From positions 13,561 to 77,560 of the IMG/VR virus record IMGVR_UViG_3300021354_000005: a stretch of DNA of 64,000 nt; one strand, written 5' to 3'. The notes below the pieces were generated by a model. That model saw only the letters and a list, made by a program, of their open reading frames with translations, did no database searches and was not told the DNA's origin. Positions within the stretch are counted from its first letter, which is position 1; the number at the start of each line of letters is the position of its first letter. This stretch comes from a virus. Taxonomy: Duplodnaviria > Heunggongvirae > Uroviricota > Caudoviricetes. Shown in pieces: positions 1 through 64,000 of the stretch. Made by a program: the position numbers and the translations under genes.

Positions 1-152
1 GGTGGCACCTTAATTTCAGGGCCTCCTAAATTAACTATACCACCCTTAAATTGTTCAAAAGTTTCAGGAGCAGTAGTTGCCTGTTCACCAACATTTGGTA
101 AGTCAATGCCTAAAGTTGAAGGAGGAGTATTATCAGAAAGTTGATCAGCCAT
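1..152 (-). CDS. N-terminal part of a further leftward gene, unknown function; continues past the window start
   Basis: ATG at 152-150 on the minus strand, 3 nt beyond the stop of the 908-aa gene. Open frame to the window edge; begins MADQLSDNTPPSTLGIDLPNVGEQ. Confidence 0.4.
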   Translation of the reverse strand, partial: MADQLSDNTPPSTLGIDLPNVGEQATTAPETFEQFKGGIVNLGGPEIKVP

Positions 153-154
153 CT

Positions 155-2881
155 TTATTTTTTATTTTTTACAGGAACCACTTGATTTAATAATGTAGCA
201 TCCATCAATTTTACAAATGTTTCTGCAGCATCTGTATTAACAAAGTTACCATTAAAAGGAATAGGTGTAATTTTACCACTAGCATCTGTTTGATAAAACC
301 AAACAGTTGGTCGTCCAGTACCATGATCTTTAATATCAGCACCAACTATATCTGGTCTTCCTTGATCTGAAAAAGTATTACTAGGATACCAAGCTGTTTT
401 ATATGCATTAGGATTAGTTGGATCAGGATATTGAGAGTTAGTTGATCCATTCCCCCATTTCATTTGTTGTACTGTTTGAGATGGTGTAGGTTGTGCCTCA
501 ATTTTTGAATTTATATAAGTTGCATCAACTTTTGCTATAGGAAGTATTTTCTGTAGTTTACCAGATTCAAATAAACTTAATGTCCATGCTTCTCTAGGAT
601 CTGCTTCAGGATTATAATTAACTTTTAATTTAGTTTTATCTCTATCTGCTTCTGGTCCTGCAAGAGCAGCATCAAAAGGAGTAGTATCCATAACACCATT
701 ATATTTACTTAATACACTTTTTATTCTTTGATTTGTAGATTTTATTTCAGGTTCTTTTGCATTTTCACCATAAATTTCAAATCCTTGAGTACCAGCAGTA
801 ACCATTTTATCTTTTAACACAGCTTCTTTTGCAGCTATGTTTTCTCTATGTGCACCTGAGGTTATCATGCTTGTAGCAGCATTTAATGCAGATATAGTAG
901 CAGGATCTATAGTAGCAGGAGTAATTCCACCATCTTCACTTCTATATCCATAGAACTGTTGTCTTATATGAGAAAAAGGCATTCCAAATTTAGCTTCTAC
1001 TGCTTGTCTAGCATTATCAACTAATTTATTAGCATTCACATCTGTGCCTGCAGGAAGATGTGCTCCTGTGGCAATATTTAATAAATCATTAGGAGTGATG
1101 TTAAAAGTCTTTTTAGTAGGAGTACTAAATGGATTTAATGGTGAAAAGAAACCTTGTGGTTCTTCAATACTAACTGATCTATTACCACCCAACTTTGATT
1201 CAAATTGTTTTATATCACCACTAGTTGCTGCCACTCTAGGATCTTTTTCTAACTCTTCTATTTTATGAGCATTCACTTGTACCTGTCTTTGAGCAGCATT
1301 AAGTGCAGGAAGTTGTTGTACAAGACCTGCATAATATGTACTATTTTGATTTTTAGTAACTGCGTCTTTAGCTATGTCAACTTGTTGATCTAAGAATCTA
1401 GGATTATCTGCAACTTGTTTATTAAATTCTGCTATGATTTTTTTATCATCACCTTCTCCTTGACTATGATGTAATGCTAAATAATAGTTCTGAACAAAGT
1501 TTCTTTTAGTGTCATCATATAGATCACTATCAGTTTTTGTCTTAGTTAAGAATGTAGCATATGCAGGGAATTGTCCAGCAATTGGTTCTAGTTGAGGAAG
1601 AACAGGAGCATCTGAATATTCTTTTTCAAACTTCTTTTCAGCTAAATCTTGAGCTCTTCCAGCTATTTTTAAATGACCTCTAGCAACAAGTAAATTACCT
1701 TGAGCAACAGCAATATCTGCTTGTTTAGCAGTTATATCAAAAGCTTGTTTGATTGTTTGTTGATGAGCTTCATAAGGAGCACTCTTCTCATAAGTTTCAC
1801 TTATAGAAGGATTAAACATATTCAAATAGTTACTTGTAATCTTCTTTTGATATATAGAAGCTTTTAATGCATCTAAATTTCTATCACCATATTGTTTATA
1901 AATATCACGAAGATTAGTTGCTTCTTTATTTATATTATTTATCTTATCATCCATTTTACTAGCTAAAAGCTCATAGGATCCTTTCTCATCTGAGTTACTT
2001 GCAGAATTGGCTTTTTTAAGATAGTCCATTTTCTGTGCATTCAAACTAGTTAAAAGATCTTTGTTTGCTACTAAAGCTTGATTACCTAAATACCCTGCAA
2101 ACTCTTCTGCATTATCATATCCTCTATATTCATACATTCCTCTAACAGCTAATGCTTTCTGTACGTCTGGTCTATCCATAGCAGTTTGAATAGCACTTAT
2201 TACATTTTGAGGAAGTTTACCTTCCCTAATTGTTTTTACAGTGTATTCAGAAAGTTTTGGAACTCCATTTATATCCTTTTGAATAGTACCATCTGAATTT
2301 GTAACAAATATTTGTTCTGCTGTATACTTACCATTCTCAACCAGCTTTAACTGATCTGCTATAATCTTATCAGCATCTACAGTTTTTTCATACTGAGAAT
2401 TAAGCATTATAGGATTTCCCTTTTCATCAGTTAACTTATCATTTGAAAGATAAGTATTACGTTGTTTAGTATATAACCATTCATCTTGAGAAGCCAATTT
2501 ACCTTCTTTTCTATCAGCTTCCATTTGAGCTAGATTCTTTTTATCCAAACTAGCAGAGTATGTAGCAGCTTTAATAATAGGATCTTTAACAATGTTTGTA
2601 GCCATACCCCCCACAGAGTTAACTAATTGCTGATTAGAGAAATCTCCAGCAGCTACACTCTTAAGATTGCTACCTAATTCATTAAGTTTAGATTGCATAT
2701 ATTCTTTATCCTGAGGACGCAATACATCCATTCCAGCTACATTATCAATGTAGCCTTGAACTTTTTGCACACCCTGGTTATATTGAGCCTGCTTTTGCAT
2801 GCCAACTTGCACCATAGCTTCTGTGGGAAGCTGTTGGATGTAAGGATTAAAGGTTGATATCGTATCTGTAAAACTTGCCAT
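155..2881 (-). CDS. large virion or tail-associated protein (908 aa), unknown function
   Basis: Long uninterrupted ORF in the late operon with no recognisable catalytic motif. N-terminal octapeptide MASFTDTI resembles that of the adjacent GIY-YIG ORF. Confidence 0.55.
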   Translation of the reverse strand: MASFTDTISTFNPYIQQLPTEAMVQVGMQKQAQYNQGVQKVQGYIDNVAGMDVLRPQDKEYMQSKLNELGSNLKSVAAGDFSNQQLVNSVGGMATNIVKDPIIKAATYSASLDKKNLAQMEADRKEGKLASQDEWLYTKQRNTYLSNDKLTDEKGNPIMLNSQYEKTVDADKIIADQLKLVENGKYTAEQIFVTNSDGTIQKDINGVPKLSEYTVKTIREGKLPQNVISAIQTAMDRPDVQKALAVRGMYEYRGYDNAEEFAGYLGNQALVANKDLLTSLNAQKMDYLKKANSASNSDEKGSYELLASKMDDKINNINKEATNLRDIYKQYGDRNLDALKASIYQKKITSNYLNMFNPSISETYEKSAPYEAHQQTIKQAFDITAKQADIAVAQGNLLVARGHLKIAGRAQDLAEKKFEKEYSDAPVLPQLEPIAGQFPAYATFLTKTKTDSDLYDDTKRNFVQNYYLALHHSQGEGDDKKIIAEFNKQVADNPRFLDQQVDIAKDAVTKNQNSTYYAGLVQQLPALNAAQRQVQVNAHKIEELEKDPRVAATSGDIKQFESKLGGNRSVSIEEPQGFFSPLNPFSTPTKKTFNITPNDLLNIATGAHLPAGTDVNANKLVDNARQAVEAKFGMPFSHIRQQFYGYRSEDGGITPATIDPATISALNAATSMITSGAHRENIAAKEAVLKDKMVTAGTQGFEIYGENAKEPEIKSTNQRIKSVLSKYNGVMDTTPFDAALAGPEADRDKTKLKVNYNPEADPREAWTLSLFESGKLQKILPIAKVDATYINSKIEAQPTPSQTVQQMKWGNGSTNSQYPDPTNPNAYKTAWYPSNTFSDQGRPDIVGADIKDHGTGRPTVWFYQTDASGKITPIPFNGNFVNTDAAETFVKLMDATLLNQVVPVKNKK

Positions 2882-2882
2882 T

Positions 2883-3500
2883 TTATATTTCTTTATATTT
2901 GAAAACGTATCCTCCAGCAGATTTAGCTAGTCCTGATAGATTGTTTTTAATTCCTGATTTTTTAACTCCAGTAAATTCAGAAGCTTCACTAGAAAAGTTA
3001 CATACATAAACTTTTTTACCGTCTTTTGTATAAACTTCTATTTCTTTTATAAAACCATATTTTGTAGATAACATTCTTAACTTTTCTTCTTTAGATTTAT
3101 GAGTTCCTATTAAACTTTGAGCAGCTAATTTTTGTATCTCTCTGATTCTCAACTTGTTATCTTCTTTATTACTTCTTGTTTTTATTTTACTAATAGATTC
3201 TGGAGTGTGGCTAAAACTAGCATTTTTACCACCAGGTTTAATATTATATCCTATTTTTGGATCTTTAGAATTAAATAAATTGATGTAAAACTCTTCCCAT
3301 TTATTTAATTCTTCTACACAAGATATTTTAGATAATAGAACTATTTTATTAAAATTACATTTTCCATATTTTCTAATAGCTAATTTAATAGCTTTACCAC
3401 TTCCTATATAGAATTTTTTATCAATTCCTGTCTGACCAATATAAATTTTTCCATTTATTTGGTTGATAGTAAGATATATTGTTCCTGTAAATGAAGCCAT
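2883..3500 (-). CDS. GIY-YIG homing endonuclease (free-standing)
   Basis: N-terminus TIYLTINQINGKIYIGQT, then YIGSG and a conserved N. This is the classic GIY-(10-11 aa)-YIG module of I-TevI/Seg-type endonucleases. 205 aa, basic. Confidence 0.8.
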   Translation of the reverse strand: MASFTGTIYLTINQINGKIYIGQTGIDKKFYIGSGKAIKLAIRKYGKCNFNKIVLLSKISCVEELNKWEEFYINLFNSKDPKIGYNIKPGGKNASFSHTPESISKIKTRSNKEDNKLRIREIQKLAAQSLIGTHKSKEEKLRMLSTKYGFIKEIEVYTKDGKKVYVCNFSSEASEFTGVKKSGIKNNLSGLAKSAGGYVFKYKEI

Positions 3501-3586
3501 AATAATAGAATTAGCAAATGTAATTTAAAATATAATATATACCAAGAGCAATAATAGATTTTGTTAATTTGGTATAACTGAATTAG

Positions 3587-6427
3587 TTAGAGAGATTTCA
3601 TAGCTTTTACAATAGCACCATTTCTAGCTTTAAGTTTAGCACCACTCTTAGCAGCTTTTTCTTTCTTCATATCTTCTACATTGCCTGCAGCATCATATAA
3701 GAATTTGAATCCTGCAGGAGCTTGTTGTCTCCCAGAGTTAGAATTACCAGTACCAGCCAAGTTAAATTGATAAGGATCATTAACATTGTAAGCTACACCA
3801 CTTGGAGAGAATCTATAATTGTATAAGTTCTCTTTGATAGCAAGATCACGATTCTCCATTTGATTTTGTAACTTCTTAGCAGCAAGAGATTTAGCAATTT
3901 CAATAGCTTGTTGTTTGGTCTTAGAGCTAGCTTCAGATTGTCTAGTATATTGATTATCAAGGATTTGTAAATTTTTTAACTGAGCATCATTTAATGTAGC
4001 TCTATTAGCTGCATATGTTTGATCAGCTGCTCCTTGATTCATTCTAAACTGTTCTCCTAGCACTCTATTCTTAGCATCAATAGCATTAGCTTGTATTTGA
4101 GCTTGAGCAGCAGGATTTTCTCCCATAGCTCTTATAGCAGCTCTAGACTGAGCATCTATTGTATTAATTTGATCTTGTAAAGAGATTCTAGAAGGTTGGT
4201 CTTTTAACATTGGTTGGAATGTCTGAGCTTTAACAGCTTCAGGTTGATTCAATGCTAATGCCATCATTTCAGGATATGTCTGACTAGGATCTAAAGGTCT
4301 TTGATTTGTAGGTCTTACAAAAGGCATTACATTAGATAATACAGCTGGACCATATTTATCAAATCCTTTTCCAAGAGTTTTACCTACTTTCTTTGTTATG
4401 TCCCATGCTTTTTGACCAAATCCAGGACCACTAGCTGGTTGACTAGTTGGTTGACTAGCTGATGACATATTAAAAGCACTATCAAAAGCATAATTTGGAC
4501 TACGTTGATCTGTTAAATTAGCAAACTCTGGAACACTAGGTCCTCCAATAGAATTAGATGATGTTGCTTCTTGTGAACTTATAGTTGGTAAATTATCATC
4601 AGTATATTTATATGGAATAATATCATCATAATGTTTATAATTAGGTCCTAAAGCTCTTCTTACAATATCGTCTGCTACTACTTTACCATCTGCAGCTTTA
4701 CTTAATTTCTTACCAAACTTAGCTTGTTTGATTTTACCCTTAGCTAAAGAATCAGAATCTAATCCATGTTCTGCTGCTATATCAAGAATTGCACTTTGTT
4801 TACCAGCAAGGTCTTTTAATTTCATAGAGTTTTGTTGTAATTTCATATCTGTTCCAATTGATGTAGCTATAGAACTATTCATTTTAAATTGATCATATGG
4901 TGTATGTCCTTGATATTCAGCTGCTTTAGCTATAGCTTTATCTTTAAGTTTTGTTTGTTTATTATTGTTTTCAGCTATGTCCTTGGCTAACACTTTATAC
5001 TTCTTACCACTTTCATCTTCTATCATATTACCAAATACCACTGCATCTTGTTGATTACCACCATTATCCATTTTAACTATTGGTTCATTTCTTTCAACCT
5101 CTACAGGATTATTACCATATGTAATACCAATACCTGTTCTTCCTTTGCCATCTGATTCCTCATGAGAATTTCCTTTAGGCATAACAATTTCACTAGCATC
5201 ATATGGATTATGAGATATGGTTTCTAATCCACCCCCCCAATGAGATTGTAACTCACCACCTAAAGCCATATTAGGTCTTCCTGTAAACATAGCTTCTGCA
5301 CTAGGAGGTGTATATTCTTTTAAATGTCCACCAGCTCTTAATGAATCCATTCCTTGATGAGCAAAGTTATGTACTTGAGATACATTCATATCACCAAAAT
5401 GTGTAATCACTTGTGGCTGCCAGTCATGACTCATCCATTTGTGTTCACTATCTATATATCCACCATCTTCCATATTTGCTGAATTAGCAGAATGAAGAGC
5501 ATTTGCTCCTGATGCAAATGCAGCTCTTTGTGTATTTTGTTGTGTAGCATCTTGATATCTATGAAGTTTATTCATATCATCAGCACCACCTAATAGATTA
5601 CCAGCAACATTACCTAAAAGCTTTCCTGCCATTCCTCCAAGAGGTCCAAATAATGCTGTGCCTATAGCTTGACCTGCAGCACCACCAATCTCAGCTTGAC
5701 CTGAATCTTGGAAGTAATCACCAAACTCTGCTGTAGGAATATATCCACCTTTTTTATATTTTTTAGTATTACTATCATTTAAAGGTTCATATCCAAGATC
5801 ACCATATAAGTCTCCTGTAGGAGCATATGTATTTTGTATTTGTGTTGGATTACCACCTATCATTGTACCATTAGCTGCACTTAAAAAGTTTGTTCCTACT
5901 CCTGTACCTCCAGAATTTATTATTGGAGCTTCCACATATTTACGTTTCATTTGTTCAGGTCTTGATTCAGCAGCAGATGCTACCACTTGACTAACTTGAG
6001 CAGCTTGATTAGCTTTTTTAATATCATCATTTTGTTGACCTATCTTTTGAGCACCAGCTATAATTCCAGGTAATGCACCAACACCAGCCATAGCTGCACC
6101 TGCATAATCAAATCCACCAGCACCTGGAGCTTTATCAGCAAATCCTAAAGCGTCTGTTTGTGTTTTACTAACTGTACCACTTGCACTATTAATCATTCCT
6201 GTTGATGGATCAGAAGTAGCTCCACCACCTAACCAGCCAACTTGTGCTTTAGGAGGATTACCAAAATCAGTTAGTTGATGTAATTGTGTATTCACCATTT
6301 TACTACCCATTTCAGCTTTTTTAAGTTGCTTACCATATTTAGCTTTAAATGATTCTTCTGTAGGAAACTTGTTATAAAATTCCTTTTCAGATTTAACTCC
6401 AGCCATCTTTAAAATTTGATCTTTCAT
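3587..6427 (-). CDS. Gly/Ala/Gln-rich large virion protein (946 aa); candidate ejected internal protein or tape-measure-like protein
   Basis: Long ORF with glycine-rich GxxxG tracts, a His-rich segment (SHDWQP...HFGD...HNFAHQG) and a C-terminal coiled coil rich in Q/A/N. Confidence 0.45.
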   Translation of the reverse strand: MKDQILKMAGVKSEKEFYNKFPTEESFKAKYGKQLKKAEMGSKMVNTQLHQLTDFGNPPKAQVGWLGGGATSDPSTGMINSASGTVSKTQTDALGFADKAPGAGGFDYAGAAMAGVGALPGIIAGAQKIGQQNDDIKKANQAAQVSQVVASAAESRPEQMKRKYVEAPIINSGGTGVGTNFLSAANGTMIGGNPTQIQNTYAPTGDLYGDLGYEPLNDSNTKKYKKGGYIPTAEFGDYFQDSGQAEIGGAAGQAIGTALFGPLGGMAGKLLGNVAGNLLGGADDMNKLHRYQDATQQNTQRAAFASGANALHSANSANMEDGGYIDSEHKWMSHDWQPQVITHFGDMNVSQVHNFAHQGMDSLRAGGHLKEYTPPSAEAMFTGRPNMALGGELQSHWGGGLETISHNPYDASEIVMPKGNSHEESDGKGRTGIGITYGNNPVEVERNEPIVKMDNGGNQQDAVVFGNMIEDESGKKYKVLAKDIAENNNKQTKLKDKAIAKAAEYQGHTPYDQFKMNSSIATSIGTDMKLQQNSMKLKDLAGKQSAILDIAAEHGLDSDSLAKGKIKQAKFGKKLSKAADGKVVADDIVRRALGPNYKHYDDIIPYKYTDDNLPTISSQEATSSNSIGGPSVPEFANLTDQRSPNYAFDSAFNMSSASQPTSQPASGPGFGQKAWDITKKVGKTLGKGFDKYGPAVLSNVMPFVRPTNQRPLDPSQTYPEMMALALNQPEAVKAQTFQPMLKDQPSRISLQDQINTIDAQSRAAIRAMGENPAAQAQIQANAIDAKNRVLGEQFRMNQGAADQTYAANRATLNDAQLKNLQILDNQYTRQSEASSKTKQQAIEIAKSLAAKKLQNQMENRDLAIKENLYNYRFSPSGVAYNVNDPYQFNLAGTGNSNSGRQQAPAGFKFLYDAAGNVEDMKKEKAAKSGAKLKARNGAIVKAMKSL

Positions 6428-6445
6428 ATCGAACGTTTGTATGAT

Positions 6446-9001
6446 TTATTTGTATTTATTCAGCCAGCCACCATTTTTATTATCTTCAAAATATCTAGGT
6501 TCCATTCCTTTAGGAATATCTCTTGAAGCATTTGGATTACCTACAGGACTATTTGCATATGCCTCAGGATTGAAGTTTGGATTTCTTTTAGCAAATCCAG
6601 GTTCTTCCCAATAGTTAATGGGCCCTCTTGTAACTCGTTGTGTAATAGTTGGTTTAGGAACTTCTTTATATCCTTTTAACCAATCTTGTTTATATATTTT
6701 TAAATTAGGATTGTCTATTCCTATTTTATCTCTAGCTACAAATATATTTGGATCAGGAGCATAATAAGCATGACTATTCTTTGCCATTCTACTCCCTATT
6801 TGATTATTACTTTGCACTTCTAACATGTGAGGACCTTGATATGTACCACCTTCCATAACTGAACTACTATATCTATTATCTATTGGAGTTCCTTTAGAGA
6901 AAAATGGATATCCATCTTTATAAAAACTTTGTTGATTGTTTCTTACAATTCCAGATGTTTGTAAATCTTCTAATCCAGCATCACCTATCATCCTATAATA
7001 ATTTTCAGAATTAGGTGTAAACGCATAAGGGTTTAATTTATAAGCATTCTTTAAAGCTGTCTCTTCTGTAAGATATTTACCTGCAAACTTTCCTGCTGCC
7101 ATCCCACCTTCAACTAATGCTGCAAACTCCATAGCATCTTGCATATTTGCAGCACCTTTACTAGCAGCCATTCTATTTAATGGGGCATTTTGCTCAGCTA
7201 ATCTTTGTTGTTTCTCTCTATCTAATCTTTCAGTTTCTCCTGCTTTAGGAGTGTATTGAGACATTGTAGATCTGTTAGTATTTTGTCTAGCTAAGAACTC
7301 TTCAGCTTGTTTCTTTAAATCTACATTTAATCTTGTACCATCTTGAGCCATTGGGTATTCTGTAACCTTCTTACCATCAAACTTATAGTGTTGATCAGGA
7401 TACATCATTTGCTGATGTCCTGTATCAGATACACCAAGAACAGGATAATCAACTCCTTCCATTGTAATATTATTAGAATTGATTCTTGTTACCTCACCTG
7501 GATGAGCCCATTGACCCATATCATCTTCAATTACAGAACCATTCTTACTTATAGTCTTAGGAGTGAAATCTAATCCATTCTGATAGAAACTCATTTCCTT
7601 GCCATTCTGGGCACTTGCTTTTGTCTTCTTAGTATACTTACCATTAGCAGGAGCTGAGCCAGCTGTGCGTGCGTATGTGAATCCTACAGCACCTGGCATA
7701 CTTCCACCCATTTGCATTTTTGGTTTTCCTGTCTTAGGATCTATTTTACTTAATACATTAGTTCCCATTTTATATCCAGAGGTATTATCTATAGATGAAG
7801 CAAACCATTCAGCTTGTTCAGGTGTCTTAAAATTTATATATTCTCCTGTAGAATCTGCATAATCATATCCTTTATCACCAGGAAGATATTGAAGTTTACC
7901 ATGTATGTTTACCACTTCAGGATAAGCTCTAGTTTTATAATTAGCCATATAGTGTGTACTTCTACCATGTTCGCCAGGTATTTGTATACTTCCTAAACTA
8001 GGATCATATAGTCTATGCACAAAGTCTAGATTCTTATTAGCATTTAATGTACTATCTACAAAAGCTTTTTTATCTGTGTTCCATAAATTACCACCATTCT
8101 GAAACTGTCCACCCCATGCAGGAGACTTCCAATTAGATGCACCATAACCAAGTCCTACAAATCCAGGACCTGTAGAATCTTTAGCATCATTATAGTTACT
8201 CTGTTTACCATAGTTATCATGAATCTTTTCTAATACCATTCCACCTTGCTCATATTTATTTAACCAGCCCCCATTCTCTTTCTTAGGCTCATCTTTAGCA
8301 TTTAAGAACTTTTTGGTAGTCTTATCAGTCCATTGTCCACCTGTGTCATGAAGAGCTTTAAATGCTCTTGTCACCTTACTGTGTGTAACTATGTCATCAT
8401 CTTTAGGAGCATTATCTGCAAATTTAAATGCTTTCTCCATTCTAGCTTTAAAGCTATCAAAAGATTCTCCACCAGGAACAGGAGTGCTAGATTTAGCAGC
8501 CCATTGCTTTTCTTTAAAGCTTCCTTCTGGAGCTCCATCATATTCACCAATATCCCATGTTCTTAACACAGGATTGTTGTACACAGGTAAGTTTGCTGTT
8601 TGTCCAATAACATCTGCTGTTTCTTTAGCTCTTTGTATATCACTTGTAATAACAGCTTTCTTTCCTCTCTTTAGAGCTTCTTCACCAACACTCTTTGCAT
8701 ACTCAACTCCTTTCTTTGTAAGATTTGTTGGATTAACTCCATTCTCTTCTTTATCTGCTGTAGCTGTATCTTCTCCATGTTCAAATACTTCTGTTCCATT
8801 AATTCTTATTGGAGCAGCTTTAGGACCAACAACATCTCCACCATTAGCATATTTATCTAACCATCCTCCATCTTTATATGGTTTAGCACCTCCAGAGATA
8901 GCTCCAAAAAATCTTCTTTGCTTATCTGTAAGAGGATGCCCATGAACAGATTTGTCATGTAGAATTTCTCTAGCTTTATTTGATGTTAAACTCTTTGCCA
9001 T
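6446..9001 (-). CDS. large virion protein (851 aa) with GGWLNKY repeats and a degenerate histidine-phosphatase-like segment
   Basis: GGWL(D/N)KY occurs three times, including the extreme C-terminus. Segment EHGED...LTKKGVEYAKSVGEEAL...AVITSDIQRAKETA resembles the RHGE...SPLxRAxQTA core of the PGAM/SixA histidine phosphatase fold, with the Arg replaced by Glu. Confidence 0.45.
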   Translation of the reverse strand: MAKSLTSNKAREILHDKSVHGHPLTDKQRRFFGAISGGAKPYKDGGWLDKYANGGDVVGPKAAPIRINGTEVFEHGEDTATADKEENGVNPTNLTKKGVEYAKSVGEEALKRGKKAVITSDIQRAKETADVIGQTANLPVYNNPVLRTWDIGEYDGAPEGSFKEKQWAAKSSTPVPGGESFDSFKARMEKAFKFADNAPKDDDIVTHSKVTRAFKALHDTGGQWTDKTTKKFLNAKDEPKKENGGWLNKYEQGGMVLEKIHDNYGKQSNYNDAKDSTGPGFVGLGYGASNWKSPAWGGQFQNGGNLWNTDKKAFVDSTLNANKNLDFVHRLYDPSLGSIQIPGEHGRSTHYMANYKTRAYPEVVNIHGKLQYLPGDKGYDYADSTGEYINFKTPEQAEWFASSIDNTSGYKMGTNVLSKIDPKTGKPKMQMGGSMPGAVGFTYARTAGSAPANGKYTKKTKASAQNGKEMSFYQNGLDFTPKTISKNGSVIEDDMGQWAHPGEVTRINSNNITMEGVDYPVLGVSDTGHQQMMYPDQHYKFDGKKVTEYPMAQDGTRLNVDLKKQAEEFLARQNTNRSTMSQYTPKAGETERLDREKQQRLAEQNAPLNRMAASKGAANMQDAMEFAALVEGGMAAGKFAGKYLTEETALKNAYKLNPYAFTPNSENYYRMIGDAGLEDLQTSGIVRNNQQSFYKDGYPFFSKGTPIDNRYSSSVMEGGTYQGPHMLEVQSNNQIGSRMAKNSHAYYAPDPNIFVARDKIGIDNPNLKIYKQDWLKGYKEVPKPTITQRVTRGPINYWEEPGFAKRNPNFNPEAYANSPVGNPNASRDIPKGMEPRYFEDNKNGGWLNKYK

Positions 9002-9864
9002 TATTTAAATGAAATTTCAGCAGGTGTAACAATGAATCCACTAATTAGATGCAAATCAGATTTGTTATCTAGTATGTGTCTCACCTTCAAGAACTTAGCT
9101 CTTAAAGGTTCTTTCTTATATGAACGTTTACCATAATCCATGTTAGCTTGATTTAACACTTTATCTATTGATAAAGACTCACAACTGGTTAAGAACAAAG
9201 GTACGGTTTTATCTTTAACTAATCCCCAGAATGTATTATATTGATAGAAGCCATCTGACTTAGCATACATGATTGTTTTACTATCAGTGTTGTATATAGG
9301 ATAGCTCATGTATGATTGTAAGTTACGCAATGGTTTAGGAACCAAGTTTAACAAACCAGAACATTGTTGACCATTATATAAAATGGCTTTATTAAAATAA
9401 CCATTAATTTCTATAGATGAGTTATCATTGTATGCTCCACTAGTGCTAGGAAGATACTTAATAGCTCTGGTATAGTCTTTTACATTTTGTAATATTTCAT
9501 CATATGATTGATATGCAAATGGGTATTCTAGAATGAACGGTTCTATATTATCATAATATGTGTTATATATAGTTGAAGAATATAGATGTTTCCATATAGT
9601 AGCTGTATTGGTAGGTATAAATTGTATAGCAGCAATCTGTTCTTGTGTAAGTGCTCCTATAGGAAGTTCTACTAATGTATGACATTTACCAGTGGATTGT
9701 AATATAATTGTAGTAACACTATCAGAAACACTCACTGTATATCCATCAATAAGATCTTCCTTAGATATATCTACACCTAAGACATCACCTAGATTATCTA
9801 GAATAGTGAATGGTCCTGTTCTGTTTCCAGCTGCTGTTAATTTTACTATTACTACTTTAGACAT
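9001..9864 (-). CDS. tail-associated protein carrying the shared ~70-aa N-terminal TGPF domain
   Basis: Track ORF extends to 9906. The paralog domain starts at the internal Met (MSKVVIVKLTAAGNRTGPF), so the start is more likely 9864. Domain is shared with the ORFs at 9870-10088, 10112-10732 and 19182-19763. Confidence 0.5.
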   Translation of the reverse strand: MSKVVIVKLTAAGNRTGPFTILDNLGDVLGVDISKEDLIDGYTVSVSDSVTTIILQSTGKCHTLVELPIGALTQEQIAAIQFIPTNTATIWKHLYSSTIYNTYYDNIEPFILEYPFAYQSYDEILQNVKDYTRAIKYLPSTSGAYNDNSSIEINGYFNKAILYNGQQCSGLLNLVPKPLRNLQSYMSYPIYNTDSKTIMYAKSDGFYQYNTFWGLVKDKTVPLFLTSCESLSIDKVLNQANMDYGKRSYKKEPLRAKFLKVRHILDNKSDLHLISGFIVTPAEISFK

Positions 9865-9869
9865 TTGTA

Positions 9870-10088
9870 TTATGGAATTATAGATAATGTTAATGCATTT
9901 GTACAAGTACCTGTTGATGTAACAATTATTTGAGTAGCAGTATTATCTACTACTACATTAACACCAGGACTTAGTAAATCTGTTAGTGTAGCTGTTGATG
10001 GAGATACTACACCCACATCTGCTGTAAGGTTAAAATTAGGTCCTAAATCAGAACCTAATCCTTGATTTAAAACAACTATTACATTCAT
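9870..10088 (-). CDS. stand-alone copy of the shared TGPF N-terminal domain (72 aa)
   Basis: MNVIVVLNQGLGSDLGPNF...IIVTSTGTCTNALTLSI aligns with the N-terminal ~70 aa of three neighbouring proteins. Confidence 0.45.
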   Translation of the reverse strand: MNVIVVLNQGLGSDLGPNFNLTADVGVVSPSTATLTDLLSPGVNVVVDNTATQIIVTSTGTCTNALTLSIIP

Positions 10089-10111
10089 ATTATTTAATTT
10101 TATATATTAAT

Positions 10112-10732
10112 TTAGCTTGCAGTAAATGAAAAATTGAAGTAGAACATTGCAGTTGAACCTAATCCCCATCCACTACCATCTCCATTGAAAACTAATTTCA
10201 CTGAAGGTGTATTATTATTTACAGTACTTGTTGGACTAATTGCAATACTTCCATTAGGTAATATAGTAGGACTTGCAACATTTATATTTGTACCATTTGT
10301 GGTATTTACTAATATCTCTAACTCATCAGTAGCTGTCCAAGTTGTATTACTTAAATATGCATTTGTACTACTATTTGCACCAACACTTGATGCTGTAACA
10401 TTATTATTATTTTTTCTAATAACAACTACAACATTTTTTGCACCATAATTTGTTAATTTTGAAAATACTTCTGTAAATCCACCATTAAATGTACATGCAT
10501 AAGGATTAACTATAGTCATATCTACATAATTAGTACATAGAGCACTATCAGATTTTACTCTTATTATTGTTGCAGCTGTTGGTACATTTGATGAAGTATA
10601 TCCAGTTAATAAACTTGATCTTGTTACACCTGTAGCAAATGCAGCACCATATGTATCTGCATCAGAATAAAGTTTAAATGGACCAGTGTCTGCTCCTGCA
10701 CTAGCCAATGTAATATCTACAGTTTTTGACAT
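10112..10732 (-). CDS. tail-associated protein with the shared TGPF N-terminal domain and an Asn/Thr-rich C-terminal part
   Basis: N-terminus MSKTVDITLASAGADTGPFKLYSD...TIIRVKSDSALCTNYVDMTI is paralogous to the 193-, 301- and 72-aa ORFs. Confidence 0.5.
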   Translation of the reverse strand: MSKTVDITLASAGADTGPFKLYSDADTYGAAFATGVTRSSLLTGYTSSNVPTAATIIRVKSDSALCTNYVDMTIVNPYACTFNGGFTEVFSKLTNYGAKNVVVVIRKNNNNVTASSVGANSSTNAYLSNTTWTATDELEILVNTTNGTNINVASPTILPNGSIAISPTSTVNNNTPSVKLVFNGDGSGWGLGSTAMFYFNFSFTAS

Positions 10733-10747
10733 ATTTTTATTTTTTAA

Positions 10748-13700
10748 TTATTTAAGAATAGCTGTTCCAGCAATTAATGTACAGTTTATAGGTGATGGTA
10801 ATAATGTAGCACTACCAGCTGTCAATCCACAATTTGTAGATGATACCACAACAGCACTTCCTGGTGTTAATGTACAATCAGACCCTCCACATATATAAGC
10901 ATTAGCTTGATATAGTGCACCTGTTCTTGTTGTATTATATGTAGGAGAATAAGGATTAATATCTATTTGTTGATAATGTTGATCAACTCCAACACAAACC
11001 CAATGTACATTAATATCTTGATTCACCCATTCAGGAGTAACATTTATAGCATCACCACTTAAGTTACAATTCAATATAACTGTTGTAGTGGTTGTAGTAG
11101 TTGGATTAGGAAGCTCTTGTACAGCTATTGCATGTAAGTCACATCCTTCATTCAAACCAGAATAAAATATATTGTTTTCTGCTATATAGAAGTTAGGGAT
11201 ATAGCTATGAAAACTTACCCAACTTTTTGTATTTACATTAAATGATAATGTCCAAGACTTATTACAGAAGTATTTAGGATCTGTAAGATTTACATATTGT
11301 CTAAGTGTTGTTGAACCATAAGTCTTATTTATATAAAACTTCTTAAGAGCACTATCATATTGAATAACTCCTACATAAGCTAACTGAGGAATATAATCTA
11401 ACTTGCTGATAATCACTCTATCATACTTACTATCATATACACCATGTACACCTATACCATTAAAATGATTATCTACATCTGCATTAGCATAATATCTAAG
11501 TATCTCAAATGGTAAGTGATCTGTAATAAATCTGTTCACACCAGAACCAAAGCCAGTGATATCTTCAGGAACATATTTACCATACATACTTAATGATATC
11601 AAAAATATCTGACCTCTCTTAGCATCTATTGTAATTTGTCCTTGAGGAATCTTTAATAAGAACTTATTCTGTGTACCTACATATCCAAGATTTGTTTCAG
11701 CAAAATCTACTGGAGGATTGCCAAACAATGAAGGATTACCCAAATAAGCAGCTTGAGGATTACTTGTATTCATTGTTAACAATGTATTGTATAACAATGA
11801 CTTATTCTCAAATCTAGCTAGAATAGATTTATTCTGAATACCATCTAAAGAAACTAACTTACCAAAGTTTTCTGGAAAGTCAAAGAAAGAAATAGGTGCA
11901 TAGTTTAACCAGCTATTAACTCTTGTACTAGGATTAGATGATTGTTGTTCAGAATATATAACTCTAAATGGATAGTATGTATAACAATTATCAGGTTTCC
12001 AATCTACAGGCAAATGAGAGAAATAGTTTTCTTTATTTTGCTTAGAGAACGTAACATTATATGTATATGTATTATCAAAAGCAATAGGAACAAAAGATTG
12101 TTGTAACCAGTTGTCAGGAATACCAGAGCTTACATGAGGATAGAAGTCTCCTTCTTGATTGTTAAATGCTTGACGTAAATCAGTATTGATAGAAGATTCT
12201 ACATAGAAATATGGTATACCATATGCAAATAAATAGAACTTACCATCATAATAAGCATTTGTTGTACTTACAGTTACAGTTCCAGTCAAATCTTTAGTTG
12301 TACTAGTTGTAGTTGTAGTTGTACTTCCAATTGCTGGATTATTAGGACAGTCAAAGTAATGAGCTTTAACTGATATAATATTTTTAAGACTTGTTTTACC
12401 TGCTTGATAATTACTTAAAATAGACCTAGAAGAATGCCAGTATTGTGGATAAGCCACATTACCTATTTCATCATAATATATATCACTGTCATCAGGAGCT
12501 CCCACTCTATTATCAATAAAGAAAGGAAGTTTGGTTTTTAATGCAAACTTTCCAATAAATGTATCTCCACCAAATATTGTTTCATCTGTACCTGCTGTTG
12601 TAATAAGTCTTTGGAATCCTGTATCAATAGTATTATAAGAATACATTTGTCCCCATTGATTAAGAATTATATTCTTAATAGATCCATAATAGGATACCAC
12701 CTTAATATCTTTTTGATCTTCTGGTGTAGCACAATTGCCATTTTCTGATAAAGTAAATCTTGATATATCAGAAATCTCAGATATTCCATTATTAAGAAGA
12801 TTAGGTGTTCTATTTACATATGGAAGAGGATTAGTTCCTGCTGTCTTTAAATAAACAGAAGATTCTCTTTGATAGTTATTTATTGTAAGATCATCACCAA
12901 CTGATTCTACACCAGGAATAAGATATTGATATATATCAAGTTCTCTTTGTTTAATACCTAAACCATTATCTACAGAAACACCATAATCATAACTAGCTAT
13001 AGAGTTAAATGAATATGCATAGTTTCTTCTAGTGATACCATTTATATAAAGTTGTAAATATGCTTGATAAGCAGTGAACATTGCTGTAGCATCAAGTGTA
13101 CCTGTAGTCATAGCAATATTATAGCTTGAGTTCAAAGCATCTACTTGTGCACTTTCACTTATTAGTTTATATTGAGCATTCTTTTTAACTTGTACAAAAT
13201 GGGCTTTACCAGCACCAAAAATTGCATTCTCTATCTTAAGAACATTACCTAATGTAGGCTGTCCAAAAGAAGTTTCAGGTGAATTGAATACATATCTATA
13301 TTTAGAACCATCATCAGAAAATCCATTCAAATTAGCTGGATAACATATTGTATTCTTATTATTATTATTTATTGTTACACTAGCTTTGTTTGATCCTCCT
13401 ACCACTTTAGGTAATGTAACAGAGTTTACATTTATTGGATTACCTGGATAAACATAAATATTAGTAAGTTGTTGTGTAAGAGCATCTGTATAATTAAACT
13501 CCGTGTAAGTAATATCATAACAGGTTAATACATAAGATGTACCGCTTATATTTGTAATAGTAGCTGTTCCTGTTGTTACAACAGGAAGTGTTACAGAACA
13601 TAAATTAAATATTTCATTACTAGTAAAAGTTCTCACTGCTATTTCGCCTGTATTACAATTAGTATATTGAACTGAACCAGCAATACTTGCTGATATACTA

Positions 13701-15568
13701 TAAGTAACACATTGTGAGTTATAAGCATTATTTTGTGCTAACAAAAATGGATCAGAACTTAAATCATTATAAGGATAATTAGGATAGTAGTAAGAAGTTC
13801 CTTCTCTTGAATATGTACCAACATTTCTTAATATACCTTTTGCTACAACAGATTGATTAGTGCTTCTATCTCCTCTAACCACCTTAAATCCAACAATTTG
13901 ATCTTTTGCATATTGTGTAAGAGAAGATTGACGTATTAATTCAAAAACTTGTTCTGAGTTTATTTTAACACCAATTGGAAATACAGCATCATTTTGCATC
14001 ACTGGTAATATTTGATTACCAGAATATATAATGGTTGGTGTTTCAAAAATAGGACTTACAGATACATCTGGAAACTTATGATGTCTAATAGGAGTATCAG
14101 CAAGATCTCCCCATACATCTGTATTACATGGATAAAGTTCTGTAGATTCCCAATAAGCAAATTCACCATATTGATAAGGTCCTTTATAAGTTGTCTTATC
14201 TACAGCAGCTGCATATTGAGGAGCATAGTCTGTTAGAGCTCCTGTATTGTATATTTTCCAATATGGAGCAACTGTTCCTGATCCAATATAGTCAGCATTA
14301 CTAGCTTTTGTTACATCTGGATGAGCTTCATTACCATTCTTTTTTCTACCAGGAATATGAAAACCATCTGTTTGCTTACCATTTCTAAGTAAGAAAACAA
14401 TCTCAAATGGATATATTTCATCTCTAAGATAACCTCTTAGATTAGCAGCATTTAATGGATCAGCATAGTTTTCTGTAGAAGGAATTCTCCAAGTTTCCCA
14501 TGCAAGATTAATTTGATTAGCAATCTTTTGATAATTCACTCTATCTATAGAAGTAAGATTATCCCATACTAATAAATCTTGAACTGATGTTATATCTTGA
14601 GCAATATCATAATAAGGAAACTTCTCAATTATATCTGCAGTGGAAAGTGGAATAGCTGTTACATCTTGACCTGAATAAACTATTTGTTTAGTAGCACCAT
14701 CAATAAAATATGTTCCTACCAATGAAACAGCACTAGCACCATTTATAGTTTTAATAACAGCCAAGTTATAATATTCAAAATACCCTGTAAGATCTATATT
14801 ACTAATATCTATTGCAATCGATTTACCCACAGGATAGTTAAAATCATTTGTGGTAAGTTGAGGATTAGCAATAGGTGTAGGATTGGTTACTGAATAGTAA
14901 GAAGTGTAAGCATCTCCTAGAGCACTACAGTATTGAATGGCAAACTGATATGTTCCAGCTATTAAAGCTCCACCATTAAGAATACTATTAATTGATAATT
15001 GTGGTATATTAAAATTAGGCTGAATACTTAACTTATTACAATCAATTACAGGAAGTTCAATTGGGTTACAAATAACTCCATCTGGATAAATTGTAGTAAG
15101 TGGAGGATTATTTAAATCTATAAATCTTCTAGGATTAAGACCATCTGTCCAATATACCTCTGTTGTACAGTTTGTAATCTTATGTACAGCTTTATGAATT
15201 GGATATTCTATATTAAAATTAAGACAATCTCCATTAATGTATTTATGATAAACACAATCATTATTAACCATATATCCTATTTCAGAACCTCCTGTTAAAG
15301 GATTTGCTAAAAAGAATATATGTTTACTTTGTTCTTGAATAAAGTGTTGACCAATAAGTTGATAACCATCAGGAAATTGTAGGCAAAAGGTATTTCCCTG
15401 CTCATTCTGATAGTTAACAGAATTAGCATCAAAGTTTTCCAATGCAGCATTTAAGGCATAAGTAAGCTTACCTTTCTCAACCTGATTTACGGTTGAATCC
15501 ATATTTAAACCAATTCTACCAAGATTATACTCTTGTCTAATTGGTCCTTGTTGTTGTTCTTCAGCCAT
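10748..15568 (-). CDS. giant structural protein (1606 aa); likely tail spike, central fibre or host-recognition protein
   Basis: 4.8-kb uninterrupted ORF. Two poly-Thr linkers (STTTTTTSTT and PTTTTTTTV) and a Cys-rich C-terminal region. No catalytic motif recognised. Confidence 0.55.
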   Translation of the reverse strand: MAEEQQQGPIRQEYNLGRIGLNMDSTVNQVEKGKLTYALNAALENFDANSVNYQNEQGNTFCLQFPDGYQLIGQHFIQEQSKHIFFLANPLTGGSEIGYMVNNDCVYHKYINGDCLNFNIEYPIHKAVHKITNCTTEVYWTDGLNPRRFIDLNNPPLTTIYPDGVICNPIELPVIDCNKLSIQPNFNIPQLSINSILNGGALIAGTYQFAIQYCSALGDAYTSYYSVTNPTPIANPQLTTNDFNYPVGKSIAIDISNIDLTGYFEYYNLAVIKTINGASAVSLVGTYFIDGATKQIVYSGQDVTAIPLSTADIIEKFPYYDIAQDITSVQDLLVWDNLTSIDRVNYQKIANQINLAWETWRIPSTENYADPLNAANLRGYLRDEIYPFEIVFLLRNGKQTDGFHIPGRKKNGNEAHPDVTKASNADYIGSGTVAPYWKIYNTGALTDYAPQYAAAVDKTTYKGPYQYGEFAYWESTELYPCNTDVWGDLADTPIRHHKFPDVSVSPIFETPTIIYSGNQILPVMQNDAVFPIGVKINSEQVFELIRQSSLTQYAKDQIVGFKVVRGDRSTNQSVVAKGILRNVGTYSREGTSYYYPNYPYNDLSSDPFLLAQNNAYNSQCVTYSISASIAGSVQYTNCNTGEIAVRTFTSNEIFNLCSVTLPVVTTGTATITNISGTSYVLTCYDITYTEFNYTDALTQQLTNIYVYPGNPINVNSVTLPKVVGGSNKASVTINNNNKNTICYPANLNGFSDDGSKYRYVFNSPETSFGQPTLGNVLKIENAIFGAGKAHFVQVKKNAQYKLISESAQVDALNSSYNIAMTTGTLDATAMFTAYQAYLQLYINGITRRNYAYSFNSIASYDYGVSVDNGLGIKQRELDIYQYLIPGVESVGDDLTINNYQRESSVYLKTAGTNPLPYVNRTPNLLNNGISEISDISRFTLSENGNCATPEDQKDIKVVSYYGSIKNIILNQWGQMYSYNTIDTGFQRLITTAGTDETIFGGDTFIGKFALKTKLPFFIDNRVGAPDDSDIYYDEIGNVAYPQYWHSSRSILSNYQAGKTSLKNIISVKAHYFDCPNNPAIGSTTTTTTSTTKDLTGTVTVSTTNAYYDGKFYLFAYGIPYFYVESSINTDLRQAFNNQEGDFYPHVSSGIPDNWLQQSFVPIAFDNTYTYNVTFSKQNKENYFSHLPVDWKPDNCYTYYPFRVIYSEQQSSNPSTRVNSWLNYAPISFFDFPENFGKLVSLDGIQNKSILARFENKSLLYNTLLTMNTSNPQAAYLGNPSLFGNPPVDFAETNLGYVGTQNKFLLKIPQGQITIDAKRGQIFLISLSMYGKYVPEDITGFGSGVNRFITDHLPFEILRYYANADVDNHFNGIGVHGVYDSKYDRVIISKLDYIPQLAYVGVIQYDSALKKFYINKTYGSTTLRQYVNLTDPKYFCNKSWTLSFNVNTKSWVSFHSYIPNFYIAENNIFYSGLNEGCDLHAIAVQELPNPTTTTTTTVILNCNLSGDAINVTPEWVNQDINVHWVCVGVDQHYQQIDINPYSPTYNTTRTGALYQANAYICGGSDCTLTPGSAVVVSSTNCGLTAGSATLLPSPINCTLIAGTAILK

Positions 15569-15577
15569 AGTTAATTA

Positions 15578-16570
15578 TTAGTTTCTTCCCCAACCGTATG
15601 CGTTATAAGATCTATTAGGTAATTCATACATATTGAATCTATTCAAGTCATTCTTAATCCTTCTTTGTTTAGCCCAAGGATCTTGTTTCTTAATTTCAAT
15701 ATCAGCCATGATGAAAGCCTCATCAGACAAACCTTTATAATATCCTAATTTCTGTTGTAACTGAGCAAAGGTTTCATCTGTTAACTGATTAGTTAATGTT
15801 TCAAACACTTTATACTTAATAAAGTGCTCAACATATTCTCTAATACGATAGTTATCAGGAACTAATTGATTACCTATTTCATCATACTCTGTAGCATAAA
15901 ATATCAAATGAACTGTACCTTCTCTAAAGTTGGTAACAAATTTATTATCTCTAATATCAAATGAGTCATAGCTAGCAGAACCTGGAGTGAACTCATGGAT
16001 TGGTGGAGGTGGAACATAAAACTCCCAAGCATTAGTATATTCTACATCACAGTTCTTTCTTACAGATATATTACCTGGCTTAAGTAAGTATTCATTTCTA
16101 TATCCTCTAGCAACTTGTTGATTAGTTTTATATACAGCTTGTATAAGTTCAGGCATACATTCAGGACATCCTGTAGTACATTTTGGATTAGTACATGGTA
16201 CAGTTCCACTTATATATGGAGACACTTGAATAGTTGTCTGTGAGGATGCTTGAGAATAGAATGAATTAGCTGTTTGATAAGGATAGTTAGATGGTATCTC
16301 TGTACACATCCAAGCTTCTCTTACAGCATAGAAGTTATCAGGAAGTCTAGATTCAAAGTCATTCATATGAAGAATGTCTTCAGAAATGACATAAGTTGCT
16401 CTACCTAACTTCTTTAAACATTTGTCTAAATAAGTAGGAAACAGCAAATCATCCACTGCACCTGTATCAAAATAACTTTTTAACTCTTCCTTAACAGTTG
16501 CATAGATTGGTTGAGGAGAGACAAAGTTGTACTTGTAATAGTATGACATTTTTTTAAGTTTTCCATTCAC
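15578..16570 (-). CDS. hypothetical structural protein (330 aa), Cys-rich segment
   Basis: ORF in the operon immediately upstream of the giant gene. Contains CTNPKCTTGCPEC. Confidence 0.45.
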   Translation of the reverse strand: MNGKLKKMSYYYKYNFVSPQPIYATVKEELKSYFDTGAVDDLLFPTYLDKCLKKLGRATYVISEDILHMNDFESRLPDNFYAVREAWMCTEIPSNYPYQTANSFYSQASSQTTIQVSPYISGTVPCTNPKCTTGCPECMPELIQAVYKTNQQVARGYRNEYLLKPGNISVRKNCDVEYTNAWEFYVPPPPIHEFTPGSASYDSFDIRDNKFVTNFREGTVHLIFYATEYDEIGNQLVPDNYRIREYVEHFIKYKVFETLTNQLTDETFAQLQQKLGYYKGLSDEAFIMADIEIKKQDPWAKQRRIKNDLNRFNMYELPNRSYNAYGWGRN

Positions 16571-17030
16571 AATAAATATGTTGATACTTATTGTCTGTTT
16601 TTATATAATGTGAAAGTAACCTAGATGTTGTACGAGTAGGTTTAAAATACCAAAGATTTATATTCTTTAGTCTAGCTGTTTCTTTGAACCACATCCAGCC
16701 AAAGAAATAACCTTCTGTGTGATAATTAAAGTTGTATATTATTTTACCCTTCTCTTTACTTCTTTTCCAATCAACTGGTAAGTTAATATATTCTTTACCA
16801 TCTACATCTTTTAGTTTCTTTCTTTTCTTTTTATTGATTGAGAACTCCCCAAATCCAAAAGGAAGCTTAGCTTTCTCTCCTGTTTCTAAAATATAATTCT
16901 TGAAAGATTCATTATATAGATATATAATGTTTCTCCACTCATCAAATGTAATTTTAATAGTGGGATTTTTTTTGCAGAAATTATTGTAGTTTTCCTTACT
17001 GGAGCTTCTCCAATCTATCTTTATACGCAT
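16554..17030 (-). CDS. hypothetical protein (158 aa), Lys/Trp-rich
   Basis: ORF tightly packed in the operon (17-nt overlap with the downstream gene). Confidence 0.4.
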   Translation of the reverse strand: MRIKIDWRSSSKENYNNFCKKNPTIKITFDEWRNIIYLYNESFKNYILETGEKAKLPFGFGEFSINKKKRKKLKDVDGKEYINLPVDWKRSKEKGKIIYNFNYHTEGYFFGWMWFKETARLKNINLWYFKPTRTTSRLLSHYIKTDNKYQHIYCEWKT

Positions 17031-17032
17031 GT

Positions 17033-17749
17033 TTACACTTTACTTACTTGATCATCTTTGACATCTGCTGTTTTATCATCGTCAATTTTAAAGTATGTCT
17101 GTAGTAACTTTTGATTGGTCATTGCTAGCACTTGTTGTTCTAAATAACCAGGGCAAGCATATTCTTTATCTAATGGATTTAAGCAATATTCAGTTAAATC
17201 ATATTCAACATTGCCACATCCACATTCTGGATACATTAAATCATTTGGCACATCCTCTTCAAAGAATGCAGCCATTCTAACTGATTTCAAGTTAGGATTA
17301 TTTACATATAGATATTCATTAGCTATCCAATAGTATTCTTGCTTTTTAATAATAGGAAGCTGTAACAAGTTTAAATATCTATTGATTGTAATTTCTTTTA
17401 ATTTCTTACCCTGTCCACCCATTGCATTAATTGACCAAACACCTTGAATAAGATATTGATAATTTCCTTCAGAGATACGTGGTAATTTAAATTTAGTTCT
17501 TGCAACAGTACAAGGATCTGTATATGCACAACATTCAGAGATAGGAACTTCAACAAGCTCTAAGCAAGGAATGGTTGTAAATACAGTGTCAGTAGCCCAA
17601 AGCTTTCTGAGGTTTGCCTCACGTTTTACTAATAATTGTGTGTTAACTCTGATTTCAGAAGCTATCACCCTATCTGTAATAAGGTTATCTGTGGATATGA
17701 GTTTGTTCATACCACGAATATCTGAGACCATTTTTCTTAATGTTGCCAT
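17033..17749 (-). CDS. hypothetical structural protein (238 aa)
   Basis: ORF whose start shares the ATG-containing overlap at 17749 with the upstream gene's stop. Confidence 0.45.
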   Translation of the reverse strand: MATLRKMVSDIRGMNKLISTDNLITDRVIASEIRVNTQLLVKREANLRKLWATDTVFTTIPCLELVEVPISECCAYTDPCTVARTKFKLPRISEGNYQYLIQGVWSINAMGGQGKKLKEITINRYLNLLQLPIIKKQEYYWIANEYLYVNNPNLKSVRMAAFFEEDVPNDLMYPECGCGNVEYDLTEYCLNPLDKEYACPGYLEQQVLAMTNQKLLQTYFKIDDDKTADVKDDQVSKV

Positions 17750-18999
17750 TATAAATACTGTTTGAATATATTTGTCATTCCTGAGGCTTCTTCTATTAAG
17801 AATCCAGTCACCTCAGCTTTAGACATTGTGTGACCATTCTTATCATCCCAAAGACTCTTAGCATTAGAGAATGCTGGAATTTGGTAAAATTTAATACCAT
17901 TAAAATCATGACTTACTTCATGATGTTTATCTCCTGTGAATATATAAAAGTTTTGATGGAAAGACCAACCATCTTTAAACTCCATTGGAAATAATGCTGC
18001 TAACTTAGCAGGCTTAATAGCATCTCCATGGTTAAACATCAATGCTGAATTACCATAACTTATGTACTTTCTATATTTAGGAGAGCAGTCAAAGCTCAAC
18101 CTTTCTATGTTTCTAAAGTAAGTTTGTAACCAATTAACCATATGCCATCCTACAAACTCATCATGATTACCTGCTACATACACTATATTTACATGTTCAG
18201 CATATTGTAATAACATTGTAATCATTAATACCTCATGTCCACAAATGTATTCAAAAGATGTTTGATATGTATGAGTGTTTGTCTGAGGAGTGCCCTTTGT
18301 AGTCATTCCTGTAAACTCACTGTTAAACTCATCAGAACCAAGGATATATGTAATTTGATCTAAGTTATTTGAAAGTGTTGCTTGATTAGCAATCACCTCT
18401 ACCTTGTACATGATATTAGCTAACCTATCAGTCACATCATTATTACCATCAATGTCATATTTGTTCAAATGAGAATCCTGTTTGTTAATAATTAACATAG
18501 CAGGAACCTTATTTCCTTCCCACTTAGGACTCATAACTTCTTGACTTACAGGCTTATATGAAGCTAAAAAGTCTACAAACGCATCTTGAAAAACTTGTTC
18601 TGTAGACTTCTTCCCTAACCAGGCTTTTACTTGCCAATGAGGATAATCTCCATTCCCCCAGTAATTCTGTACATATTTAGTTATCTCCCACTTGTCTGTA
18701 TCTATCTTACACTTCTCAATTAGCTCATCTAGACTCTTAATTTCATCTTTTGTATTTAGGACTAATTCTCCTGTACCCTTAGCTATATCCTCTGTAAACT
18801 TAACCACCTTTTCTTCTAGGTCTGCTATATAGTTTCCAATCTCTGCATCATCTTCAACTGTCTCCCTTTTCCTAATATCTAGCAGTAACTCATCTACTTC
18901 AGCCTCTGTAATTCCTAGCTTTTCAGCATAGTATTTCTTTGATTTCTTCCAATGCAACATTTGCTCAAGCTGTTCTAAAAGCGATTGGTTTTCAGACAT
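17749..18999 (-). CDS. putative calcineurin-like metallophosphoesterase-domain protein (416 aa)
   Basis: GNHDE motif (AGNHDEF) and a downstream GDKHHE. N-terminal coiled coil. First gene after the 19.1-kb terminator. Confidence 0.4.
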   Translation of the reverse strand: MSENQSLLEQLEQMLHWKKSKKYYAEKLGITEAEVDELLLDIRKRETVEDDAEIGNYIADLEEKVVKFTEDIAKGTGELVLNTKDEIKSLDELIEKCKIDTDKWEITKYVQNYWGNGDYPHWQVKAWLGKKSTEQVFQDAFVDFLASYKPVSQEVMSPKWEGNKVPAMLIINKQDSHLNKYDIDGNNDVTDRLANIMYKVEVIANQATLSNNLDQITYILGSDEFNSEFTGMTTKGTPQTNTHTYQTSFEYICGHEVLMITMLLQYAEHVNIVYVAGNHDEFVGWHMVNWLQTYFRNIERLSFDCSPKYRKYISYGNSALMFNHGDAIKPAKLAALFPMEFKDGWSFHQNFYIFTGDKHHEVSHDFNGIKFYQIPAFSNAKSLWDDKNGHTMSKAEVTGFLIEEASGMTNIFKQYL

Positions 19000-19104
19000 A
19001 CGGTTAAGTTTAGTTAAAATTACTGTAAAGATAGGGAATATTTTTGATATTCACCAAATTTAATTAACTAATTTGATTATATAGATTAATCAATCTAATT
19101 AGAG

Positions 19105-19175
19105 CTAAAACAAAAACCCCCAGGGTAGAAACCCCAGGGGACTCCCTGTAAACCAACAAACAGGGTTTTTGATAT
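19105..19175. terminator. bidirectional intrinsic terminator / multi-hairpin element inside the structural module
   Basis: Outer stem CAAAAACCC/GGGTTTTTG (19111-19119 with 19163-19171) encloses the inner hairpin CAGGG-GACT-CCCTG and a CCCCAGGG direct repeat. T/U runs follow on both strands. Confidence 0.55.
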
Positions 19176-19181
19176 TTTATA

Positions 19182-19763
19182 TTAACACTGATTGGAATTA
19201 TATGTAAACCCACCTGATGACAAATGCCAACAAATATTATTATTATCAAACAAGTAATCAGTTATAGGATTACCTAAATGATCTCTAGCTATAGCTGTAC
19301 AGGTTGTAGCACCTCCTCCACCTATTCCTGCAAATGAATTACTATTAGCAATAAATAAGGCATAATCACTAACATCTAAAAATATTCTTAGTATTGTACC
19401 AAGACTACATCCACTTGATGGATTTGCATGAAATGCTATTTCAGCTAATGTCACTGAATAAGGATTTGGTGTTGTTGTACTAGATGTTGTACTAGATGTT
19501 GTACTGGTTGTAGAACTAGTAGAACTAGTGGTAGTTGTGGTGTTTCCTATAATATTAAGATCTATGTGATTTCCACAAACTCCTTCAGAAGTAACTCTTA
19601 TTATAGAAGTACCATCAGGAACTGTTCCTGTTGTAAATCCTCCTGTTAATACACTTTTAGCTATTCCTGTTTGAAAAGCATTTGTATATCCATCTAAATC
19701 TGAATAAAGATTAAAAGGACCTGTATCAGATCCTGCTAGTGTAAGCGTAATTTCTGCTGTCAT
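19182..19763 (-). CDS. tail-associated protein with the shared TGPF N-terminal domain and a Ser/Thr-rich linker (193 aa)
   Basis: MTAEITLTLAGSDTGPFNLYSD...SIIRVTSEGVCGNHIDLNI is paralogous to the N-termini of three other ORFs. Followed by TTTTSSTSSTTSTTSSTTSSTTTP. Confidence 0.5.
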   Translation of the reverse strand: MTAEITLTLAGSDTGPFNLYSDLDGYTNAFQTGIAKSVLTGGFTTGTVPDGTSIIRVTSEGVCGNHIDLNIIGNTTTTTSSTSSTTSTTSSTTSSTTTPNPYSVTLAEIAFHANPSSGCSLGTILRIFLDVSDYALFIANSNSFAGIGGGGATTCTAIARDHLGNPITDYLFDNNNICWHLSSGGFTYNSNQC

Positions 19764-19791
19764 ATTGGTTTATTTATTTATTTTTATTAAT

Positions 19792-20910
19792 TTATTTAAC
19801 AGCTATCCCATTCCAATATCTTGAACCAGCAGATGTCATAGCAACCCAAGATGAACCATAATCAGATGAGCAATAAAGATATCCATTTTGTACTGCTAAA
19901 TATTGATGTTGACCACTTGTTGACATTGCTGAAGCTTTAAAATTTAGAGCACCTAATGAAGATGTTGACCAAGTAATTCCATAATCACTAGATAGATATG
20001 CATTATGTCCATAATCTCCTATAATCCAATATTTTCCAGTTGAAGAAATACACGCTGTTCTCCAAGTACCTGTTCCTCCTATCAAAGTAATTTGTGTCCA
20101 AGTAACTCCATAGTCTGTTGATTTCCACGAGTAACCACCATTTTGACAAACTACCTGATACATTCCATCATTTGATATAGCGCAAGCTTCCCAATCTACA
20201 GCAGAAGAATTAATTGCACCTGATATTCTAGTAAAATCTACACCATAATTAGTAGACATTTGTACAAATCCATAACCTGTTGAACCTCCTCCTCCTGCTG
20301 CTGCTAATGCATATTGTCCATTACCAGAAATAGCTACGCATCCATACCACCATTGCCCTGAAGTACTACTATTACGAAAAGTAACTCCATAATCACTTGA
20401 ATATTTCACATAGCTAAAATCAGGCGCATATATTTGATATTGGCCAGTGCTACTAACACCTAAAGAATATGGGTCTTGATAAGGGTCAGTGTCTGGTGTC
20501 CACGTTGCACCATAATTATTAGAAGTTCTAAGAACAGCAGTAGCCCCACCTGTTGACTGATATTGTCCACCCCTAGACATTCCTATTGAAGTCCAATAAT
20601 TTGAGCCTACTGAAGTTAATGCATTCCAAGAAACTCCACCATCTGTTGAACGATATATGTAACCAGGATTCCCATCTATAGCTGTAATATAGTTAGTTCC
20701 TACATTTGAAACTAAATTTGATTTAACAACAAGTTGATTATTAAGTTTAGCTATATCATTTATATAAACATAATACTCTGCTTCACTTTTATTAATTTGT
20801 TTATTACTAACTGGAATTGTATTTTGTAATGTAAATACACCATTATTAACTGCATCCTGTAAGTTATTACATGATACCGTTTGATTATTTGCTAATGCTG
20901 ACCAACTCAT
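19792..20910 (-). CDS. BNR/Asp-box repeat beta-propeller protein (sialidase-like fold); candidate receptor-binding or glycan-active tail protein
   Basis: Seven S-x-D-x-G-x-(T/S)-(W/F) Asp-box repeats: STDGGVSW, SNNYGATW, SSDYGVTF, STNYGVDF, STDYGVTW, SSDYGITW, SSDYGSSW. Confidence 0.7.
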   Translation of the reverse strand: MSWSALANNQTVSCNNLQDAVNNGVFTLQNTIPVSNKQINKSEAEYYVYINDIAKLNNQLVVKSNLVSNVGTNYITAIDGNPGYIYRSTDGGVSWNALTSVGSNYWTSIGMSRGGQYQSTGGATAVLRTSNNYGATWTPDTDPYQDPYSLGVSSTGQYQIYAPDFSYVKYSSDYGVTFRNSSTSGQWWYGCVAISGNGQYALAAAGGGGSTGYGFVQMSTNYGVDFTRISGAINSSAVDWEACAISNDGMYQVVCQNGGYSWKSTDYGVTWTQITLIGGTGTWRTACISSTGKYWIIGDYGHNAYLSSDYGITWSTSSLGALNFKASAMSTSGQHQYLAVQNGYLYCSSDYGSSWVAMTSAGSRYWNGIAVK

Positions 20911-23216
20911 TATTTATTTAATTTAGCTTCTAATTCTGCAATGCGTTTTTCTAAAGCTGCTATTTTTAATGTGTGAACATCTGAATAGTTTACCGTTAAT
21001 TCATCTTCTCCAATTACTGCCTCAGGAATAATTGTCTGTACTTGTTGAGCTGAATAACCAAATCTAACCTTTTCATTATCTTTTCTTGTAAATTTAATTA
21101 CATCTATACCTAAAACATTAACAGTTGGATTTGTTTCTATAACATTCTTAAATCTTATATCTGAACTCTCATAGAAAGCAGAAGCTGTAAAACTATCTGT
21201 ACAACCAGATGCTCCATACATAGTAACACCTGTACCATCATATCTTATTCTTACTGTACTTCCTCCATTAGTATAAAAATACATATTTCCATCACTAGAA
21301 GATGTAATTTGATTTTGATAAGTATTTTCATTACCACCTAAAAAGAATCTTAAAGAACAAATAGTAGTAGAATCAGCAGAAAAATCCCAATAACCAGCAT
21401 CTTTTGAAGAAATATACATTCCTGTCACTGAATTTTTCAAACCATATCTAACAACAGAATTTATATACCATCCACCAATAGTCATATCACTTCCACTAAT
21501 TGTCATAGTGGTGTTAGCTGTAGCACTATTTGATGTACCATTAGCAGTTAATATAGATCCTGAATTTGTTGGAGATATAGAAGTAAATCCAGGTCCTACT
21601 GGTCCCACTGGTCCCACTGGTCCTACTGGTCCCACTGGTCCTGTTCCTCCATTTGAACCATTAGTACCATTTGTACCACTAGTACCACTAGCTCCATTAA
21701 CTCCACTTGTACCACTAGCTCCATTAACTCCACTTGTACCACTAGCTCCAGTAACTCCTCTAACTCCTGCTATTGATAAAGTCCAAGATGTAGCTGTTGT
21801 TGTTCCTACATTATAATCAGCTGTAATTGCAAATGATGTACTACCTGTGATAGTAACTATTCCTTCAAAATAGTTAGAAACAGTATTAACTGCTCTAACT
21901 CTATCGCCTGTTATGTAAGCTCCCTGTCCATTAGTTGTTAATGTAATTACTCCTGTTGATGCAGGAGTGGCACTTGTTGCTGATGTAATATTTGAATATC
22001 CAACACCAGATGTTCCATTTGTACCACTAGTACCATTAGTTCCACTTGTACCTGATGAACCGTTAGTTCCATTTGTACCACTAGTACCATTAGTTCCACT
22101 TGTACCTGATGAACCGTTAGTTCCATTTGTACCACTAGTACCATTAGTTCCACTTGTACCTGATGAACCATTAGTTCCATGTGTACCTGAAGAAGCTGAT
22201 GTACCACTAGAACCATTTGTTCCATTAGTACCAGTTGTACCACTAGAACCAGTTGAACCACTTGTACCTGATGTACCATTACCACCAGCAGCACCATATA
22301 AATTTACAACCCAAACTGCATATGTTCCTGAACCTGTAATTGTTAATACATTAACAGCCATTATACCTGTACCACTATTATAATTAGTAACAGTTCCTTC
22401 CATTGTATTAGAACCATCATATGCTAAAAGTACTGTTTGAGCCACACTATAAGCAAGTCCTGTTGTAACAGTTAATGTACGACTTCCTGTTCCTATTGTT
22501 AAAGATGTAGTAGAAGTTGTAAGATATTTATCTCCATTTGCACCAGCAGTTCCTGATGAACCATTAGTACCAGAAGTTCCTGATGAACCAGAAGAACCAG
22601 ATGTACCACTTGTTCCAGATGAACCACTACTTGCAGATGTTCCTGCAGAACCAGATGTACCACTTGTAGCAGAACTACCAGATGTACCAGCTGTAGCATC
22701 ACGACCTGAAGTTCCAGATGTACCAGATGTACCAGATGAACCATCTGTACCAGAGAAACCAGTAGAACCAGAAGTTCCAGAGCTTCCACTAGATCCATCA
22801 GAACCACTTGTTCCACCTGATCCATTACGACCAGATGTACCACTTATTCCATTAGTTCCAGAAACACCATTAGTTCCAGACACACCACTAGTTCCATTAT
22901 GACCAGATGTAGCACTTGATCCAGATGTACCAGCACTACCAGTAGCACCAGTAGCACCAGATGTTCCAGAAGAGCCATTATGTCCAGAAGAACCAGAAGT
23001 TCCTGAGGTACCATTATGCCCAACAGGGCCTGAACCAATAGCCTCATCTATCTTCTCTAAGGCAGTAGTTAAACAATCTCCATTGTGAACTCCTGAGTTA
23101 GGTAAGTTAGGTCCAATATATTCTACGTGATTTGAATCAGTTTCGCAAGCATTACAACCAGGATTTTCATTTGGTTGATAAAATGCACTATAGCAAGGAT
23201 CGCCAGGTTGACACAT
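20910..23216 (-). CDS. collagen-like tail fibre with a C-terminal peptidase-S74 intramolecular chaperone domain
   Basis: Hundreds of G-X-Y triplets (GTSGTSGSSG...). C-terminal SSDIRFKNVIE matches the SDxRxK auto-cleavage motif and is followed by the coiled-coil LEKRIAELEAKL. Confidence 0.8.
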   Translation of the reverse strand: MCQPGDPCYSAFYQPNENPGCNACETDSNHVEYIGPNLPNSGVHNGDCLTTALEKIDEAIGSGPVGHNGTSGTSGSSGHNGSSGTSGATGATGSAGTSGSSATSGHNGTSGVSGTNGVSGTNGISGTSGRNGSGGTSGSDGSSGSSGTSGSTGFSGTDGSSGTSGTSGTSGRDATAGTSGSSATSGTSGSAGTSASSGSSGTSGTSGSSGSSGTSGTNGSSGTAGANGDKYLTTSTTSLTIGTGSRTLTVTTGLAYSVAQTVLLAYDGSNTMEGTVTNYNSGTGIMAVNVLTITGSGTYAVWVVNLYGAAGGNGTSGTSGSTGSSGTTGTNGTNGSSGTSASSGTHGTNGSSGTSGTNGTSGTNGTNGSSGTSGTNGTSGTNGTNGSSGTSGTNGTSGTNGTSGVGYSNITSATSATPASTGVITLTTNGQGAYITGDRVRAVNTVSNYFEGIVTITGSTSFAITADYNVGTTTATSWTLSIAGVRGVTGASGTSGVNGASGTSGVNGASGTSGTNGTNGSNGGTGPVGPVGPVGPVGPVGPGFTSISPTNSGSILTANGTSNSATANTTMTISGSDMTIGGWYINSVVRYGLKNSVTGMYISSKDAGYWDFSADSTTICSLRFFLGGNENTYQNQITSSSDGNMYFYTNGGSTVRIRYDGTGVTMYGASGCTDSFTASAFYESSDIRFKNVIETNPTVNVLGIDVIKFTRKDNEKVRFGYSAQQVQTIIPEAVIGEDELTVNYSDVHTLKIAALEKRIAELEAKLNK
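22015..22180. repeat. three near-perfect tandem copies of a 54-bp unit inside the collagen-like fibre gene
   Basis: Unit ...tgtaccactagtaccattagttccacttgtacctgatgaaccgttagttccattt x3. Encodes the 18-aa repeat TNGSSGTSGTNGTSGTNG. Confidence 0.7.
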
Positions 23217-23235
23217 TTATTGTTGATTTATAATA

Positions 23236-24342
23236 TTAAGGAATATACATTATATAGTTACAAGCTAATACAGGTTGTATGTTAGCATGACCTAAACCAT
23301 TTCCTGTTGGTGAAATAGTCATAGTTGTATTTACATCTACAGTTATACCTGTTTTACTAGTAGTTGTAGCTTTATTAGATGAGCCATTTTCACTACCAAA
23401 TACATTTGAACCATCTCCACCACCTTTATTAAGATAGTTAAAATAGTGACTATGTCCAGGATCATTTACTTGAGCACTAGAAATAGCAGATGAATTATGT
23501 GAGTGACTTGGTAATTGTGAAACATTTAATGCCACTGTATTTGCACCACTTACATCATAAACACTATAATTTGGATTACCAGCAAATGTAGGATTTACAG
23601 CAGGGTTCAATGCACCACCAGGAACATTATTTATAGCACCAACTCCCACTCTACCTCTATGATCAGGAGTGCCATTATTTCCATTACATAAATAAACCTT
23701 ATACCAACCTAATGTAGAAATACCAGCACCTGTACCATCAAAATTGGTAAGAGGTCCATAATATTCCATAGCTGTATAAGGAATCATTTTTAAATATTGT
23801 TGATTAGAACTTCCTCCACTTGTACCAGCTATATAAGCAGCAATTAGAGTGTTTAAGTCAGCAAGCTTTACATAGTTTGTACTTACATCAAGTCCTAAAG
23901 CAGTTAATCCTGCAGCAGTTGCACAAAGCTTTGTAATTATAGCTTGTACAATATCATGAGTATCAGAAGAAGCAGTTACACCTGAAAGACAACCAATACT
24001 ATAATCAGCATTCAATGTAGCTAATATAGAATCAATTGCTAACACTTGTGCTTGTAAGTCACACTCTCCTTTAGCAAGAGCTTTAATCCAATCTTGAGAA
24101 TTATGAGTTAATCCTGCTGTAAGATAACCAGTAATTAATGTACATACGTCTGGTGAAGCTAGAGTAATTGCATCTCCTGTACCAGTTAATAATGGTACAA
24201 GTTTATCTGTAATCATTTGCTCTACATGCTTCAATGTATCTCCTGTAGAGATATTTAATGCTGGGATACTTAAACCTGTATACCTAACACATTCATCAGG
24301 AGTAACAGTAACACATCCGTTATAACAACTTGTACAAGACAT
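23236..24342 (-). CDS. tail fibre / receptor-binding protein with a C-terminal phage tail-collar (T4 gp12-type) domain
   Basis: QLPSHSHNS...GHSHYF...GLGHANIQPVLACNYIMYIP matches the collar-domain consensus (ELPxHxH...hxNxQPyl.lNyiI). Confidence 0.6.
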   Translation of the reverse strand: MSCTSCYNGCVTVTPDECVRYTGLSIPALNISTGDTLKHVEQMITDKLVPLLTGTGDAITLASPDVCTLITGYLTAGLTHNSQDWIKALAKGECDLQAQVLAIDSILATLNADYSIGCLSGVTASSDTHDIVQAIITKLCATAAGLTALGLDVSTNYVKLADLNTLIAAYIAGTSGGSSNQQYLKMIPYTAMEYYGPLTNFDGTGAGISTLGWYKVYLCNGNNGTPDHRGRVGVGAINNVPGGALNPAVNPTFAGNPNYSVYDVSGANTVALNVSQLPSHSHNSSAISSAQVNDPGHSHYFNYLNKGGGDGSNVFGSENGSSNKATTTSKTGITVDVNTTMTISPTGNGLGHANIQPVLACNYIMYIP

Positions 24343-24350
24343 TTTTCAGT

Positions 24351-24617
24351 TTATTTATAAATTAACAACTTCACTTTACTAGCAATCATTTGTACTGTAT
24401 AAGGTTCACAGTAAAATGGATTACAAAGTTTATATGTTAATATTTGTTTATAATTTAATAAGTCGCCTATCACTTGTCCTGGGATATAATAGTTTAGTGA
24501 AAATACTAAATTATTATACTGAATATTAGCCCAGTAAGTTAAGCGTTCATCTATATCAGATAATAATGCAGGGATACTGGCACTATCATAACAATCGGTT
24601 AATCTTGGAGATAACAT
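24351..24617 (-). CDS. hypothetical protein (88 aa)
   Basis: ORF from the track. A 49-codon Cys-rich ORF (MANCRNCGLKVGCGCQ...) starts at 24731 in another frame and overlaps its start. Confidence 0.35.
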   Translation of the reverse strand: MLSPRLTDCYDSASIPALLSDIDERLTYWANIQYNNLVFSLNYYIPGQVIGDLLNYKQILTYKLCNPFYCEPYTVQMIASKVKLLIYK

Positions 24618-24730
24618 GTTTAATTCTTTGAGATGCTTGTTTCAACTTGTAATTACATGCTGAACATAAGCCATTAATTAATTGACAACCACAGCCCACT
24701 TTAAGGCCACAGTTTCTACAGTTTGCCATA

Positions 24731-25345
24731 TCAATAGAAGTTATTTATATAGTTGTTACCAGAACAACCACAGTTGTTGGTTAAGAAATAATCTAATTGT
24801 CTATTTGCTTGAACATATAGTTTGTTTGCTGTATCTATAGCACAGTTATTAGCTGCAGCAATAGAACCTTGAATCATGAAATCTATACTACTTAACTGAA
24901 CCTTTGATTGTGTTCTAATAGCTGAATCACATTCCATCATATCCAGTTTCATAAATGCACCATCAAACTTTTCTTGGATCACTTCTGTACGCATGAAGTT
25001 CTTTTCTACAAAATTTGTAGCAGCAGGAGCCACTGAATATTTTAAACCATATATACCATCTGGTAAAGGAGTGGTTGCAGGAAATGGACTTAATCCTAAC
25101 ATAATAGAATTATATACATTAAAATCATTTGGTCTAAATGGAAGAGAGACAGGAGTAGAGAATCCAGGAATACTAATCTGCATAGTAGGAGCAGAAACAT
25201 TAGGAGGAGTAGTGTCATATACTGATATGTCAGCTATACCTAATGTTTTGGTAGAATACGTATTTATTACTAGGAAATCTAAAGTCATCTTATTTAAAAT
25301 AATAATGCCAGAGGATTTGAGATTCATCCTCTCACCCTCTGGCAT
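24731..25345 (-). CDS. hypothetical structural protein (204 aa)
   Basis: ORF in operon. Confidence 0.45.
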   Translation of the reverse strand: MPEGERMNLKSSGIIILNKMTLDFLVINTYSTKTLGIADISVYDTTPPNVSAPTMQISIPGFSTPVSLPFRPNDFNVYNSIMLGLSPFPATTPLPDGIYGLKYSVAPAATNFVEKNFMRTEVIQEKFDGAFMKLDMMECDSAIRTQSKVQLSSIDFMIQGSIAAANNCAIDTANKLYVQANRQLDYFLTNNCGCSGNNYINNFY

Positions 25346-25371
25346 AGGTTAATATGATACTACCCTTTTTC

Positions 25372-26508
25372 TTAAGGAATCAAAGTAGTAGTTGTTGAAG
25401 TACTTGGCCATATAGTAGTTGTAGTACTTGTTGTAGAAGTGATTGGACCACTGTCATCAACTGGAAGTCCTAATGCTGGTGTCAAGATAGCTAAGATATC
25501 TGCAGTTTGACTTTGAGGAATAGCAATAATTACAGTGCTATCTTCAATGATGTAGTCACCCCACTTGTACTCTGATTTGTCAACTGTGTTAAACTTAATA
25601 TACAAAGTATCATAAGTTGTACCACTAGTTACCCAGCTTTCAAAGTTTTCGTTGTAACCAACCATTCTGTATAAATGCTTCAAATATCCAGCTTGATAAC
25701 TATAGAAATTCTTTTCTAATTGTTGAATCTCAGCAGAAGTACCAGAAACATAAGAAGAACGTTGAGTGATTACAGGCTCAGCTACCATGTTACAAGGATC
25801 AGCAACAATAAAGTCAGCAGTTGTAGCAGGACCAGCAAAGATGAAGGTTCTGAACCACATACGATCGTACTCCCAAGGATCAGCAGCAACGTCACAAGGT
25901 TGTCCATAAACAGTTAAAGGCTTACCGCTAATAACTAATTTAGCATTTTGATCGTCACCAACTCTTTGGAATTGATAGAAAGTACTAAAAGAAATGTTGT
26001 CAGGGTTGTTACCTGGGGCTTTCAACTCTAAATGATAAATTAAATTATCAATTAATTGAGGAACATCAACATCTCCACAAGGGTTCTCACCACAAGCTAA
26101 GCAAGGAGCATTAACTGTTACTGAACGAGTGAAACCATTAAAGTACAAAGTATCAATATAAGAAGAATGAGCACGTAAAGTTAAAGTGATGATTTCTCCT
26201 GGTTTAACAGTGAAATTACCTACTTCAGTTACTTGATTAGCAGCTACAGGATTTCCTGTAACACTGTACCATTCACTTACATTAGAAGCAGAGATCTTAT
26301 CAGATCTTTTGCTACCTTGCAAATATGTGTTTACTCTACCTTGAGCGGCATAAAAATAAGGGGCAGCTGCAATATTACCTGCAGTTGCTACAGCATAGGT
26401 ATTGGTAAAGAAACCAAATTGTCCTGCTGTTAAGTCTTGTGTGGATCCAGTGCTAGGTAGAGTGTTTCCTACTGGCACCACAAAGAGCGTGGTTAATGAA
26501 AAATCCAT
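25372..26508 (-). CDS. hypothetical virion protein (378 aa) with a Thr/Ser-rich C-terminal tail
   Basis: ORF ending in ...ITSTTSTTTTIWPSTSTTTTLIP. Candidate tail or neck component. Confidence 0.45.
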   Translation of the reverse strand: MDFSLTTLFVVPVGNTLPSTGSTQDLTAGQFGFFTNTYAVATAGNIAAAPYFYAAQGRVNTYLQGSKRSDKISASNVSEWYSVTGNPVAANQVTEVGNFTVKPGEIITLTLRAHSSYIDTLYFNGFTRSVTVNAPCLACGENPCGDVDVPQLIDNLIYHLELKAPGNNPDNISFSTFYQFQRVGDDQNAKLVISGKPLTVYGQPCDVAADPWEYDRMWFRTFIFAGPATTADFIVADPCNMVAEPVITQRSSYVSGTSAEIQQLEKNFYSYQAGYLKHLYRMVGYNENFESWVTSGTTYDTLYIKFNTVDKSEYKWGDYIIEDSTVIIAIPQSQTADILAILTPALGLPVDDSGPITSTTSTTTTIWPSTSTTTTLIP

Positions 26509-26536
26509 TTTGTTTTATTTAAATTTTGAAAAAAAA

Positions 26537-27268
26537 TTACTCGTTTGTTCTTATTCTAACTTCAGCAGCTTGTACAGCTGGAGCATTCTCTGTGTACATT
26601 GCTAAGTTCTCAACTGTTAAATCTACTAATTCATCTTCTAGATACATAGCAAGTTCACAATCTGTGGTTATAGAATCTGTTCCATCGAAGTGAACATATC
26701 CCACTTTATCTATATATCTTGGATATCTTAAGTAAGATAGATATAATGTCTTTGGAGTGAAGGTACCATCTGAGTAAACCATTATCTGGTTTGTATTGAT
26801 GTTACTAAATGTCTCCTGATATTCAAATGATGGTCTATAGTGAGTGTTGTTTATAATAACAGGAATATCTCCATGTTTTACTAACTCTCTATTAATCCAT
26901 ATAGTTCTGTCTACACATCTACCTTTATCTGCCACAACATATGAATCCATGTAGAACATATATGCTGGTGTAATTCCTGTTAAATCTGCAGTCCACTGAT
27001 GTAACTGAGGGTTAGTTGGTACCAAGGGTAAAGGATGATCCTCATAGTTTTCAATCAGTTTCTGAAGATCTTCATAACGCTTTCTGAAAGCATCCAAACC
27101 AAGTGTACTTGGAGTGGCTGGACCATCAAGCTTTTGCTTGACCATTTTAATTTGGGCCTCATTCAGAGCTAAAATCTTATCTTCTAATTGAATCTGTTGA
27201 TGTTCGTTAGTTGATAGTTTATTTAGTTTCTGATCTATTTTATATAATAAACTATCTACTGGGATCAT
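26537..27268 (-). CDS. hypothetical head/neck protein (243 aa)
   Basis: ORF with a 4-nt ATGA overlap with the upstream gene. Sits in the head-completion region. Confidence 0.45.
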   Translation of the reverse strand: MIPVDSLLYKIDQKLNKLSTNEHQQIQLEDKILALNEAQIKMVKQKLDGPATPSTLGLDAFRKRYEDLQKLIENYEDHPLPLVPTNPQLHQWTADLTGITPAYMFYMDSYVVADKGRCVDRTIWINRELVKHGDIPVIINNTHYRPSFEYQETFSNINTNQIMVYSDGTFTPKTLYLSYLRYPRYIDKVGYVHFDGTDSITTDCELAMYLEDELVDLTVENLAMYTENAPAVQAAEVRIRTNE

Positions 27269-28233
27269 ATCGATGCTAATTTTTTACTTTTCAATTTGCC
27301 TTCTAATGTTAACAACGCATCTTGGTTATCTTCATCTATTAAGAACTTCACCAAATCTTCTTCATCTTTAGCTATTTCATTTTCTCCTTCAGTAATTTTA
27401 CCATTAGGTTTTACACGATATATAGAGTGAGTGATAGCTTGTTTTACTAAATCTTTAATATGGAGTAAGTTTTCCTTCATGTCTGCAAACTGGCCAAATA
27501 CCTGTACAGGATTTAAACCTTGATGTTTACCATTCTTGAATTCTGTTTGTTTTAATAGGTTATCCACTTGATTATATACCATGTCTTCTCTTGAATCTTC
27601 ACTAACTGGTAATCCTAATAATCTAGCCACTTTACGTTTCTTCTCTGCAGACATTGCATCAAATTTAATAATAGCCTTATTGATTAACTGCTTCTTCTTA
27701 AATATTACTGCATTTTCAATTTCATCATCTGCTACATAGAATTGTGTATCTGCTGGATATTCACCACGCTCCCAAGCTTGATAGCTAGAAGCAATTGTTG
27801 GATGAACTCTTAACCAAGCAAAGGCTAATTCTTGAGATGGATTGCTAAAATCAAAATAGTTATCACCATCTAATAATTTAACAGCTTGCACATGTAACAT
27901 GTCATCTGAAGAAGTTGATAAACCATAGTTCCAGAAACTAGAACGAGGACCTAAATCAATATCACCTAAAGCAGCTTCTAATCTTTTACGTAAATTAGTA
28001 ACTCTTTCAATTTCTAACTCTCTTTCAGTTATATCTTGTATTCTTCTGATGTATGCAGCACTAGCATCTAAGCCTGTTCTGTACTGTCCATCAAGTTCTT
28101 TATAAGGATACTTAAAAACTCCTGTACCAGGAATTCTTGTAAAGCCTTTAAGAGCAAGTCCACCTTGCATAGTTTGTAACTGAGAATTGTTATACTCCTT
28201 CTTTAAAGTGGAGATTTTTCCTATCTTACCCAT
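27265..28233 (-). CDS. hypothetical head/neck protein (322 aa)
   Basis: ORF between the HNH and the 243-aa gene. Confidence 0.45.
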   Translation of the reverse strand: MGKIGKISTLKKEYNNSQLQTMQGGLALKGFTRIPGTGVFKYPYKELDGQYRTGLDASAAYIRRIQDITERELEIERVTNLRKRLEAALGDIDLGPRSSFWNYGLSTSSDDMLHVQAVKLLDGDNYFDFSNPSQELAFAWLRVHPTIASSYQAWERGEYPADTQFYVADDEIENAVIFKKKQLINKAIIKFDAMSAEKKRKVARLLGLPVSEDSREDMVYNQVDNLLKQTEFKNGKHQGLNPVQVFGQFADMKENLLHIKDLVKQAITHSIYRVKPNGKITEGENEIAKDEEDLVKFLIDEDNQDALLTLEGKLKSKKLASI

Positions 28234-28236
28234 TTT

Positions 28237-28575
28237 TTATGTAGTTTTTGTTTGGTTTATAAAAAGTTGATTTCTTCTTTCAATTGTTTTAATTCTATGA
28301 CAATTTGCACATCTCACTTCACATTTACTTATCTCACTTGTTAGTCTTTCTAAAGACCATGCATTATTTACTGCATGAGATATGTTTCCTTCTTTATCAT
28401 CATTTATGTGGTCAAATTCTAGAACTCTTATATCTGTGTTTCCACAGTCTACACAAGGATGATTATTTAAGTAATCAGTTACAAATTCTCTGTTTCTCTT
28501 TTTACAAACCTCTCTAGAACTACTTCTATTGAGTTTTATAGATTCTTCTTTATTTACAGATCTGTACCTACCCAT
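28237..28575 (-). CDS. HNH endonuclease
   Basis: CVDCGNTDIRVLEFDHIND...HAVNNAW...CANCHRIKT, i.e. Cys pairs plus His-Asn-His. Track start is 28626. The internal Met at 28575 (MGRYRSV...) is preferred because 28576-28626 forms a perfect hairpin. Confidence 0.7.
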   Translation of the reverse strand: MGRYRSVNKEESIKLNRSSSREVCKKRNREFVTDYLNNHPCVDCGNTDIRVLEFDHINDDKEGNISHAVNNAWSLERLTSEISKCEVRCANCHRIKTIERRNQLFINQTKTT

Positions 28576-28579
28576 ATGT

Positions 28580-28739
28580 AGTTTTATTTGCAGATGGTTC
28601 CCATCGAAGGGAACACTGTACAGCATTTACTTGTACATGTCCATCTGTGATTGTGAGAAGACTCACCCACTTTTGATGAGTGGGGGGCAATTCTTCTCGG
28701 TATTTGTAGAGCATTAGTTCTAACCTTTGCCCTAGATTT
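28580..28739 (-). other. structured intergenic region downstream of the major capsid gene (two stem-loops)
   Basis: GTTCCC-ATCGAA-GGGAAC at 28597-28614 and CCCACT-TTTGATG-AGTGGG at 28666-28684. Locally GC-enriched. Confidence 0.45.
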
Positions 28740-30293
28740 TTAGAATTGTGGTATTTCTTCAATCAAGACTGTACGAGACAAATCTTCAATAAATACATCA
28801 CAACGATCTTTCATCCATAATTCATAACCAGGGAATTTGTTTGCAGAACTCATACCTTGAGACTTAGCAAAGCCTAAGTGGTGACGAGTACCATCAATAT
28901 AACCCCAAGTCATAGAAGGTGCACCCTTCATTCTTACCTCACGGATATTGTTAACCATAGAACCATCAGACATTGGAGATACATCAAACACCATAAATAC
29001 TGGAGTTGATTTCTTGTTTTGTCCAAACTCTAAGTTAGTTTGAGGTAAGTCTAATTCTTTCAAGTGAATAAGTTCAACACGACCAGTCTCACGAGTTACC
29101 ATTGCATCAAATGCAAAGTTGTAAGTGATATGTTGTCCTTCTCCTTGCATGTAACGATTACCAGAATCAGCCATGAAAGTTAAACCAGAATTTAAAGCGT
29201 CATTCTTCAAAGCTTGTTGGAACACGTCAAAACCAGCTTCATTAGTATACATTTTAACTCTACGATCTTTAACATCCACACGTCTGTAGAACAAATCACC
29301 AAACACAGAACGAATCAAGTTTGCAGTGAATTCTCCACGGTTGTACTGAACTAAGTTACCGTTATTTCTCATTCTGTGGTAAACACCAGCAGAAGTTCTC
29401 TTCAATTCTTGCTTAGAACCATTAGTTTTAACGGTACCTGGTTTAGCCCAGATCATACGCTTAACTTTTAATTCTAACATAGATTTACGCATCCAGAACT
29501 CAATAAATGGTTCCCATTTAACATCGTTACGAGTTAAAGGTAATTGGTTACGTCTTTGAGGAGCATAAACCAAAATATCTAAAGGCTTACCAGAAGCATC
29601 TCTCATCATCTTATCATCAGCCCACTCAGTGATTTTGTGCTCATAACCATATGCAGAACCTAAAGATTCAAACATTGTGATTTGCTCACCCAAACGAGGA
29701 AGACCTAATAAATCTTGATCAAACTCACCAATAGCAGCATCAACCAATTCTAATTCGATACCAATTCTTAAGAAGATAGGGCTTACGAAATCAACAACTG
29801 GATTGTCTGTAACCAAAGTGAAAGTGTATAAGTAACCAACGTTCCAAGGTTGAGGATCTTTAGTTACGTAGAAACGAGGACCATACTGACGAGTACCTAC
29901 AGACACAATTGCATTCTTAGAGAATTCGTTAGTGTCAATAATCAATTGAAACTCTTGACCATCAATACCTGGCTTAACCAAGTCTAATGTAGTTTGAGGG
30001 ATGTCAATGATTTTAGGGAATTTGTACGGAACTTGTACTTGCCACTTCCAAGCATCACTATTATTATCAATATAGTAAGGAGTACTCTTGTTAATCATGT
30101 CCAAGAAATCATTACTGTAAAGAGAACTCTGAGTGTAAAGGCTTATGATTTTCTTATCATAATCTGCTGGCTCAGTAGAGTGAAAGCTTTCCAAGTGGTT
30201 AGAATCTGTTAATTTACCTACAGCACGCTTGTCCATAGAAGCGACTCTAGCATAGGTAAAACCAGTTAAACCTGGAATTGTTTGAATTGCCAT
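28740..30293 (-). CDS. major capsid protein (putative)
   Basis: 517-aa ORF immediately downstream of the acidic scaffold-like gene, in terminase-portal-scaffold-capsid order. Followed by structured RNA elements. No motif-level proof. Confidence 0.5.
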   Translation of the reverse strand: MAIQTIPGLTGFTYARVASMDKRAVGKLTDSNHLESFHSTEPADYDKKIISLYTQSSLYSNDFLDMINKSTPYYIDNNSDAWKWQVQVPYKFPKIIDIPQTTLDLVKPGIDGQEFQLIIDTNEFSKNAIVSVGTRQYGPRFYVTKDPQPWNVGYLYTFTLVTDNPVVDFVSPIFLRIGIELELVDAAIGEFDQDLLGLPRLGEQITMFESLGSAYGYEHKITEWADDKMMRDASGKPLDILVYAPQRRNQLPLTRNDVKWEPFIEFWMRKSMLELKVKRMIWAKPGTVKTNGSKQELKRTSAGVYHRMRNNGNLVQYNRGEFTANLIRSVFGDLFYRRVDVKDRRVKMYTNEAGFDVFQQALKNDALNSGLTFMADSGNRYMQGEGQHITYNFAFDAMVTRETGRVELIHLKELDLPQTNLEFGQNKKSTPVFMVFDVSPMSDGSMVNNIREVRMKGAPSMTWGYIDGTRHHLGFAKSQGMSSANKFPGYELWMKDRCDVFIEDLSRTVLIEEIPQF

Positions 30294-30330
30294 TTTTTTA
30301 TTGTTTTAAATTTTTTAATTTATATTTGTA

Positions 30331-31611
30331 TTATACAAACCAAGAAGTGGAGTTTGCTTGTGTTTTACTTCCTGATTTGATTGCACTCTTCTGAGCTTGT
30401 CTAGCCACCTCACCAAATAACTCGTTGGACTTTTTGGTAAGACCTGTCTTTTGAATGGTAGATAATGTAGGATCTTTTTCTAATATTTTTAGTAAAAGCC
30501 CCACCTTAACTTTCTTCTCATGATTCTCAGGTCTCTTTAGGTCTAGGATAGTACGATCAAACTCTGTAAGCATTTCTCCTGTAGGAGTTTTGTATCTATC
30601 TGTAACCAGGAAATCTTGTAGTTCACCAGCAAGTTTTGGGTTCAAAGGAATACCATCAAACTCTTTAGCCTTCAATTTATCTTGAAGAACATTTTGAATA
30701 TTAGCAGTGTATTGTTGCTTATATTGAGCTTGTTGTTGTAATTGTACTTCCCTTTGTTGCTCAAGTTCTTGAAGCTTTGCAGCTTCCCTTTTAACTAAAA
30801 CCTTGTGATGCTTTGTAGCAACTGATTCAAGATCTCCGTAGTTTTTAAGTCTTTCAACTTCTGTTGTAACATCCTCAGGATCAAAGCCTTGATCAGCTAA
30901 AGCTTGTTTTAACACTGCAACTTGATTCGCCTCTTGAGTTAGGTCCATCTCAGTGAATGACTGTATTTTATTAAATGTGCCAAAATAGTCTACAGGTTTA
31001 ACCCCTTTTACAAATATGGCATCAAATGCATTTTGATAATCTTCTCCGTATTGACCAATGAAGTTATTTACTACTTCAATAGCTCCTTTCTTTTTCTCAG
31101 CATTGAAACGCTCAAGGAATTGTTCAGGAGTTGTAATTGGTTCTTCATCTTCATCATCTTCTTTTGAAAAGACTCCTAATTTGAAAAGGTCCTTAGATAA
31201 AGAACTGAAAGTTGATTCAGCAGGAGCATCTCCTTCTTCTTCATCATCCTTGTTTTCCTCGGTAGTTGATTCAGCTTTAGGAGCTTTAGTTTTTGTAGGA
31301 GCAGGAGTTTCATCTTCTTCATCTTCTTTATCATCTCCTAAAAGGAAATCTTGAAGTGATTTAGTTGAATCTTCTTTATCTTTACTATCAGTTTCTGCTG
31401 CAGGAGCATCCTTTTTAGAAGGAGCTTGTTTTGCTGGTGCAGGTTCTGTAGTTTTATCAGGAGTATTAATATCCTGAAGATCATCTGGATTAGTTGTTGA
31501 GGTTTCTGGACCCATTAAGTCGTTCAACAACTCTTGGTTTCCCATTCCCATTTCCATAGTATCTTGAATACTAAAGTTACCAAATGATTGGTTATCTAAA
31601 TTCTCAGCCAT
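30331..31611 (-). CDS. scaffolding protein (putative)
   Basis: Highly acidic low-complexity N-terminal half (D/E/K/T/P-rich) and a coiled-coil C-terminal half (EQQREVQLQQQAQYKQQ). Sits between portal and capsid genes. Confidence 0.5.
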   Translation of the reverse strand: MAENLDNQSFGNFSIQDTMEMGMGNQELLNDLMGPETSTTNPDDLQDINTPDKTTEPAPAKQAPSKKDAPAAETDSKDKEDSTKSLQDFLLGDDKEDEEDETPAPTKTKAPKAESTTEENKDDEEEGDAPAESTFSSLSKDLFKLGVFSKEDDEDEEPITTPEQFLERFNAEKKKGAIEVVNNFIGQYGEDYQNAFDAIFVKGVKPVDYFGTFNKIQSFTEMDLTQEANQVAVLKQALADQGFDPEDVTTEVERLKNYGDLESVATKHHKVLVKREAAKLQELEQQREVQLQQQAQYKQQYTANIQNVLQDKLKAKEFDGIPLNPKLAGELQDFLVTDRYKTPTGEMLTEFDRTILDLKRPENHEKKVKVGLLLKILEKDPTLSTIQKTGLTKKSNELFGEVARQAQKSAIKSGSKTQANSTSWFV

Positions 31612-31730
31612 ATGTAGTTGTATTTATTTGGTTTTCAAGTGTAAAAGTATACTAAGTTAAATTAATAGCAAAGAGATAGAACACTATATCGCTTGATATT
31701 CAGGATAATATAGCATTAATGTTTTTTGCT

Positions 31731-32261
31731 CTAATCTAATTTATTAAGAAAGTTGTCATTTATAAGCCTAATGCTTCTTATTGGAGCAAGATCTGTAAGG
31801 GTAACTTGTTGAACCTCAACTCCCCACTTCCTAGCTTCCACCCTTACTTTTTTAGTTAATGTGTTATCAAGTTCAGAATCTGTACATTCATCTAGCGTCA
31901 TAGACATAATGACATTTTTTATAATACTTGATGACATATCTGACAAAGCATCCTGAGCATCATACACCTCAAGAAGAAATATCTTAACATCAGCTATTCT
32001 ATATTTGACTAATCCCTTAACAACTATATTCTGTTTATCTTTAGTATATAAAGACTGAGCATCAAGACTTAATGTTGTAACAACGACATGCTGATCTATC
32101 ACCTCATCAAACATAGGTATTTTTAGATGTATACCTGGCTTGAGAAGTTTTTTAAACTTCCCAAACCTAAGTAATACAGCTTCTTCGTAATCTCTGATTA
32201 TAACTATTGGCTTTATTTCAATCCACCAATTGGTTAATAGTTCAACCAGTTTATCAAACAT
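31731..32261 (-). CDS. hypothetical protein (176 aa) between portal and scaffold genes
   Basis: ORF. No protease motif recognised. Confidence 0.4.
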   Translation of the reverse strand: MFDKLVELLTNWWIEIKPIVIIRDYEEAVLLRFGKFKKLLKPGIHLKIPMFDEVIDQHVVVTTLSLDAQSLYTKDKQNIVVKGLVKYRIADVKIFLLEVYDAQDALSDMSSSIIKNVIMSMTLDECTDSELDNTLTKKVRVEARKWGVEVQQVTLTDLAPIRSIRLINDNFLNKLD

Positions 32262-32263
32262 AA

Positions 32264-34843
32264 TTATTTAGTTTTACTTCTACCTTTAGCATTAATTTTA
32301 GCTATTTCTATATCGTCTTTATGATTCTTTCTTTCATTATCTAATTTCTCTCTTTCAACCTTAAGCTTTTCCATGGCTACATTATTCTTACTTTGAATAT
32401 CCATCATTTTAGTTCTATAATCATTAGAAGCTTTTGTTTGTTCATTTGCTAATCTGTTAGTTTCTAATATATCAGGAACACCATTTTGATTTACATCTAA
32501 TGGAACATTCTCTCTACCCTCAGCTTGAATAGTAGCAATCTCTTGTTTACTGATTCTATCCAATTCTTTTTGATAGTTATCATTAGCCATTTGCTCTTGT
32601 TGTTGTCTTTGAGCTTCTTGGATTTGAGCATCAGTAGCATATCTCTCTTGATCAATTTGTTGTTGCTTCTGTTGCATTTGTTGTTGTTGAATAGTATCTT
32701 GCTTCTCTTTAAGATCTTTAAATACTTTCTTCATCTGACGTACAGAGTTAGTGCTGTATAACTCAATTATATCATATAAGCTTCCACCATTCTGAATAAC
32801 AGCTTGAGATAATCCTCTGATTTCTTCAAACATCTTCTTATCTTCTGGTCTGTTAGTTAAGAATACTTTTAAGTCTCTGAATTTCAAGTCATTACCATTT
32901 ACAGAAACAAAAGCAGAGTCTCCTCTAGAAGTAACATAAGAAATTGTAGATTGTGGTTTAGAACTTTCTACATATTGAGCAGCATCAATAATAGCTTGAT
33001 AAAGTTGGCCTAATATGTATTCATGAGCTACAAATAAAGGTTCTGTTTGAGAATAACTTTGTTGAATAGCTGTATTGGTTCCTGTAGCTGATTCACTAGC
33101 TGATACAGAACCAAGTCTTTGCTTAGACATACCAATCAATTCCCAACACTCATTTTTTAATTGCATAGCAAGTGTATAACGAGATTGAATCTCCTGAGTA
33201 CGTGTCATGTCAATATCTCTGAACTGATTGAAACTAGAAGGACTCTTCAAATTCTCAGGACTATCATCTATAAATACAACTCCTCTATTACGAGCTTCCA
33301 TTTCCCAAATGTCTAATGCATCTTGAGCATCACCATCTTTAGGAATAGGAATGTGTCTAATAGACATAAGCTGAACCTTACCTACCTCTTTCTCAAGAAG
33401 TTTATAAAGCTGGTTCATACATACATTATATAATACTTGGAAAGGTTTCATAAGATCTACTAAGCTCTTAGCTTCTGTATTCTTCACCTCATGAATCAAT
33501 CCTATAATAGGACAATAGTCTAGTAATTTATATGGTTTGATATTGTAGATGTCTGGACCAATCTTAACTCCTTGATACCATTGGTTAATCCATCCCCATT
33601 CTAATGACACTTGTGTAGGAATAGTTCCTGATTTATAATCTTCATCTACAAGTAATGACTGCTCATTACCCATTTCATCTGTATAGATAAGTTTACCTAT
33701 CTTCTTCTTAGAAATCCAATAAGCTCTTACAGTTACATACTTATAACCAAAACTACTAACGTTTGACGTTAGTCCTAAGAAGTCTTGTAATCCATCATTG
33801 TTCTCTTTCATTTCAGATTCAATAATCATTCTAGTTTGTAGAACTAATGGATCATATGTATCATATTGTACAGAGTCAATACCTGGTGTAGCATTAGGAT
33901 TACCTAAATTAGATTCACGTACATTGATTAATCCATAATCTTGTAGTGAACTTCTTAGGTGATCTATCTCATCTTTAGTTAAGTCAGGGAATGTTTCAAT
34001 AATTTCAGATAGCTCCATAACTTGTACAATACCAGCAGCATATGCTCCTTGTGCTCTACCTGTAGGATCTGAAATCCATTTTCTATCTGGAGTAGTTAAG
34101 AACCAAGTGTTTTTAGGATTGGCTACCTCTACATTAAATCCTAGTTTAGAGTTGTCCTCATAGATATGATAAAACTCTCTAGAAGATATTAATAAATCTC
34201 TGAATGCATCTTCTGATTTTTCCTTCATTACAAACTCAGCTTTCTGAGATGTAAGTATATGATTAGCCCATTTCTCAGCTACAGATGTGTAAGAATCAAG
34301 TTCATCCTTCACCTCATTTAATGTCATCTTTTGAACATCTTCATCACTAAGTTCTTCTCCTTTTAATGCAGCATCTTGTTGAATCTTTTCTCTAGCTTGA
34401 CCAATAACATAATCCTGAAGAATTTTTGTTTTGAATTCTAGCTCCTCTGATTGACTATCAGAATCAAATGCCTTCACTCGAAAAGAATCTGGTCTCTTAC
34501 TAATCTCTCCAACTAATTCATTTAATGGTGTAGTGATGATTGAATACATCTTTACATATGCTGGAAGCTGTAAGTCTGATGTAAGAACATCAGTGAAACT
34601 TCTAACCTGTGGCTCTTGATAAAAGTCTTCCATACGTAGAATACCTTTTACCAAATCATAGTTTTTAACAAATGTATCTCTGTTCTTTACATATTCAGCA
34701 TAAGCTCTATTTGCAAAGTAATCCATTGTATTCTTAACCCAACTCTCGTCTTGCTTCTCCTTATCAGTCTTAAACTGATCAGGGAAGATGTTTAAATATG
34801 CATACCTTATGGTAGCGTCTTTAGTATACCTTATAATTGCCAT
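32264..34843 (-). CDS. portal protein (putative)
   Basis: 859-aa ORF immediately downstream of the large terminase. C-terminal Q/E-rich coiled coil. Position-based call. Confidence 0.5.
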   Translation of the reverse strand: MAIIRYTKDATIRYAYLNIFPDQFKTDKEKQDESWVKNTMDYFANRAYAEYVKNRDTFVKNYDLVKGILRMEDFYQEPQVRSFTDVLTSDLQLPAYVKMYSIITTPLNELVGEISKRPDSFRVKAFDSDSQSEELEFKTKILQDYVIGQAREKIQQDAALKGEELSDEDVQKMTLNEVKDELDSYTSVAEKWANHILTSQKAEFVMKEKSEDAFRDLLISSREFYHIYEDNSKLGFNVEVANPKNTWFLTTPDRKWISDPTGRAQGAYAAGIVQVMELSEIIETFPDLTKDEIDHLRSSLQDYGLINVRESNLGNPNATPGIDSVQYDTYDPLVLQTRMIIESEMKENNDGLQDFLGLTSNVSSFGYKYVTVRAYWISKKKIGKLIYTDEMGNEQSLLVDEDYKSGTIPTQVSLEWGWINQWYQGVKIGPDIYNIKPYKLLDYCPIIGLIHEVKNTEAKSLVDLMKPFQVLYNVCMNQLYKLLEKEVGKVQLMSIRHIPIPKDGDAQDALDIWEMEARNRGVVFIDDSPENLKSPSSFNQFRDIDMTRTQEIQSRYTLAMQLKNECWELIGMSKQRLGSVSASESATGTNTAIQQSYSQTEPLFVAHEYILGQLYQAIIDAAQYVESSKPQSTISYVTSRGDSAFVSVNGNDLKFRDLKVFLTNRPEDKKMFEEIRGLSQAVIQNGGSLYDIIELYSTNSVRQMKKVFKDLKEKQDTIQQQQMQQKQQQIDQERYATDAQIQEAQRQQQEQMANDNYQKELDRISKQEIATIQAEGRENVPLDVNQNGVPDILETNRLANEQTKASNDYRTKMMDIQSKNNVAMEKLKVEREKLDNERKNHKDDIEIAKINAKGRSKTK

Positions 34844-36879
34844 TATGTAAACAATTTATTTTTATGTTTTCTAGGAGTTCTTCCAAACATCCCTCCTCTT
34901 GATTCTGTAAATAATACATTTCCTTTCTTCTTTGTAAACATTGCTTTTACTCTCTCATCACCTGATCCTCCCACCTTTCCAATGATTGGGTCCATCTTAA
35001 CTGCTTGAGCAATAGCAAGTTCTGCAGCAATGATACGGTCAAAGTTACCTGAATCATTGTATTGTATAATCTCTTCTAACAATACAGGATCAAATATCTT
35101 ATTCACTCCCAATGTTTCTCTTATAACTACACCATTATCATCCTTCTCTATATGTATTGCTTCTTCCATATACTTCTTTAAACAAGTGTGAAGATAGTCA
35201 ATTATTTTCTGACTTGAACGATGAATTCCATAATCTCTTTTTACAGTGGTATTTGGAACTATTTCTTTAAGCCAATCAGGTTGTCTCTCTAGATAATGTG
35301 CATCTCCCTTACTCTTCATATATTCAATAAAGGATATATCATCATTCTCACAAAGTGTACGTGCATTATAATATTTAATAAGGAGTCTAGCTTGGTCATT
35401 CCAATGATCCTTATTATCTGGTCTTGCACAATAAGAAGCTACAAACATATCTTGATACTTCTCACCTGTTATATCATGCATTCGTTTATAAACATAAACT
35501 GCTCCTAGAGAGGAGCTATATGCTGATTGTCCTTGTCTGTAAGGATCGACTCCTGCTACATACAATCCATATGCTGGATTTTGTATAGGGAATTCATATA
35601 TAATAACAGGTGCATCTTTATTATCACTATTCTTTAAAGGGAAGTTTGTAATAGGTAATTTGTCTGTAAACTCATGCTTTACACCTTCTTCTTCTAGAAT
35701 TAGAATAACAGGAGTTCCTGTTCTTTCTTGTTGTTGAAGTCTAAACTTCTGTCTCTTAGCTGATTCAATATCAAAGATGTTTGTATCCTCATTCAAGAAT
35801 ATATCATCTACCTCTTGTGGGTAGTACATCTTCTCTTTTAAATAAGCTACTCTATCTCCAGCTTTCTTAAGTCTTTCTAAATTCTTATTAGTAATCTCTG
35901 TAGCTTTTTCTTCATTAGAGACTAACATTTTTATATTATGTAATTGAGAATCAATAGGTTCTTTTAAGAATGCTCCAAGTGTAGATTCCTCCTTTGCCTC
36001 CATTCTATACTTGTGATTGATAAACAATCCATGTATACGTTTATCATCTTTCTCATTATTATATGTAAGGAAATTAAAATTCTCTACATCAAACATTAAG
36101 CTTTTAGCATCCATGAATTTCTTCATATCCCCACCAGTCCCAGTAAGTATGGGGCTACATCCCCAACCATAAGGTGTAGTGAAACCTGGAATAGCAGCTT
36201 GTAAGCCTCGAAGGAAATTTCCTTTACCAATTTCATCTATAATTAATTTACGTGGTTTTGTACCTGCAATTGCTTCTTCATTATTACCTTCATCAAGGTT
36301 ACGAATTAGAATAGAAGAAAATGGAATACGTTCACCACCTTTAGTTTTAATACCTAATGTGATTTGGTTCTTCCAATTATCTTCAATCCTCTGCCATCTC
36401 CAATATTCAGGAATGAAATTCAAACCTTTATCAATCTTATCTGTAATAAGTTTAATATCTGGAGCATTCAAACCAGCAATGATGTTTTGGCTATTCTCAT
36501 CAAATGTGGCTCCCCATGCTATATAACTAGCTTCAATAACGGACTTAGCAAAACGTCTAATACCTAGAATGACTAAGCCCCTCTTATCTTGCTGAGCTCT
36601 GTCAATTTCGTTTGTTACAATCCATTCATTATCACGTAGAAAGGGATTGGCATATTTTTGTGATATTCTTCCACGCTCATCAATCACATCCACTTCTGTA
36701 TGCCATATATTTAGATGCCAATATAAAAAGGGGTTAATATAAACCCCATCCATCATAGCACCATTTAAACATAATTCTTTATGGAAATCAAAGAATGGTT
36801 TACACTCCTGAGAGTCTTTATCAGGAATACGCTTCTGATTAATAAACCAGTCTTTGTAATCTATATTCTGTAGTTCCAT
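34843..36879 (-). CDS. terminase large subunit (putative)
   Basis: 678 aa. Walker-B-like LIIDEIG, deviant Walker-A region GIRRFAKS, and a C-terminal nuclease-like acidic motif (VAGVDPY). First large gene of the late operon, followed by the portal. Confidence 0.55.
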   Translation of the reverse strand: MELQNIDYKDWFINQKRIPDKDSQECKPFFDFHKELCLNGAMMDGVYINPFLYWHLNIWHTEVDVIDERGRISQKYANPFLRDNEWIVTNEIDRAQQDKRGLVILGIRRFAKSVIEASYIAWGATFDENSQNIIAGLNAPDIKLITDKIDKGLNFIPEYWRWQRIEDNWKNQITLGIKTKGGERIPFSSILIRNLDEGNNEEAIAGTKPRKLIIDEIGKGNFLRGLQAAIPGFTTPYGWGCSPILTGTGGDMKKFMDAKSLMFDVENFNFLTYNNEKDDKRIHGLFINHKYRMEAKEESTLGAFLKEPIDSQLHNIKMLVSNEEKATEITNKNLERLKKAGDRVAYLKEKMYYPQEVDDIFLNEDTNIFDIESAKRQKFRLQQQERTGTPVILILEEEGVKHEFTDKLPITNFPLKNSDNKDAPVIIYEFPIQNPAYGLYVAGVDPYRQGQSAYSSSLGAVYVYKRMHDITGEKYQDMFVASYCARPDNKDHWNDQARLLIKYYNARTLCENDDISFIEYMKSKGDAHYLERQPDWLKEIVPNTTVKRDYGIHRSSQKIIDYLHTCLKKYMEEAIHIEKDDNGVVIRETLGVNKIFDPVLLEEIIQYNDSGNFDRIIAAELAIAQAVKMDPIIGKVGGSGDERVKAMFTKKKGNVLFTESRGGMFGRTPRKHKNKLFT

Positions 36880-37211
36880 TATTTTCTGTTCTTTAAGAAC
36901 TCTTCAGCTTGGCCTCCTAGTTCTCCCTTACCTCTAATCTCCACCTTAGCTTCTTCCATACTTCTCAACTTATCAACCACCTCAACTAGAGCTAAATAGT
37001 TTTTCATAGTCTCTTGAACAAATTTACCCTGAGCTTCAATAGAGGCAATTACCATAGGTAACATTCCTCCTTTAGCTGTAGGTTTCCACTCAATCCTATC
37101 CTTCAATTCATGAAGGGGATTAGCATTAACATAAGCTTTCCATGAAACAAGCTGTTGCTCAGCCCATTCAAGCTCAGTGTTTATATATGTAGTTTTCTTA
37201 ATAGTCGCCAT
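36879..37211 (-). CDS. small protein (110 aa); candidate terminase small subunit
   Basis: Immediately upstream of the large terminase with a 1-nt overlap. No motif. Confidence 0.3.
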   Translation of the reverse strand: MATIKKTTYINTELEWAEQQLVSWKAYVNANPLHELKDRIEWKPTAKGGMLPMVIASIEAQGKFVQETMKNYLALVEVVDKLRSMEEAKVEIRGKGELGGQAEEFLKNRK

Positions 37212-37482
37212 CTTCTTCCTCCTCTTTTAATATATTATCAAGATCCATTCCCTCTTTTATAATCTTCTCTAGTTCATTATCATCTGTATGTGGAACATCC
37301 ATTCCAATCTCAGTCTTATATTTCTCTAAAGCAAACGCTATTTCTTTATCTGTTATTCCCCATATATCTCCATAATCACTAAGAGCTGTAGCTAAGTGTC
37401 TTCCCAAGTTGTATGTAGGAAAGTCCTTATGTAGTTCTTGTAATATATGAAGAGCTTGTTGGTAGTTATTCTTCTTACTCAT
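37198..37482 (-). CDS. small acidic protein (94 aa)
   Basis: ORF in operon. Confidence 0.4.
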   Translation of the reverse strand: MSKKNNYQQALHILQELHKDFPTYNLGRHLATALSDYGDIWGITDKEIAFALEKYKTEIGMDVPHTDDNELEKIIKEGMDLDNILKEEEEDGDY

Positions 37483-37739
37483 ATTAGTTGATCTAAGTCT
37501 TCTTCAGACAGTTTTTCATCCTTTAAAGACACAAAGTCCATACTTGGAGCATCTTTAAAATTATCTTCAGCACCCTCCATCATATAATCTGATGTGAATG
37601 TGATGGCCATTCTTTCATCATCCCCTTCTGGCACTGCTATTATATCTATATAATCTACCCCTTTATTATATAAGTCCATAAGTATATCTATGAAGTTATC
37701 TAAGGGGATTTTTTTAATTGATGGTACGTTGCTTTCCAT
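37479..37739 (-). CDS. small acidic protein (86 aa)
   Basis: ORF in operon with a 4-nt overlap. Confidence 0.4.
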   Translation of the reverse strand: MESNVPSIKKIPLDNFIDILMDLYNKGVDYIDIIAVPEGDDERMAITFTSDYMMEGAEDNFKDAPSMDFVSLKDEKLSEEDLDQLI

Positions 37740-38025
37740 GGATTTCTTTTTTTAAAGCATCCTCTTCATCAATGGACATTACTTCCTCCCATTTCTTCAA
37801 AGGACACGAACATGATAAACATTTTGTCTTGGCAGCTAGTGTACATCCACAATTTGTACAATGCACATCTGGTCTAACAGATTTATGTTTTGTAGATATT
37901 AATTCACATTCATTACATATGGCCATTCTTTCCTCACCAATCTTTTTTAGATGAGCTCTCATTTCCTTGGCTGGAAATAGGTTGTTTTTCCAACCCTCAT
38001 AAACTTGGGAGAAATTAATCTTCAT
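37714..38025 (-). CDS. Cys-rich zinc-finger protein (103 aa)
   Basis: CNECELISTKHKSVRPDVHCTNCGCTLAAKTKCLSCSCP. Multiple CxxC pairs. Confidence 0.45.
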   Translation of the reverse strand: MKINFSQVYEGWKNNLFPAKEMRAHLKKIGEERMAICNECELISTKHKSVRPDVHCTNCGCTLAAKTKCLSCSCPLKKWEEVMSIDEEDALKKEIHGKQRTIN

Positions 38026-38371
38026 ATGTAGATGTTCTAGCTTTTAATTCATTTATAGAAACTATTGTCTTCTCTAGAGTGACAATAGAAGATCTTCTTT
38101 TCTGTTCTGAAGTTTCTTCATTTTGTATTATCTTCTCTAGAGCCCCTTTCTTAGCATTCAAAGCTCCTATCCTTTTCACTGCCTTCTTGTTGTTAAAGAA
38201 GAACTTTCCAAATCCACTTATCTCCACACTACTGTTTAAATCCATTGCTTCGTTAGCTGACTGAAACTGATGGTTAATTACAGCTTCAATTAACTTCTCA
38301 CTCTTCAGGATTTTTACAGCCAACGTTCTAACTAGGAAATCCTTGACGGACATTGTTATTGGCTTATCCAT
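38015..38371 (-). CDS. HU/IHF-family DNA-binding protein (histone-like)
   Basis: SVEISGFGKFFFNNKKAVKRIGALNAKKG matches the HU beta-arm signature (VxLxGFGxFxV..R.aR.gRNP). 118 aa, basic. Confidence 0.5.
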   Translation of the reverse strand: MDKPITMSVKDFLVRTLAVKILKSEKLIEAVINHQFQSANEAMDLNSSVEISGFGKFFFNNKKAVKRIGALNAKKGALEKIIQNEETSEQKRRSSIVTLEKTIVSINELKARTSTYED

Positions 38372-38720
38372 GTATCACATTAATTTGTAATGTAATGTCC
38401 TTATCAAAATTCAGGACAATAATTGGATTCACCTTTATCTTACTGCCATCCTTTATAAACACCCCTATACGCTTCAGCTTACTTATCATATTATTAATCG
38501 TAGGGGGCGAGGAGTTGTATTTCTTGCAGAACTCTTCTCTGATGTTGGCATAGGAGATGTTTCCCTTTATAGCTGTAAAGGCTATAAGCTGTATCTCCCT
38601 GGTGGTAAGTTTTAAATCATTAACAGCTGACAGCAAACTATAATACTTCTCAGCAGCAGCATAACTATCTGTCACTTGCTTCTTAAGCTTCTGTACTATT
38701 ATTTTGTTTGTTGGTTCCAT
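38364..38720 (-). CDS. putative HTH transcriptional regulator; first gene of the leftward operon
   Basis: C-terminal segment TTREIQLIAFTAIKGNISYANIREEF...INNMISKLKRIGV resembles sigma region-4/LuxR-type helix-turn-helix. Gene abuts the control region. Confidence 0.4.
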   Translation of the reverse strand: MEPTNKIIVQKLKKQVTDSYAAAEKYYSLLSAVNDLKLTTREIQLIAFTAIKGNISYANIREEFCKKYNSSPPTINNMISKLKRIGVFIKDGSKIKVNPIIVLNFDKDITLQINVIHG

Positions 38721-39731
38721 ATATAATTAGAACAAAGGTAGGTGTATTCCATTGATCTTCAAATAACTATTTTAATTATTCATAAACTTATTGCTATATT
38801 ATCCACTATTTTTCTCATTGGTGTATTTAGAAGAACCTAAGCCCTATTCTCCTTCCCCACCCACACTCCCCAAAGTTAATGGTGTCCTTGTGATATAAAC
38901 AAATTTATTTTTAAAATGTGGATAACTTGAATGACAGGATATTATAATCTAGGTACAGCAAGATATTATAAATGGGAGCAACCTGATAAAAATAGGTGCA
39001 AAAGCATATAATATATTATAAACAGTGCAAACTATATTCAAAAACATATAATGTCCCTTATATAGGACAACCTATAGCTTGACATGTCCCTTATAAGACA
39101 CATTATGTTCACAAATAAAGCTTGTTCACGAATACGTGAACAGAAGAAAAATGTGAACAATATGTAAAGCAATAGCTTGACAAAACGTAAGATGGGTAAA
39201 GCCATAGCTTGACTTTTGGCAGAATATAGACTTGTTATATCTTGCCAAATGATTGATAAATGTCCAGATTTTGATCGATAAAACTGGACAATCTAGGAAG
39301 TGAAAAGCTGCCAAACCAGGAAGTCCTTGTTACCTTTATATATAAATGTGTCACAAATATTTGAAAAAGTGTGACATGCCCTGCATGAAACTTTGGAAAA
39401 ATTCATGCAAACATTTAACATGGGCCCATGGAACAATTAACATTAAACACATCTAACTTATTGGTTGTTAAGCAATTAAGTCCATAGTTCCACAAGGAAC
39501 GTTTTACAAAATTTTTTTTCCAATTTTACAAACCTTTTATATTAAGGTGAGGGGAGTCCACACCACATCACAACCCCCTGTGCAAGTTGGGAGGTTGGGG
39601 GTGCTCCCCATGCTTCGAGTGGTCAAATTGAATTCTTAAAACAGAGTTCAGAAAACAGATTTTTGAGACCATACCCTGTCATAACCCTCAACCAGTCATA
39701 ACCCTTTTTACAATCTAAAATAAATAAAATT
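38721..39731. promoter_or_regulatory. divergent control region between late (leftward) and early (rightward) arms; candidate promoters, operators or origin
   Basis: 1 kb noncoding. Contains ATAGCTTGAC x3, TGTTCAC/GTGAACA x4 (including the perfect palindrome TGTTCACG-AATA-CGTGAACA), a 31-bp near-palindrome TGTCCAG...CTGGACA, TGTGTCACA/GTGTGACA, GATATTATAA x2, TGTCCCTTATA x2, GTCATAACCCT x2, a C-rich tract and a GC island. Confidence 0.6.
39546..39625 (+). other. GC-rich structured island (candidate small RNA, leader structure or protein-binding site)
   Basis: GGGGAG at 39551-56 pairs with CTCCCC at 39604-09. Nested CCCCC/GGGGG and GGGG-TGCT-CCCC stems. Sharp GC spike in an otherwise AT-rich spacer, ~100 nt upstream of the first rightward ORF. 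Confidence 0.35.
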
Positions 39732-39953
39732 ATGAGAAGTACAGAAATTATTGCTTACCAATTAGAGAATGATGGTATATGTAGATTTGTTTACCACAAA
39801 TCAATAGAATCATTAGAAGTAGTATCAGTGGATAACTACTTAGGAATGAGAGACTTTTTAAAACGCTCTGGTGGACAACAACTTCCTAATAACAAAGACA
39901 TTCACAAATGGGCTAAAGAAATGGAGACACAGCTCTCTGTTGCTGTTCATTAG
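39732..39953 (+). CDS. hypothetical early protein (73 aa)
   Basis: First ORF of the rightward arm. A-rich start context. Confidence 0.45.
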   Translation: MRSTEIIAYQLENDGICRFVYHKSIESLEVVSVDNYLGMRDFLKRSGGQQLPNNKDIHKWAKEMETQLSVAVH

Positions 39954-40189
39954 TGATGCTTGAACAACTGTAAAAGGTTCTGCAGGACTCATCTCTCACC
40001 CCATTTAAGTTTAATAAACTTGGGTAATAGAAAGAAGAGGTACAGTTGTTCATTCTTCACCATCATCCAGTCTTAACCCTTTAATCGAATTGGGGTGCAA
40101 TAAAGTGTCATATTGTGAGATGAACATTGAAAGATGTCGTGCTCACAATGGATGGACAGCCCCATTTTTAATCATTAAATAACAATTAT

Positions 40190-40459
40190 ATGAACACAAC
40201 TAAGTACATTGAAGAATTTAGAGTTAATGGTAATGGATTTGAACAGTTTTCTGATGATGCTATTGTTTATGCTATTTTAGAGTATTCTAAATATCCAAGA
40301 CATTTTAGTAAAGAAGAAAGAATTGTTTACTTCTATGATAAATGCTGTGAGTATGAACAAAAACCTCAACACACAATAATTGTTGAGTTCGATGAACAGT
40401 ATGGTTTTTTTACAGTATTAGTGCCTCTTTATTGTACAGACACTAATCACAAGGGCTAA
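40190..40459 (+). CDS. hypothetical early protein (89 aa)
   Basis: ORF followed by the small hairpin AAGGG-CTAACC-CCTT. Confidence 0.45.
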   Translation: MNTTKYIEEFRVNGNGFEQFSDDAIVYAILEYSKYPRHFSKEERIVYFYDKCCEYEQKPQHTIIVEFDEQYGFFTVLVPLYCTDTNHKG

Positions 40460-40472
40460 CCCCTTAAACAAC

Positions 40473-40925
40473 TTGAGAATTTCTATTATTAATAAACAAA
40501 AAACAAAACAAATGGCATTAAATTTCAAAGTACGAGAAGCACGTGCACCAATTGCTTCATTAGGTAAAGTAGTAGACGTATTAGGTAAAGGTGGAAAGAT
40601 TGAGTTCAATCCTCTTAACTATGCTGCTACAGACAGACGATTAGTTGCTTACTTAGTAAAAGCTGACGGTAGTGAAGAACAAATCACTTGTTCTCAACCA
40701 GTTAGTGAAGGTGTAAGAAGCAAAGAGATTTCATTGAACCAGTTAATGGGCTTTGAAATCAAAGAACAAGTTAGTGCAGCAGGTGAGGTTTACAACCAAA
40801 TCAACAAGCCTGACAATGCAACAAGCAGAATCAGCTTTGATGCTGATGACATCACTGTTCAAGAGTACAAAGTAGAAGCTCTTACAGAAGATAAGATTAA
40901 ATCATTAATCGCAGTTAGCTTGTAA
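40473..40925 (+). CDS. hypothetical early protein (150 aa; alternative start at 40512 giving MALNFKV...)
   Basis: ORF bracketed by its own strong intrinsic terminator, suggesting a discrete, highly expressed early transcript. Confidence 0.5.
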   Translation: MRISIINKQKTKQMALNFKVREARAPIASLGKVVDVLGKGGKIEFNPLNYAATDRRLVAYLVKADGSEEQITCSQPVSEGVRSKEISLNQLMGFEIKEQVSAAGEVYNQINKPDNATSRISFDADDITVQEYKVEALTEDKIKSLIAVSL

Positions 40926-40930
40926 TTAAT

Positions 40931-40976
40931 AAGAGGGCAGTGTTCCACAAAGAACATTGCTCTCTTTATATATATT
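40931..40976 (+). terminator. rho-independent terminator
   Basis: 15-bp stem AAGAGGGCAGTGTTC/GAACATTGCTCTCTT (two G-U pairs), loop CACAAA, then TATATATATT. Confidence 0.65.
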
Positions 40977-41144
40977 ATGAGGGTGTAGGGGCCAGGGGTT
41001 GAGGGATAACACACTGATTATCAACAACTTCTCTGTAAGAATGAGAATAGGTGTAGGTACTATAGCTGCTTTCAACCCATTATAACAACATTCATAAACT
41101 ATGCTATCCAATAATAATATATATAGCATTAAATAACAAATAAC

Positions 41145-41333
41145 ATGCATACATTAGTAATTACATTCAAACATGGACAACCTATATTTCCTTATAGTAT
41201 TAGATATGATGGAGAACTTATTCATTATAAGATATATGATAATGATTTAGATCATTCTGTTCACACTGATAATATAGATGAGGTTAAGCTTATATCTATT
41301 AGTCTTCTTAATAGTTATATTAGACATATCTAA
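41145..41333 (+). CDS. hypothetical small protein (62 aa)
   Basis: ORF only. Weak call. Confidence 0.25.
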   Translation: MHTLVITFKHGQPIFPYSIRYDGELIHYKIYDNDLDHSVHTDNIDEVKLISISLLNSYIRHI

Positions 41334-41554
41334 TGTACCATTTCTATTTCCCAAGGATAGACAGATAGTGATCAGGACTATGTAGCAATACATTGTAATT
41401 GCTCTGATTAAATGTACATGAACAGCTATTTGAGTACAGAGGGATTTGTTGCATATGAATACATTAGAATATACAGCTGAGGCAACATTAGGCTATATAT
41501 TCGCCTTTTAAACACAACACACTAAAATGGCTGTATACAGCTAACCAACTTATT

Positions 41555-41797
41555 ATGGAAAATAATTATGTAGTTTACTTAAACAAACGCAATGATGTAT
41601 ATGCAAGAGATGCACATACATGGGCAAAGAATAACAATATACTTGTTAAGGATGAAAACATTATCTCTGAGGTGGTATTCTACAACTTCTTAGATAGAGG
41701 TCTTTTAGATGGTAAAGCCATCTATTTTTGTAAAGATATACAAGATGATAGAATAGCTTGGGAAGATAAATTGAATAACCAATACAAAATCAATTAG
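41555..41797 (+). CDS. hypothetical protein (80 aa)
   Basis: ORF. Its stop lies 3 nt from the next start. Confidence 0.45.
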   Translation: MENNYVVYLNKRNDVYARDAHTWAKNNNILVKDENIISEVVFYNFLDRGLLDGKAIYFCKDIQDDRIAWEDKLNNQYKIN

Positions 41798-41799
41798 TT

Positions 41800-42360
41800 A
41801 TGAACACTAAACTACACCAATTAGACAAATTTACAATGTTGTCTTTATTAGAGGACCAACAAGACATGGCTCATAAACAAATGGGCATATCTCATATTAT
41901 ACATTCTTATTATACAAATAATGGATATGTTGAGAGCGATGACAATCATAGTTCTGTTGAGAATTATGAGATTGAAGATAATAAACACCTATATGATTTA
42001 TTATTATTTATGTGCTATGACTTTAGTGAATTTATTCAGAATTATGCTATGGGATATTATATTGATAATCTTCCATTGAATAGAAATCCAATGCTTTTAG
42101 AAATAGAATATGATAATAATGAGTTAATATTCAAAATAGGAGCAGACACAGCTTACACCATCTTAATAGACAAAGAAGATCGTAGTGTAATAGAAGAGAA
42201 TAGAGAGATTGTACACAATTTCTTTAAATGTTATACATATGAAATCATTAAAATTGAGGATAGATGGCATCATGCATACAGTCAAATAAATGACACTAGA
42301 ATAGAAGAATTCATTCAGAAGCATACACATTTAGTAGATTATGTCCTTGAACTTAACTAA
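41800..42360 (+). CDS. hypothetical protein (186 aa)
   Basis: ORF. Confidence 0.45.
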   Translation: MNTKLHQLDKFTMLSLLEDQQDMAHKQMGISHIIHSYYTNNGYVESDDNHSSVENYEIEDNKHLYDLLLFMCYDFSEFIQNYAMGYYIDNLPLNRNPMLLEIEYDNNELIFKIGADTAYTILIDKEDRSVIEENREIVHNFFKCYTYEIIKIEDRWHHAYSQINDTRIEEFIQKHTHLVDYVLELN

Positions 42361-42451
42361 TATATATCTCTGTTATTAGCCTTTAATATTAACCAAAGGC
42401 GATATATATTATATAACACATTATCAATCAACCATTTAACACACATCACTT

Positions 42452-42691
42452 ATGAAAAAATTTGAATTATATCTTGGCATAGCCATGATAATTGCAGTAA
42501 CGGTATTAATATGCATGTATATGTTTATATTCTCATATACAAGCGAAAGACTTATGTTTGTGTCATTCTTCTCAATAGTAAGTTATATTATAGCCTATTT
42601 ATATATAGATAGTTATATAACTAGACATGAAATGCATCATTATCTAAAAGGATATGATGATGCTAGAAAGGATATTACATCACAGCATTAA
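42452..42691 (+). CDS. small membrane protein (79 aa)
   Basis: Two hydrophobic helices: IAMIIAVTVLICMYMFIF and FVSFFSIVSYIIAYLYI. Confidence 0.45.
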   Translation: MKKFELYLGIAMIIAVTVLICMYMFIFSYTSERLMFVSFFSIVSYIIAYLYIDSYITRHEMHHYLKGYDDARKDITSQH

Positions 42692-42759
42692 TATAGCATT
42701 CACACAGCTATTAAAGATATTGGCTAGGTTAGTAAGTAGACAATGTGTGTTTGGTTAAT

Positions 42760-42797
42760 AGGGCTCAGCTTCCCCCAGCTGGGCTCTATTTTTTTTA
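42760..42797 (+). terminator. rho-independent terminator
   Basis: GGGCTCAGCT-TCCCCC-AGCTGGGCTC stem-loop with G-U pairs, followed by a T8 run. Confidence 0.55.
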
Positions 42798-42820
42798 TTA
42801 ATTATTAAAAACTAACACTT

Positions 42821-43129
42821 ATGTGTATTTTATGTAATGCCTCACAAGAGCAACAAAAAGAATATGGTGTAGCATTTGGCTATCCAGATTGTTGTATTGA
42901 TGAATATATTAATGACTCAGCAAGAATGATGAGAACAAAGATTGATCCTCGTAATAGAAAGCAAATTAAAATAGCTAGAGAGAAATATGGATTTGTTCCA
43001 TGTAAATATCATGCAATGCTAATACATCAGGGTAAAACAACAGCTGAAGAATTAGTAGCTAATAGAAGAAATGCTGAACGATCAGCTGAACTGAATAAAT
43101 TAGCACAAGAAACTGGATGGGAAGATTAA
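42821..43129 (+). CDS. Cys-rich hypothetical protein (102 aa)
   Basis: MCILCNAS...YPDCCIDEY...VPCKYHAM. Confidence 0.45.
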   Translation: MCILCNASQEQQKEYGVAFGYPDCCIDEYINDSARMMRTKIDPRNRKQIKIAREKYGFVPCKYHAMLIHQGKTTAEELVANRRNAERSAELNKLAQETGWED

Positions 43130-43150
43130 TTCATTATTAAAAACAATTAT

Positions 43151-43726
43151 ATGTTTATAGAAGCAAAATTGGTATTTCAATCATATGTACCAAATGAATT
43201 TGAAATAGGCATGTTATTTAAGAGAACAATATCCATGCGTAAGCTTAAAACAACATTTAAGTATGATGAGATATTTGCACTTAAAGATATACCACAAGAT
43301 AGAGAAGCATTTATACTGACCAATGGTTTTCCTGTTAAACCAACAATTGTTAGTATTACAGCTAATCCTGACAGGAATGCTGATGTATTAGCAACATCTG
43401 ACCTAATAGGTTGGTGGGACGATGGTCCAGATACAGACAATCTCAGAGATATAGAGATTAAAGACTTTAACTATATATTAGAGAACTATGATGGTAATGT
43501 AGATATAGAAGTTAAAGATGATATGTTTGACCAAGGAATAGCTGAACCAGTTATATATACAGGTAAGGTTATATTGACTATTCCAACAGTTAAAGGAGGA
43601 GAATATGATGAAGAAGATGATGATTGGGATGTTACATCAGGTGATAGACTAGATGATGAGGAAGACTGGGATGATATGGATGATGATGCTGATGAACATG
43701 AATTTGAAATAGGTGGATCTGAATAA
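43151..43726 (+). CDS. hypothetical protein with a strongly acidic C-terminal tail (191 aa)
   Basis: C-terminus GGEYDEEDDDWDVTSGDRLDDEEDWDDMDDDADEHEFE. Candidate DNA mimic or acidic anti-defence-like protein (speculative). Confidence 0.45.
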   Translation: MFIEAKLVFQSYVPNEFEIGMLFKRTISMRKLKTTFKYDEIFALKDIPQDREAFILTNGFPVKPTIVSITANPDRNADVLATSDLIGWWDDGPDTDNLRDIEIKDFNYILENYDGNVDIEVKDDMFDQGIAEPVIYTGKVILTIPTVKGGEYDEEDDDWDVTSGDRLDDEEDWDDMDDDADEHEFEIGGSE

Positions 43727-43752
43727 TTATTAATATCTAAAAACAAAAAAAC

Positions 43753-43938
43753 ATGCCTTACTCAACATGCTGTGGAGCACACACCACAATGCCAGAAATT
43801 GATATCTGTCCTGATTGCAGAGAACACTGTGATTGGGAAGATGATGATGATGAAACAATTGCTAATCAAGCAATATTAGTTCAGTCTGAATTAATCACTA
43901 TTGAATATAAACCAGATGATTATGACAGAGCTGAATAA
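43753..43938 (+). CDS. small Cys-rich zinc-ribbon protein (61 aa)
   Basis: CCGAHTTMPEIDICPDCREHCDWEDDDDE. Confidence 0.4.
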   Translation: MPYSTCCGAHTTMPEIDICPDCREHCDWEDDDDETIANQAILVQSELITIEYKPDDYDRAE

Positions 43939-44125
43939 CACATTAAAAACCAAAGAGATGAAAGAGCTATTTAAAATTTTATTTGAGGATAAACATCCTG
44001 AAGATCAACCATTAAAGCTTGAAATTAAGCTTAAATCTACTGCTACACCTGATGAGGAGTTAGATCAAAATGAATGGTATCAATATATTAATCAATTAAT
44101 TGAATCAAATGCCAAACGTTCCTAA
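43901..44125 (+). CDS. hypothetical small protein (74 aa)
   Basis: ORF. Start overlaps the previous ORF, so the real start may be internal. Confidence 0.3.
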   Translation: MNINQMIMTELNNTLKTKEMKELFKILFEDKHPEDQPLKLEIKLKSTATPDEELDQNEWYQYINQLIESNAKRS

Positions 44126-44657
44126 ACATACCTATCTAGATGCAACCAATAAGCACATGGTTAGAGAGTTTTTATTCTCTTTCTTTAAATATAGTGCTAT
44201 TGTAGGACTAGCTGGTCCAAACATCAATGAATATATAAAATGGTGTAAATCAAAAGGTTATAAAGATATAGAAATATGGGAGAATACACCTGAAGTAGCA
44301 ATACATCAATTGATGAACATTAATCATCCTGTTAGAATGAGATTTGGTAACATATTAGATGCTGAACCAAATAGAATCAAGACATTATATGACCTTGATT
44401 ATTGTGTAACAGCTCGTTATATGAAAGAACATATGAAGAAATTTAAAGATAACTTCATCATGACATTCTCTAGGAGGATAAAAGATGCTGAGACTATAAA
44501 TACATTCTTTAAAGCTCGTAAAGAGAAAATAGTAGCATCATTAGATTCGTATCACCCATTTCATCATACATATTATGATACAGATAATGGCAGTAGATAT
44601 ATATTTGTTAACTATCATGACACATCTAATATGTGTTGTGTTGCAAAAATTAGATAA
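44100..44657 (+). CDS. hypothetical protein (185 aa)
   Basis: ORF. GLAGPNINEY segment, possibly a Rossmann-like glycine loop. No firm motif. Confidence 0.4.
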   Translation: MNQMPNVPKHTYLDATNKHMVREFLFSFFKYSAIVGLAGPNINEYIKWCKSKGYKDIEIWENTPEVAIHQLMNINHPVRMRFGNILDAEPNRIKTLYDLDYCVTARYMKEHMKKFKDNFIMTFSRRIKDAETINTFFKARKEKIVASLDSYHPFHHTYYDTDNGSRYIFVNYHDTSNMCCVAKIR

Positions 44658-44658
44658 C

Positions 44659-44934
44659 ATGGCAAGAACATCATCATTCTTCTACACAGAAGAACAAACT
44701 AAAGAGTTAAAACAATTAGCATTAACTGATGAAACAGGAATAGCTATTGCTAAAAGATTAGCTAGAAAATGGAAAAGACCTTTTGCAGGTGTATATTGTA
44801 AAATTAGTGCATTACGCAAAACAGGTGGTAAATTAAAGAAAGAGAACAGAATGGCATTACCAGCTGGTTTCTCATTTGATTTCAAGCCTATTAGAGCTGA
44901 AATGTACAAGAATCACGTAAGACTATATTGGTAA
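44659..44934 (+). CDS. small basic protein (91 aa)
   Basis: Track ORF 44575-44934 trimmed to the Met (MARTSSFF...) that follows the upstream stop. Lys/Arg-rich. Confidence 0.4.
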   Translation: MARTSSFFYTEEQTKELKQLALTDETGIAIAKRLARKWKRPFAGVYCKISALRKTGGKLKKENRMALPAGFSFDFKPIRAEMYKNHVRLYW

Positions 44935-44953
44935 CCAAATAAAACACACACAT

Positions 44954-45178
44954 ATGGCAACTCTAATGGATTCTAGCAGAAACTATTCACATTTCGATGT
45001 GCTAACTTACACAGCTGATTCAGCTGCTGATAAGTTTATCGAGGCTGTTTATGCAATAAGCAGACAGCAAGCTCGTAACAGATTGATAATCAAAGATGGT
45101 AGATATATGTATACACCATCAGATGAATTTAATCAAGCTGGACCTAAATTAATCAGGTTTAAAAACTACAAAAGATGA
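44954..45178 (+). CDS. hypothetical protein (74 aa)
   Basis: ORF. Confidence 0.4.
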   Translation: MATLMDSSRNYSHFDVLTYTADSAADKFIEAVYAISRQQARNRLIIKDGRYMYTPSDEFNQAGPKLIRFKNYKR

Positions 45179-45223
45179 TATATTTCATTATCTTTGTGTT
45201 AATCGTCTGGATATGGATGCTCT

Positions 45224-45487
45224 ATGAATTTCGTAGAGCTCCATATATGGATGATGATGGACACACAATCAACAAACATGATTCTTCAACTAAATCCAAT
45301 GATACCAATAATCAGGAAATCTGATGGTATGAAAGGGTATGCCTTTCTAGTAATAGATTATTCACAAGAGCATTATTTATTATTTACATGTGCCATGCAA
45401 AATGGTGACATATGGTCATTAGATAATAGAGAAATATCTCTTCAAAATAATCCTTCATTAGATAGAAAAACAAACACACATGAATAA
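45224..45487 (+). CDS. hypothetical protein (87 aa)
   Basis: ORF. Confidence 0.35.
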   Translation: MNFVELHIWMMMDTQSTNMILQLNPMIPIIRKSDGMKGYAFLVIDYSQEHYLLFTCAMQNGDIWSLDNREISLQNNPSLDRKTNTHE

Positions 45488-45668
45488 TTACGAGGTTAAA
45501 CAGTCAGCCATATTACAAATGGAAATAGATTATTTACGTGAAGAACTAGCTAAACTTAAGCAAGAAAATATAGAGCTTAAGCAAAGAATAGATAAACGCA
45601 AGAGAACAACAGGTAAAAAAGTGTATTCAGTAATTATTAAATCAGAACAAAATGAAAGAATATCTTAG
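45480..45668 (+). CDS. small coiled-coil protein (62 aa)
   Basis: ILQMEIDYLREELAKLKQENIELKQRIDKRKR, a leucine-zipper-like heptad. Confidence 0.4.
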   Translation: MNNYEVKQSAILQMEIDYLREELAKLKQENIELKQRIDKRKRTTGKKVYSVIIKSEQNERIS

Positions 45669-45799
45669 TTTTGTATGGGAATCATTAATACATCCACATG
45701 AATTTATGGATATAGCACCAGCAATCCAGCTTATATTAGCTTTGATATGTTGGTATTATTGTGTTAGAGCATTTATTTCATTATATAAACATTATAAAC

Positions 45800-46099
45800 A
45801 TGGCAAATAGTAAAAAATTAACAGTAAAAGATATCAGAGCTCATTTATTTATTAATGTACGTGGTAATCATGTAGATTTAATATATCATGATGATTATGA
45901 CAATGGTGCAGGACTTGGTGCTGCATTATCTAGCTTATTAGAAGAAGATGATAAACTATTTGATATAATGAGTGCTGCATTACTTACAGCTCTTGAATCA
46001 AAAGCAAAAACTGCTCCTAAAAAGAAAGATAACCCTAAACAAATGAATGGTGTTAAGAGTGATAAACCATTTGTAAAGACTAGAAAAAAGGTAAAATAG
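45800..46099 (+). CDS. small protein with a Lys-rich basic C-terminal tail (candidate DNA-binding)
   Basis: Track ORF starts at 45761. The internal Met at 45800 (MANSKKL) has the typical A-rich context. C-terminus KAKTAPKKKDNPKQ...KTRKKVK. Confidence 0.4.
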   Translation: MANSKKLTVKDIRAHLFINVRGNHVDLIYHDDYDNGAGLGAALSSLLEEDDKLFDIMSAALLTALESKAKTAPKKKDNPKQMNGVKSDKPFVKTRKKVK

Positions 46100-46258
46100 A
46101 AATAAATTTCCAATTTAATGCATTAAATTACACATTATGAATAAGTATTTTACATTTTATGAAGGTTTTAATAGACTAGATAAGAGTGAACAGAGATATT
46201 ATTTATGGGACATGATTAAATGGTGTGTTAAACAATATATTAAAACATACAAGAAATA

Positions 46259-46462
46259 ATGGAAACATATATATCAGAAGCAGAATTAATGATTAGTGCT
46301 AAAAAATTTAGAGATACACTGACATATGATGAGAAGTTTGATTTTGAAATAGAAACTAGTATATTATACTTTGGAGACAAAGGTAAAACTACCACGAATA
46401 GCAAACTTAATGCATCACAAGCAAGAATGAAAAGATATGGTGTACATAAAGATAAAAAATAA
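46259..46462 (+). CDS. hypothetical small protein (67 aa)
   Basis: ORF. Confidence 0.4.
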   Translation: METYISEAELMISAKKFRDTLTYDEKFDFEIETSILYFGDKGKTTTNSKLNASQARMKRYGVHKDKK

Positions 46463-46465
46463 CCT

Positions 46466-46666
46466 ATGAAAACAGCAATGGAAATGGCATTAGCAAGGAT
46501 TGAAATGCTTTATATTGAAAAAGATAATATTCATTGGGAAATGTTTAAGAATGATTGTATGGAAAAAGAAAAAAGTCAGATAATAGATGCAGTTGATTAT
46601 GGATGCTCTGATTGGGGAAGTTCTAAAGATGCAGAAAAATATTACAAACAAACCTATAACAAATAA
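46466..46666 (+). CDS. small protein, paralog A (MKTAM...YYKQTYNK)
   Basis: Shares its N-terminus (MKTAM), the internal EKEK..II.A motif and its C-terminus (YYxQTYN) with the ORF at 46829-47035. Confidence 0.45.
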   Translation: MKTAMEMALARIEMLYIEKDNIHWEMFKNDCMEKEKSQIIDAVDYGCSDWGSSKDAEKYYKQTYNK

Positions 46667-46669
46667 CCT

Positions 46670-46813
46670 ATGAAACTAACTAACAAATACTATATTGATT
46701 ATATAACTTTACCAAAAAAAAATATAAAAAATACGTTTAACAAACTAATTTTTGGTGGATTTATCATTGGAATTTTATTAGGAGGTCTAATGGGGATAAT
46801 ACTATTTTATTAA
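46670..46813 (+). CDS. micro-ORF (47 aa) with a C-terminal transmembrane helix
   Basis: Not in the ORF track. Translated by hand: MKLTNKYYIDYITLPKKNIKNTFNKLIFGGFIIGILLGGLMGIILFY. Lies exactly between the two paralogs. Confidence 0.3.
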   Translation: MKLTNKYYIDYITLPKKNIKNTFNKLIFGGFIIGILLGGLMGIILFY

Positions 46814-46828
46814 CCAAACAAATAACTT

Positions 46829-47035
46829 ATGAAAACAGCAATGCAAGAATGGTTTGATGAATTAAAAGCTAATTATCCTTATATGGCTAATGAAATCTTT
46901 GATAAAGGATTTAATAAATATCTTGAAAAAGAAAAAGAGCATATAATAGAGGCTTATTCTGAAGGATATACTAATTGGGATTCTGAAATGACATCAATTG
47001 AATACTACAACCAAACCTATAACCAAAACAAATAA
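46829..47035 (+). CDS. small protein, paralog B (MKTAM...YYNQTYNQNK)
   Basis: Paralog of 46466-46666. Confidence 0.45.
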   Translation: MKTAMQEWFDELKANYPYMANEIFDKGFNKYLEKEKEHIIEAYSEGYTNWDSEMTSIEYYNQTYNQNK

Positions 47036-47038
47036 CCT

Positions 47039-47281
47039 ATGAAGAAATATATAAACGCTATTCTATTGTTATCATCTGTGGGTGCATTGTTTTATATAAT
47101 ACATGACCAAAGAAAACAATTAGAAATATATCATCTAATGAAAACAGATAGCTTGCAACTTGAGTTGTTTAAAGCTCAGAACGATGTAGGTAGATATGAA
47201 TTAGGATTGGATCATTTAAAAGAAATAGACTCAGTTGACTATAATGAGGTGATGGAATACATAGACCAAGAAACAGAATAA
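47039..47281 (+). CDS. small membrane-anchored protein (80 aa)
   Basis: N-terminal hydrophobic helix AILLLSSVGALFYII. Immediately precedes the polymerase gene. Confidence 0.4.
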   Translation: MKKYINAILLLSSVGALFYIIHDQRKQLEIYHLMKTDSLQLELFKAQNDVGRYELGLDHLKEIDSVDYNEVMEYIDQETE

Positions 47282-47283
47282 TT

Positions 47284-49236
47284 ATGAATGTACTCATCTA
47301 TGATATAGAGACAATGAAAGAGTTGTTTCTTATCTGTATATATAAACCATCTACTGATACTACATATGAATTCAGTGTGAGTAAATGGTCTAATCAATTA
47401 GATGTATTTGCTAGGTTTGCTGAACAGTATGATGAGTATTATTGGGTGGGTTATAACAATTTAAGGTTTGATAGTCAAGTGGTTGAATATATATTACGCA
47501 ACTATCAAAACTGGCATGAGTTGTCTGGATTAGAAATATGTGCACTAATAGCACAAAAAGCTGCAGATACTATTCATGACAGTAATTATGATGTATTCCC
47601 TGAATATAAAGAAGAATGGTTATCATTAAAACAATTAGACTTGTTTAAGATACACCATTTTGATAATAAGAACAGGAGAGTTAGTCTTAAAAGACTAGAG
47701 TTTGAGATGGATCTAGAGAACATTGAAGAGATGCCTATTCATCACAGTAAAGAGAATATGACTCAGGAAGATATAGCTCTAACGAGAGATTATTGTATTA
47801 ATGATATCATGGCTACTTATGAGTTCTATAAGATTACTATTGGTGAAACAGAACATCCATTATATAAAGGAGAGAATAAAATAGAGCTAAGGCAAGATAT
47901 ATATGAAGAGTTTGGCATTCCATGTTTAAACTATTCTGATAGTAAGATAGGTGATGAAATGATTAAGAAGTATTATTGTCAGGAGAAAGGTATATTATAC
48001 AATGATTTACCAAAGAAAGGCTTTTTTAGAAAAGAAATAGCAGTAAAAAATTGTATAGCTGAATATGTTACATTCCAGACACCAGAGCTGCAACAGTTCT
48101 ATAAGCTTGTAAGAAAGCAGAAACTCACAATGGTTGATGATTTTAAAGAATCATTAGAATTCTATGGTAATACATATACATTTGCCAAAGGTGGGTTGCA
48201 TACAGAAAATAAACCTAAAGTATTTGAAGCTGATGATGAAACTAAAATTCTTGATTGGGATGTCTCTAGTTATTATCCTGCTATCATTATTAGCAATGGT
48301 AGATACCCTCAGCACTTGGGTAAGGAATTTCTTCGTGGCTATAAACAAATGTTTGACAAGAGACTAGAGCTCAAGCCATTAGCTAAGAAAGATAAAAAGA
48401 TTAAAGGTATTGTAGGTGCATTAAAGCTAGCTGTCAACTCTGTATATGGTAAGAGTTCTGATATGCAGAACTGGATATATGATAGACAATTAACCATGTT
48501 CACTACTATTACAGGTGAGCTTAGCTTGCTTATGTTAATAGAACAATATGAATTAAATGGTATTAAGGTTATATCAGCTAATACAGATGGAGTGACAATA
48601 CTTGTAAAAAATGCAAGTTTTGATACTATGACTGCTATCAACAAGTGGTGGATGGATATTACTAGTTATGAGCTAGAGCGTACAGACTACCAGAAGATTA
48701 TTTATTCAACAGTTAATGACTATTTAGCAATTAAAACAGATGGAGAAATTAAAAAGAAAGGTGATTTCCTCACGGATTTCGAACTACATAAAAATAAGTC
48801 TGCTCGTATTGTCCCTTTGGCTCTTGAACAGTATTTTGTTCACGATATACCTGTTGCTGACACTATTACCAATCATACTAATATATATGATTTTGCATTA
48901 AGACAAAAAGCTAGTAAAGACTTTCATTATGAAGGCTTAAGCGATGGTAATAGAACAATATATAATAAGCTTATTAGATATTATGTATCTAAAACAGGAG
49001 AGAAACTAATGAAGATTAAAAATCCTGAATGTCAATCTAATGCAGCTGATGCTAGTCAAGTGGAGGCTGGTGAATGGGTAATGACAGTGTGTAATCACTT
49101 GTTACCTGATCATTCATTAGACAATGTAAATCATGCATATTATATAGAGCGTGCTAATCGTATCCTTGAAAAGATACAGTTTGCAGGAAGGAAAAGAAAA
49201 ATTATTGTTAATCCTAATCAAATGACATTATTCTAA
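47284..49236 (+). CDS. family-B DNA polymerase with N-terminal 3'-5' proofreading exonuclease (compact, 650 aa)
   Basis: Exo I at residue 7 (IYDIETM), Exo II (YNNLRFDSQVV), Exo III (YCINDI). Polymerase motif A DWDVSSYYPAIIIS, motif B KLAVNSVYGK, motif C ISANTDGV (NTDG in place of DTDS), KxY region KKKGDF. Confidence 0.8.
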   Translation: MNVLIYDIETMKELFLICIYKPSTDTTYEFSVSKWSNQLDVFARFAEQYDEYYWVGYNNLRFDSQVVEYILRNYQNWHELSGLEICALIAQKAADTIHDSNYDVFPEYKEEWLSLKQLDLFKIHHFDNKNRRVSLKRLEFEMDLENIEEMPIHHSKENMTQEDIALTRDYCINDIMATYEFYKITIGETEHPLYKGENKIELRQDIYEEFGIPCLNYSDSKIGDEMIKKYYCQEKGILYNDLPKKGFFRKEIAVKNCIAEYVTFQTPELQQFYKLVRKQKLTMVDDFKESLEFYGNTYTFAKGGLHTENKPKVFEADDETKILDWDVSSYYPAIIISNGRYPQHLGKEFLRGYKQMFDKRLELKPLAKKDKKIKGIVGALKLAVNSVYGKSSDMQNWIYDRQLTMFTTITGELSLLMLIEQYELNGIKVISANTDGVTILVKNASFDTMTAINKWWMDITSYELERTDYQKIIYSTVNDYLAIKTDGEIKKKGDFLTDFELHKNKSARIVPLALEQYFVHDIPVADTITNHTNIYDFALRQKASKDFHYEGLSDGNRTIYNKLIRYYVSKTGEKLMKIKNPECQSNAADASQVEAGEWVMTVCNHLLPDHSLDNVNHAYYIERANRILEKIQFAGRKRKIIVNPNQMTLF

Positions 49237-49412
49237 TGGGTAAATCACAATTTAAAATAGCAGCAGATCTAGTAATAGATGATTGCATAGCTAATGGACA
49301 TAGATATCCAACAGCATCAGATTACTATTGGGCTTATAAGAAGTTCTTTGAAGCTATTGATAGTAAGTTTGATATAGACAAATTTAATGATTATATAATT
49401 AAAAGAATCTAA
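49236..49412 (+). CDS. micro-ORF (58 aa) translationally coupled to the polymerase gene
   Basis: Not in track. ATG overlaps the polymerase stop (TAATG). MGKSQFKIAADLVIDDCIANGHRYPTASDYYWAYKKFFEAI... Confidence 0.35.
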   Translation: MGKSQFKIAADLVIDDCIANGHRYPTASDYYWAYKKFFEAIDSKFDIDKFNDYIIKRI

Positions 49413-49591
49413 TGGATAATAAGAAAAAAGCAGCAGAATTAGTAATGGCTTTCCTACCAATTGTAGGACAAGATCCATATACAGGTATAACAACAGCTAA
49501 AGAATGTGCTAAAGTGAGTGTAACTTTATTAAAGGAAACACAAACAGATATAAACTGGGAAGAAGTAGTTCAACATATAGATACATTCTAA
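49412..49591 (+). CDS. micro-ORF (59 aa)
   Basis: Not in track. TAATG overlap at both ends. MDNKKKAAELVMAFLPIVGQDPYTGITTAKECAKVSV... Confidence 0.35.
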   Translation: MDNKKKAAELVMAFLPIVGQDPYTGITTAKECAKVSVTLLKETQTDINWEEVVQHIDTF

Positions 49592-49857
49592 TGGCAAAGA
49601 TAAATAGATTAAATATAGCTGAGCATTTACTTGATTATCAATTAGGAATGGTTGGTAAATCTATGCAAGAAGCACATATGACAAAAGAGTGGTATAATAA
49701 ATGGACACTCACTGATGAACAACATATAGAATTTGAGAAATACGCTATTCCTCTTCTTAAAAAAGTATTTAAATTTAACACCAATAAGGCTAAAGAAACA
49801 TTTCAATGGTTTGATTTGCAATTTGGCCTTAGAATAAAAAACGAAACACATGGATAA
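49591..49857 (+). CDS. hypothetical protein (88 aa)
   Basis: ORF. Start is TAATG-coupled to the preceding micro-ORF. Confidence 0.45.
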   Translation: MAKINRLNIAEHLLDYQLGMVGKSMQEAHMTKEWYNKWTLTDEQHIEFEKYAIPLLKKVFKFNTNKAKETFQWFDLQFGLRIKNETHG

Positions 49858-50449
49858 TTCATTCTTGGCAGATCAAAGAAACAATGTTGATCATTTTAAT
49901 TATTACTATTTCAATAATGTATTTAGTAAAGAAGAGTTAGAACAGATACACAAATTTGGAAAAGCTTCAGATATACAACCTGCTTCAATTTTAGCAGACA
50001 CTGATGCTAGTAATCCATCAACAGATTTTAGAAAGAGTAAAGTGGGTTGGATTTTTGGAACATCTGAAAATAACTGGTTATATGATAAAATTTCAGGACT
50101 AGTTAAAACAGCTAACAAAAATACTAATTGGAACTTTGATATATGGGGATATGCTGATGCTTTACAATATACAATATATCATGGAGATGGTGGTCATTAC
50201 AATTGGCATGTTGATATGGGTGCAGGTGCATCTAATAGAAAGATGTCTGTTGTACTACAACTTTCTGATCCTTCTGAATATGAAGGAGGAGAATTGCAAA
50301 TAGACAAAGGTGGTAACATTGTATCAATACCAAGAGAATTAGGATTAATATGTATGTTTCCATCATTTTTATTACACAGAGTAACTCCTGTTACATCAGG
50401 AAAAAGAGTAAGTTTAGTAACATGGATGAGCGGAGCAAATTTTAGATAA
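49850..50449 (+). CDS. 2-oxoglutarate/Fe(II)-dependent oxygenase (prolyl-4-hydroxylase-like)
   Basis: HxD at WHVDMG, distal His in LLHRVTPV, and RxS 2OG-binding motif RVSLVTW. The GGELQI..GG beta-strand pattern matches the double-stranded beta-helix core. Confidence 0.65.
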   Translation: MDNSFLADQRNNVDHFNYYYFNNVFSKEELEQIHKFGKASDIQPASILADTDASNPSTDFRKSKVGWIFGTSENNWLYDKISGLVKTANKNTNWNFDIWGYADALQYTIYHGDGGHYNWHVDMGAGASNRKMSVVLQLSDPSEYEGGELQIDKGGNIVSIPRELGLICMFPSFLLHRVTPVTSGKRVSLVTWMSGANFR

Positions 50450-50470
50450 CATATGAAAAATAATAACAAT

Positions 50471-50500
50471 AAAGCCCTTGGAGAAAGGGCTTTTATATTT
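50471..50500 (+). terminator. rho-independent terminator
   Basis: AAAGCCCT-TGGAGAA-AGGGCTTT followed by TATATTT. Confidence 0.65.
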
Positions 50501-50577
50501 GTAGCAATTATTAGTATAATATTAACAATATTTGTTAGTATTATGCATGAGATTTATTTATATTTAAACAAATAATT

Positions 50578-51135
50578 ATGGGAGCATGTCAATTTAAAGA
50601 AAGAGGCACTGGTAAAACAGCATCAGAAGTATATAGAAAACTTTGTGAAATAGCTGAAGATGAATATGGTCATCAAGAAGGATACAATGGTACAATTAGT
50701 ACCACTGCTGGATTCAGAGATGAAACAGAAGCATATAATAAAAGTAAATTTGATGATGTATATGCTTATATACGTAATAGATTTGAGAGCATGAACAAAC
50801 GTGATTGTTCAGCTATATGCGTTGTACAGCCTGTAGGTAATAAGAACAAGACTAAGTCACAAGTGGAACATGTAGTTACACCTGGTACCAAGCAATGGGT
50901 TCTTAAATATGAGGTGGAGAACTTCTATGAAGATAGAGTGATAGCTTCATGTGTAACCAAGGGTGATGCTGTTAAAATGGCTAGAGCATATACAGAGAAA
51001 ACACAAAGCTCTACAAAGATTATAATGCGTAAGGTTTTAATCAAATCTGATCCTACAGTAGCTAAGATAACATATAAGAAGTCTACAACTGAAAGAGATG
51101 GTGAGTGGATATTCTTTGGTTATGCAGCAGAATAA
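50578..51135 (+). CDS. hypothetical protein (185 aa)
   Basis: ORF. No motif recognised. Confidence 0.45.
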   Translation: MGACQFKERGTGKTASEVYRKLCEIAEDEYGHQEGYNGTISTTAGFRDETEAYNKSKFDDVYAYIRNRFESMNKRDCSAICVVQPVGNKNKTKSQVEHVVTPGTKQWVLKYEVENFYEDRVIASCVTKGDAVKMARAYTEKTQSSTKIIMRKVLIKSDPTVAKITYKKSTTERDGEWIFFGYAAE

Positions 51136-51147
51136 AACAAATAACTT

Positions 51148-51324
51148 ATGACAAATCAAGATTTAATGGACATGATGACCAAATCAATAACAAGATTTGA
51201 GGTTATAGACCACACTTCCAAACAAGGAGGTAGAATAGTAGTTGAATATAATGTTAAAGTTGAATTGTCACTACAAGATGATTGTAAAACTTTAAAAGTA
51301 TTCTTAACAGATCAAAAGAAATAA
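51148..51324 (+). CDS. micro-ORF (58 aa)
   Basis: Not in track. MTNQDLMDMMTKSITRFEVIDHTSKQGGRIVVEYNVKVELSLQDDCKTLKVFLTDQKK. Preceded by the AAATAACTTATG start context. Confidence 0.3.
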   Translation: MTNQDLMDMMTKSITRFEVIDHTSKQGGRIVVEYNVKVELSLQDDCKTLKVFLTDQKK

Positions 51325-51327
51325 CCT

Positions 51328-51594
51328 ATGATAGGTAGTAAATTTCCTTATTTTAAACAAAAACAAAAAATCATGCCAGACATTTCAATGTGTAAAGGTG
51401 GATATTGTCTATTGAAGACAATGTGCCACAGATGTACAGCTACAGCTGAACCACTAGGTCAATCATTTTTCTCCGAACCTCCATATAAACTTACAATAGC
51501 ATCAGAGGCACAAGGTGCTGGTACAGTTGTATTGACATGTGATTATTTCTGGAGTAATAAAGAATATAAAGATGAAAGACCTACAAATAATTGA
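51328..51594 (+). CDS. hypothetical Cys-containing protein (88 aa)
   Basis: ORF. CKGGYC..CHRC cluster. Confidence 0.4.
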   Translation: MIGSKFPYFKQKQKIMPDISMCKGGYCLLKTMCHRCTATAEPLGQSFFSEPPYKLTIASEAQGAGTVVLTCDYFWSNKEYKDERPTNN

Positions 51595-51760
51595 GGATTG
51601 GGAGAGAGAATCTTTAAAAGATTTCATATATTTGTGTGAAGAACAGTTTCTATTAGAGCAGGAGTTTCAAAGAAGTATAAGAAAGCCTGCAGAAATAATA
51701 GTAATAGATATAGACAACGTATTAAATAAGACACATGAACATAACACCCTACCATTTTGA
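51572..51760 (+). CDS. hypothetical small protein (start uncertain; track gives 51539)
   Basis: ORF overlapping the previous gene in another frame. The internal Met (MKDLQIIEDWER) minimises the overlap. Confidence 0.3.
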   Translation: MKDLQIIEDWERESLKDFIYLCEEQFLLEQEFQRSIRKPAEIIVIDIDNVLNKTHEHNTLPF

Positions 51761-52355
51761 GGAGATCTTAAAGGCTGGCTATTCTTTAGATATAATATAC
51801 TTTCTAAAGATAGCTAACGAAGGCTATGATATTGAAAAGCTATGCGATGATCCAAAGCTACGTGTTCTATGTCAGACAGTTAGAAGAAAAGGTTTACTAT
51901 CAGAAAACTTTAAAATTACTGTTATTGGTAAATCTGTATTAGGATTTCTAGATGAGAAAGGTACACCAGAAATGAAATTAGTTAAGAAGAAACAAGTTTC
52001 TAACGATTTTGATGATTGGTGGAAAGCTTATCCAGGCACTGATACATTTACACATAAAGGTAAAGAGTTCTCAGGTACTAGAAGCTTAAGAGCTAAGAAG
52101 GACGATTGTAAAGCTAAACTAAATAGTATTCTTGCTGAAGGAGAATATACAATAGCTGAACTAATTGCTGCTATTCAATATGAGGTGTTACAGAAGAAAG
52201 AGAACTCTGTTAAAACTAAAACTAACAAACTTAGTTATATGCAGAACTCCTTAACTTATTTAAATCAAAGAACATTTGAGCCATTCATTGAATTAATTAG
52301 AGAAGGTAAGATTGTTAAAGAAGAAACACAAGTAGAAGGAGGTACTGACATATAA
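51735..52355 (+). CDS. hypothetical protein (206 aa)
   Basis: ORF. Confidence 0.45.
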   Translation: MNITPYHFEEILKAGYSLDIIYFLKIANEGYDIEKLCDDPKLRVLCQTVRRKGLLSENFKITVIGKSVLGFLDEKGTPEMKLVKKKQVSNDFDDWWKAYPGTDTFTHKGKEFSGTRSLRAKKDDCKAKLNSILAEGEYTIAELIAAIQYEVLQKKENSVKTKTNKLSYMQNSLTYLNQRTFEPFIELIREGKIVKEETQVEGGTDI

Positions 52356-52576
52356 TGACACCGAAAGAAAAAGCAGAAGAATTATATACACATATATTTG
52401 AATGCGTTATAAATCCAGAATTAACGGTATTGGAAATGGAAGCAATGGCTATACATTGTGCATTAATAGCAGTAGATGAGATATTGAATGAATTTCCACA
52501 GGGATTTAAAGGAAATTTTGAAGAAAGGCGAAAGCAATATTGGCAAGAAGTTAAAAAAGAAATAGAAGCATTATGA
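52355..52576 (+). CDS. hypothetical small protein (73 aa)
   Basis: ORF. ATGA overlaps at both ends. Confidence 0.4.
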   Translation: MTPKEKAEELYTHIFECVINPELTVLEMEAMAIHCALIAVDEILNEFPQGFKGNFEERRKQYWQEVKKEIEAL

Positions 52577-53634
52577 GTTTTGAAGACTTAAAACGAGAAG
52601 TGCAAGCAGGTCTTGATGGTAGAAATAACGGTATACCAATGGGATTCAATAGACTAAACAAATATATAGGCATTAGAAAGTCTATGTATACATTAGTTGG
52701 TGGTCTCACTGGATCTGGTAAAACTAGCTTCATTGATGATGCATATGTACTGAATCCATTTGATTGGTATATAAGTAAGGCTAACACAACAAATATAAAG
52801 CTTACTATCATCTACAGATCTATGGAGAGAAGCAAAACATATAAGCTTGCTAAATGGGTGAGTAGAAAGATATTCTTAGACCAGGGTATAATCATTCCTG
52901 TTAACAAACTGTTGGGTTGGACTGAAAAGATGACCAAAGATGAACATGATTTGTTTCTAATGTATGAAGATTACATGGGAAGTATGAAAGAAGTGATGAC
53001 AATCATTGATGGTCCAGAGAACCCAGTGGGTATTGCTAAGGAACTGAAAGACCATGCTTTAAAGAATGGTAGAATAGAACAAGTGGACCAATACAATAAG
53101 GTTTATATTCCCAATAATGAGAATGAAATAACTATTGTTGTATTAGATCATATTGGCCTATTAAAGACTACAACAGCTCAGCCCAATAAGAAATCAGCTA
53201 TCGATAAGATGAGTGATGAGCTCAGATATGCTAGAGATATGTATGGGTATACACCTGTAGTTGTGAGTCAATTCAACCGTGATATATCTAATCCAATTAG
53301 ACAAAAGAATGGTGATGTTGAGCCACAGTTAGAGGATTTTGCTGAGAGTTCACAGACTCAGAATGATGCTGATGTAGTGTTAGGATTATTTGATCCTATG
53401 AGATATAAAATTAGTGACCCTAATTATAACTTAACTAAATTAAAGGACCAATATGGTGCTAAGTACTATAGATCCTTGAGACTAATTAAGAATAGTTATG
53501 GTGAAGATGATATAAGAGTTGGTTTAGGCTTCTTAGGTCAGATAGGTATGTTCAAGGAACTTCCTAGAAAAGATAAAATTACAGATGCTGACTATGAAGC
53601 AATTATTAATAAGACGTATTTCCTAAATAAATAA
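52573..53634 (+). CDS. replicative DNA helicase, DnaB/T7-gp4 C-terminal RecA-like domain only
   Basis: Walker A LVGGLTGSGKTSF. Walker B/H2 IVVLDHIGLL. H3 VVVSQFNRD (DnaB SQLNR). H4 SQTQNDADVVLGLF (DnaB QDAD). Confidence 0.7.
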   Translation: MSFEDLKREVQAGLDGRNNGIPMGFNRLNKYIGIRKSMYTLVGGLTGSGKTSFIDDAYVLNPFDWYISKANTTNIKLTIIYRSMERSKTYKLAKWVSRKIFLDQGIIIPVNKLLGWTEKMTKDEHDLFLMYEDYMGSMKEVMTIIDGPENPVGIAKELKDHALKNGRIEQVDQYNKVYIPNNENEITIVVLDHIGLLKTTTAQPNKKSAIDKMSDELRYARDMYGYTPVVVSQFNRDISNPIRQKNGDVEPQLEDFAESSQTQNDADVVLGLFDPMRYKISDPNYNLTKLKDQYGAKYYRSLRLIKNSYGEDDIRVGLGFLGQIGMFKELPRKDKITDADYEAIINKTYFLNK

Positions 53635-53635
53635 A

Positions 53636-53842
53636 ATGAATATAACAACAAAAGTTTACACCACTTTTCCAAATGAGAAAAGTCATTGGTGGCAAGTGGT
53701 ATTATTACCCACGGTCAGTTTGATGAATAACATCCAAAAGTTTGATCCATATGTAGCCATCAATTTTGAATGGTTATTTTGGTCATTCACAACTATAATA
53801 AGCTATGGCAAAAAACAAGCCCATCCTTACACTACGAGATAA
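53636..53842 (+). CDS. hypothetical small protein (68 aa)
   Basis: ORF filling the gap between the two helicase genes. Its 3' end overlaps the next start. Confidence 0.3.
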   Translation: MNITTKVYTTFPNEKSHWWQVVLLPTVSLMNNIQKFDPYVAINFEWLFWSFTTIISYGKKQAHPYTTR

Positions 53843-54899
53843 GAGACAACAAGAGTTTGCTCAAATATTCTTAGACCATGGAGAATTTGGTATCCTTAAT
53901 CTATGCCCTAGATTTGGTAAAATATTTACGTCCATTAATATATTAGAAAAACTGGACAAAGATATCAATATTCTAATAGCCTATCCTGATTTAAAGATTA
54001 AGGCTGCTTGGGAAGAGGATTTTAAGAAAAGGAAGTATAAGAATCAGAACATCACTTATACCACTCACTTATCTCTTAAAAAGCATACAGCTGGCTTCTA
54101 TGACCTTGTAATACTAGATGAGATACATTTACTCTCTGAAGCACAAATAGAGGCTGTAAAGGAGCTACAATGCGTCAGTGTGCTTGGTTTAACAGGTACC
54201 CTATCTAGCTGGACAGAGAAAACACTTAATAGTGAGCTTCAGTTGTCAGTGTTAGCTAGATATCCTATTGAGCAAGCTATTGATGAGGGTGTTATTACAG
54301 ACTATGAAATCACTGTGGTTAGCACAGCTCTTGATAATACAAGACTAAATGACTACAAAGGTAAACATAGAACAGAAAAGAAGCAGTTTGATAGCTATGG
54401 GTGGGTGATTGATCAACTAGAGAGACAGAATAAACCAACTATGTTCCTCAGGTTAGCTAGAATGAGAATCATTCAAAATAGTATAGCCAAGATGGAACTC
54501 ACTAGAAGGTTATTAGCTAAACATAAAGATGAACGAGTGTTAGTATTCTGTGGACTCACAAAAATAGCTGATGATTTAGGTATTCCTGTCTATCATAGTA
54601 AAGCAGGTGAGAAGGATACATTTGAAGCATTTGCTAATGGTGAGGGTAATCATCTAGCTGTTGTTAAAATAGGCAACACTGGTGTTACATACAAACCACT
54701 CAACCGTGTGATAATCAATTACTTTGATAGCAATGGTGAGAATCTAGCACAAAAGATTAACAGATGTATGGCTATGGAATACAACACACCAGATAAAAAG
54801 GCACACATATACATTGTGTCATCTACTGAAGAAGTAGAAAAGAAATGGCTTAAGAGTGCTCTTGAGTTTTTTGATAAAGATAAAATAAAATACATATGA
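53805..54899 (+). CDS. SF2-type helicase/ATPase (DEAH-like)
   Basis: Motif I-like CPRFGKIF, motif II VILDEIHLL, motif III GLTGTL. Confidence 0.5.
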   Translation: MAKNKPILTLRDKRQQEFAQIFLDHGEFGILNLCPRFGKIFTSINILEKLDKDINILIAYPDLKIKAAWEEDFKKRKYKNQNITYTTHLSLKKHTAGFYDLVILDEIHLLSEAQIEAVKELQCVSVLGLTGTLSSWTEKTLNSELQLSVLARYPIEQAIDEGVITDYEITVVSTALDNTRLNDYKGKHRTEKKQFDSYGWVIDQLERQNKPTMFLRLARMRIIQNSIAKMELTRRLLAKHKDERVLVFCGLTKIADDLGIPVYHSKAGEKDTFEAFANGEGNHLAVVKIGNTGVTYKPLNRVIINYFDSNGENLAQKINRCMAMEYNTPDKKAHIYIVSSTEEVEKKWLKSALEFFDKDKIKYI

Positions 54900-55309
54900 T
54901 AGTTAATCTAGATAAAGAAGAACTTATTATAAAAGCTTTAGGTATTTCAGTTTTGGTTAAAAAAGAGGAAAAACTTATGACTATTGAGATAAAACAAGAA
55001 GGTTTTAAAGATCCTGTTAAAACAATAATTGTACCTGCCTCAATAAAAGGAGCAACTAAAGAAAATATAATAAATATATTAAAAACTCCACTAGAAGATT
55101 TAAATCTTTCAGTACGTTCATATAACTGTATAAAAGCTGCTAGAATTAATACATTAGTAGAATTAGTTAACTATACTGATACAGATTTAATGCGTTTTAG
55201 AAACTTTGGTCAAAAATCCATAGGTGAAATTCAAAATGAATTAGCAACAAGAGGGTTAACTCTTGGCATGAATACAGATGAAATATTTAAATACAATCTA
55301 ACATTTTAA
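54896..55309 (+). CDS. protein with an RNA polymerase alpha-subunit C-terminal domain (alphaCTD)
   Basis: DLNLSVRSYNCIKAARINTLVELVNYTDTDLMRFRNFGQKSIGEIQNELATRGLTLGM aligns near-collinearly with E. coli RpoA 255-320 (DLELTVRSANCLKAE...[22 protein letters not shown]). Confidence 0.7.
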   Translation: MIVNLDKEELIIKALGISVLVKKEEKLMTIEIKQEGFKDPVKTIIVPASIKGATKENIINILKTPLEDLNLSVRSYNCIKAARINTLVELVNYTDTDLMRFRNFGQKSIGEIQNELATRGLTLGMNTDEIFKYNLTF

Positions 55310-55322
55310 AAATCAGTTACAT

Positions 55323-55535
55323 ATGAAAATAGAATTAGTAGAAGAAATCAACCCAGGCACTGGTACAATGTATGCAGTGGCAAAAGATGGTAGTGGTGTT
55401 AAATGGTTTGCTACAAAAGAATTTGCAGAAGCTTACTACAATGAGGTTTTAGCCAATCCAGACATATTAAAACCTAGAAGAAATATTTTGAAATCCGAAG
55501 AGATTGATGTACCTTTGGAGGAACAAAACAATTAA
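55323..55535 (+). CDS. hypothetical small protein (70 aa)
   Basis: ORF. Confidence 0.4.
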   Translation: MKIELVEEINPGTGTMYAVAKDGSGVKWFATKEFAEAYYNEVLANPDILKPRRNILKSEEIDVPLEEQNN

Positions 55536-55539
55536 AACT

Positions 55540-56211
55540 ATGGCAAGTAAACTCATTGGTATTGTTGGTCCTACAGGGACTGGCAAATCAACATCAATCA
55601 AACATTTAGATCCCAAAGAAACTTACATCATTAATGTAGCTAAGAAAGAGCTTCCATTTAAAGGAGCAGAAAAGCTATATAATGCTGAGAATAAGAATTA
55701 CAAGGAAATAGATGATGCAATTGAAGTGACTAGATTATTAAAGAACATTTCTGAGAAAGCACCTCACATTAAGAACATCATTATTGAAGATTCCAATTAT
55801 ATAATGGGATTCAATATTGTTTCTAAAGCTGACCAAGTTGGATTCACTAAGTTTAGCTTAATGGCTAAAGATATTGTGGAACTATTTAGAGAAGCTAGAA
55901 AATTGAGAGATGACTTAAAAGTGTTCTATTTCTCACATCCTGAAACTATTGAAGATAGTGGAGAGATTATAGGATATAAAATCAAGACAGCAGGTAAGTT
56001 AATTGACAATCAAATTGTATTAGAAGGCTTATTTACTATTTGCTTATATACAAATGTTGATGAAGCAAAAGATGGTTCTGCTACCTATGGTTTTGTAACT
56101 AATAGATATAAGAAGTATCCAGCTAAGAGTCCAGATGGAATGTTTGCAGATATAAAGATTCCAAATAACTTACAATTGGTGGTAGATACAATAGATGAGT
56201 ATTATAAATAA
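55540..56211 (+). CDS. P-loop ATPase (AAA_24/Sak4-like RecA-fold candidate)
   Basis: N-terminal Walker A IGIVGPTGTGKSTS immediately after the Met (track start 55504, trimmed to MASKLIG). Hydrophobic strand followed by IIIEDSNY (Walker B-like). ~224 aa. Confidence 0.5.
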   Translation: MASKLIGIVGPTGTGKSTSIKHLDPKETYIINVAKKELPFKGAEKLYNAENKNYKEIDDAIEVTRLLKNISEKAPHIKNIIIEDSNYIMGFNIVSKADQVGFTKFSLMAKDIVELFREARKLRDDLKVFYFSHPETIEDSGEIIGYKIKTAGKLIDNQIVLEGLFTICLYTNVDEAKDGSATYGFVTNRYKKYPAKSPDGMFADIKIPNNLQLVVDTIDEYYK

Positions 56212-56238
56212 ATCACATAAAATCAAAACTTAGAAAAC

Positions 56239-57111
56239 ATGAGTACAATCGGTGGAAAAAAAAGAGAACAAAGTAATTTACCTGCTGACTTTACCAAAAA
56301 GGTAGGGTTATTTGAAGCAGAAGTGGTAGCAATCAATCCTGATGCTGAAGAGTATAAGGATATTTTAGGTATGGAACTTAAAGAAGATAGTAAAGCTACT
56401 GAGTATTTAGGCAAGGGTCAAAGTGGTAATAAAACACTACGTATTGACTTTTGGTTAGAAGAAGTAAAAAGTAAGGAAAAGTTCAAAGTGACATTCTTCT
56501 TAGAAGATGCTGCTAAAGAGAACAAAGATCAAACTAAGAAGCAATATATCAATGCTGTTGGTATGTGTTCTTGGGCTGATGATCCTAATAACTTAGCTAG
56601 TTGGTTTACAACTAGAGAATATCGTCCAGCATTTGTTGGTGAAGAAGATCTTTACAATTTCTTACGCACATGGTTAGGTAACCTAGACTTACGTGATGCT
56701 GAATCAACATTACAATTAGAGTGGAAAAAGCTTATGAATGGTAATGTTAAAGACCTTAAAACATTAATAGGTGGAGAATTTGCTACAAATGTAGTGGCTT
56801 TAGCTACTGTTAAGTCTGTAATCAAAGAAGATGAGACTAAACAATATCAAGCTGTATACAATAAAGCATTCTTACCTGGATATAGTTTAAAGCAATTTAG
56901 ATTGATAGACTATAACAACTCTAGTGTAGTTAATACATTAAAAGCTAAGAAGTCTAAAGATTTGAAACCTGTTGAGCGTTTTGTAATAAATGTAACAGGT
57001 GAATATGGTTGTAAAGACTATTATACATTCAAAGATCTTAGAGAATATAATGCTGATGAGAATTTAGTATCCTCTGATAGAGTGATTGCTGATGACGATA
57101 TGGATTTTTAA
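56239..57111 (+). CDS. hypothetical protein (290 aa); possible ssDNA-binding or annealing partner of the ATPase (speculative)
   Basis: ORF ending at an intrinsic terminator. No motif recognised. Confidence 0.4.
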   Translation: MSTIGGKKREQSNLPADFTKKVGLFEAEVVAINPDAEEYKDILGMELKEDSKATEYLGKGQSGNKTLRIDFWLEEVKSKEKFKVTFFLEDAAKENKDQTKKQYINAVGMCSWADDPNNLASWFTTREYRPAFVGEEDLYNFLRTWLGNLDLRDAESTLQLEWKKLMNGNVKDLKTLIGGEFATNVVALATVKSVIKEDETKQYQAVYNKAFLPGYSLKQFRLIDYNNSSVVNTLKAKKSKDLKPVERFVINVTGEYGCKDYYTFKDLREYNADENLVSSDRVIADDDMDF

Positions 57112-57136
57112 TATTTGTTCCATCCTCCATAAAAAG

Positions 57137-57170
57137 CCCTCATCAGTAAAATGGTGGGGGTTTTAATTTT
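57137..57170 (+). terminator. rho-independent terminator
   Basis: CCCTCATCA-GTAAAA-TGGTGGGGG (9-bp stem with two G-U pairs) followed by TTTTAATTTT. Confidence 0.6.
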
Positions 57171-57175
57171 AACAC

Positions 57176-58180
57176 ATGATTAACGGTAAAAGAAAGACTA
57201 AGTTAACACCAGAAGCTATCCTTGACAAGATTAGTGAGTATGATATTTTTAAATATTATATGCCTAATCATGACTGGAAGCTTAATCAGGTGACTTATTC
57301 CCCCTTTAGAATAGAGAATAATCCTTCATTTGTTATTGGTAATAAGAGAGGATTCTTATCATTCATAGACTTTGCAGATACAAATAAGCGTGGTAATTGT
57401 TTTGATTTTGTCAGAGCATTATATAACCTACGTACATTTGATGATGTATTGAGACTAATTGATAAAGATTTTAACTTAGGTATAGTTACAGGTAAATATA
57501 CAGATGATTATAAAAGAATAACATCTGAGTATAAACAACCTGAGCTTGAGAAGCGTTATGCATTCATTCAGGTGACTACTAGGAAGTTCACAAAAGAAGA
57601 ACTTGCTTATTGGTCCACTTATTACCAGGATATACAAGACCTTAGAGATAATAACATCTATTCAATCAAAAACCTCTACTTAAACAAGTCTAAGTTTGTT
57701 CTCCCAGAGAATGAATTAAGGTTTGGCTATCTATATGAAGGACAGTATTGGAAAATATATAGACCATTTGCTGAAAAGAAACAGAAATGGATGCCCAATA
57801 ATGTTCCTATTACATGTATGGATGGTAAAGAAGATATAATTAATTGTGAGACTGCTTTTATCAATAAAAGTAAGAAGGATTATATGGTAATGAAAAAGGT
57901 ATTTCCTTGCTGCTGTGCAGTTCAGAATGAAGGTATTGGTTGCTTCTCCCATGAGAATGTGGAGTATTTAAAAGCTAACAGTGATAAACAAATCCTAAGT
58001 TTTGATAGTGATGTTACAGGTGTTACCAATTCTCAGCAGATAACTAAGTTATTTGACTTTGGTTATTGTAATGTCCCTAGGAGATATCTCAAAGAGGGAA
58101 TAAAAGATTGGGCTGATTTAGCTAAAGCTCATGGTTTACAAGCTATACAAAATCATTTAATTAACAAAAGAATTCTATAA
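57176..58180 (+). CDS. DNA primase-like protein with a degenerate DnaG-type zinc-binding domain
   Basis: YSPFRIENNPSFVIG...FADTNKRGNCFDFVRAL parallels the DnaG zinc ribbon CPFHxEKTPSFxV...YHCFGCGxxGxxIxFV with the Cys ligands mostly replaced. Sits in the replication cluster near the DnaB-like helicase. Confidence 0.45.
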   Translation: MINGKRKTKLTPEAILDKISEYDIFKYYMPNHDWKLNQVTYSPFRIENNPSFVIGNKRGFLSFIDFADTNKRGNCFDFVRALYNLRTFDDVLRLIDKDFNLGIVTGKYTDDYKRITSEYKQPELEKRYAFIQVTTRKFTKEELAYWSTYYQDIQDLRDNNIYSIKNLYLNKSKFVLPENELRFGYLYEGQYWKIYRPFAEKKQKWMPNNVPITCMDGKEDIINCETAFINKSKKDYMVMKKVFPCCCAVQNEGIGCFSHENVEYLKANSDKQILSFDSDVTGVTNSQQITKLFDFGYCNVPRRYLKEGIKDWADLAKAHGLQAIQNHLINKRIL

Positions 58181-58944
58181 TGGAAAGTCTAAAAACGTAC
58201 AATAGTACATTGGAACTTCTTACAAGTGCACCAGTTCCTGCACAAACAAGAACATATAAACCAGTTAGTCATTCATCTCTAATCGACTTAACAATGAATG
58301 GTATTGAGAAAGCAGGCTTTATATTAGGCAAAGCTAGATATTCATCAGCTAGAGATGGTCAAGTTGCTAATGGTAGATTTACTATCACTAATGTTGCTGA
58401 TAGTGAAATGGAGTTACAAATTGGCTGGCAGAATAGCTATGACAGAAGCATGAGCTTAAAGTTTGCTATTGGTACAAGAATTCTTGTATGCTCTAATGGT
58501 TGTGTATCAGGAGATTATGGTGCATTCAAAAAAAGACATAAAGGTGATATTCAAGACTTTACACCATCTGCTATTACAGACTATATAAAACAAGCAGGTG
58601 ATGCATTTAAACTTATGCAACAGCAAAGAGAAGCTATGAAACAAGTAGAAATCACTAGACGTGTAAAAGCTGAGCTTATTGGTAGAATGATGATTGAAGA
58701 ACAATTTATTAGTTCTACCCAGTTAAACATCATTAGCAAGGAATTAACTAATCCTTCTCATGATTATGGTGCTCCAGATAGCTTATGGGAGTTATATAAT
58801 TACACCACATTTGCTATGAAGGAAATACATCCCACTTTATGGATGCAAAATCATATACAAGCTCACAAATTCTTTAATGAATATAGTGAGAATGTAATTG
58901 ATGTTCAACCTGAAGAAACATTTACACAAATATCAATATTTTAA
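58180..58944 (+). CDS. DUF932-like phage/plasmid protein
   Basis: PVSHSSLIDLTMNGIEKAGF...RDGQVANGRFTITNV...LQIGWQNSYDRSMSLKFAIGTRILVCSNG follows the conserved DUF932 layout as recalled. Not searched. Confidence 0.45.
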   Translation: MESLKTYNSTLELLTSAPVPAQTRTYKPVSHSSLIDLTMNGIEKAGFILGKARYSSARDGQVANGRFTITNVADSEMELQIGWQNSYDRSMSLKFAIGTRILVCSNGCVSGDYGAFKKRHKGDIQDFTPSAITDYIKQAGDAFKLMQQQREAMKQVEITRRVKAELIGRMMIEEQFISSTQLNIISKELTNPSHDYGAPDSLWELYNYTTFAMKEIHPTLWMQNHIQAHKFFNEYSENVIDVQPEETFTQISIF

Positions 58945-58945
58945 T

Positions 58946-59665
58946 ATGAATTGGGAGAAATTTAAAGAATGCTTTCATGAGTCTTGGCATGCAAAAATGC
59001 AACCATTTATTGAAAGTGAGGCTTGTGATAACATCTATAAATATCTCAAATCTGAGAGTCAGAGGGGCAAGAAGATTGCTCCTCTCTCCCAGAATGTATA
59101 TAGATGCTTTCTAGAGACTCCATTAGATGAGTTAAAGGTGGTTATGGTAGGTATGGCTCCATATCACACATTAAGACATGGATCTCCTATAGCAGATGGT
59201 TTATTAATGAGTTGTTCTGTTACTGGTGAGCTACAACCTTCATTAACTCAATTCTACAAAGCTGTAGAACTAGAGGTGTATGATGGATTATGTGCTTATT
59301 GTAACAAAGAGAACCCAGATTTAAAATATCTGGCTCATCAAGGTGTATTGATGTTTAATGCATCTCTCACTGTTGAGATTAATAAAGCAGGCTCACATAT
59401 AGAACTATGGGAACCATTTACTAAATATGTATTTGAGGAGATATTAGCAACCACAGGAGCTCCAGTTATATTCCTGGGTAAAGATGCTGCTCAATATCAA
59501 AAGTATGTACCACCATTTACATGGTCATTTGCTACATCTCACCCAGCTAGTGCTGCATATAGAAACACACAATGGGAATCAGGAGATGTTTTCAGAATGG
59601 TAAACAAGGTACTAAAAGACAACAACAATTTTCAAATCGAATGGTTAGATGGAGCACCATTCTAA
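58946..59665 (+). CDS. family-1 uracil-DNA glycosylase homolog lacking the catalytic Asp
   Basis: LAHQGVLMFNASLTVEINKAGSHIELWEPFTKYV matches E. coli Ung [35 protein letters not shown]. His motif SHPASAAYRN retained. The water-activating motif GQDPYH reads GMAPYH. Confidence 0.7.
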   Translation: MNWEKFKECFHESWHAKMQPFIESEACDNIYKYLKSESQRGKKIAPLSQNVYRCFLETPLDELKVVMVGMAPYHTLRHGSPIADGLLMSCSVTGELQPSLTQFYKAVELEVYDGLCAYCNKENPDLKYLAHQGVLMFNASLTVEINKAGSHIELWEPFTKYVFEEILATTGAPVIFLGKDAAQYQKYVPPFTWSFATSHPASAAYRNTQWESGDVFRMVNKVLKDNNNFQIEWLDGAPF

Positions 59666-59675
59666 AAACACAATT

Positions 59676-60035
59676 ATGTATACAGTTAAAAACGGTGGAG
59701 ATATCCACAAAGGTGATTTAGTTGCAATTAGCAACGGTAATGATTTTAGTGTAGGTATTTATTTTGGTCAGGGAAGAGGTGGTACATTTCAGTATTACTA
59801 TCCTAGTTCTCCTGGACAGTCTAAAACATATTATGAAGATAGACTAAAGCTTAATGGTATTGAAAAGACAGGACCATTTAAACTTGGTAATATATGGAAA
59901 GCCTATGTAAATACACCTAGAGATACTAGAATTATTAAGTTAAATAGAAGCAATATTACAGACCAAGAAACAATAGACAATATAATAGAATCAAAAGAAA
60001 TCCTTAAAGAATTTAATATTACAGTAAACTACTAG
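59676..60035 (+). CDS. hypothetical protein (120 aa)
   Basis: Track ORF trimmed to the Met after the upstream stop (MYTVKNGG...). Confidence 0.4.
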   Translation: MYTVKNGGDIHKGDLVAISNGNDFSVGIYFGQGRGGTFQYYYPSSPGQSKTYYEDRLKLNGIEKTGPFKLGNIWKAYVNTPRDTRIIKLNRSNITDQETIDNIIESKEILKEFNITVNY

Positions 60036-60039
60036 ACAC

Positions 60040-62397
60040 ATGATTTTAGAAAAACAAACCGAATCACACATCCTTGAAGAAGGAAGTACACAGGAAACTG
60101 TGAAAATGTCACTAGACTTAGATTCTGCACAAGTGTTGATGCAGATGTTAAGTAAGAATCTATATTCAGATTCAATAGGCTCTACTATCCGTGAATGTGC
60201 ATCTAATGCATTGGATAGTCATAGAAGAGCTGGATGTGACAAGCCTATCATTGTATCTTTCAAAAGAGCAAAGCAGGCAGATACATATGAATTTGCTGTT
60301 GAAGATTTTGGTATTGGTTTAGATGCAGATGATGTACGTAACATTATCAGTAAGTATGGTAAATCAACCAAGCGTAATAGCAATACAGAATTAGGTATGA
60401 TGGGCTTAGGTTTTAAGGCACCTTTAGCATATAGCTCTAGCTTCTATTTTGTATGTAGAAAAGATGGTATGGAGCGTAAGTATATGATGTATGAAGGAGA
60501 TGATACAAATAGTATTGATCTTCTTTATGAAACATCAACCACAGAAGCAAATGGTGTTAAGGTGATTGTACCAGTGAAGTATCACGATAGATACAATTTT
60601 ACTAATAAGATTAAGGAACAGTTAGCTTATTTTGAGAGTGTGTATTTTGATATAGATAACACAATTGGTCATACTGTAGATAATAACTTTATCATACATA
60701 GAGCTGAACATTATCAGTATTCTAGTCTTGCTAATAACAACTATATGCATTTGTGTTTAGACAATGTATCCTATCCAATTGACTGGGAGAAGCTTGGTAT
60801 TGATAGGATTAGTATGAAAATAGCTTTAAGATTTAGTCTTAGTGATGGATTATTTCCTACACCAAATAGAGAGTCTATTAGATATACACAGGAGGCTAAG
60901 CAAACTATTCTTGATAAGATAGCTATTGTAGCTAATATCTTTATGGAGAAGTTCAATGAGTCTATTACAGATAGTGCTGATATTAAGACTATTATGGAGT
61001 ATTATAGTAATAACGATAAGTCTATTAATGGTGATTTTATAGGACAATCAGGAAGACTTGATATAAACCATTTACTTAAACATGCTACAACCAGTAGTAA
61101 GCAGCCTAAATTAAAAGGTGCAGAATCATTGAACTTAAAGAGAATCGCTGAAATGTGTAAAGATTACATGTTAGCTGAGTATCAAGTTAAGTATAGATAT
61201 AATAGTAATAGATTTAATAAATCTACTAACTATTGGACTACTAACTTAAGAGTGAATGATTTTTCAAATTTTGGTTTTGGTGGTATATATCTATTTAGTG
61301 ATAGACTTAATAAAGGTAAACAAGACTATTTAAGAAGTATATTAGGAGATAATAATAATACATATTATTTTGTTAAAAAAGATAAACAATTTAAGCTTGG
61401 AGCTAAGACCGTTACAGATTGGGAAACTTACCATTCTATGTTAGATTTGAGAAACCATCCAAAGACTCAATGGAGACAAATGATTAAAGAGTTTAGATAT
61501 ATAATAGAAATGTATTCTAAAACCTTTATTGATGCAGATGCTATTGATATACCACAAGCGTTCATAGATGCCCAAAAGGCTAAAAGAATGAAGGTGTTAG
61601 TAAAACCTACCACTGTAAATGGTGTTAAGAAAGTTAGAATGAAAGGTGAGTTCTCTGGTAAAAAAGGTGAATCAACCCAAAACAACCTAACTGACCAATA
61701 TTGTAAGTTTGTCCCTAATACGTATAAAATGGAGGATATCCATAAATTAACAAAGTTACATGTATATGCTAAAGAAACTGATAAGAAGAAAATGGATAAT
61801 GCTTGGTCTTGTTTTAATAAACATGCAGCATTTATATTAGTTGCACAAGCAACCTATGACAACTTACAGAAAGCTGATTTACATAACTGGATAACAATTG
61901 ATAAATTTATGGAAGGTAAAAATAGACCATTTAAGACAGTAGCTACAGAATTTCTAATCAGCGATTTGATTGAAAAATATAGTGCTACATTTAAAAGAAT
62001 AAATACAGTTAAAGAGATATCTGCTGATTTAGCAGATAAATTACAGACATTACATGAGTATCATAATAGTCAATATAGGAGTTATGCTGATGATAACACT
62101 AAAAAAGCAGTTATAGAACATGCTATAGCAAACAATTTATTTGACCAGCCTACATATTTAGTGTACAAGCAGGTTAATGAAGTGTTTACTAAGCTAACGT
62201 TCTTAGATGCTATATTAGATACAATGCATTATAGTAATTCTAAAAAGGATTCTCCTATGATGGTAGCTATAGTTGATTTATTCAAATATCATAAACATAA
62301 AGTTAATCTAGAGCATTATAAAATAAAATTAACAGAAGATGCTCCATTAGATGAAACATTAACAGAAGAAACAATTGACGAATTACAAACAATTTAA
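60040..62397 (+). CDS. Hsp90/HtpG-like GHKL ATPase (785 aa)
   Basis: N-terminal LMQMLSKNLYSDSIGSTIRECASNALDS is similar to the Hsp90 N-terminal signature region. G1 box VEDFGIGLDADD. G2 GMMGLGFKAPLAYS. Middle-domain-like loop LSDGLFPTPNRESIRY resembles the Hsp90 catalytic-Arg loop. Confidence 0.6.
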   Translation: MILEKQTESHILEEGSTQETVKMSLDLDSAQVLMQMLSKNLYSDSIGSTIRECASNALDSHRRAGCDKPIIVSFKRAKQADTYEFAVEDFGIGLDADDVRNIISKYGKSTKRNSNTELGMMGLGFKAPLAYSSSFYFVCRKDGMERKYMMYEGDDTNSIDLLYETSTTEANGVKVIVPVKYHDRYNFTNKIKEQLAYFESVYFDIDNTIGHTVDNNFIIHRAEHYQYSSLANNNYMHLCLDNVSYPIDWEKLGIDRISMKIALRFSLSDGLFPTPNRESIRYTQEAKQTILDKIAIVANIFMEKFNESITDSADIKTIMEYYSNNDKSINGDFIGQSGRLDINHLLKHATTSSKQPKLKGAESLNLKRIAEMCKDYMLAEYQVKYRYNSNRFNKSTNYWTTNLRVNDFSNFGFGGIYLFSDRLNKGKQDYLRSILGDNNNTYYFVKKDKQFKLGAKTVTDWETYHSMLDLRNHPKTQWRQMIKEFRYIIEMYSKTFIDADAIDIPQAFIDAQKAKRMKVLVKPTTVNGVKKVRMKGEFSGKKGESTQNNLTDQYCKFVPNTYKMEDIHKLTKLHVYAKETDKKKMDNAWSCFNKHAAFILVAQATYDNLQKADLHNWITIDKFMEGKNRPFKTVATEFLISDLIEKYSATFKRINTVKEISADLADKLQTLHEYHNSQYRSYADDNTKKAVIEHAIANNLFDQPTYLVYKQVNEVFTKLTFLDAILDTMHYSNSKKDSPMMVAIVDLFKYHKHKVNLEHYKIKLTEDAPLDETLTEETIDELQTI

Positions 62398-62408
62398 AAA
62401 ACAAAAAC

Positions 62409-63971
62409 ATGGGATTATTTAGCCTAAGCTGGTTCAAGAGCCAGAAAGAAAAACAAATTGAAGATTTACGACATGACATTAGAGTTAAAGAATTAGAAAA
62501 AGCATTAGAAAGAATAGATGCTAAACCAGTAGATACTTTTCAAACTGGTTATAATCCTTTTACTGCTGCAACATGGACACCTGCACCAAATTTTAGTACT
62601 GCTGCAGGAGAATATACACCAATCTCTAAGCCATATACAAATATAAAGATGGTGAATGATACATTGACTATTGTATTATTAGATGGTTCTATCATTACTA
62701 AGTCTCCTGCAACTGCAGGGGATTTTAATACTGCTAGAGACTGTAGAACAGAATCTTGTTTATTAAATCTTGTAAGCACACAGGAAGTTAAGGATCAGAG
62801 AAGAAAGGCTGAAGCAGAATATGAGAAGGTAAAAGCTGTAGCAAGAGGTGCTGAGCATTTAGCTACATTAGATGAGTTTGAAATGAAACATGGTAGTTTG
62901 TATCTAAAGGGTATCAACAGAAGCATTCCACCATTAATGGTAGAGGAATTCTTAGAAATTGTTGGTACCAGAGGTGGTACAGATAATGACCAGTTTCAAG
63001 CTTTACACAGATTTTTTATGTGGTGTTGCTTGAATCCTAGAGCTGAGGTAGCTGATAAGTTATATAACTTCTTACAGAAGAATAGCTTTAAGATTACTAA
63101 GCAGGGGTTCTTTGTAGCTCTTCGTAATGTGGTTACACTCCATGGATCTACAGAACTAGTACAATTCATCAGCAATGCTTACAACAAGGTGAAGGCTGTA
63201 TGGAAGAAAAGCCCAGCTGATTACACTGTATTCCTAGAGAATGGTGAGTATAGAATGGTTCATAAAGACTGGTTATTCAAAGTTGAAAAATGTACATGTG
63301 AATATTGTGATGGTACAGGATCTATTCCTGAAGGTGATTATGGTGATGGATGGGAAGATAGTTGTGAGTGTCCAGAGTGTGATGGTGAAGGTATGTATGA
63401 GCACACTGTTAAAATTGAAAATGGTGAAGAGATTGGTGGTTTAACAGATTTATATCTTGATCTTCCTAATAGAGCAGAGAATAGATTTACAGATGCTCAT
63501 ACAAAGACATTTGATATCAGAATTGGTAGACCAGTAAGTATGCCTATGGAGAAATGCAGATGGAATACTGATGATTGTGGTGCTGAAGGTTTACACTTTA
63601 CTAGTGATGAGATTCATTATGTAGGTTGTGGTGATACGAGCGTTCTCGTACTTATTAATCCAATGAAGGTTGTAGGTATTGGTGAGTCTAAGGGTAGATG
63701 TTATGAGTATTTACCAATTATGACTGTTCCTACTGATGAAGCAACAGACATTTTACATGATTTAGACTTTGATACATTAGAGTTGGATGAGTCTTATGCT
63801 GTGCGTGAATTAGAAAACTTGGCTGAGAAAGCTAAAGAAGGATTCACAGCTGAAGCTAAGAAGTATGATTTTAATCTTCCTGCTTTATCTGCTGTAGAAG
63901 TGTATACAATTGTGAAATCTTTAGATGAAATTAAGCAAGAAATATCTAAAAGAATCGTAACAATTGATTAA
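62409..63971 (+). CDS. protein with DnaJ-type CxxCxGxG zinc fingers (520 aa), no J domain
   Basis: CTCEYCDGTGS and CECPECDGEGM (two CxxCxGxG units) in the C-terminal half. N-terminal coiled coil. No HPD motif. Confidence 0.5.
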   Translation: MGLFSLSWFKSQKEKQIEDLRHDIRVKELEKALERIDAKPVDTFQTGYNPFTAATWTPAPNFSTAAGEYTPISKPYTNIKMVNDTLTIVLLDGSIITKSPATAGDFNTARDCRTESCLLNLVSTQEVKDQRRKAEAEYEKVKAVARGAEHLATLDEFEMKHGSLYLKGINRSIPPLMVEEFLEIVGTRGGTDNDQFQALHRFFMWCCLNPRAEVADKLYNFLQKNSFKITKQGFFVALRNVVTLHGSTELVQFISNAYNKVKAVWKKSPADYTVFLENGEYRMVHKDWLFKVEKCTCEYCDGTGSIPEGDYGDGWEDSCECPECDGEGMYEHTVKIENGEEIGGLTDLYLDLPNRAENRFTDAHTKTFDIRIGRPVSMPMEKCRWNTDDCGAEGLHFTSDEIHYVGCGDTSVLVLINPMKVVGIGESKGRCYEYLPIMTVPTDEATDILHDLDFDTLELDESYAVRELENLAEKAKEGFTAEAKKYDFNLPALSAVEVYTIVKSLDEIKQEISKRIVTID

Positions 63972-63974
63972 ATT

Positions 63975-64000
63975 TGTAGTCCCAGGAGTAACATCCTGGG
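63975..64000 (+). terminator. stem-loop immediately after the last ORF (likely terminator; truncated by window end)
   Basis: CCCAGGA-GTAACA-TCCTGGG, a perfect 7-bp stem. The downstream T tract cannot be seen. Confidence 0.4.

What the first reader, a model, noticed from the sequence alone, without database searches (positions are those of the whole stretch)
60040..63971. Adjacent Hsp90/HtpG-like ATPase and DnaJ-zinc-finger-like protein: a candidate phage-encoded chaperone module
The 785-aa ORF has the Bergerat-fold N-box, G1 and G2 motifs in Hsp90-type spacing. Its N-terminal motif (..NLYSDSIGSTIRECASNALDS) resembles the Hsp90 signature more than the MutL or GyrB versions. A downstream loop (SDGLFPTPNRESIRY) resembles the Hsp90 middle-domain catalytic-arginine loop (DLPLNISRE). 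The next gene, separated by a 12-nt gap, carries two DnaJ-type CxxCxGxG fingers but no J domain. To my knowledge a dedicated Hsp90-like system in a tailed phage has not been described. Giant 900-1600-aa virion proteins in the same genome would be plausible clients. An alternative reading is a MORC- or topoisomerase-like GHKL enzyme acting on DNA with a zinc-finger partner.
Basis: partly seen in the sequence, partly recalled or inferred. Interest (0 to 1): 0.8.

Follow-up and report, generated by a model that had tools for sequence, protein, structure and literature searches.

The report
Phage rIIA-rIIB gene pair
The two genes are this uncultured crAss-related phage's copies of rIIA and rIIB, a long-known phage gene pair that helps phages escape host suicide defences, so this is an ordinary finding and not a new chaperone system.

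Summary
Both ORFs exist as described (60040-62397, 785 aa; 62409-63971, 520 aa). The gap between them is 11 nt, not 12. They are homologues of phage T4 rIIA and rIIB, not an Hsp90/DnaJ chaperone module.

The 785-aa protein matches the RIIA PHROG over its full length (E 3.8e-62) and T4 RIIA directly (E 8e-20). The 520-aa protein aligns to T4 and crAss-type RIIB in two blocks, and its confident model finds almost only RIIB proteins among viral structures. rIIA followed by rIIB is conserved in every phage lineage sampled, and RB43 has the two fused.

The two CxxCxGxG motifs are real. They sit in a ~45-aa variable loop found only in the nearest subclade (7 of 150 diverse relatives) and fall far below DnaJ-domain thresholds.

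Verdict: new member of a known kind, low interest.

The parts
60040..62397 (+). rIIA homologue (785 aa): N-terminal GHL-type ATPase module followed by a family-specific C-terminal region
60157..60219 (+). Bergerat N-box region (aa 40-60; invariant Y42, R51, E52, N56, D59)
   Evidence: Invariant in the alignment of six diverse RIIAs. Aligns to the HtpG segment LYSNKEIFLRELISNASDA and to T4 [21 protein letters not shown].
60298..60324 (+). G1 box DxGxG (aa 87-95; D89, G91, G93)
   Evidence: Invariant in A1; coordinates.
60391..60432 (+). G2 box / ATP-lid GxxGxGxK (aa 118-131; G119, G122, G124, K126)
   Evidence: Invariant in A1. The low pLDDT at 107-132 fits a mobile lid.
60841..60885 (+). Loop with invariant R277-E278 (aa 268-282): candidate basic finger of a second, transducer-like domain
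   Evidence: R277 and E278 are invariant across RIIAs. The model shows strand 262-265, a loop, then a long helix 284-308. The equivalence to HtpG R336 is collinear but not significant.
62398..62408 (+). 11-nt intergenic spacer with no Shine-Dalgarno sequence and no terminator
   Evidence: Sequence read directly. No enrichment of promoter-like or terminator-like sites.
62409..63971 (+). rIIB homologue (520 aa)
   Evidence: RIIB PHROGs 609, 11221 and 36818 (E 6.7e-15 to 6e-7). Two-block BLASTP matches to T4 RIIB and to crAss-like cr116_1 RIIB. The model (pLDDT 85.8) gives 31 BFVD hits at E<=1e-3, and the named ones are almost all RIIB.
62652..63131 (+). RIIB conserved block 1 (aa 82-241)
   Evidence: Aligns to T4 RIIB aa 90-217 and to cr116_1 RIIB aa 7-155.
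63132..63476 (+). Clade-specific linker module (aa 242-356) absent from T4, Vibrio, Aeromonas, actinophage and cr116_1 RIIB
   Evidence: Alignment A2. Its flanks (..VKAVWKK....LYLDLPNRAENRFTD) are conserved in the wider metagenomic clade.
63276..63422 (+). Variable loop (aa ~290-338) carrying two CxCxxCxGxG motifs (nt 63297-63320 and 63369-63392): a predicted single zinc knuckle at a hairpin tip
   Evidence: Motifs located. Present in only 7 of 150 diverse representatives. Replaced by a much shorter linker or an unrelated insert in the others. Strands 290-296 and 329-335 flank it in the model.
63477..63728 (+). RIIB conserved C-terminal domain (aa 357-440; invariant T361, G394-L395-H396, G408, P418; near-invariant N417, K428, R430)
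   Evidence: Alignments A2, A5 and A6. Aligns to T4 RIIB aa 221-301.

Best explanation
These are the rIIA and rIIB genes of an uncultured phage related to crAss-like phages and the Cellulophaga phi17:2 group. They are probably co-transcribed at the end of the replication/early gene block.

RIIA is predicted to be an active GHL-type ATPase. Every Bergerat catalytic and nucleotide-binding residue is intact, and an invariant Arg-Glu loop follows in what appears to be a second domain. By analogy with other GHL enzymes, it would act as an ATP-driven dimeric clamp (inferred). RIIB is its obligate partner. Gene adjacency is conserved across distant phages, and the two genes are fused in phage RB43.

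From genetics on T4, N4 and other phages reported in the literature, the pair works as a conditionally needed counter-defence module. It lets the phage grow in hosts that carry abortive-infection systems which collapse the membrane potential (lambda RexAB in E. coli). In this phage's unknown host the target would be a different, analogous system (inferred).

The two CxxCxGxG motifs most likely bind one zinc ion that stabilises a subclade-specific surface loop in RIIB. They are not a DnaJ-like client-binding domain.
For: Identity:
- phrog_612 RIIA E 3.8e-62 over the full length, and RIIB PHROGs E 6.7e-15.
- T4 RIIA BLASTP E 8e-20. T4 and cr116_1 RIIB give two-block matches.
- The RIIB model finds almost only RIIB proteins in BFVD.

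Pairing:
- rIIA is followed by rIIB in cr116_1, Rhodococcus Dorin, Streptomyces Muntaha, Vibrio nt-1, Aeromonas phiAS5 and T4.
- The same holds in metagenomic relatives L008 and L009. In L009 the upstream protein is 33% identical to the window's RIIA over the full length, and UDG lies upstream as in the window.
- RB43 carries a fused RIIA-RIIB of 1,049 aa. phrog_609 (1,055 positions) is hit by the window's RIIA at its N-terminal end and by the window's RIIB at its C-terminal end.

ATPase competence:
- E52, N56, D59, D89, G91, G93, G119, G122, G124, K126, R277 and E278 are invariant.

Function (from the literature):
- Divergent rII modules (<40% identity) from T4, MM02, EdH4, SUSP1 and N4 are dispensable without Rex but needed against RexAB (PMC11879866).
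- RIIB is also sensed by a CARD-gasdermin defence system (PMC10312443).
- rIIA is described as a GHKL ATPase with a variable C-terminal domain and listed under poorly understood counter-defence systems (PMC7824862).

Zinc loop.
Against: - No experiment exists for this phage or its clade, and the host and any Rex-like target are unknown.
- Identity to T4 proteins is low (about 23% for RIIA), and BLASTP covers only the N-terminal 309 aa.
- The window's RIIB lacks the N-terminal helix-turn-helix seen in T4 and nt-1 RIIB.
- The molecular mechanism of rII is unsolved even in T4, so 'ATP-driven clamp' and 'counter-defence' are inferences carried over from other systems.
- The RIIA model has only moderate confidence (pLDDT 68.9).
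- ATPase activity and zinc binding were not measured.
Confidence: 0.85

Rival explanations
1. One reading: a dedicated phage Hsp90-like chaperone (785 aa) with a DnaJ-zinc-finger-like co-chaperone (520 aa) that folds the giant virion proteins.
For: The ATPase domain is closest in sequence to Hsp90 among cellular GHKLs. A collinear but non-significant alignment puts R277 on HtpG R336. Two CxxCxGxG motifs are present.
Against: - The Hsp90 similarity ends at about residue 185. There is no Pfam HSP90 hit in six RIIAs, NCBIfam gives 29.9 bits against a cut-off of 455, and the post-ATPase profile finds no Hsp90 middle domain.
- The Cys motifs are missing in 143 of 150 relatives. The DnaJ_CXXCXGXG score is 12.6 against 32.7 and there is no J domain. 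The only DnaJ-like structural hit has E 0.24.
- rII knock-downs in five phages do not impair growth without Rex (PMC11879866). That argues against a general folding role.
Confidence: 0.04
2. A DNA-directed GHKL machine, like MORC, MutL or Topo VI-B. RIIA would clamp or remodel DNA or replication complexes, with RIIB as a DNA-binding or regulatory partner. This could, for example, hide the DNA-protein signal that Rex-type sensors detect.
For: - The window protein alone hits Topo VI-B and MORC2 in the PDB.
- The genes sit in the replication block next to primase, UDG and DNA polymerase, and cr116_1 has the same neighbourhood.
- T4-type RIIB has an HTH, and Iyer et al. propose RIIB as a transcription factor (PMC7824862).
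Against: The window's RIIB has no HTH. No nuclease, topoisomerase or DNA-binding domain was detected in either protein. Sequence profiles favour Hsp90 over the DNA enzymes.
Confidence: 0.2
3. The classical database label: 'lysis inhibitor / membrane integrity protector'. The pair would act directly on the cell envelope to control lysis timing.
For: Annotations of homologues in phage records. The rapid-lysis phenotype of T4 r mutants is established knowledge.
Against: The label comes from a plaque phenotype, not from a mechanism. The secondary-structure output of the two models shows no obvious membrane-spanning helix. The genes lie in the replication/early block, not next to any lysis gene identified in the window.
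Confidence: 0.1

Closest known systems
Phage T4 RIIA (NP_049616; PHROG 612) and RIIA-like proteins of T4-like, N4-like, actinobacterial and crAss-like phages
   Same: Full-length profile match. N-terminal GHKL ATPase with the same invariant motifs, including Y42, RExxxNxxD, DxGxG, GxxGxGxK, YP and R277-E278. Lies directly upstream of rIIB.
   Different: Only about 23% identical to T4 RIIA, and the C-terminal half cannot be aligned by BLASTP. 60 aa longer. Found in a phage related to crAss-like phages and the Cellulophaga phi17:2 group.
Phage T4 RIIB (NP_049889; Pfam PF26926 Phage_T4_rIIB as named) and crAss-like RIIB (cr116_1 QOR59366, IAS virus)
   Same: Both conserved blocks and the G-L-H motif. 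Predicted fold matches RIIB models. Same position downstream of rIIA.
   Different: Lacks the T4-type N-terminal HTH. Carries a ~115-aa linker module between the two blocks, with a subclade-specific zinc-knuckle loop. Has an N-terminal long helix and a C-terminal helical tail.
Hsp90 family (HtpG, TRAP1, Grp94)
   Different: No detectable Hsp90 middle or C-terminal domain. The score is far below family thresholds. The genetics of rII do not indicate a chaperone role.
DnaJ cysteine-rich domain (PF00684) / Anti-TRAP
   Same: Uses the CxxCxGxG motif.
   Different: Two repeats, not four. 12.6 bits against a cut-off of 32.7, and Anti-TRAP 15.6 against 32. No J domain. Sits in a variable loop that is absent in most relatives.
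Other GHL ATPases with a second (transducer/S5-fold) domain: GyrB/ParE, Topo VI-B, MutL/PMS1, MORC, SMCHD1
   Different: Weaker sequence similarity than to Hsp90. No DNA-handling domains were found.

Membership tests
RIIA (phage T4 rIIA family) | Full-length match to the family profile | tested here: met
   phrog_612 E 3.8e-62, protein aa 1-735 against profile positions 1-712 of 725. Five further RIIA PHROGs also hit, plus phrog_609, which is labelled RIIB.
RIIA (phage T4 rIIA family) | Direct similarity to T4 RIIA | tested here: met
   BLASTP E 8e-20, aa 1-309 aligned from residue 1.
RIIA (phage T4 rIIA family) | N-terminal GHKL ATPase with intact N-box, G1 and G2 | tested here: met
   [not shown]
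RIIA (phage T4 rIIA family) | Encoded directly upstream of rIIB | tested here: met
   11-nt gap in the window. The same order is seen in eight other loci.
RIIA (phage T4 rIIA family) | Needed for growth on hosts with Rex-type abortive infection | not testable with these tools
   Known only from genetics in T4, N4 and others (PMC11879866).
RIIB (phage T4 rIIB family) | Match to family profiles and to T4 RIIB | tested here: met
   phrog_609 E 6.7e-15, phrog_11221 2.5e-8, phrog_36818 5.8e-7. T4 RIIB gives two HSPs, E 1e-6 and 1e-5. cr116_1 RIIB gives 5e-14 and 4e-9.
RIIB (phage T4 rIIB family) | Shared fold with RIIB proteins | tested here: met
   Foldseek against BFVD: 31 hits at E<=1e-3 (best 1.4e-25), and the named ones are almost all RIIB.
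RIIB (phage T4 rIIB family) | N-terminal helix-turn-helix as in T4 RIIB | tested here: not met
   HTH models hit T4 and nt-1 RIIB, but not the window, cr116_1, Dorin or L009 proteins. The feature is therefore lineage-specific and not defining for the family.
Hsp90 / HtpG | Hsp90-type N-terminal ATPase domain | tested here: met
   Similarity only: TRAP1 8e-9 and HtpG 6e-7; hhalign to HtpG 96.4% over 157 columns.
Hsp90 / HtpG | Family-level profile score (NCBIfam HSP90, Pfam PF00183) | tested here: not met
   NCBIfam PRK14083 29.9 bits against a cut-off of 455, residues 33-181 only. No PF00183 hit in any of six RIIAs.
Hsp90 / HtpG | Middle domain with the catalytic arginine loop | tested here: inconclusive
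   R277-E278 is invariant. A collinear alignment places it on HtpG R336, but at E 0.73. The profile of aa 183-335 finds no Hsp90 middle domain in the PDB. pLDDT is below 50 at 274-278.
Hsp90 / HtpG | C-terminal dimerisation domain | tested here: not met
   [not shown]
DnaJ cysteine-rich (zinc-finger) domain | Four CxxCxGxG repeats forming two zinc centres, scoring above the Pfam threshold | tested here: not met
   Only two repeats. PF00684 scores 12.6 bits against 32.7.
DnaJ cysteine-rich (zinc-finger) domain | Conserved in homologues | tested here: not met
   Present in 7 of 150 50%-identity representatives. The region is a variable loop.
   [not shown]

The most novel reading that the evidence does not exclude
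Probability: 0.12. Interest if true: 0.7.

Novelty: new member of a known kind. Interest (0 to 1): 0.22.

Why it matters
For this locus, the result mainly corrects an over-interpretation. A candidate 'phage Hsp90/DnaJ system' is in fact the familiar rIIA-rIIB module, already annotated in crAss-like phages. The pair should therefore be filed as a probable counter-defence module, not as a chaperone.

Two small points may interest specialists. First, three independent profile comparisons show that the RIIA ATPase domain is closer to Hsp90 than to MutL, GyrB or Topo VI-B. I found no paper in the searchable library that says this. Second, a large metagenomic clade (over 1,100 representative clusters at 50% identity) has an RIIB with an extra linker module, and one subclade has added a zinc-knuckle loop. 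Neither point changes what the genes are.

Tried and rejected
1. DNA-level search of the region against the phage collection (blastn) found no match, so the phage is known only from metagenomes.
2. A third homologue search with a diverse RIIB profile returned the same close clade again and added no diversity.
The RIIA model therefore rests on a shallow alignment (>=71% identity) and reaches only pLDDT 68.9.
4. A genome scan for diverse HtpG genes, meant to build an Hsp90 profile, returned only enterobacterial sequences >=89% identical. It was useless for a profile-profile test of the middle domain.
5. The profile of RIIA aa 183-335 against the PDB gave only spurious short-motif hits (Trf4 E 0.005, prefoldin).
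7. PADLOC defence models gave no hit for either protein.
8. The afdb50 fold library was unavailable.
9. The exact-sequence look-up of the window's RIIB found nothing on record, so the sample of origin was not identified.
10. A literature search for rIIA together with Hsp90 found only unrelated Fc-receptor papers.
Full report
**Observation.**
The spacer is 11 nt (AAAACAAAAAC), not 12, and neither gene has a Shine-Dalgarno sequence. Promoter-like and terminator-like sites are not enriched in the region, which is compatible with co-transcription. The quoted motifs are present: N-box at aa 40-60, G1 at 87-95, G2 at 118-131, and the loop SDGLFPTPNRESIRY at 268-282. There are two CxxCxGxG motifs, at aa 297-304 and 321-328 of the second protein. 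None of 20,000 shuffles of that protein produced two such motifs.

**What the genes are.**
Against PHROGs, the 785-aa protein matches the RIIA family over its whole length (phrog_612, E 3.8e-62, aa 1-735 on profile positions 1-712 of 725). The 520-aa protein matches three RIIB families through its C-terminal part (E 6.7e-15 to 5.8e-7). Pfam gives only sub-threshold GHKL hits for the first protein, and no HSP90 model hits. For the second protein, DnaJ_CXXCXGXG reaches 12.6 bits against a cut-off of 32.7.

tblastn finds relatives of the first protein in 2,684 phage records. Those listed are annotated RIIA, rIIA-like or hypothetical. The second protein finds the 'protector from prophage-induced early lysis' (rIIB) genes of the crAss-like phages IAS virus and cr116_1.

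Direct BLASTP to T4 RIIA gives E 8e-20 from residue 1 to 309. In an alignment of six RIIAs from very different phages, the invariant residues are Y42, R51, E52, N56, D59, D89, G91, G93, S109, K111, G119, G122, G124, K126, Y245, P246, R277 and E278. Both highlighted motifs are therefore RIIA-family signatures.

**The second protein.**
T4 RIIB aligns in two blocks (window 89-241 to T4 90-217; window 360-434 to T4 221-301). So does crAss-like RIIB (82-241 to 7-155; 357-511 to 161-313). About 115 residues (242-356) lie between the blocks and are absent from all six reference RIIBs. Both Cys motifs are in this stretch.

An exhaustive HMMER search of 1.84 billion cluster representatives found 1,133 relatives. 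Among the best 150, only 7 carry any CxxCxGxG motif, and all 7 are among the closest. 143 have none, including a 52%-identical protein of similar length. The alignment shows that the flanks of the linker are conserved in this wider clade. The motif-bearing segment (about aa 290-338) is a variable loop. In the other relatives it is replaced by a much shorter linker or, in one case, by an unrelated insert. Within the close clade (>=72% identity) the motifs are kept: 147 of 163 proteins have two and 16 have one.

**Pairing.**
rIIA is immediately followed by rIIB on the same strand in the following phages:
- crAss-like cr116_1, where rIIA is split by an endonuclease gene and primase and UDG are neighbours, as in the window;
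- Rhodococcus phage Dorin, Streptomyces phage Muntaha, Vibrio phage nt-1 and Aeromonas phage phiAS5;
- T4, across the ends of its record.

Two metagenomic relatives whose RIIB lacks the Cys loop show the same order. In one of them (L009) the upstream 769-aa protein is 33% identical to the window's RIIA over its full length (E 1e-120), and UDG lies upstream. Phage RB43 encodes a fused RIIA-RIIB of 1,049 aa. This explains why the 1,055-position phrog_609 is hit by the window's RIIA at its start and by its RIIB at its end.

**How Hsp90-like is RIIA?**
- A profile of the six RIIAs searched against all PDB sequences hits the Hsp90 family first: TRAP1 8e-9, HtpG 6e-7 and Grp94 1e-5, ahead of Topo VI-B at 4e-6.
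- hhalign gives HtpG 96.4% (E 1e-9, 157 columns, RIIA 14-175 on HtpG 3-183), MutL 88.8% and GyrB 15%.
- The window protein's best NCBIfam hit is 'HSP90 family protein' (E 2e-7), followed by the Hsp90-like sacsin domain and then MutL.

All of these matches stop at the end of the ATPase domain.
- The NCBIfam score is 29.9 bits against a cut-off of 455, and no RIIA hits Pfam HSP90.
- Alignments of 190-268 residues to two-domain chains suggest a second, transducer-like domain. In GHL enzymes this domain supplies a basic finger to the active site (PMC2292703).
- In the model, R277-E278 sits in a loop between strand 262-265 and a long helix 284-308. hhalign of aa 183-335 against HtpG picks a collinear stretch (HtpG 225-373) and places R277 on the catalytic R336. 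The score is E 0.73, which is noise level.
- A profile of that segment finds no GHL second domain in the PDB.

So the ATPase domain is Hsp90-like in sequence. The arginine-loop equivalence is plausible but unproven. Membership of the Hsp90 family fails on the features that define it.

**Genome context.**
The window is a tailed-phage genome. On the - strand lie the terminase, portal, major head protein, tail fibre and a 1,606-aa homologue of the crAss-virus muzzle protein. On the + strand lie DNA polymerase, primase, DUF932, UDG, rIIA and rIIB. The closest isolated relatives by terminase are Leptolyngbya phage Lbo-JY46 (39%), Cellulophaga phages phi17:2 and phi4:1 (31%) and crAss-like phages (26-30%). 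Nothing links them to rII.

**Mechanism.**
What is shown here: identity as rIIA/rIIB, intact ATPase motifs, a conserved operon and a natural fusion.

What comes from the literature:
- rII is a widespread, poorly understood module.
- Knock-down of RIIA or RIIB from five divergent phages does not affect growth without Rex, but reduces plating on RexAB-expressing cells (PMC11879866).
- RIIB expression alone triggers a CARD-gasdermin defence system (PMC10312443).
- rIIA is described as a GHKL ATPase with a variable C-terminal domain, listed among counter-defence systems. RIIB has been proposed as a transcription factor (PMC7824862).

What is inferred: RIIA acts as an ATP-gated dimeric clamp with RIIB as partner, and protects the infected cell against an abortive-infection system of this phage's unknown host. 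The dispensability of rII in permissive hosts argues against a general role in virion protein folding.

**Verdict.**
This is a new member of a known kind. The locus is ordinary. The Hsp90-ward affinity of the RIIA ATPase domain and the subclade-specific zinc-knuckle loop in RIIB are modest points for specialists.

Noticed in passing
[not shown]
   Followed up: partly
BFVD entry Q56C47 (Escherichia phage RB43); PHROG 609: A natural RIIA-RIIB fusion protein of 1,049 aa exists. The 1,055-position phrog_609, labelled RIIB, is hit by the window's RIIA at profile positions 30-317 and by the window's RIIB at positions 954-1043.
   Followed up: partly
window 10748-15568 (-): The 1,606-aa ORF is a homologue of the crAss-virus muzzle protein (PF25731, 107.8 bits against a cut-off of 27). 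It also matches virion structural protein PHROGs. This points to a crAss-like tail architecture in a phage whose terminase is closest to those of a Leptolyngbya phage and Cellulophaga phages.
   Followed up: partly
window 6446-9001 (-): An 851-aa ORF in the virion-gene block carries a histidine-phosphatase (His_Phos_1) domain at aa 74-213 (E 5e-20). This is unusual for a large structural-module protein.
   Followed up: no
window 38720-39732: A ~1-kb gene-free stretch separates the leftward virion genes from the rightward early/replication genes. It lies close to the minimum of cumulative GC skew. It holds three copies of a 23-nt repeat ending in ATAGCTTGAC(A/T) (39062, 39160, 39192) and several short direct and inverted repeats. 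It may be an early promoter or origin region.
   Followed up: partly
window 58180-58944 and 58898-59665 (+): A DUF932 protein (E 9.6e-11) and a UDG-superfamily protein (E 4.7e-7; the listed ORF starts at TTG and overlaps the DUF932 ORF by 47 nt) lie just upstream of rIIA. UDG upstream of rIIA also occurs in the distant relative L009, and UDG lies next to rIIB in cr116_1.
   Followed up: partly
locus L001 (uncultured phage cr116_1), 2327-5533: In this crAss-like phage the rIIA gene is split. A 125-aa N-terminal piece and a 565-aa C-terminal piece are separated by an intron-type endonuclease gene. The 565-aa piece aligns to aa 167-294 of the window's RIIA, including the PNRES loop.
   Followed up: partly
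window 60030-60040 and 62398-62408: Neither rII gene has a Shine-Dalgarno sequence upstream. No tRNA genes are present in the 64-kb window. The lack of Shine-Dalgarno sequences is compatible with a Bacteroidota-type host, but the host was not determined.
   Followed up: no
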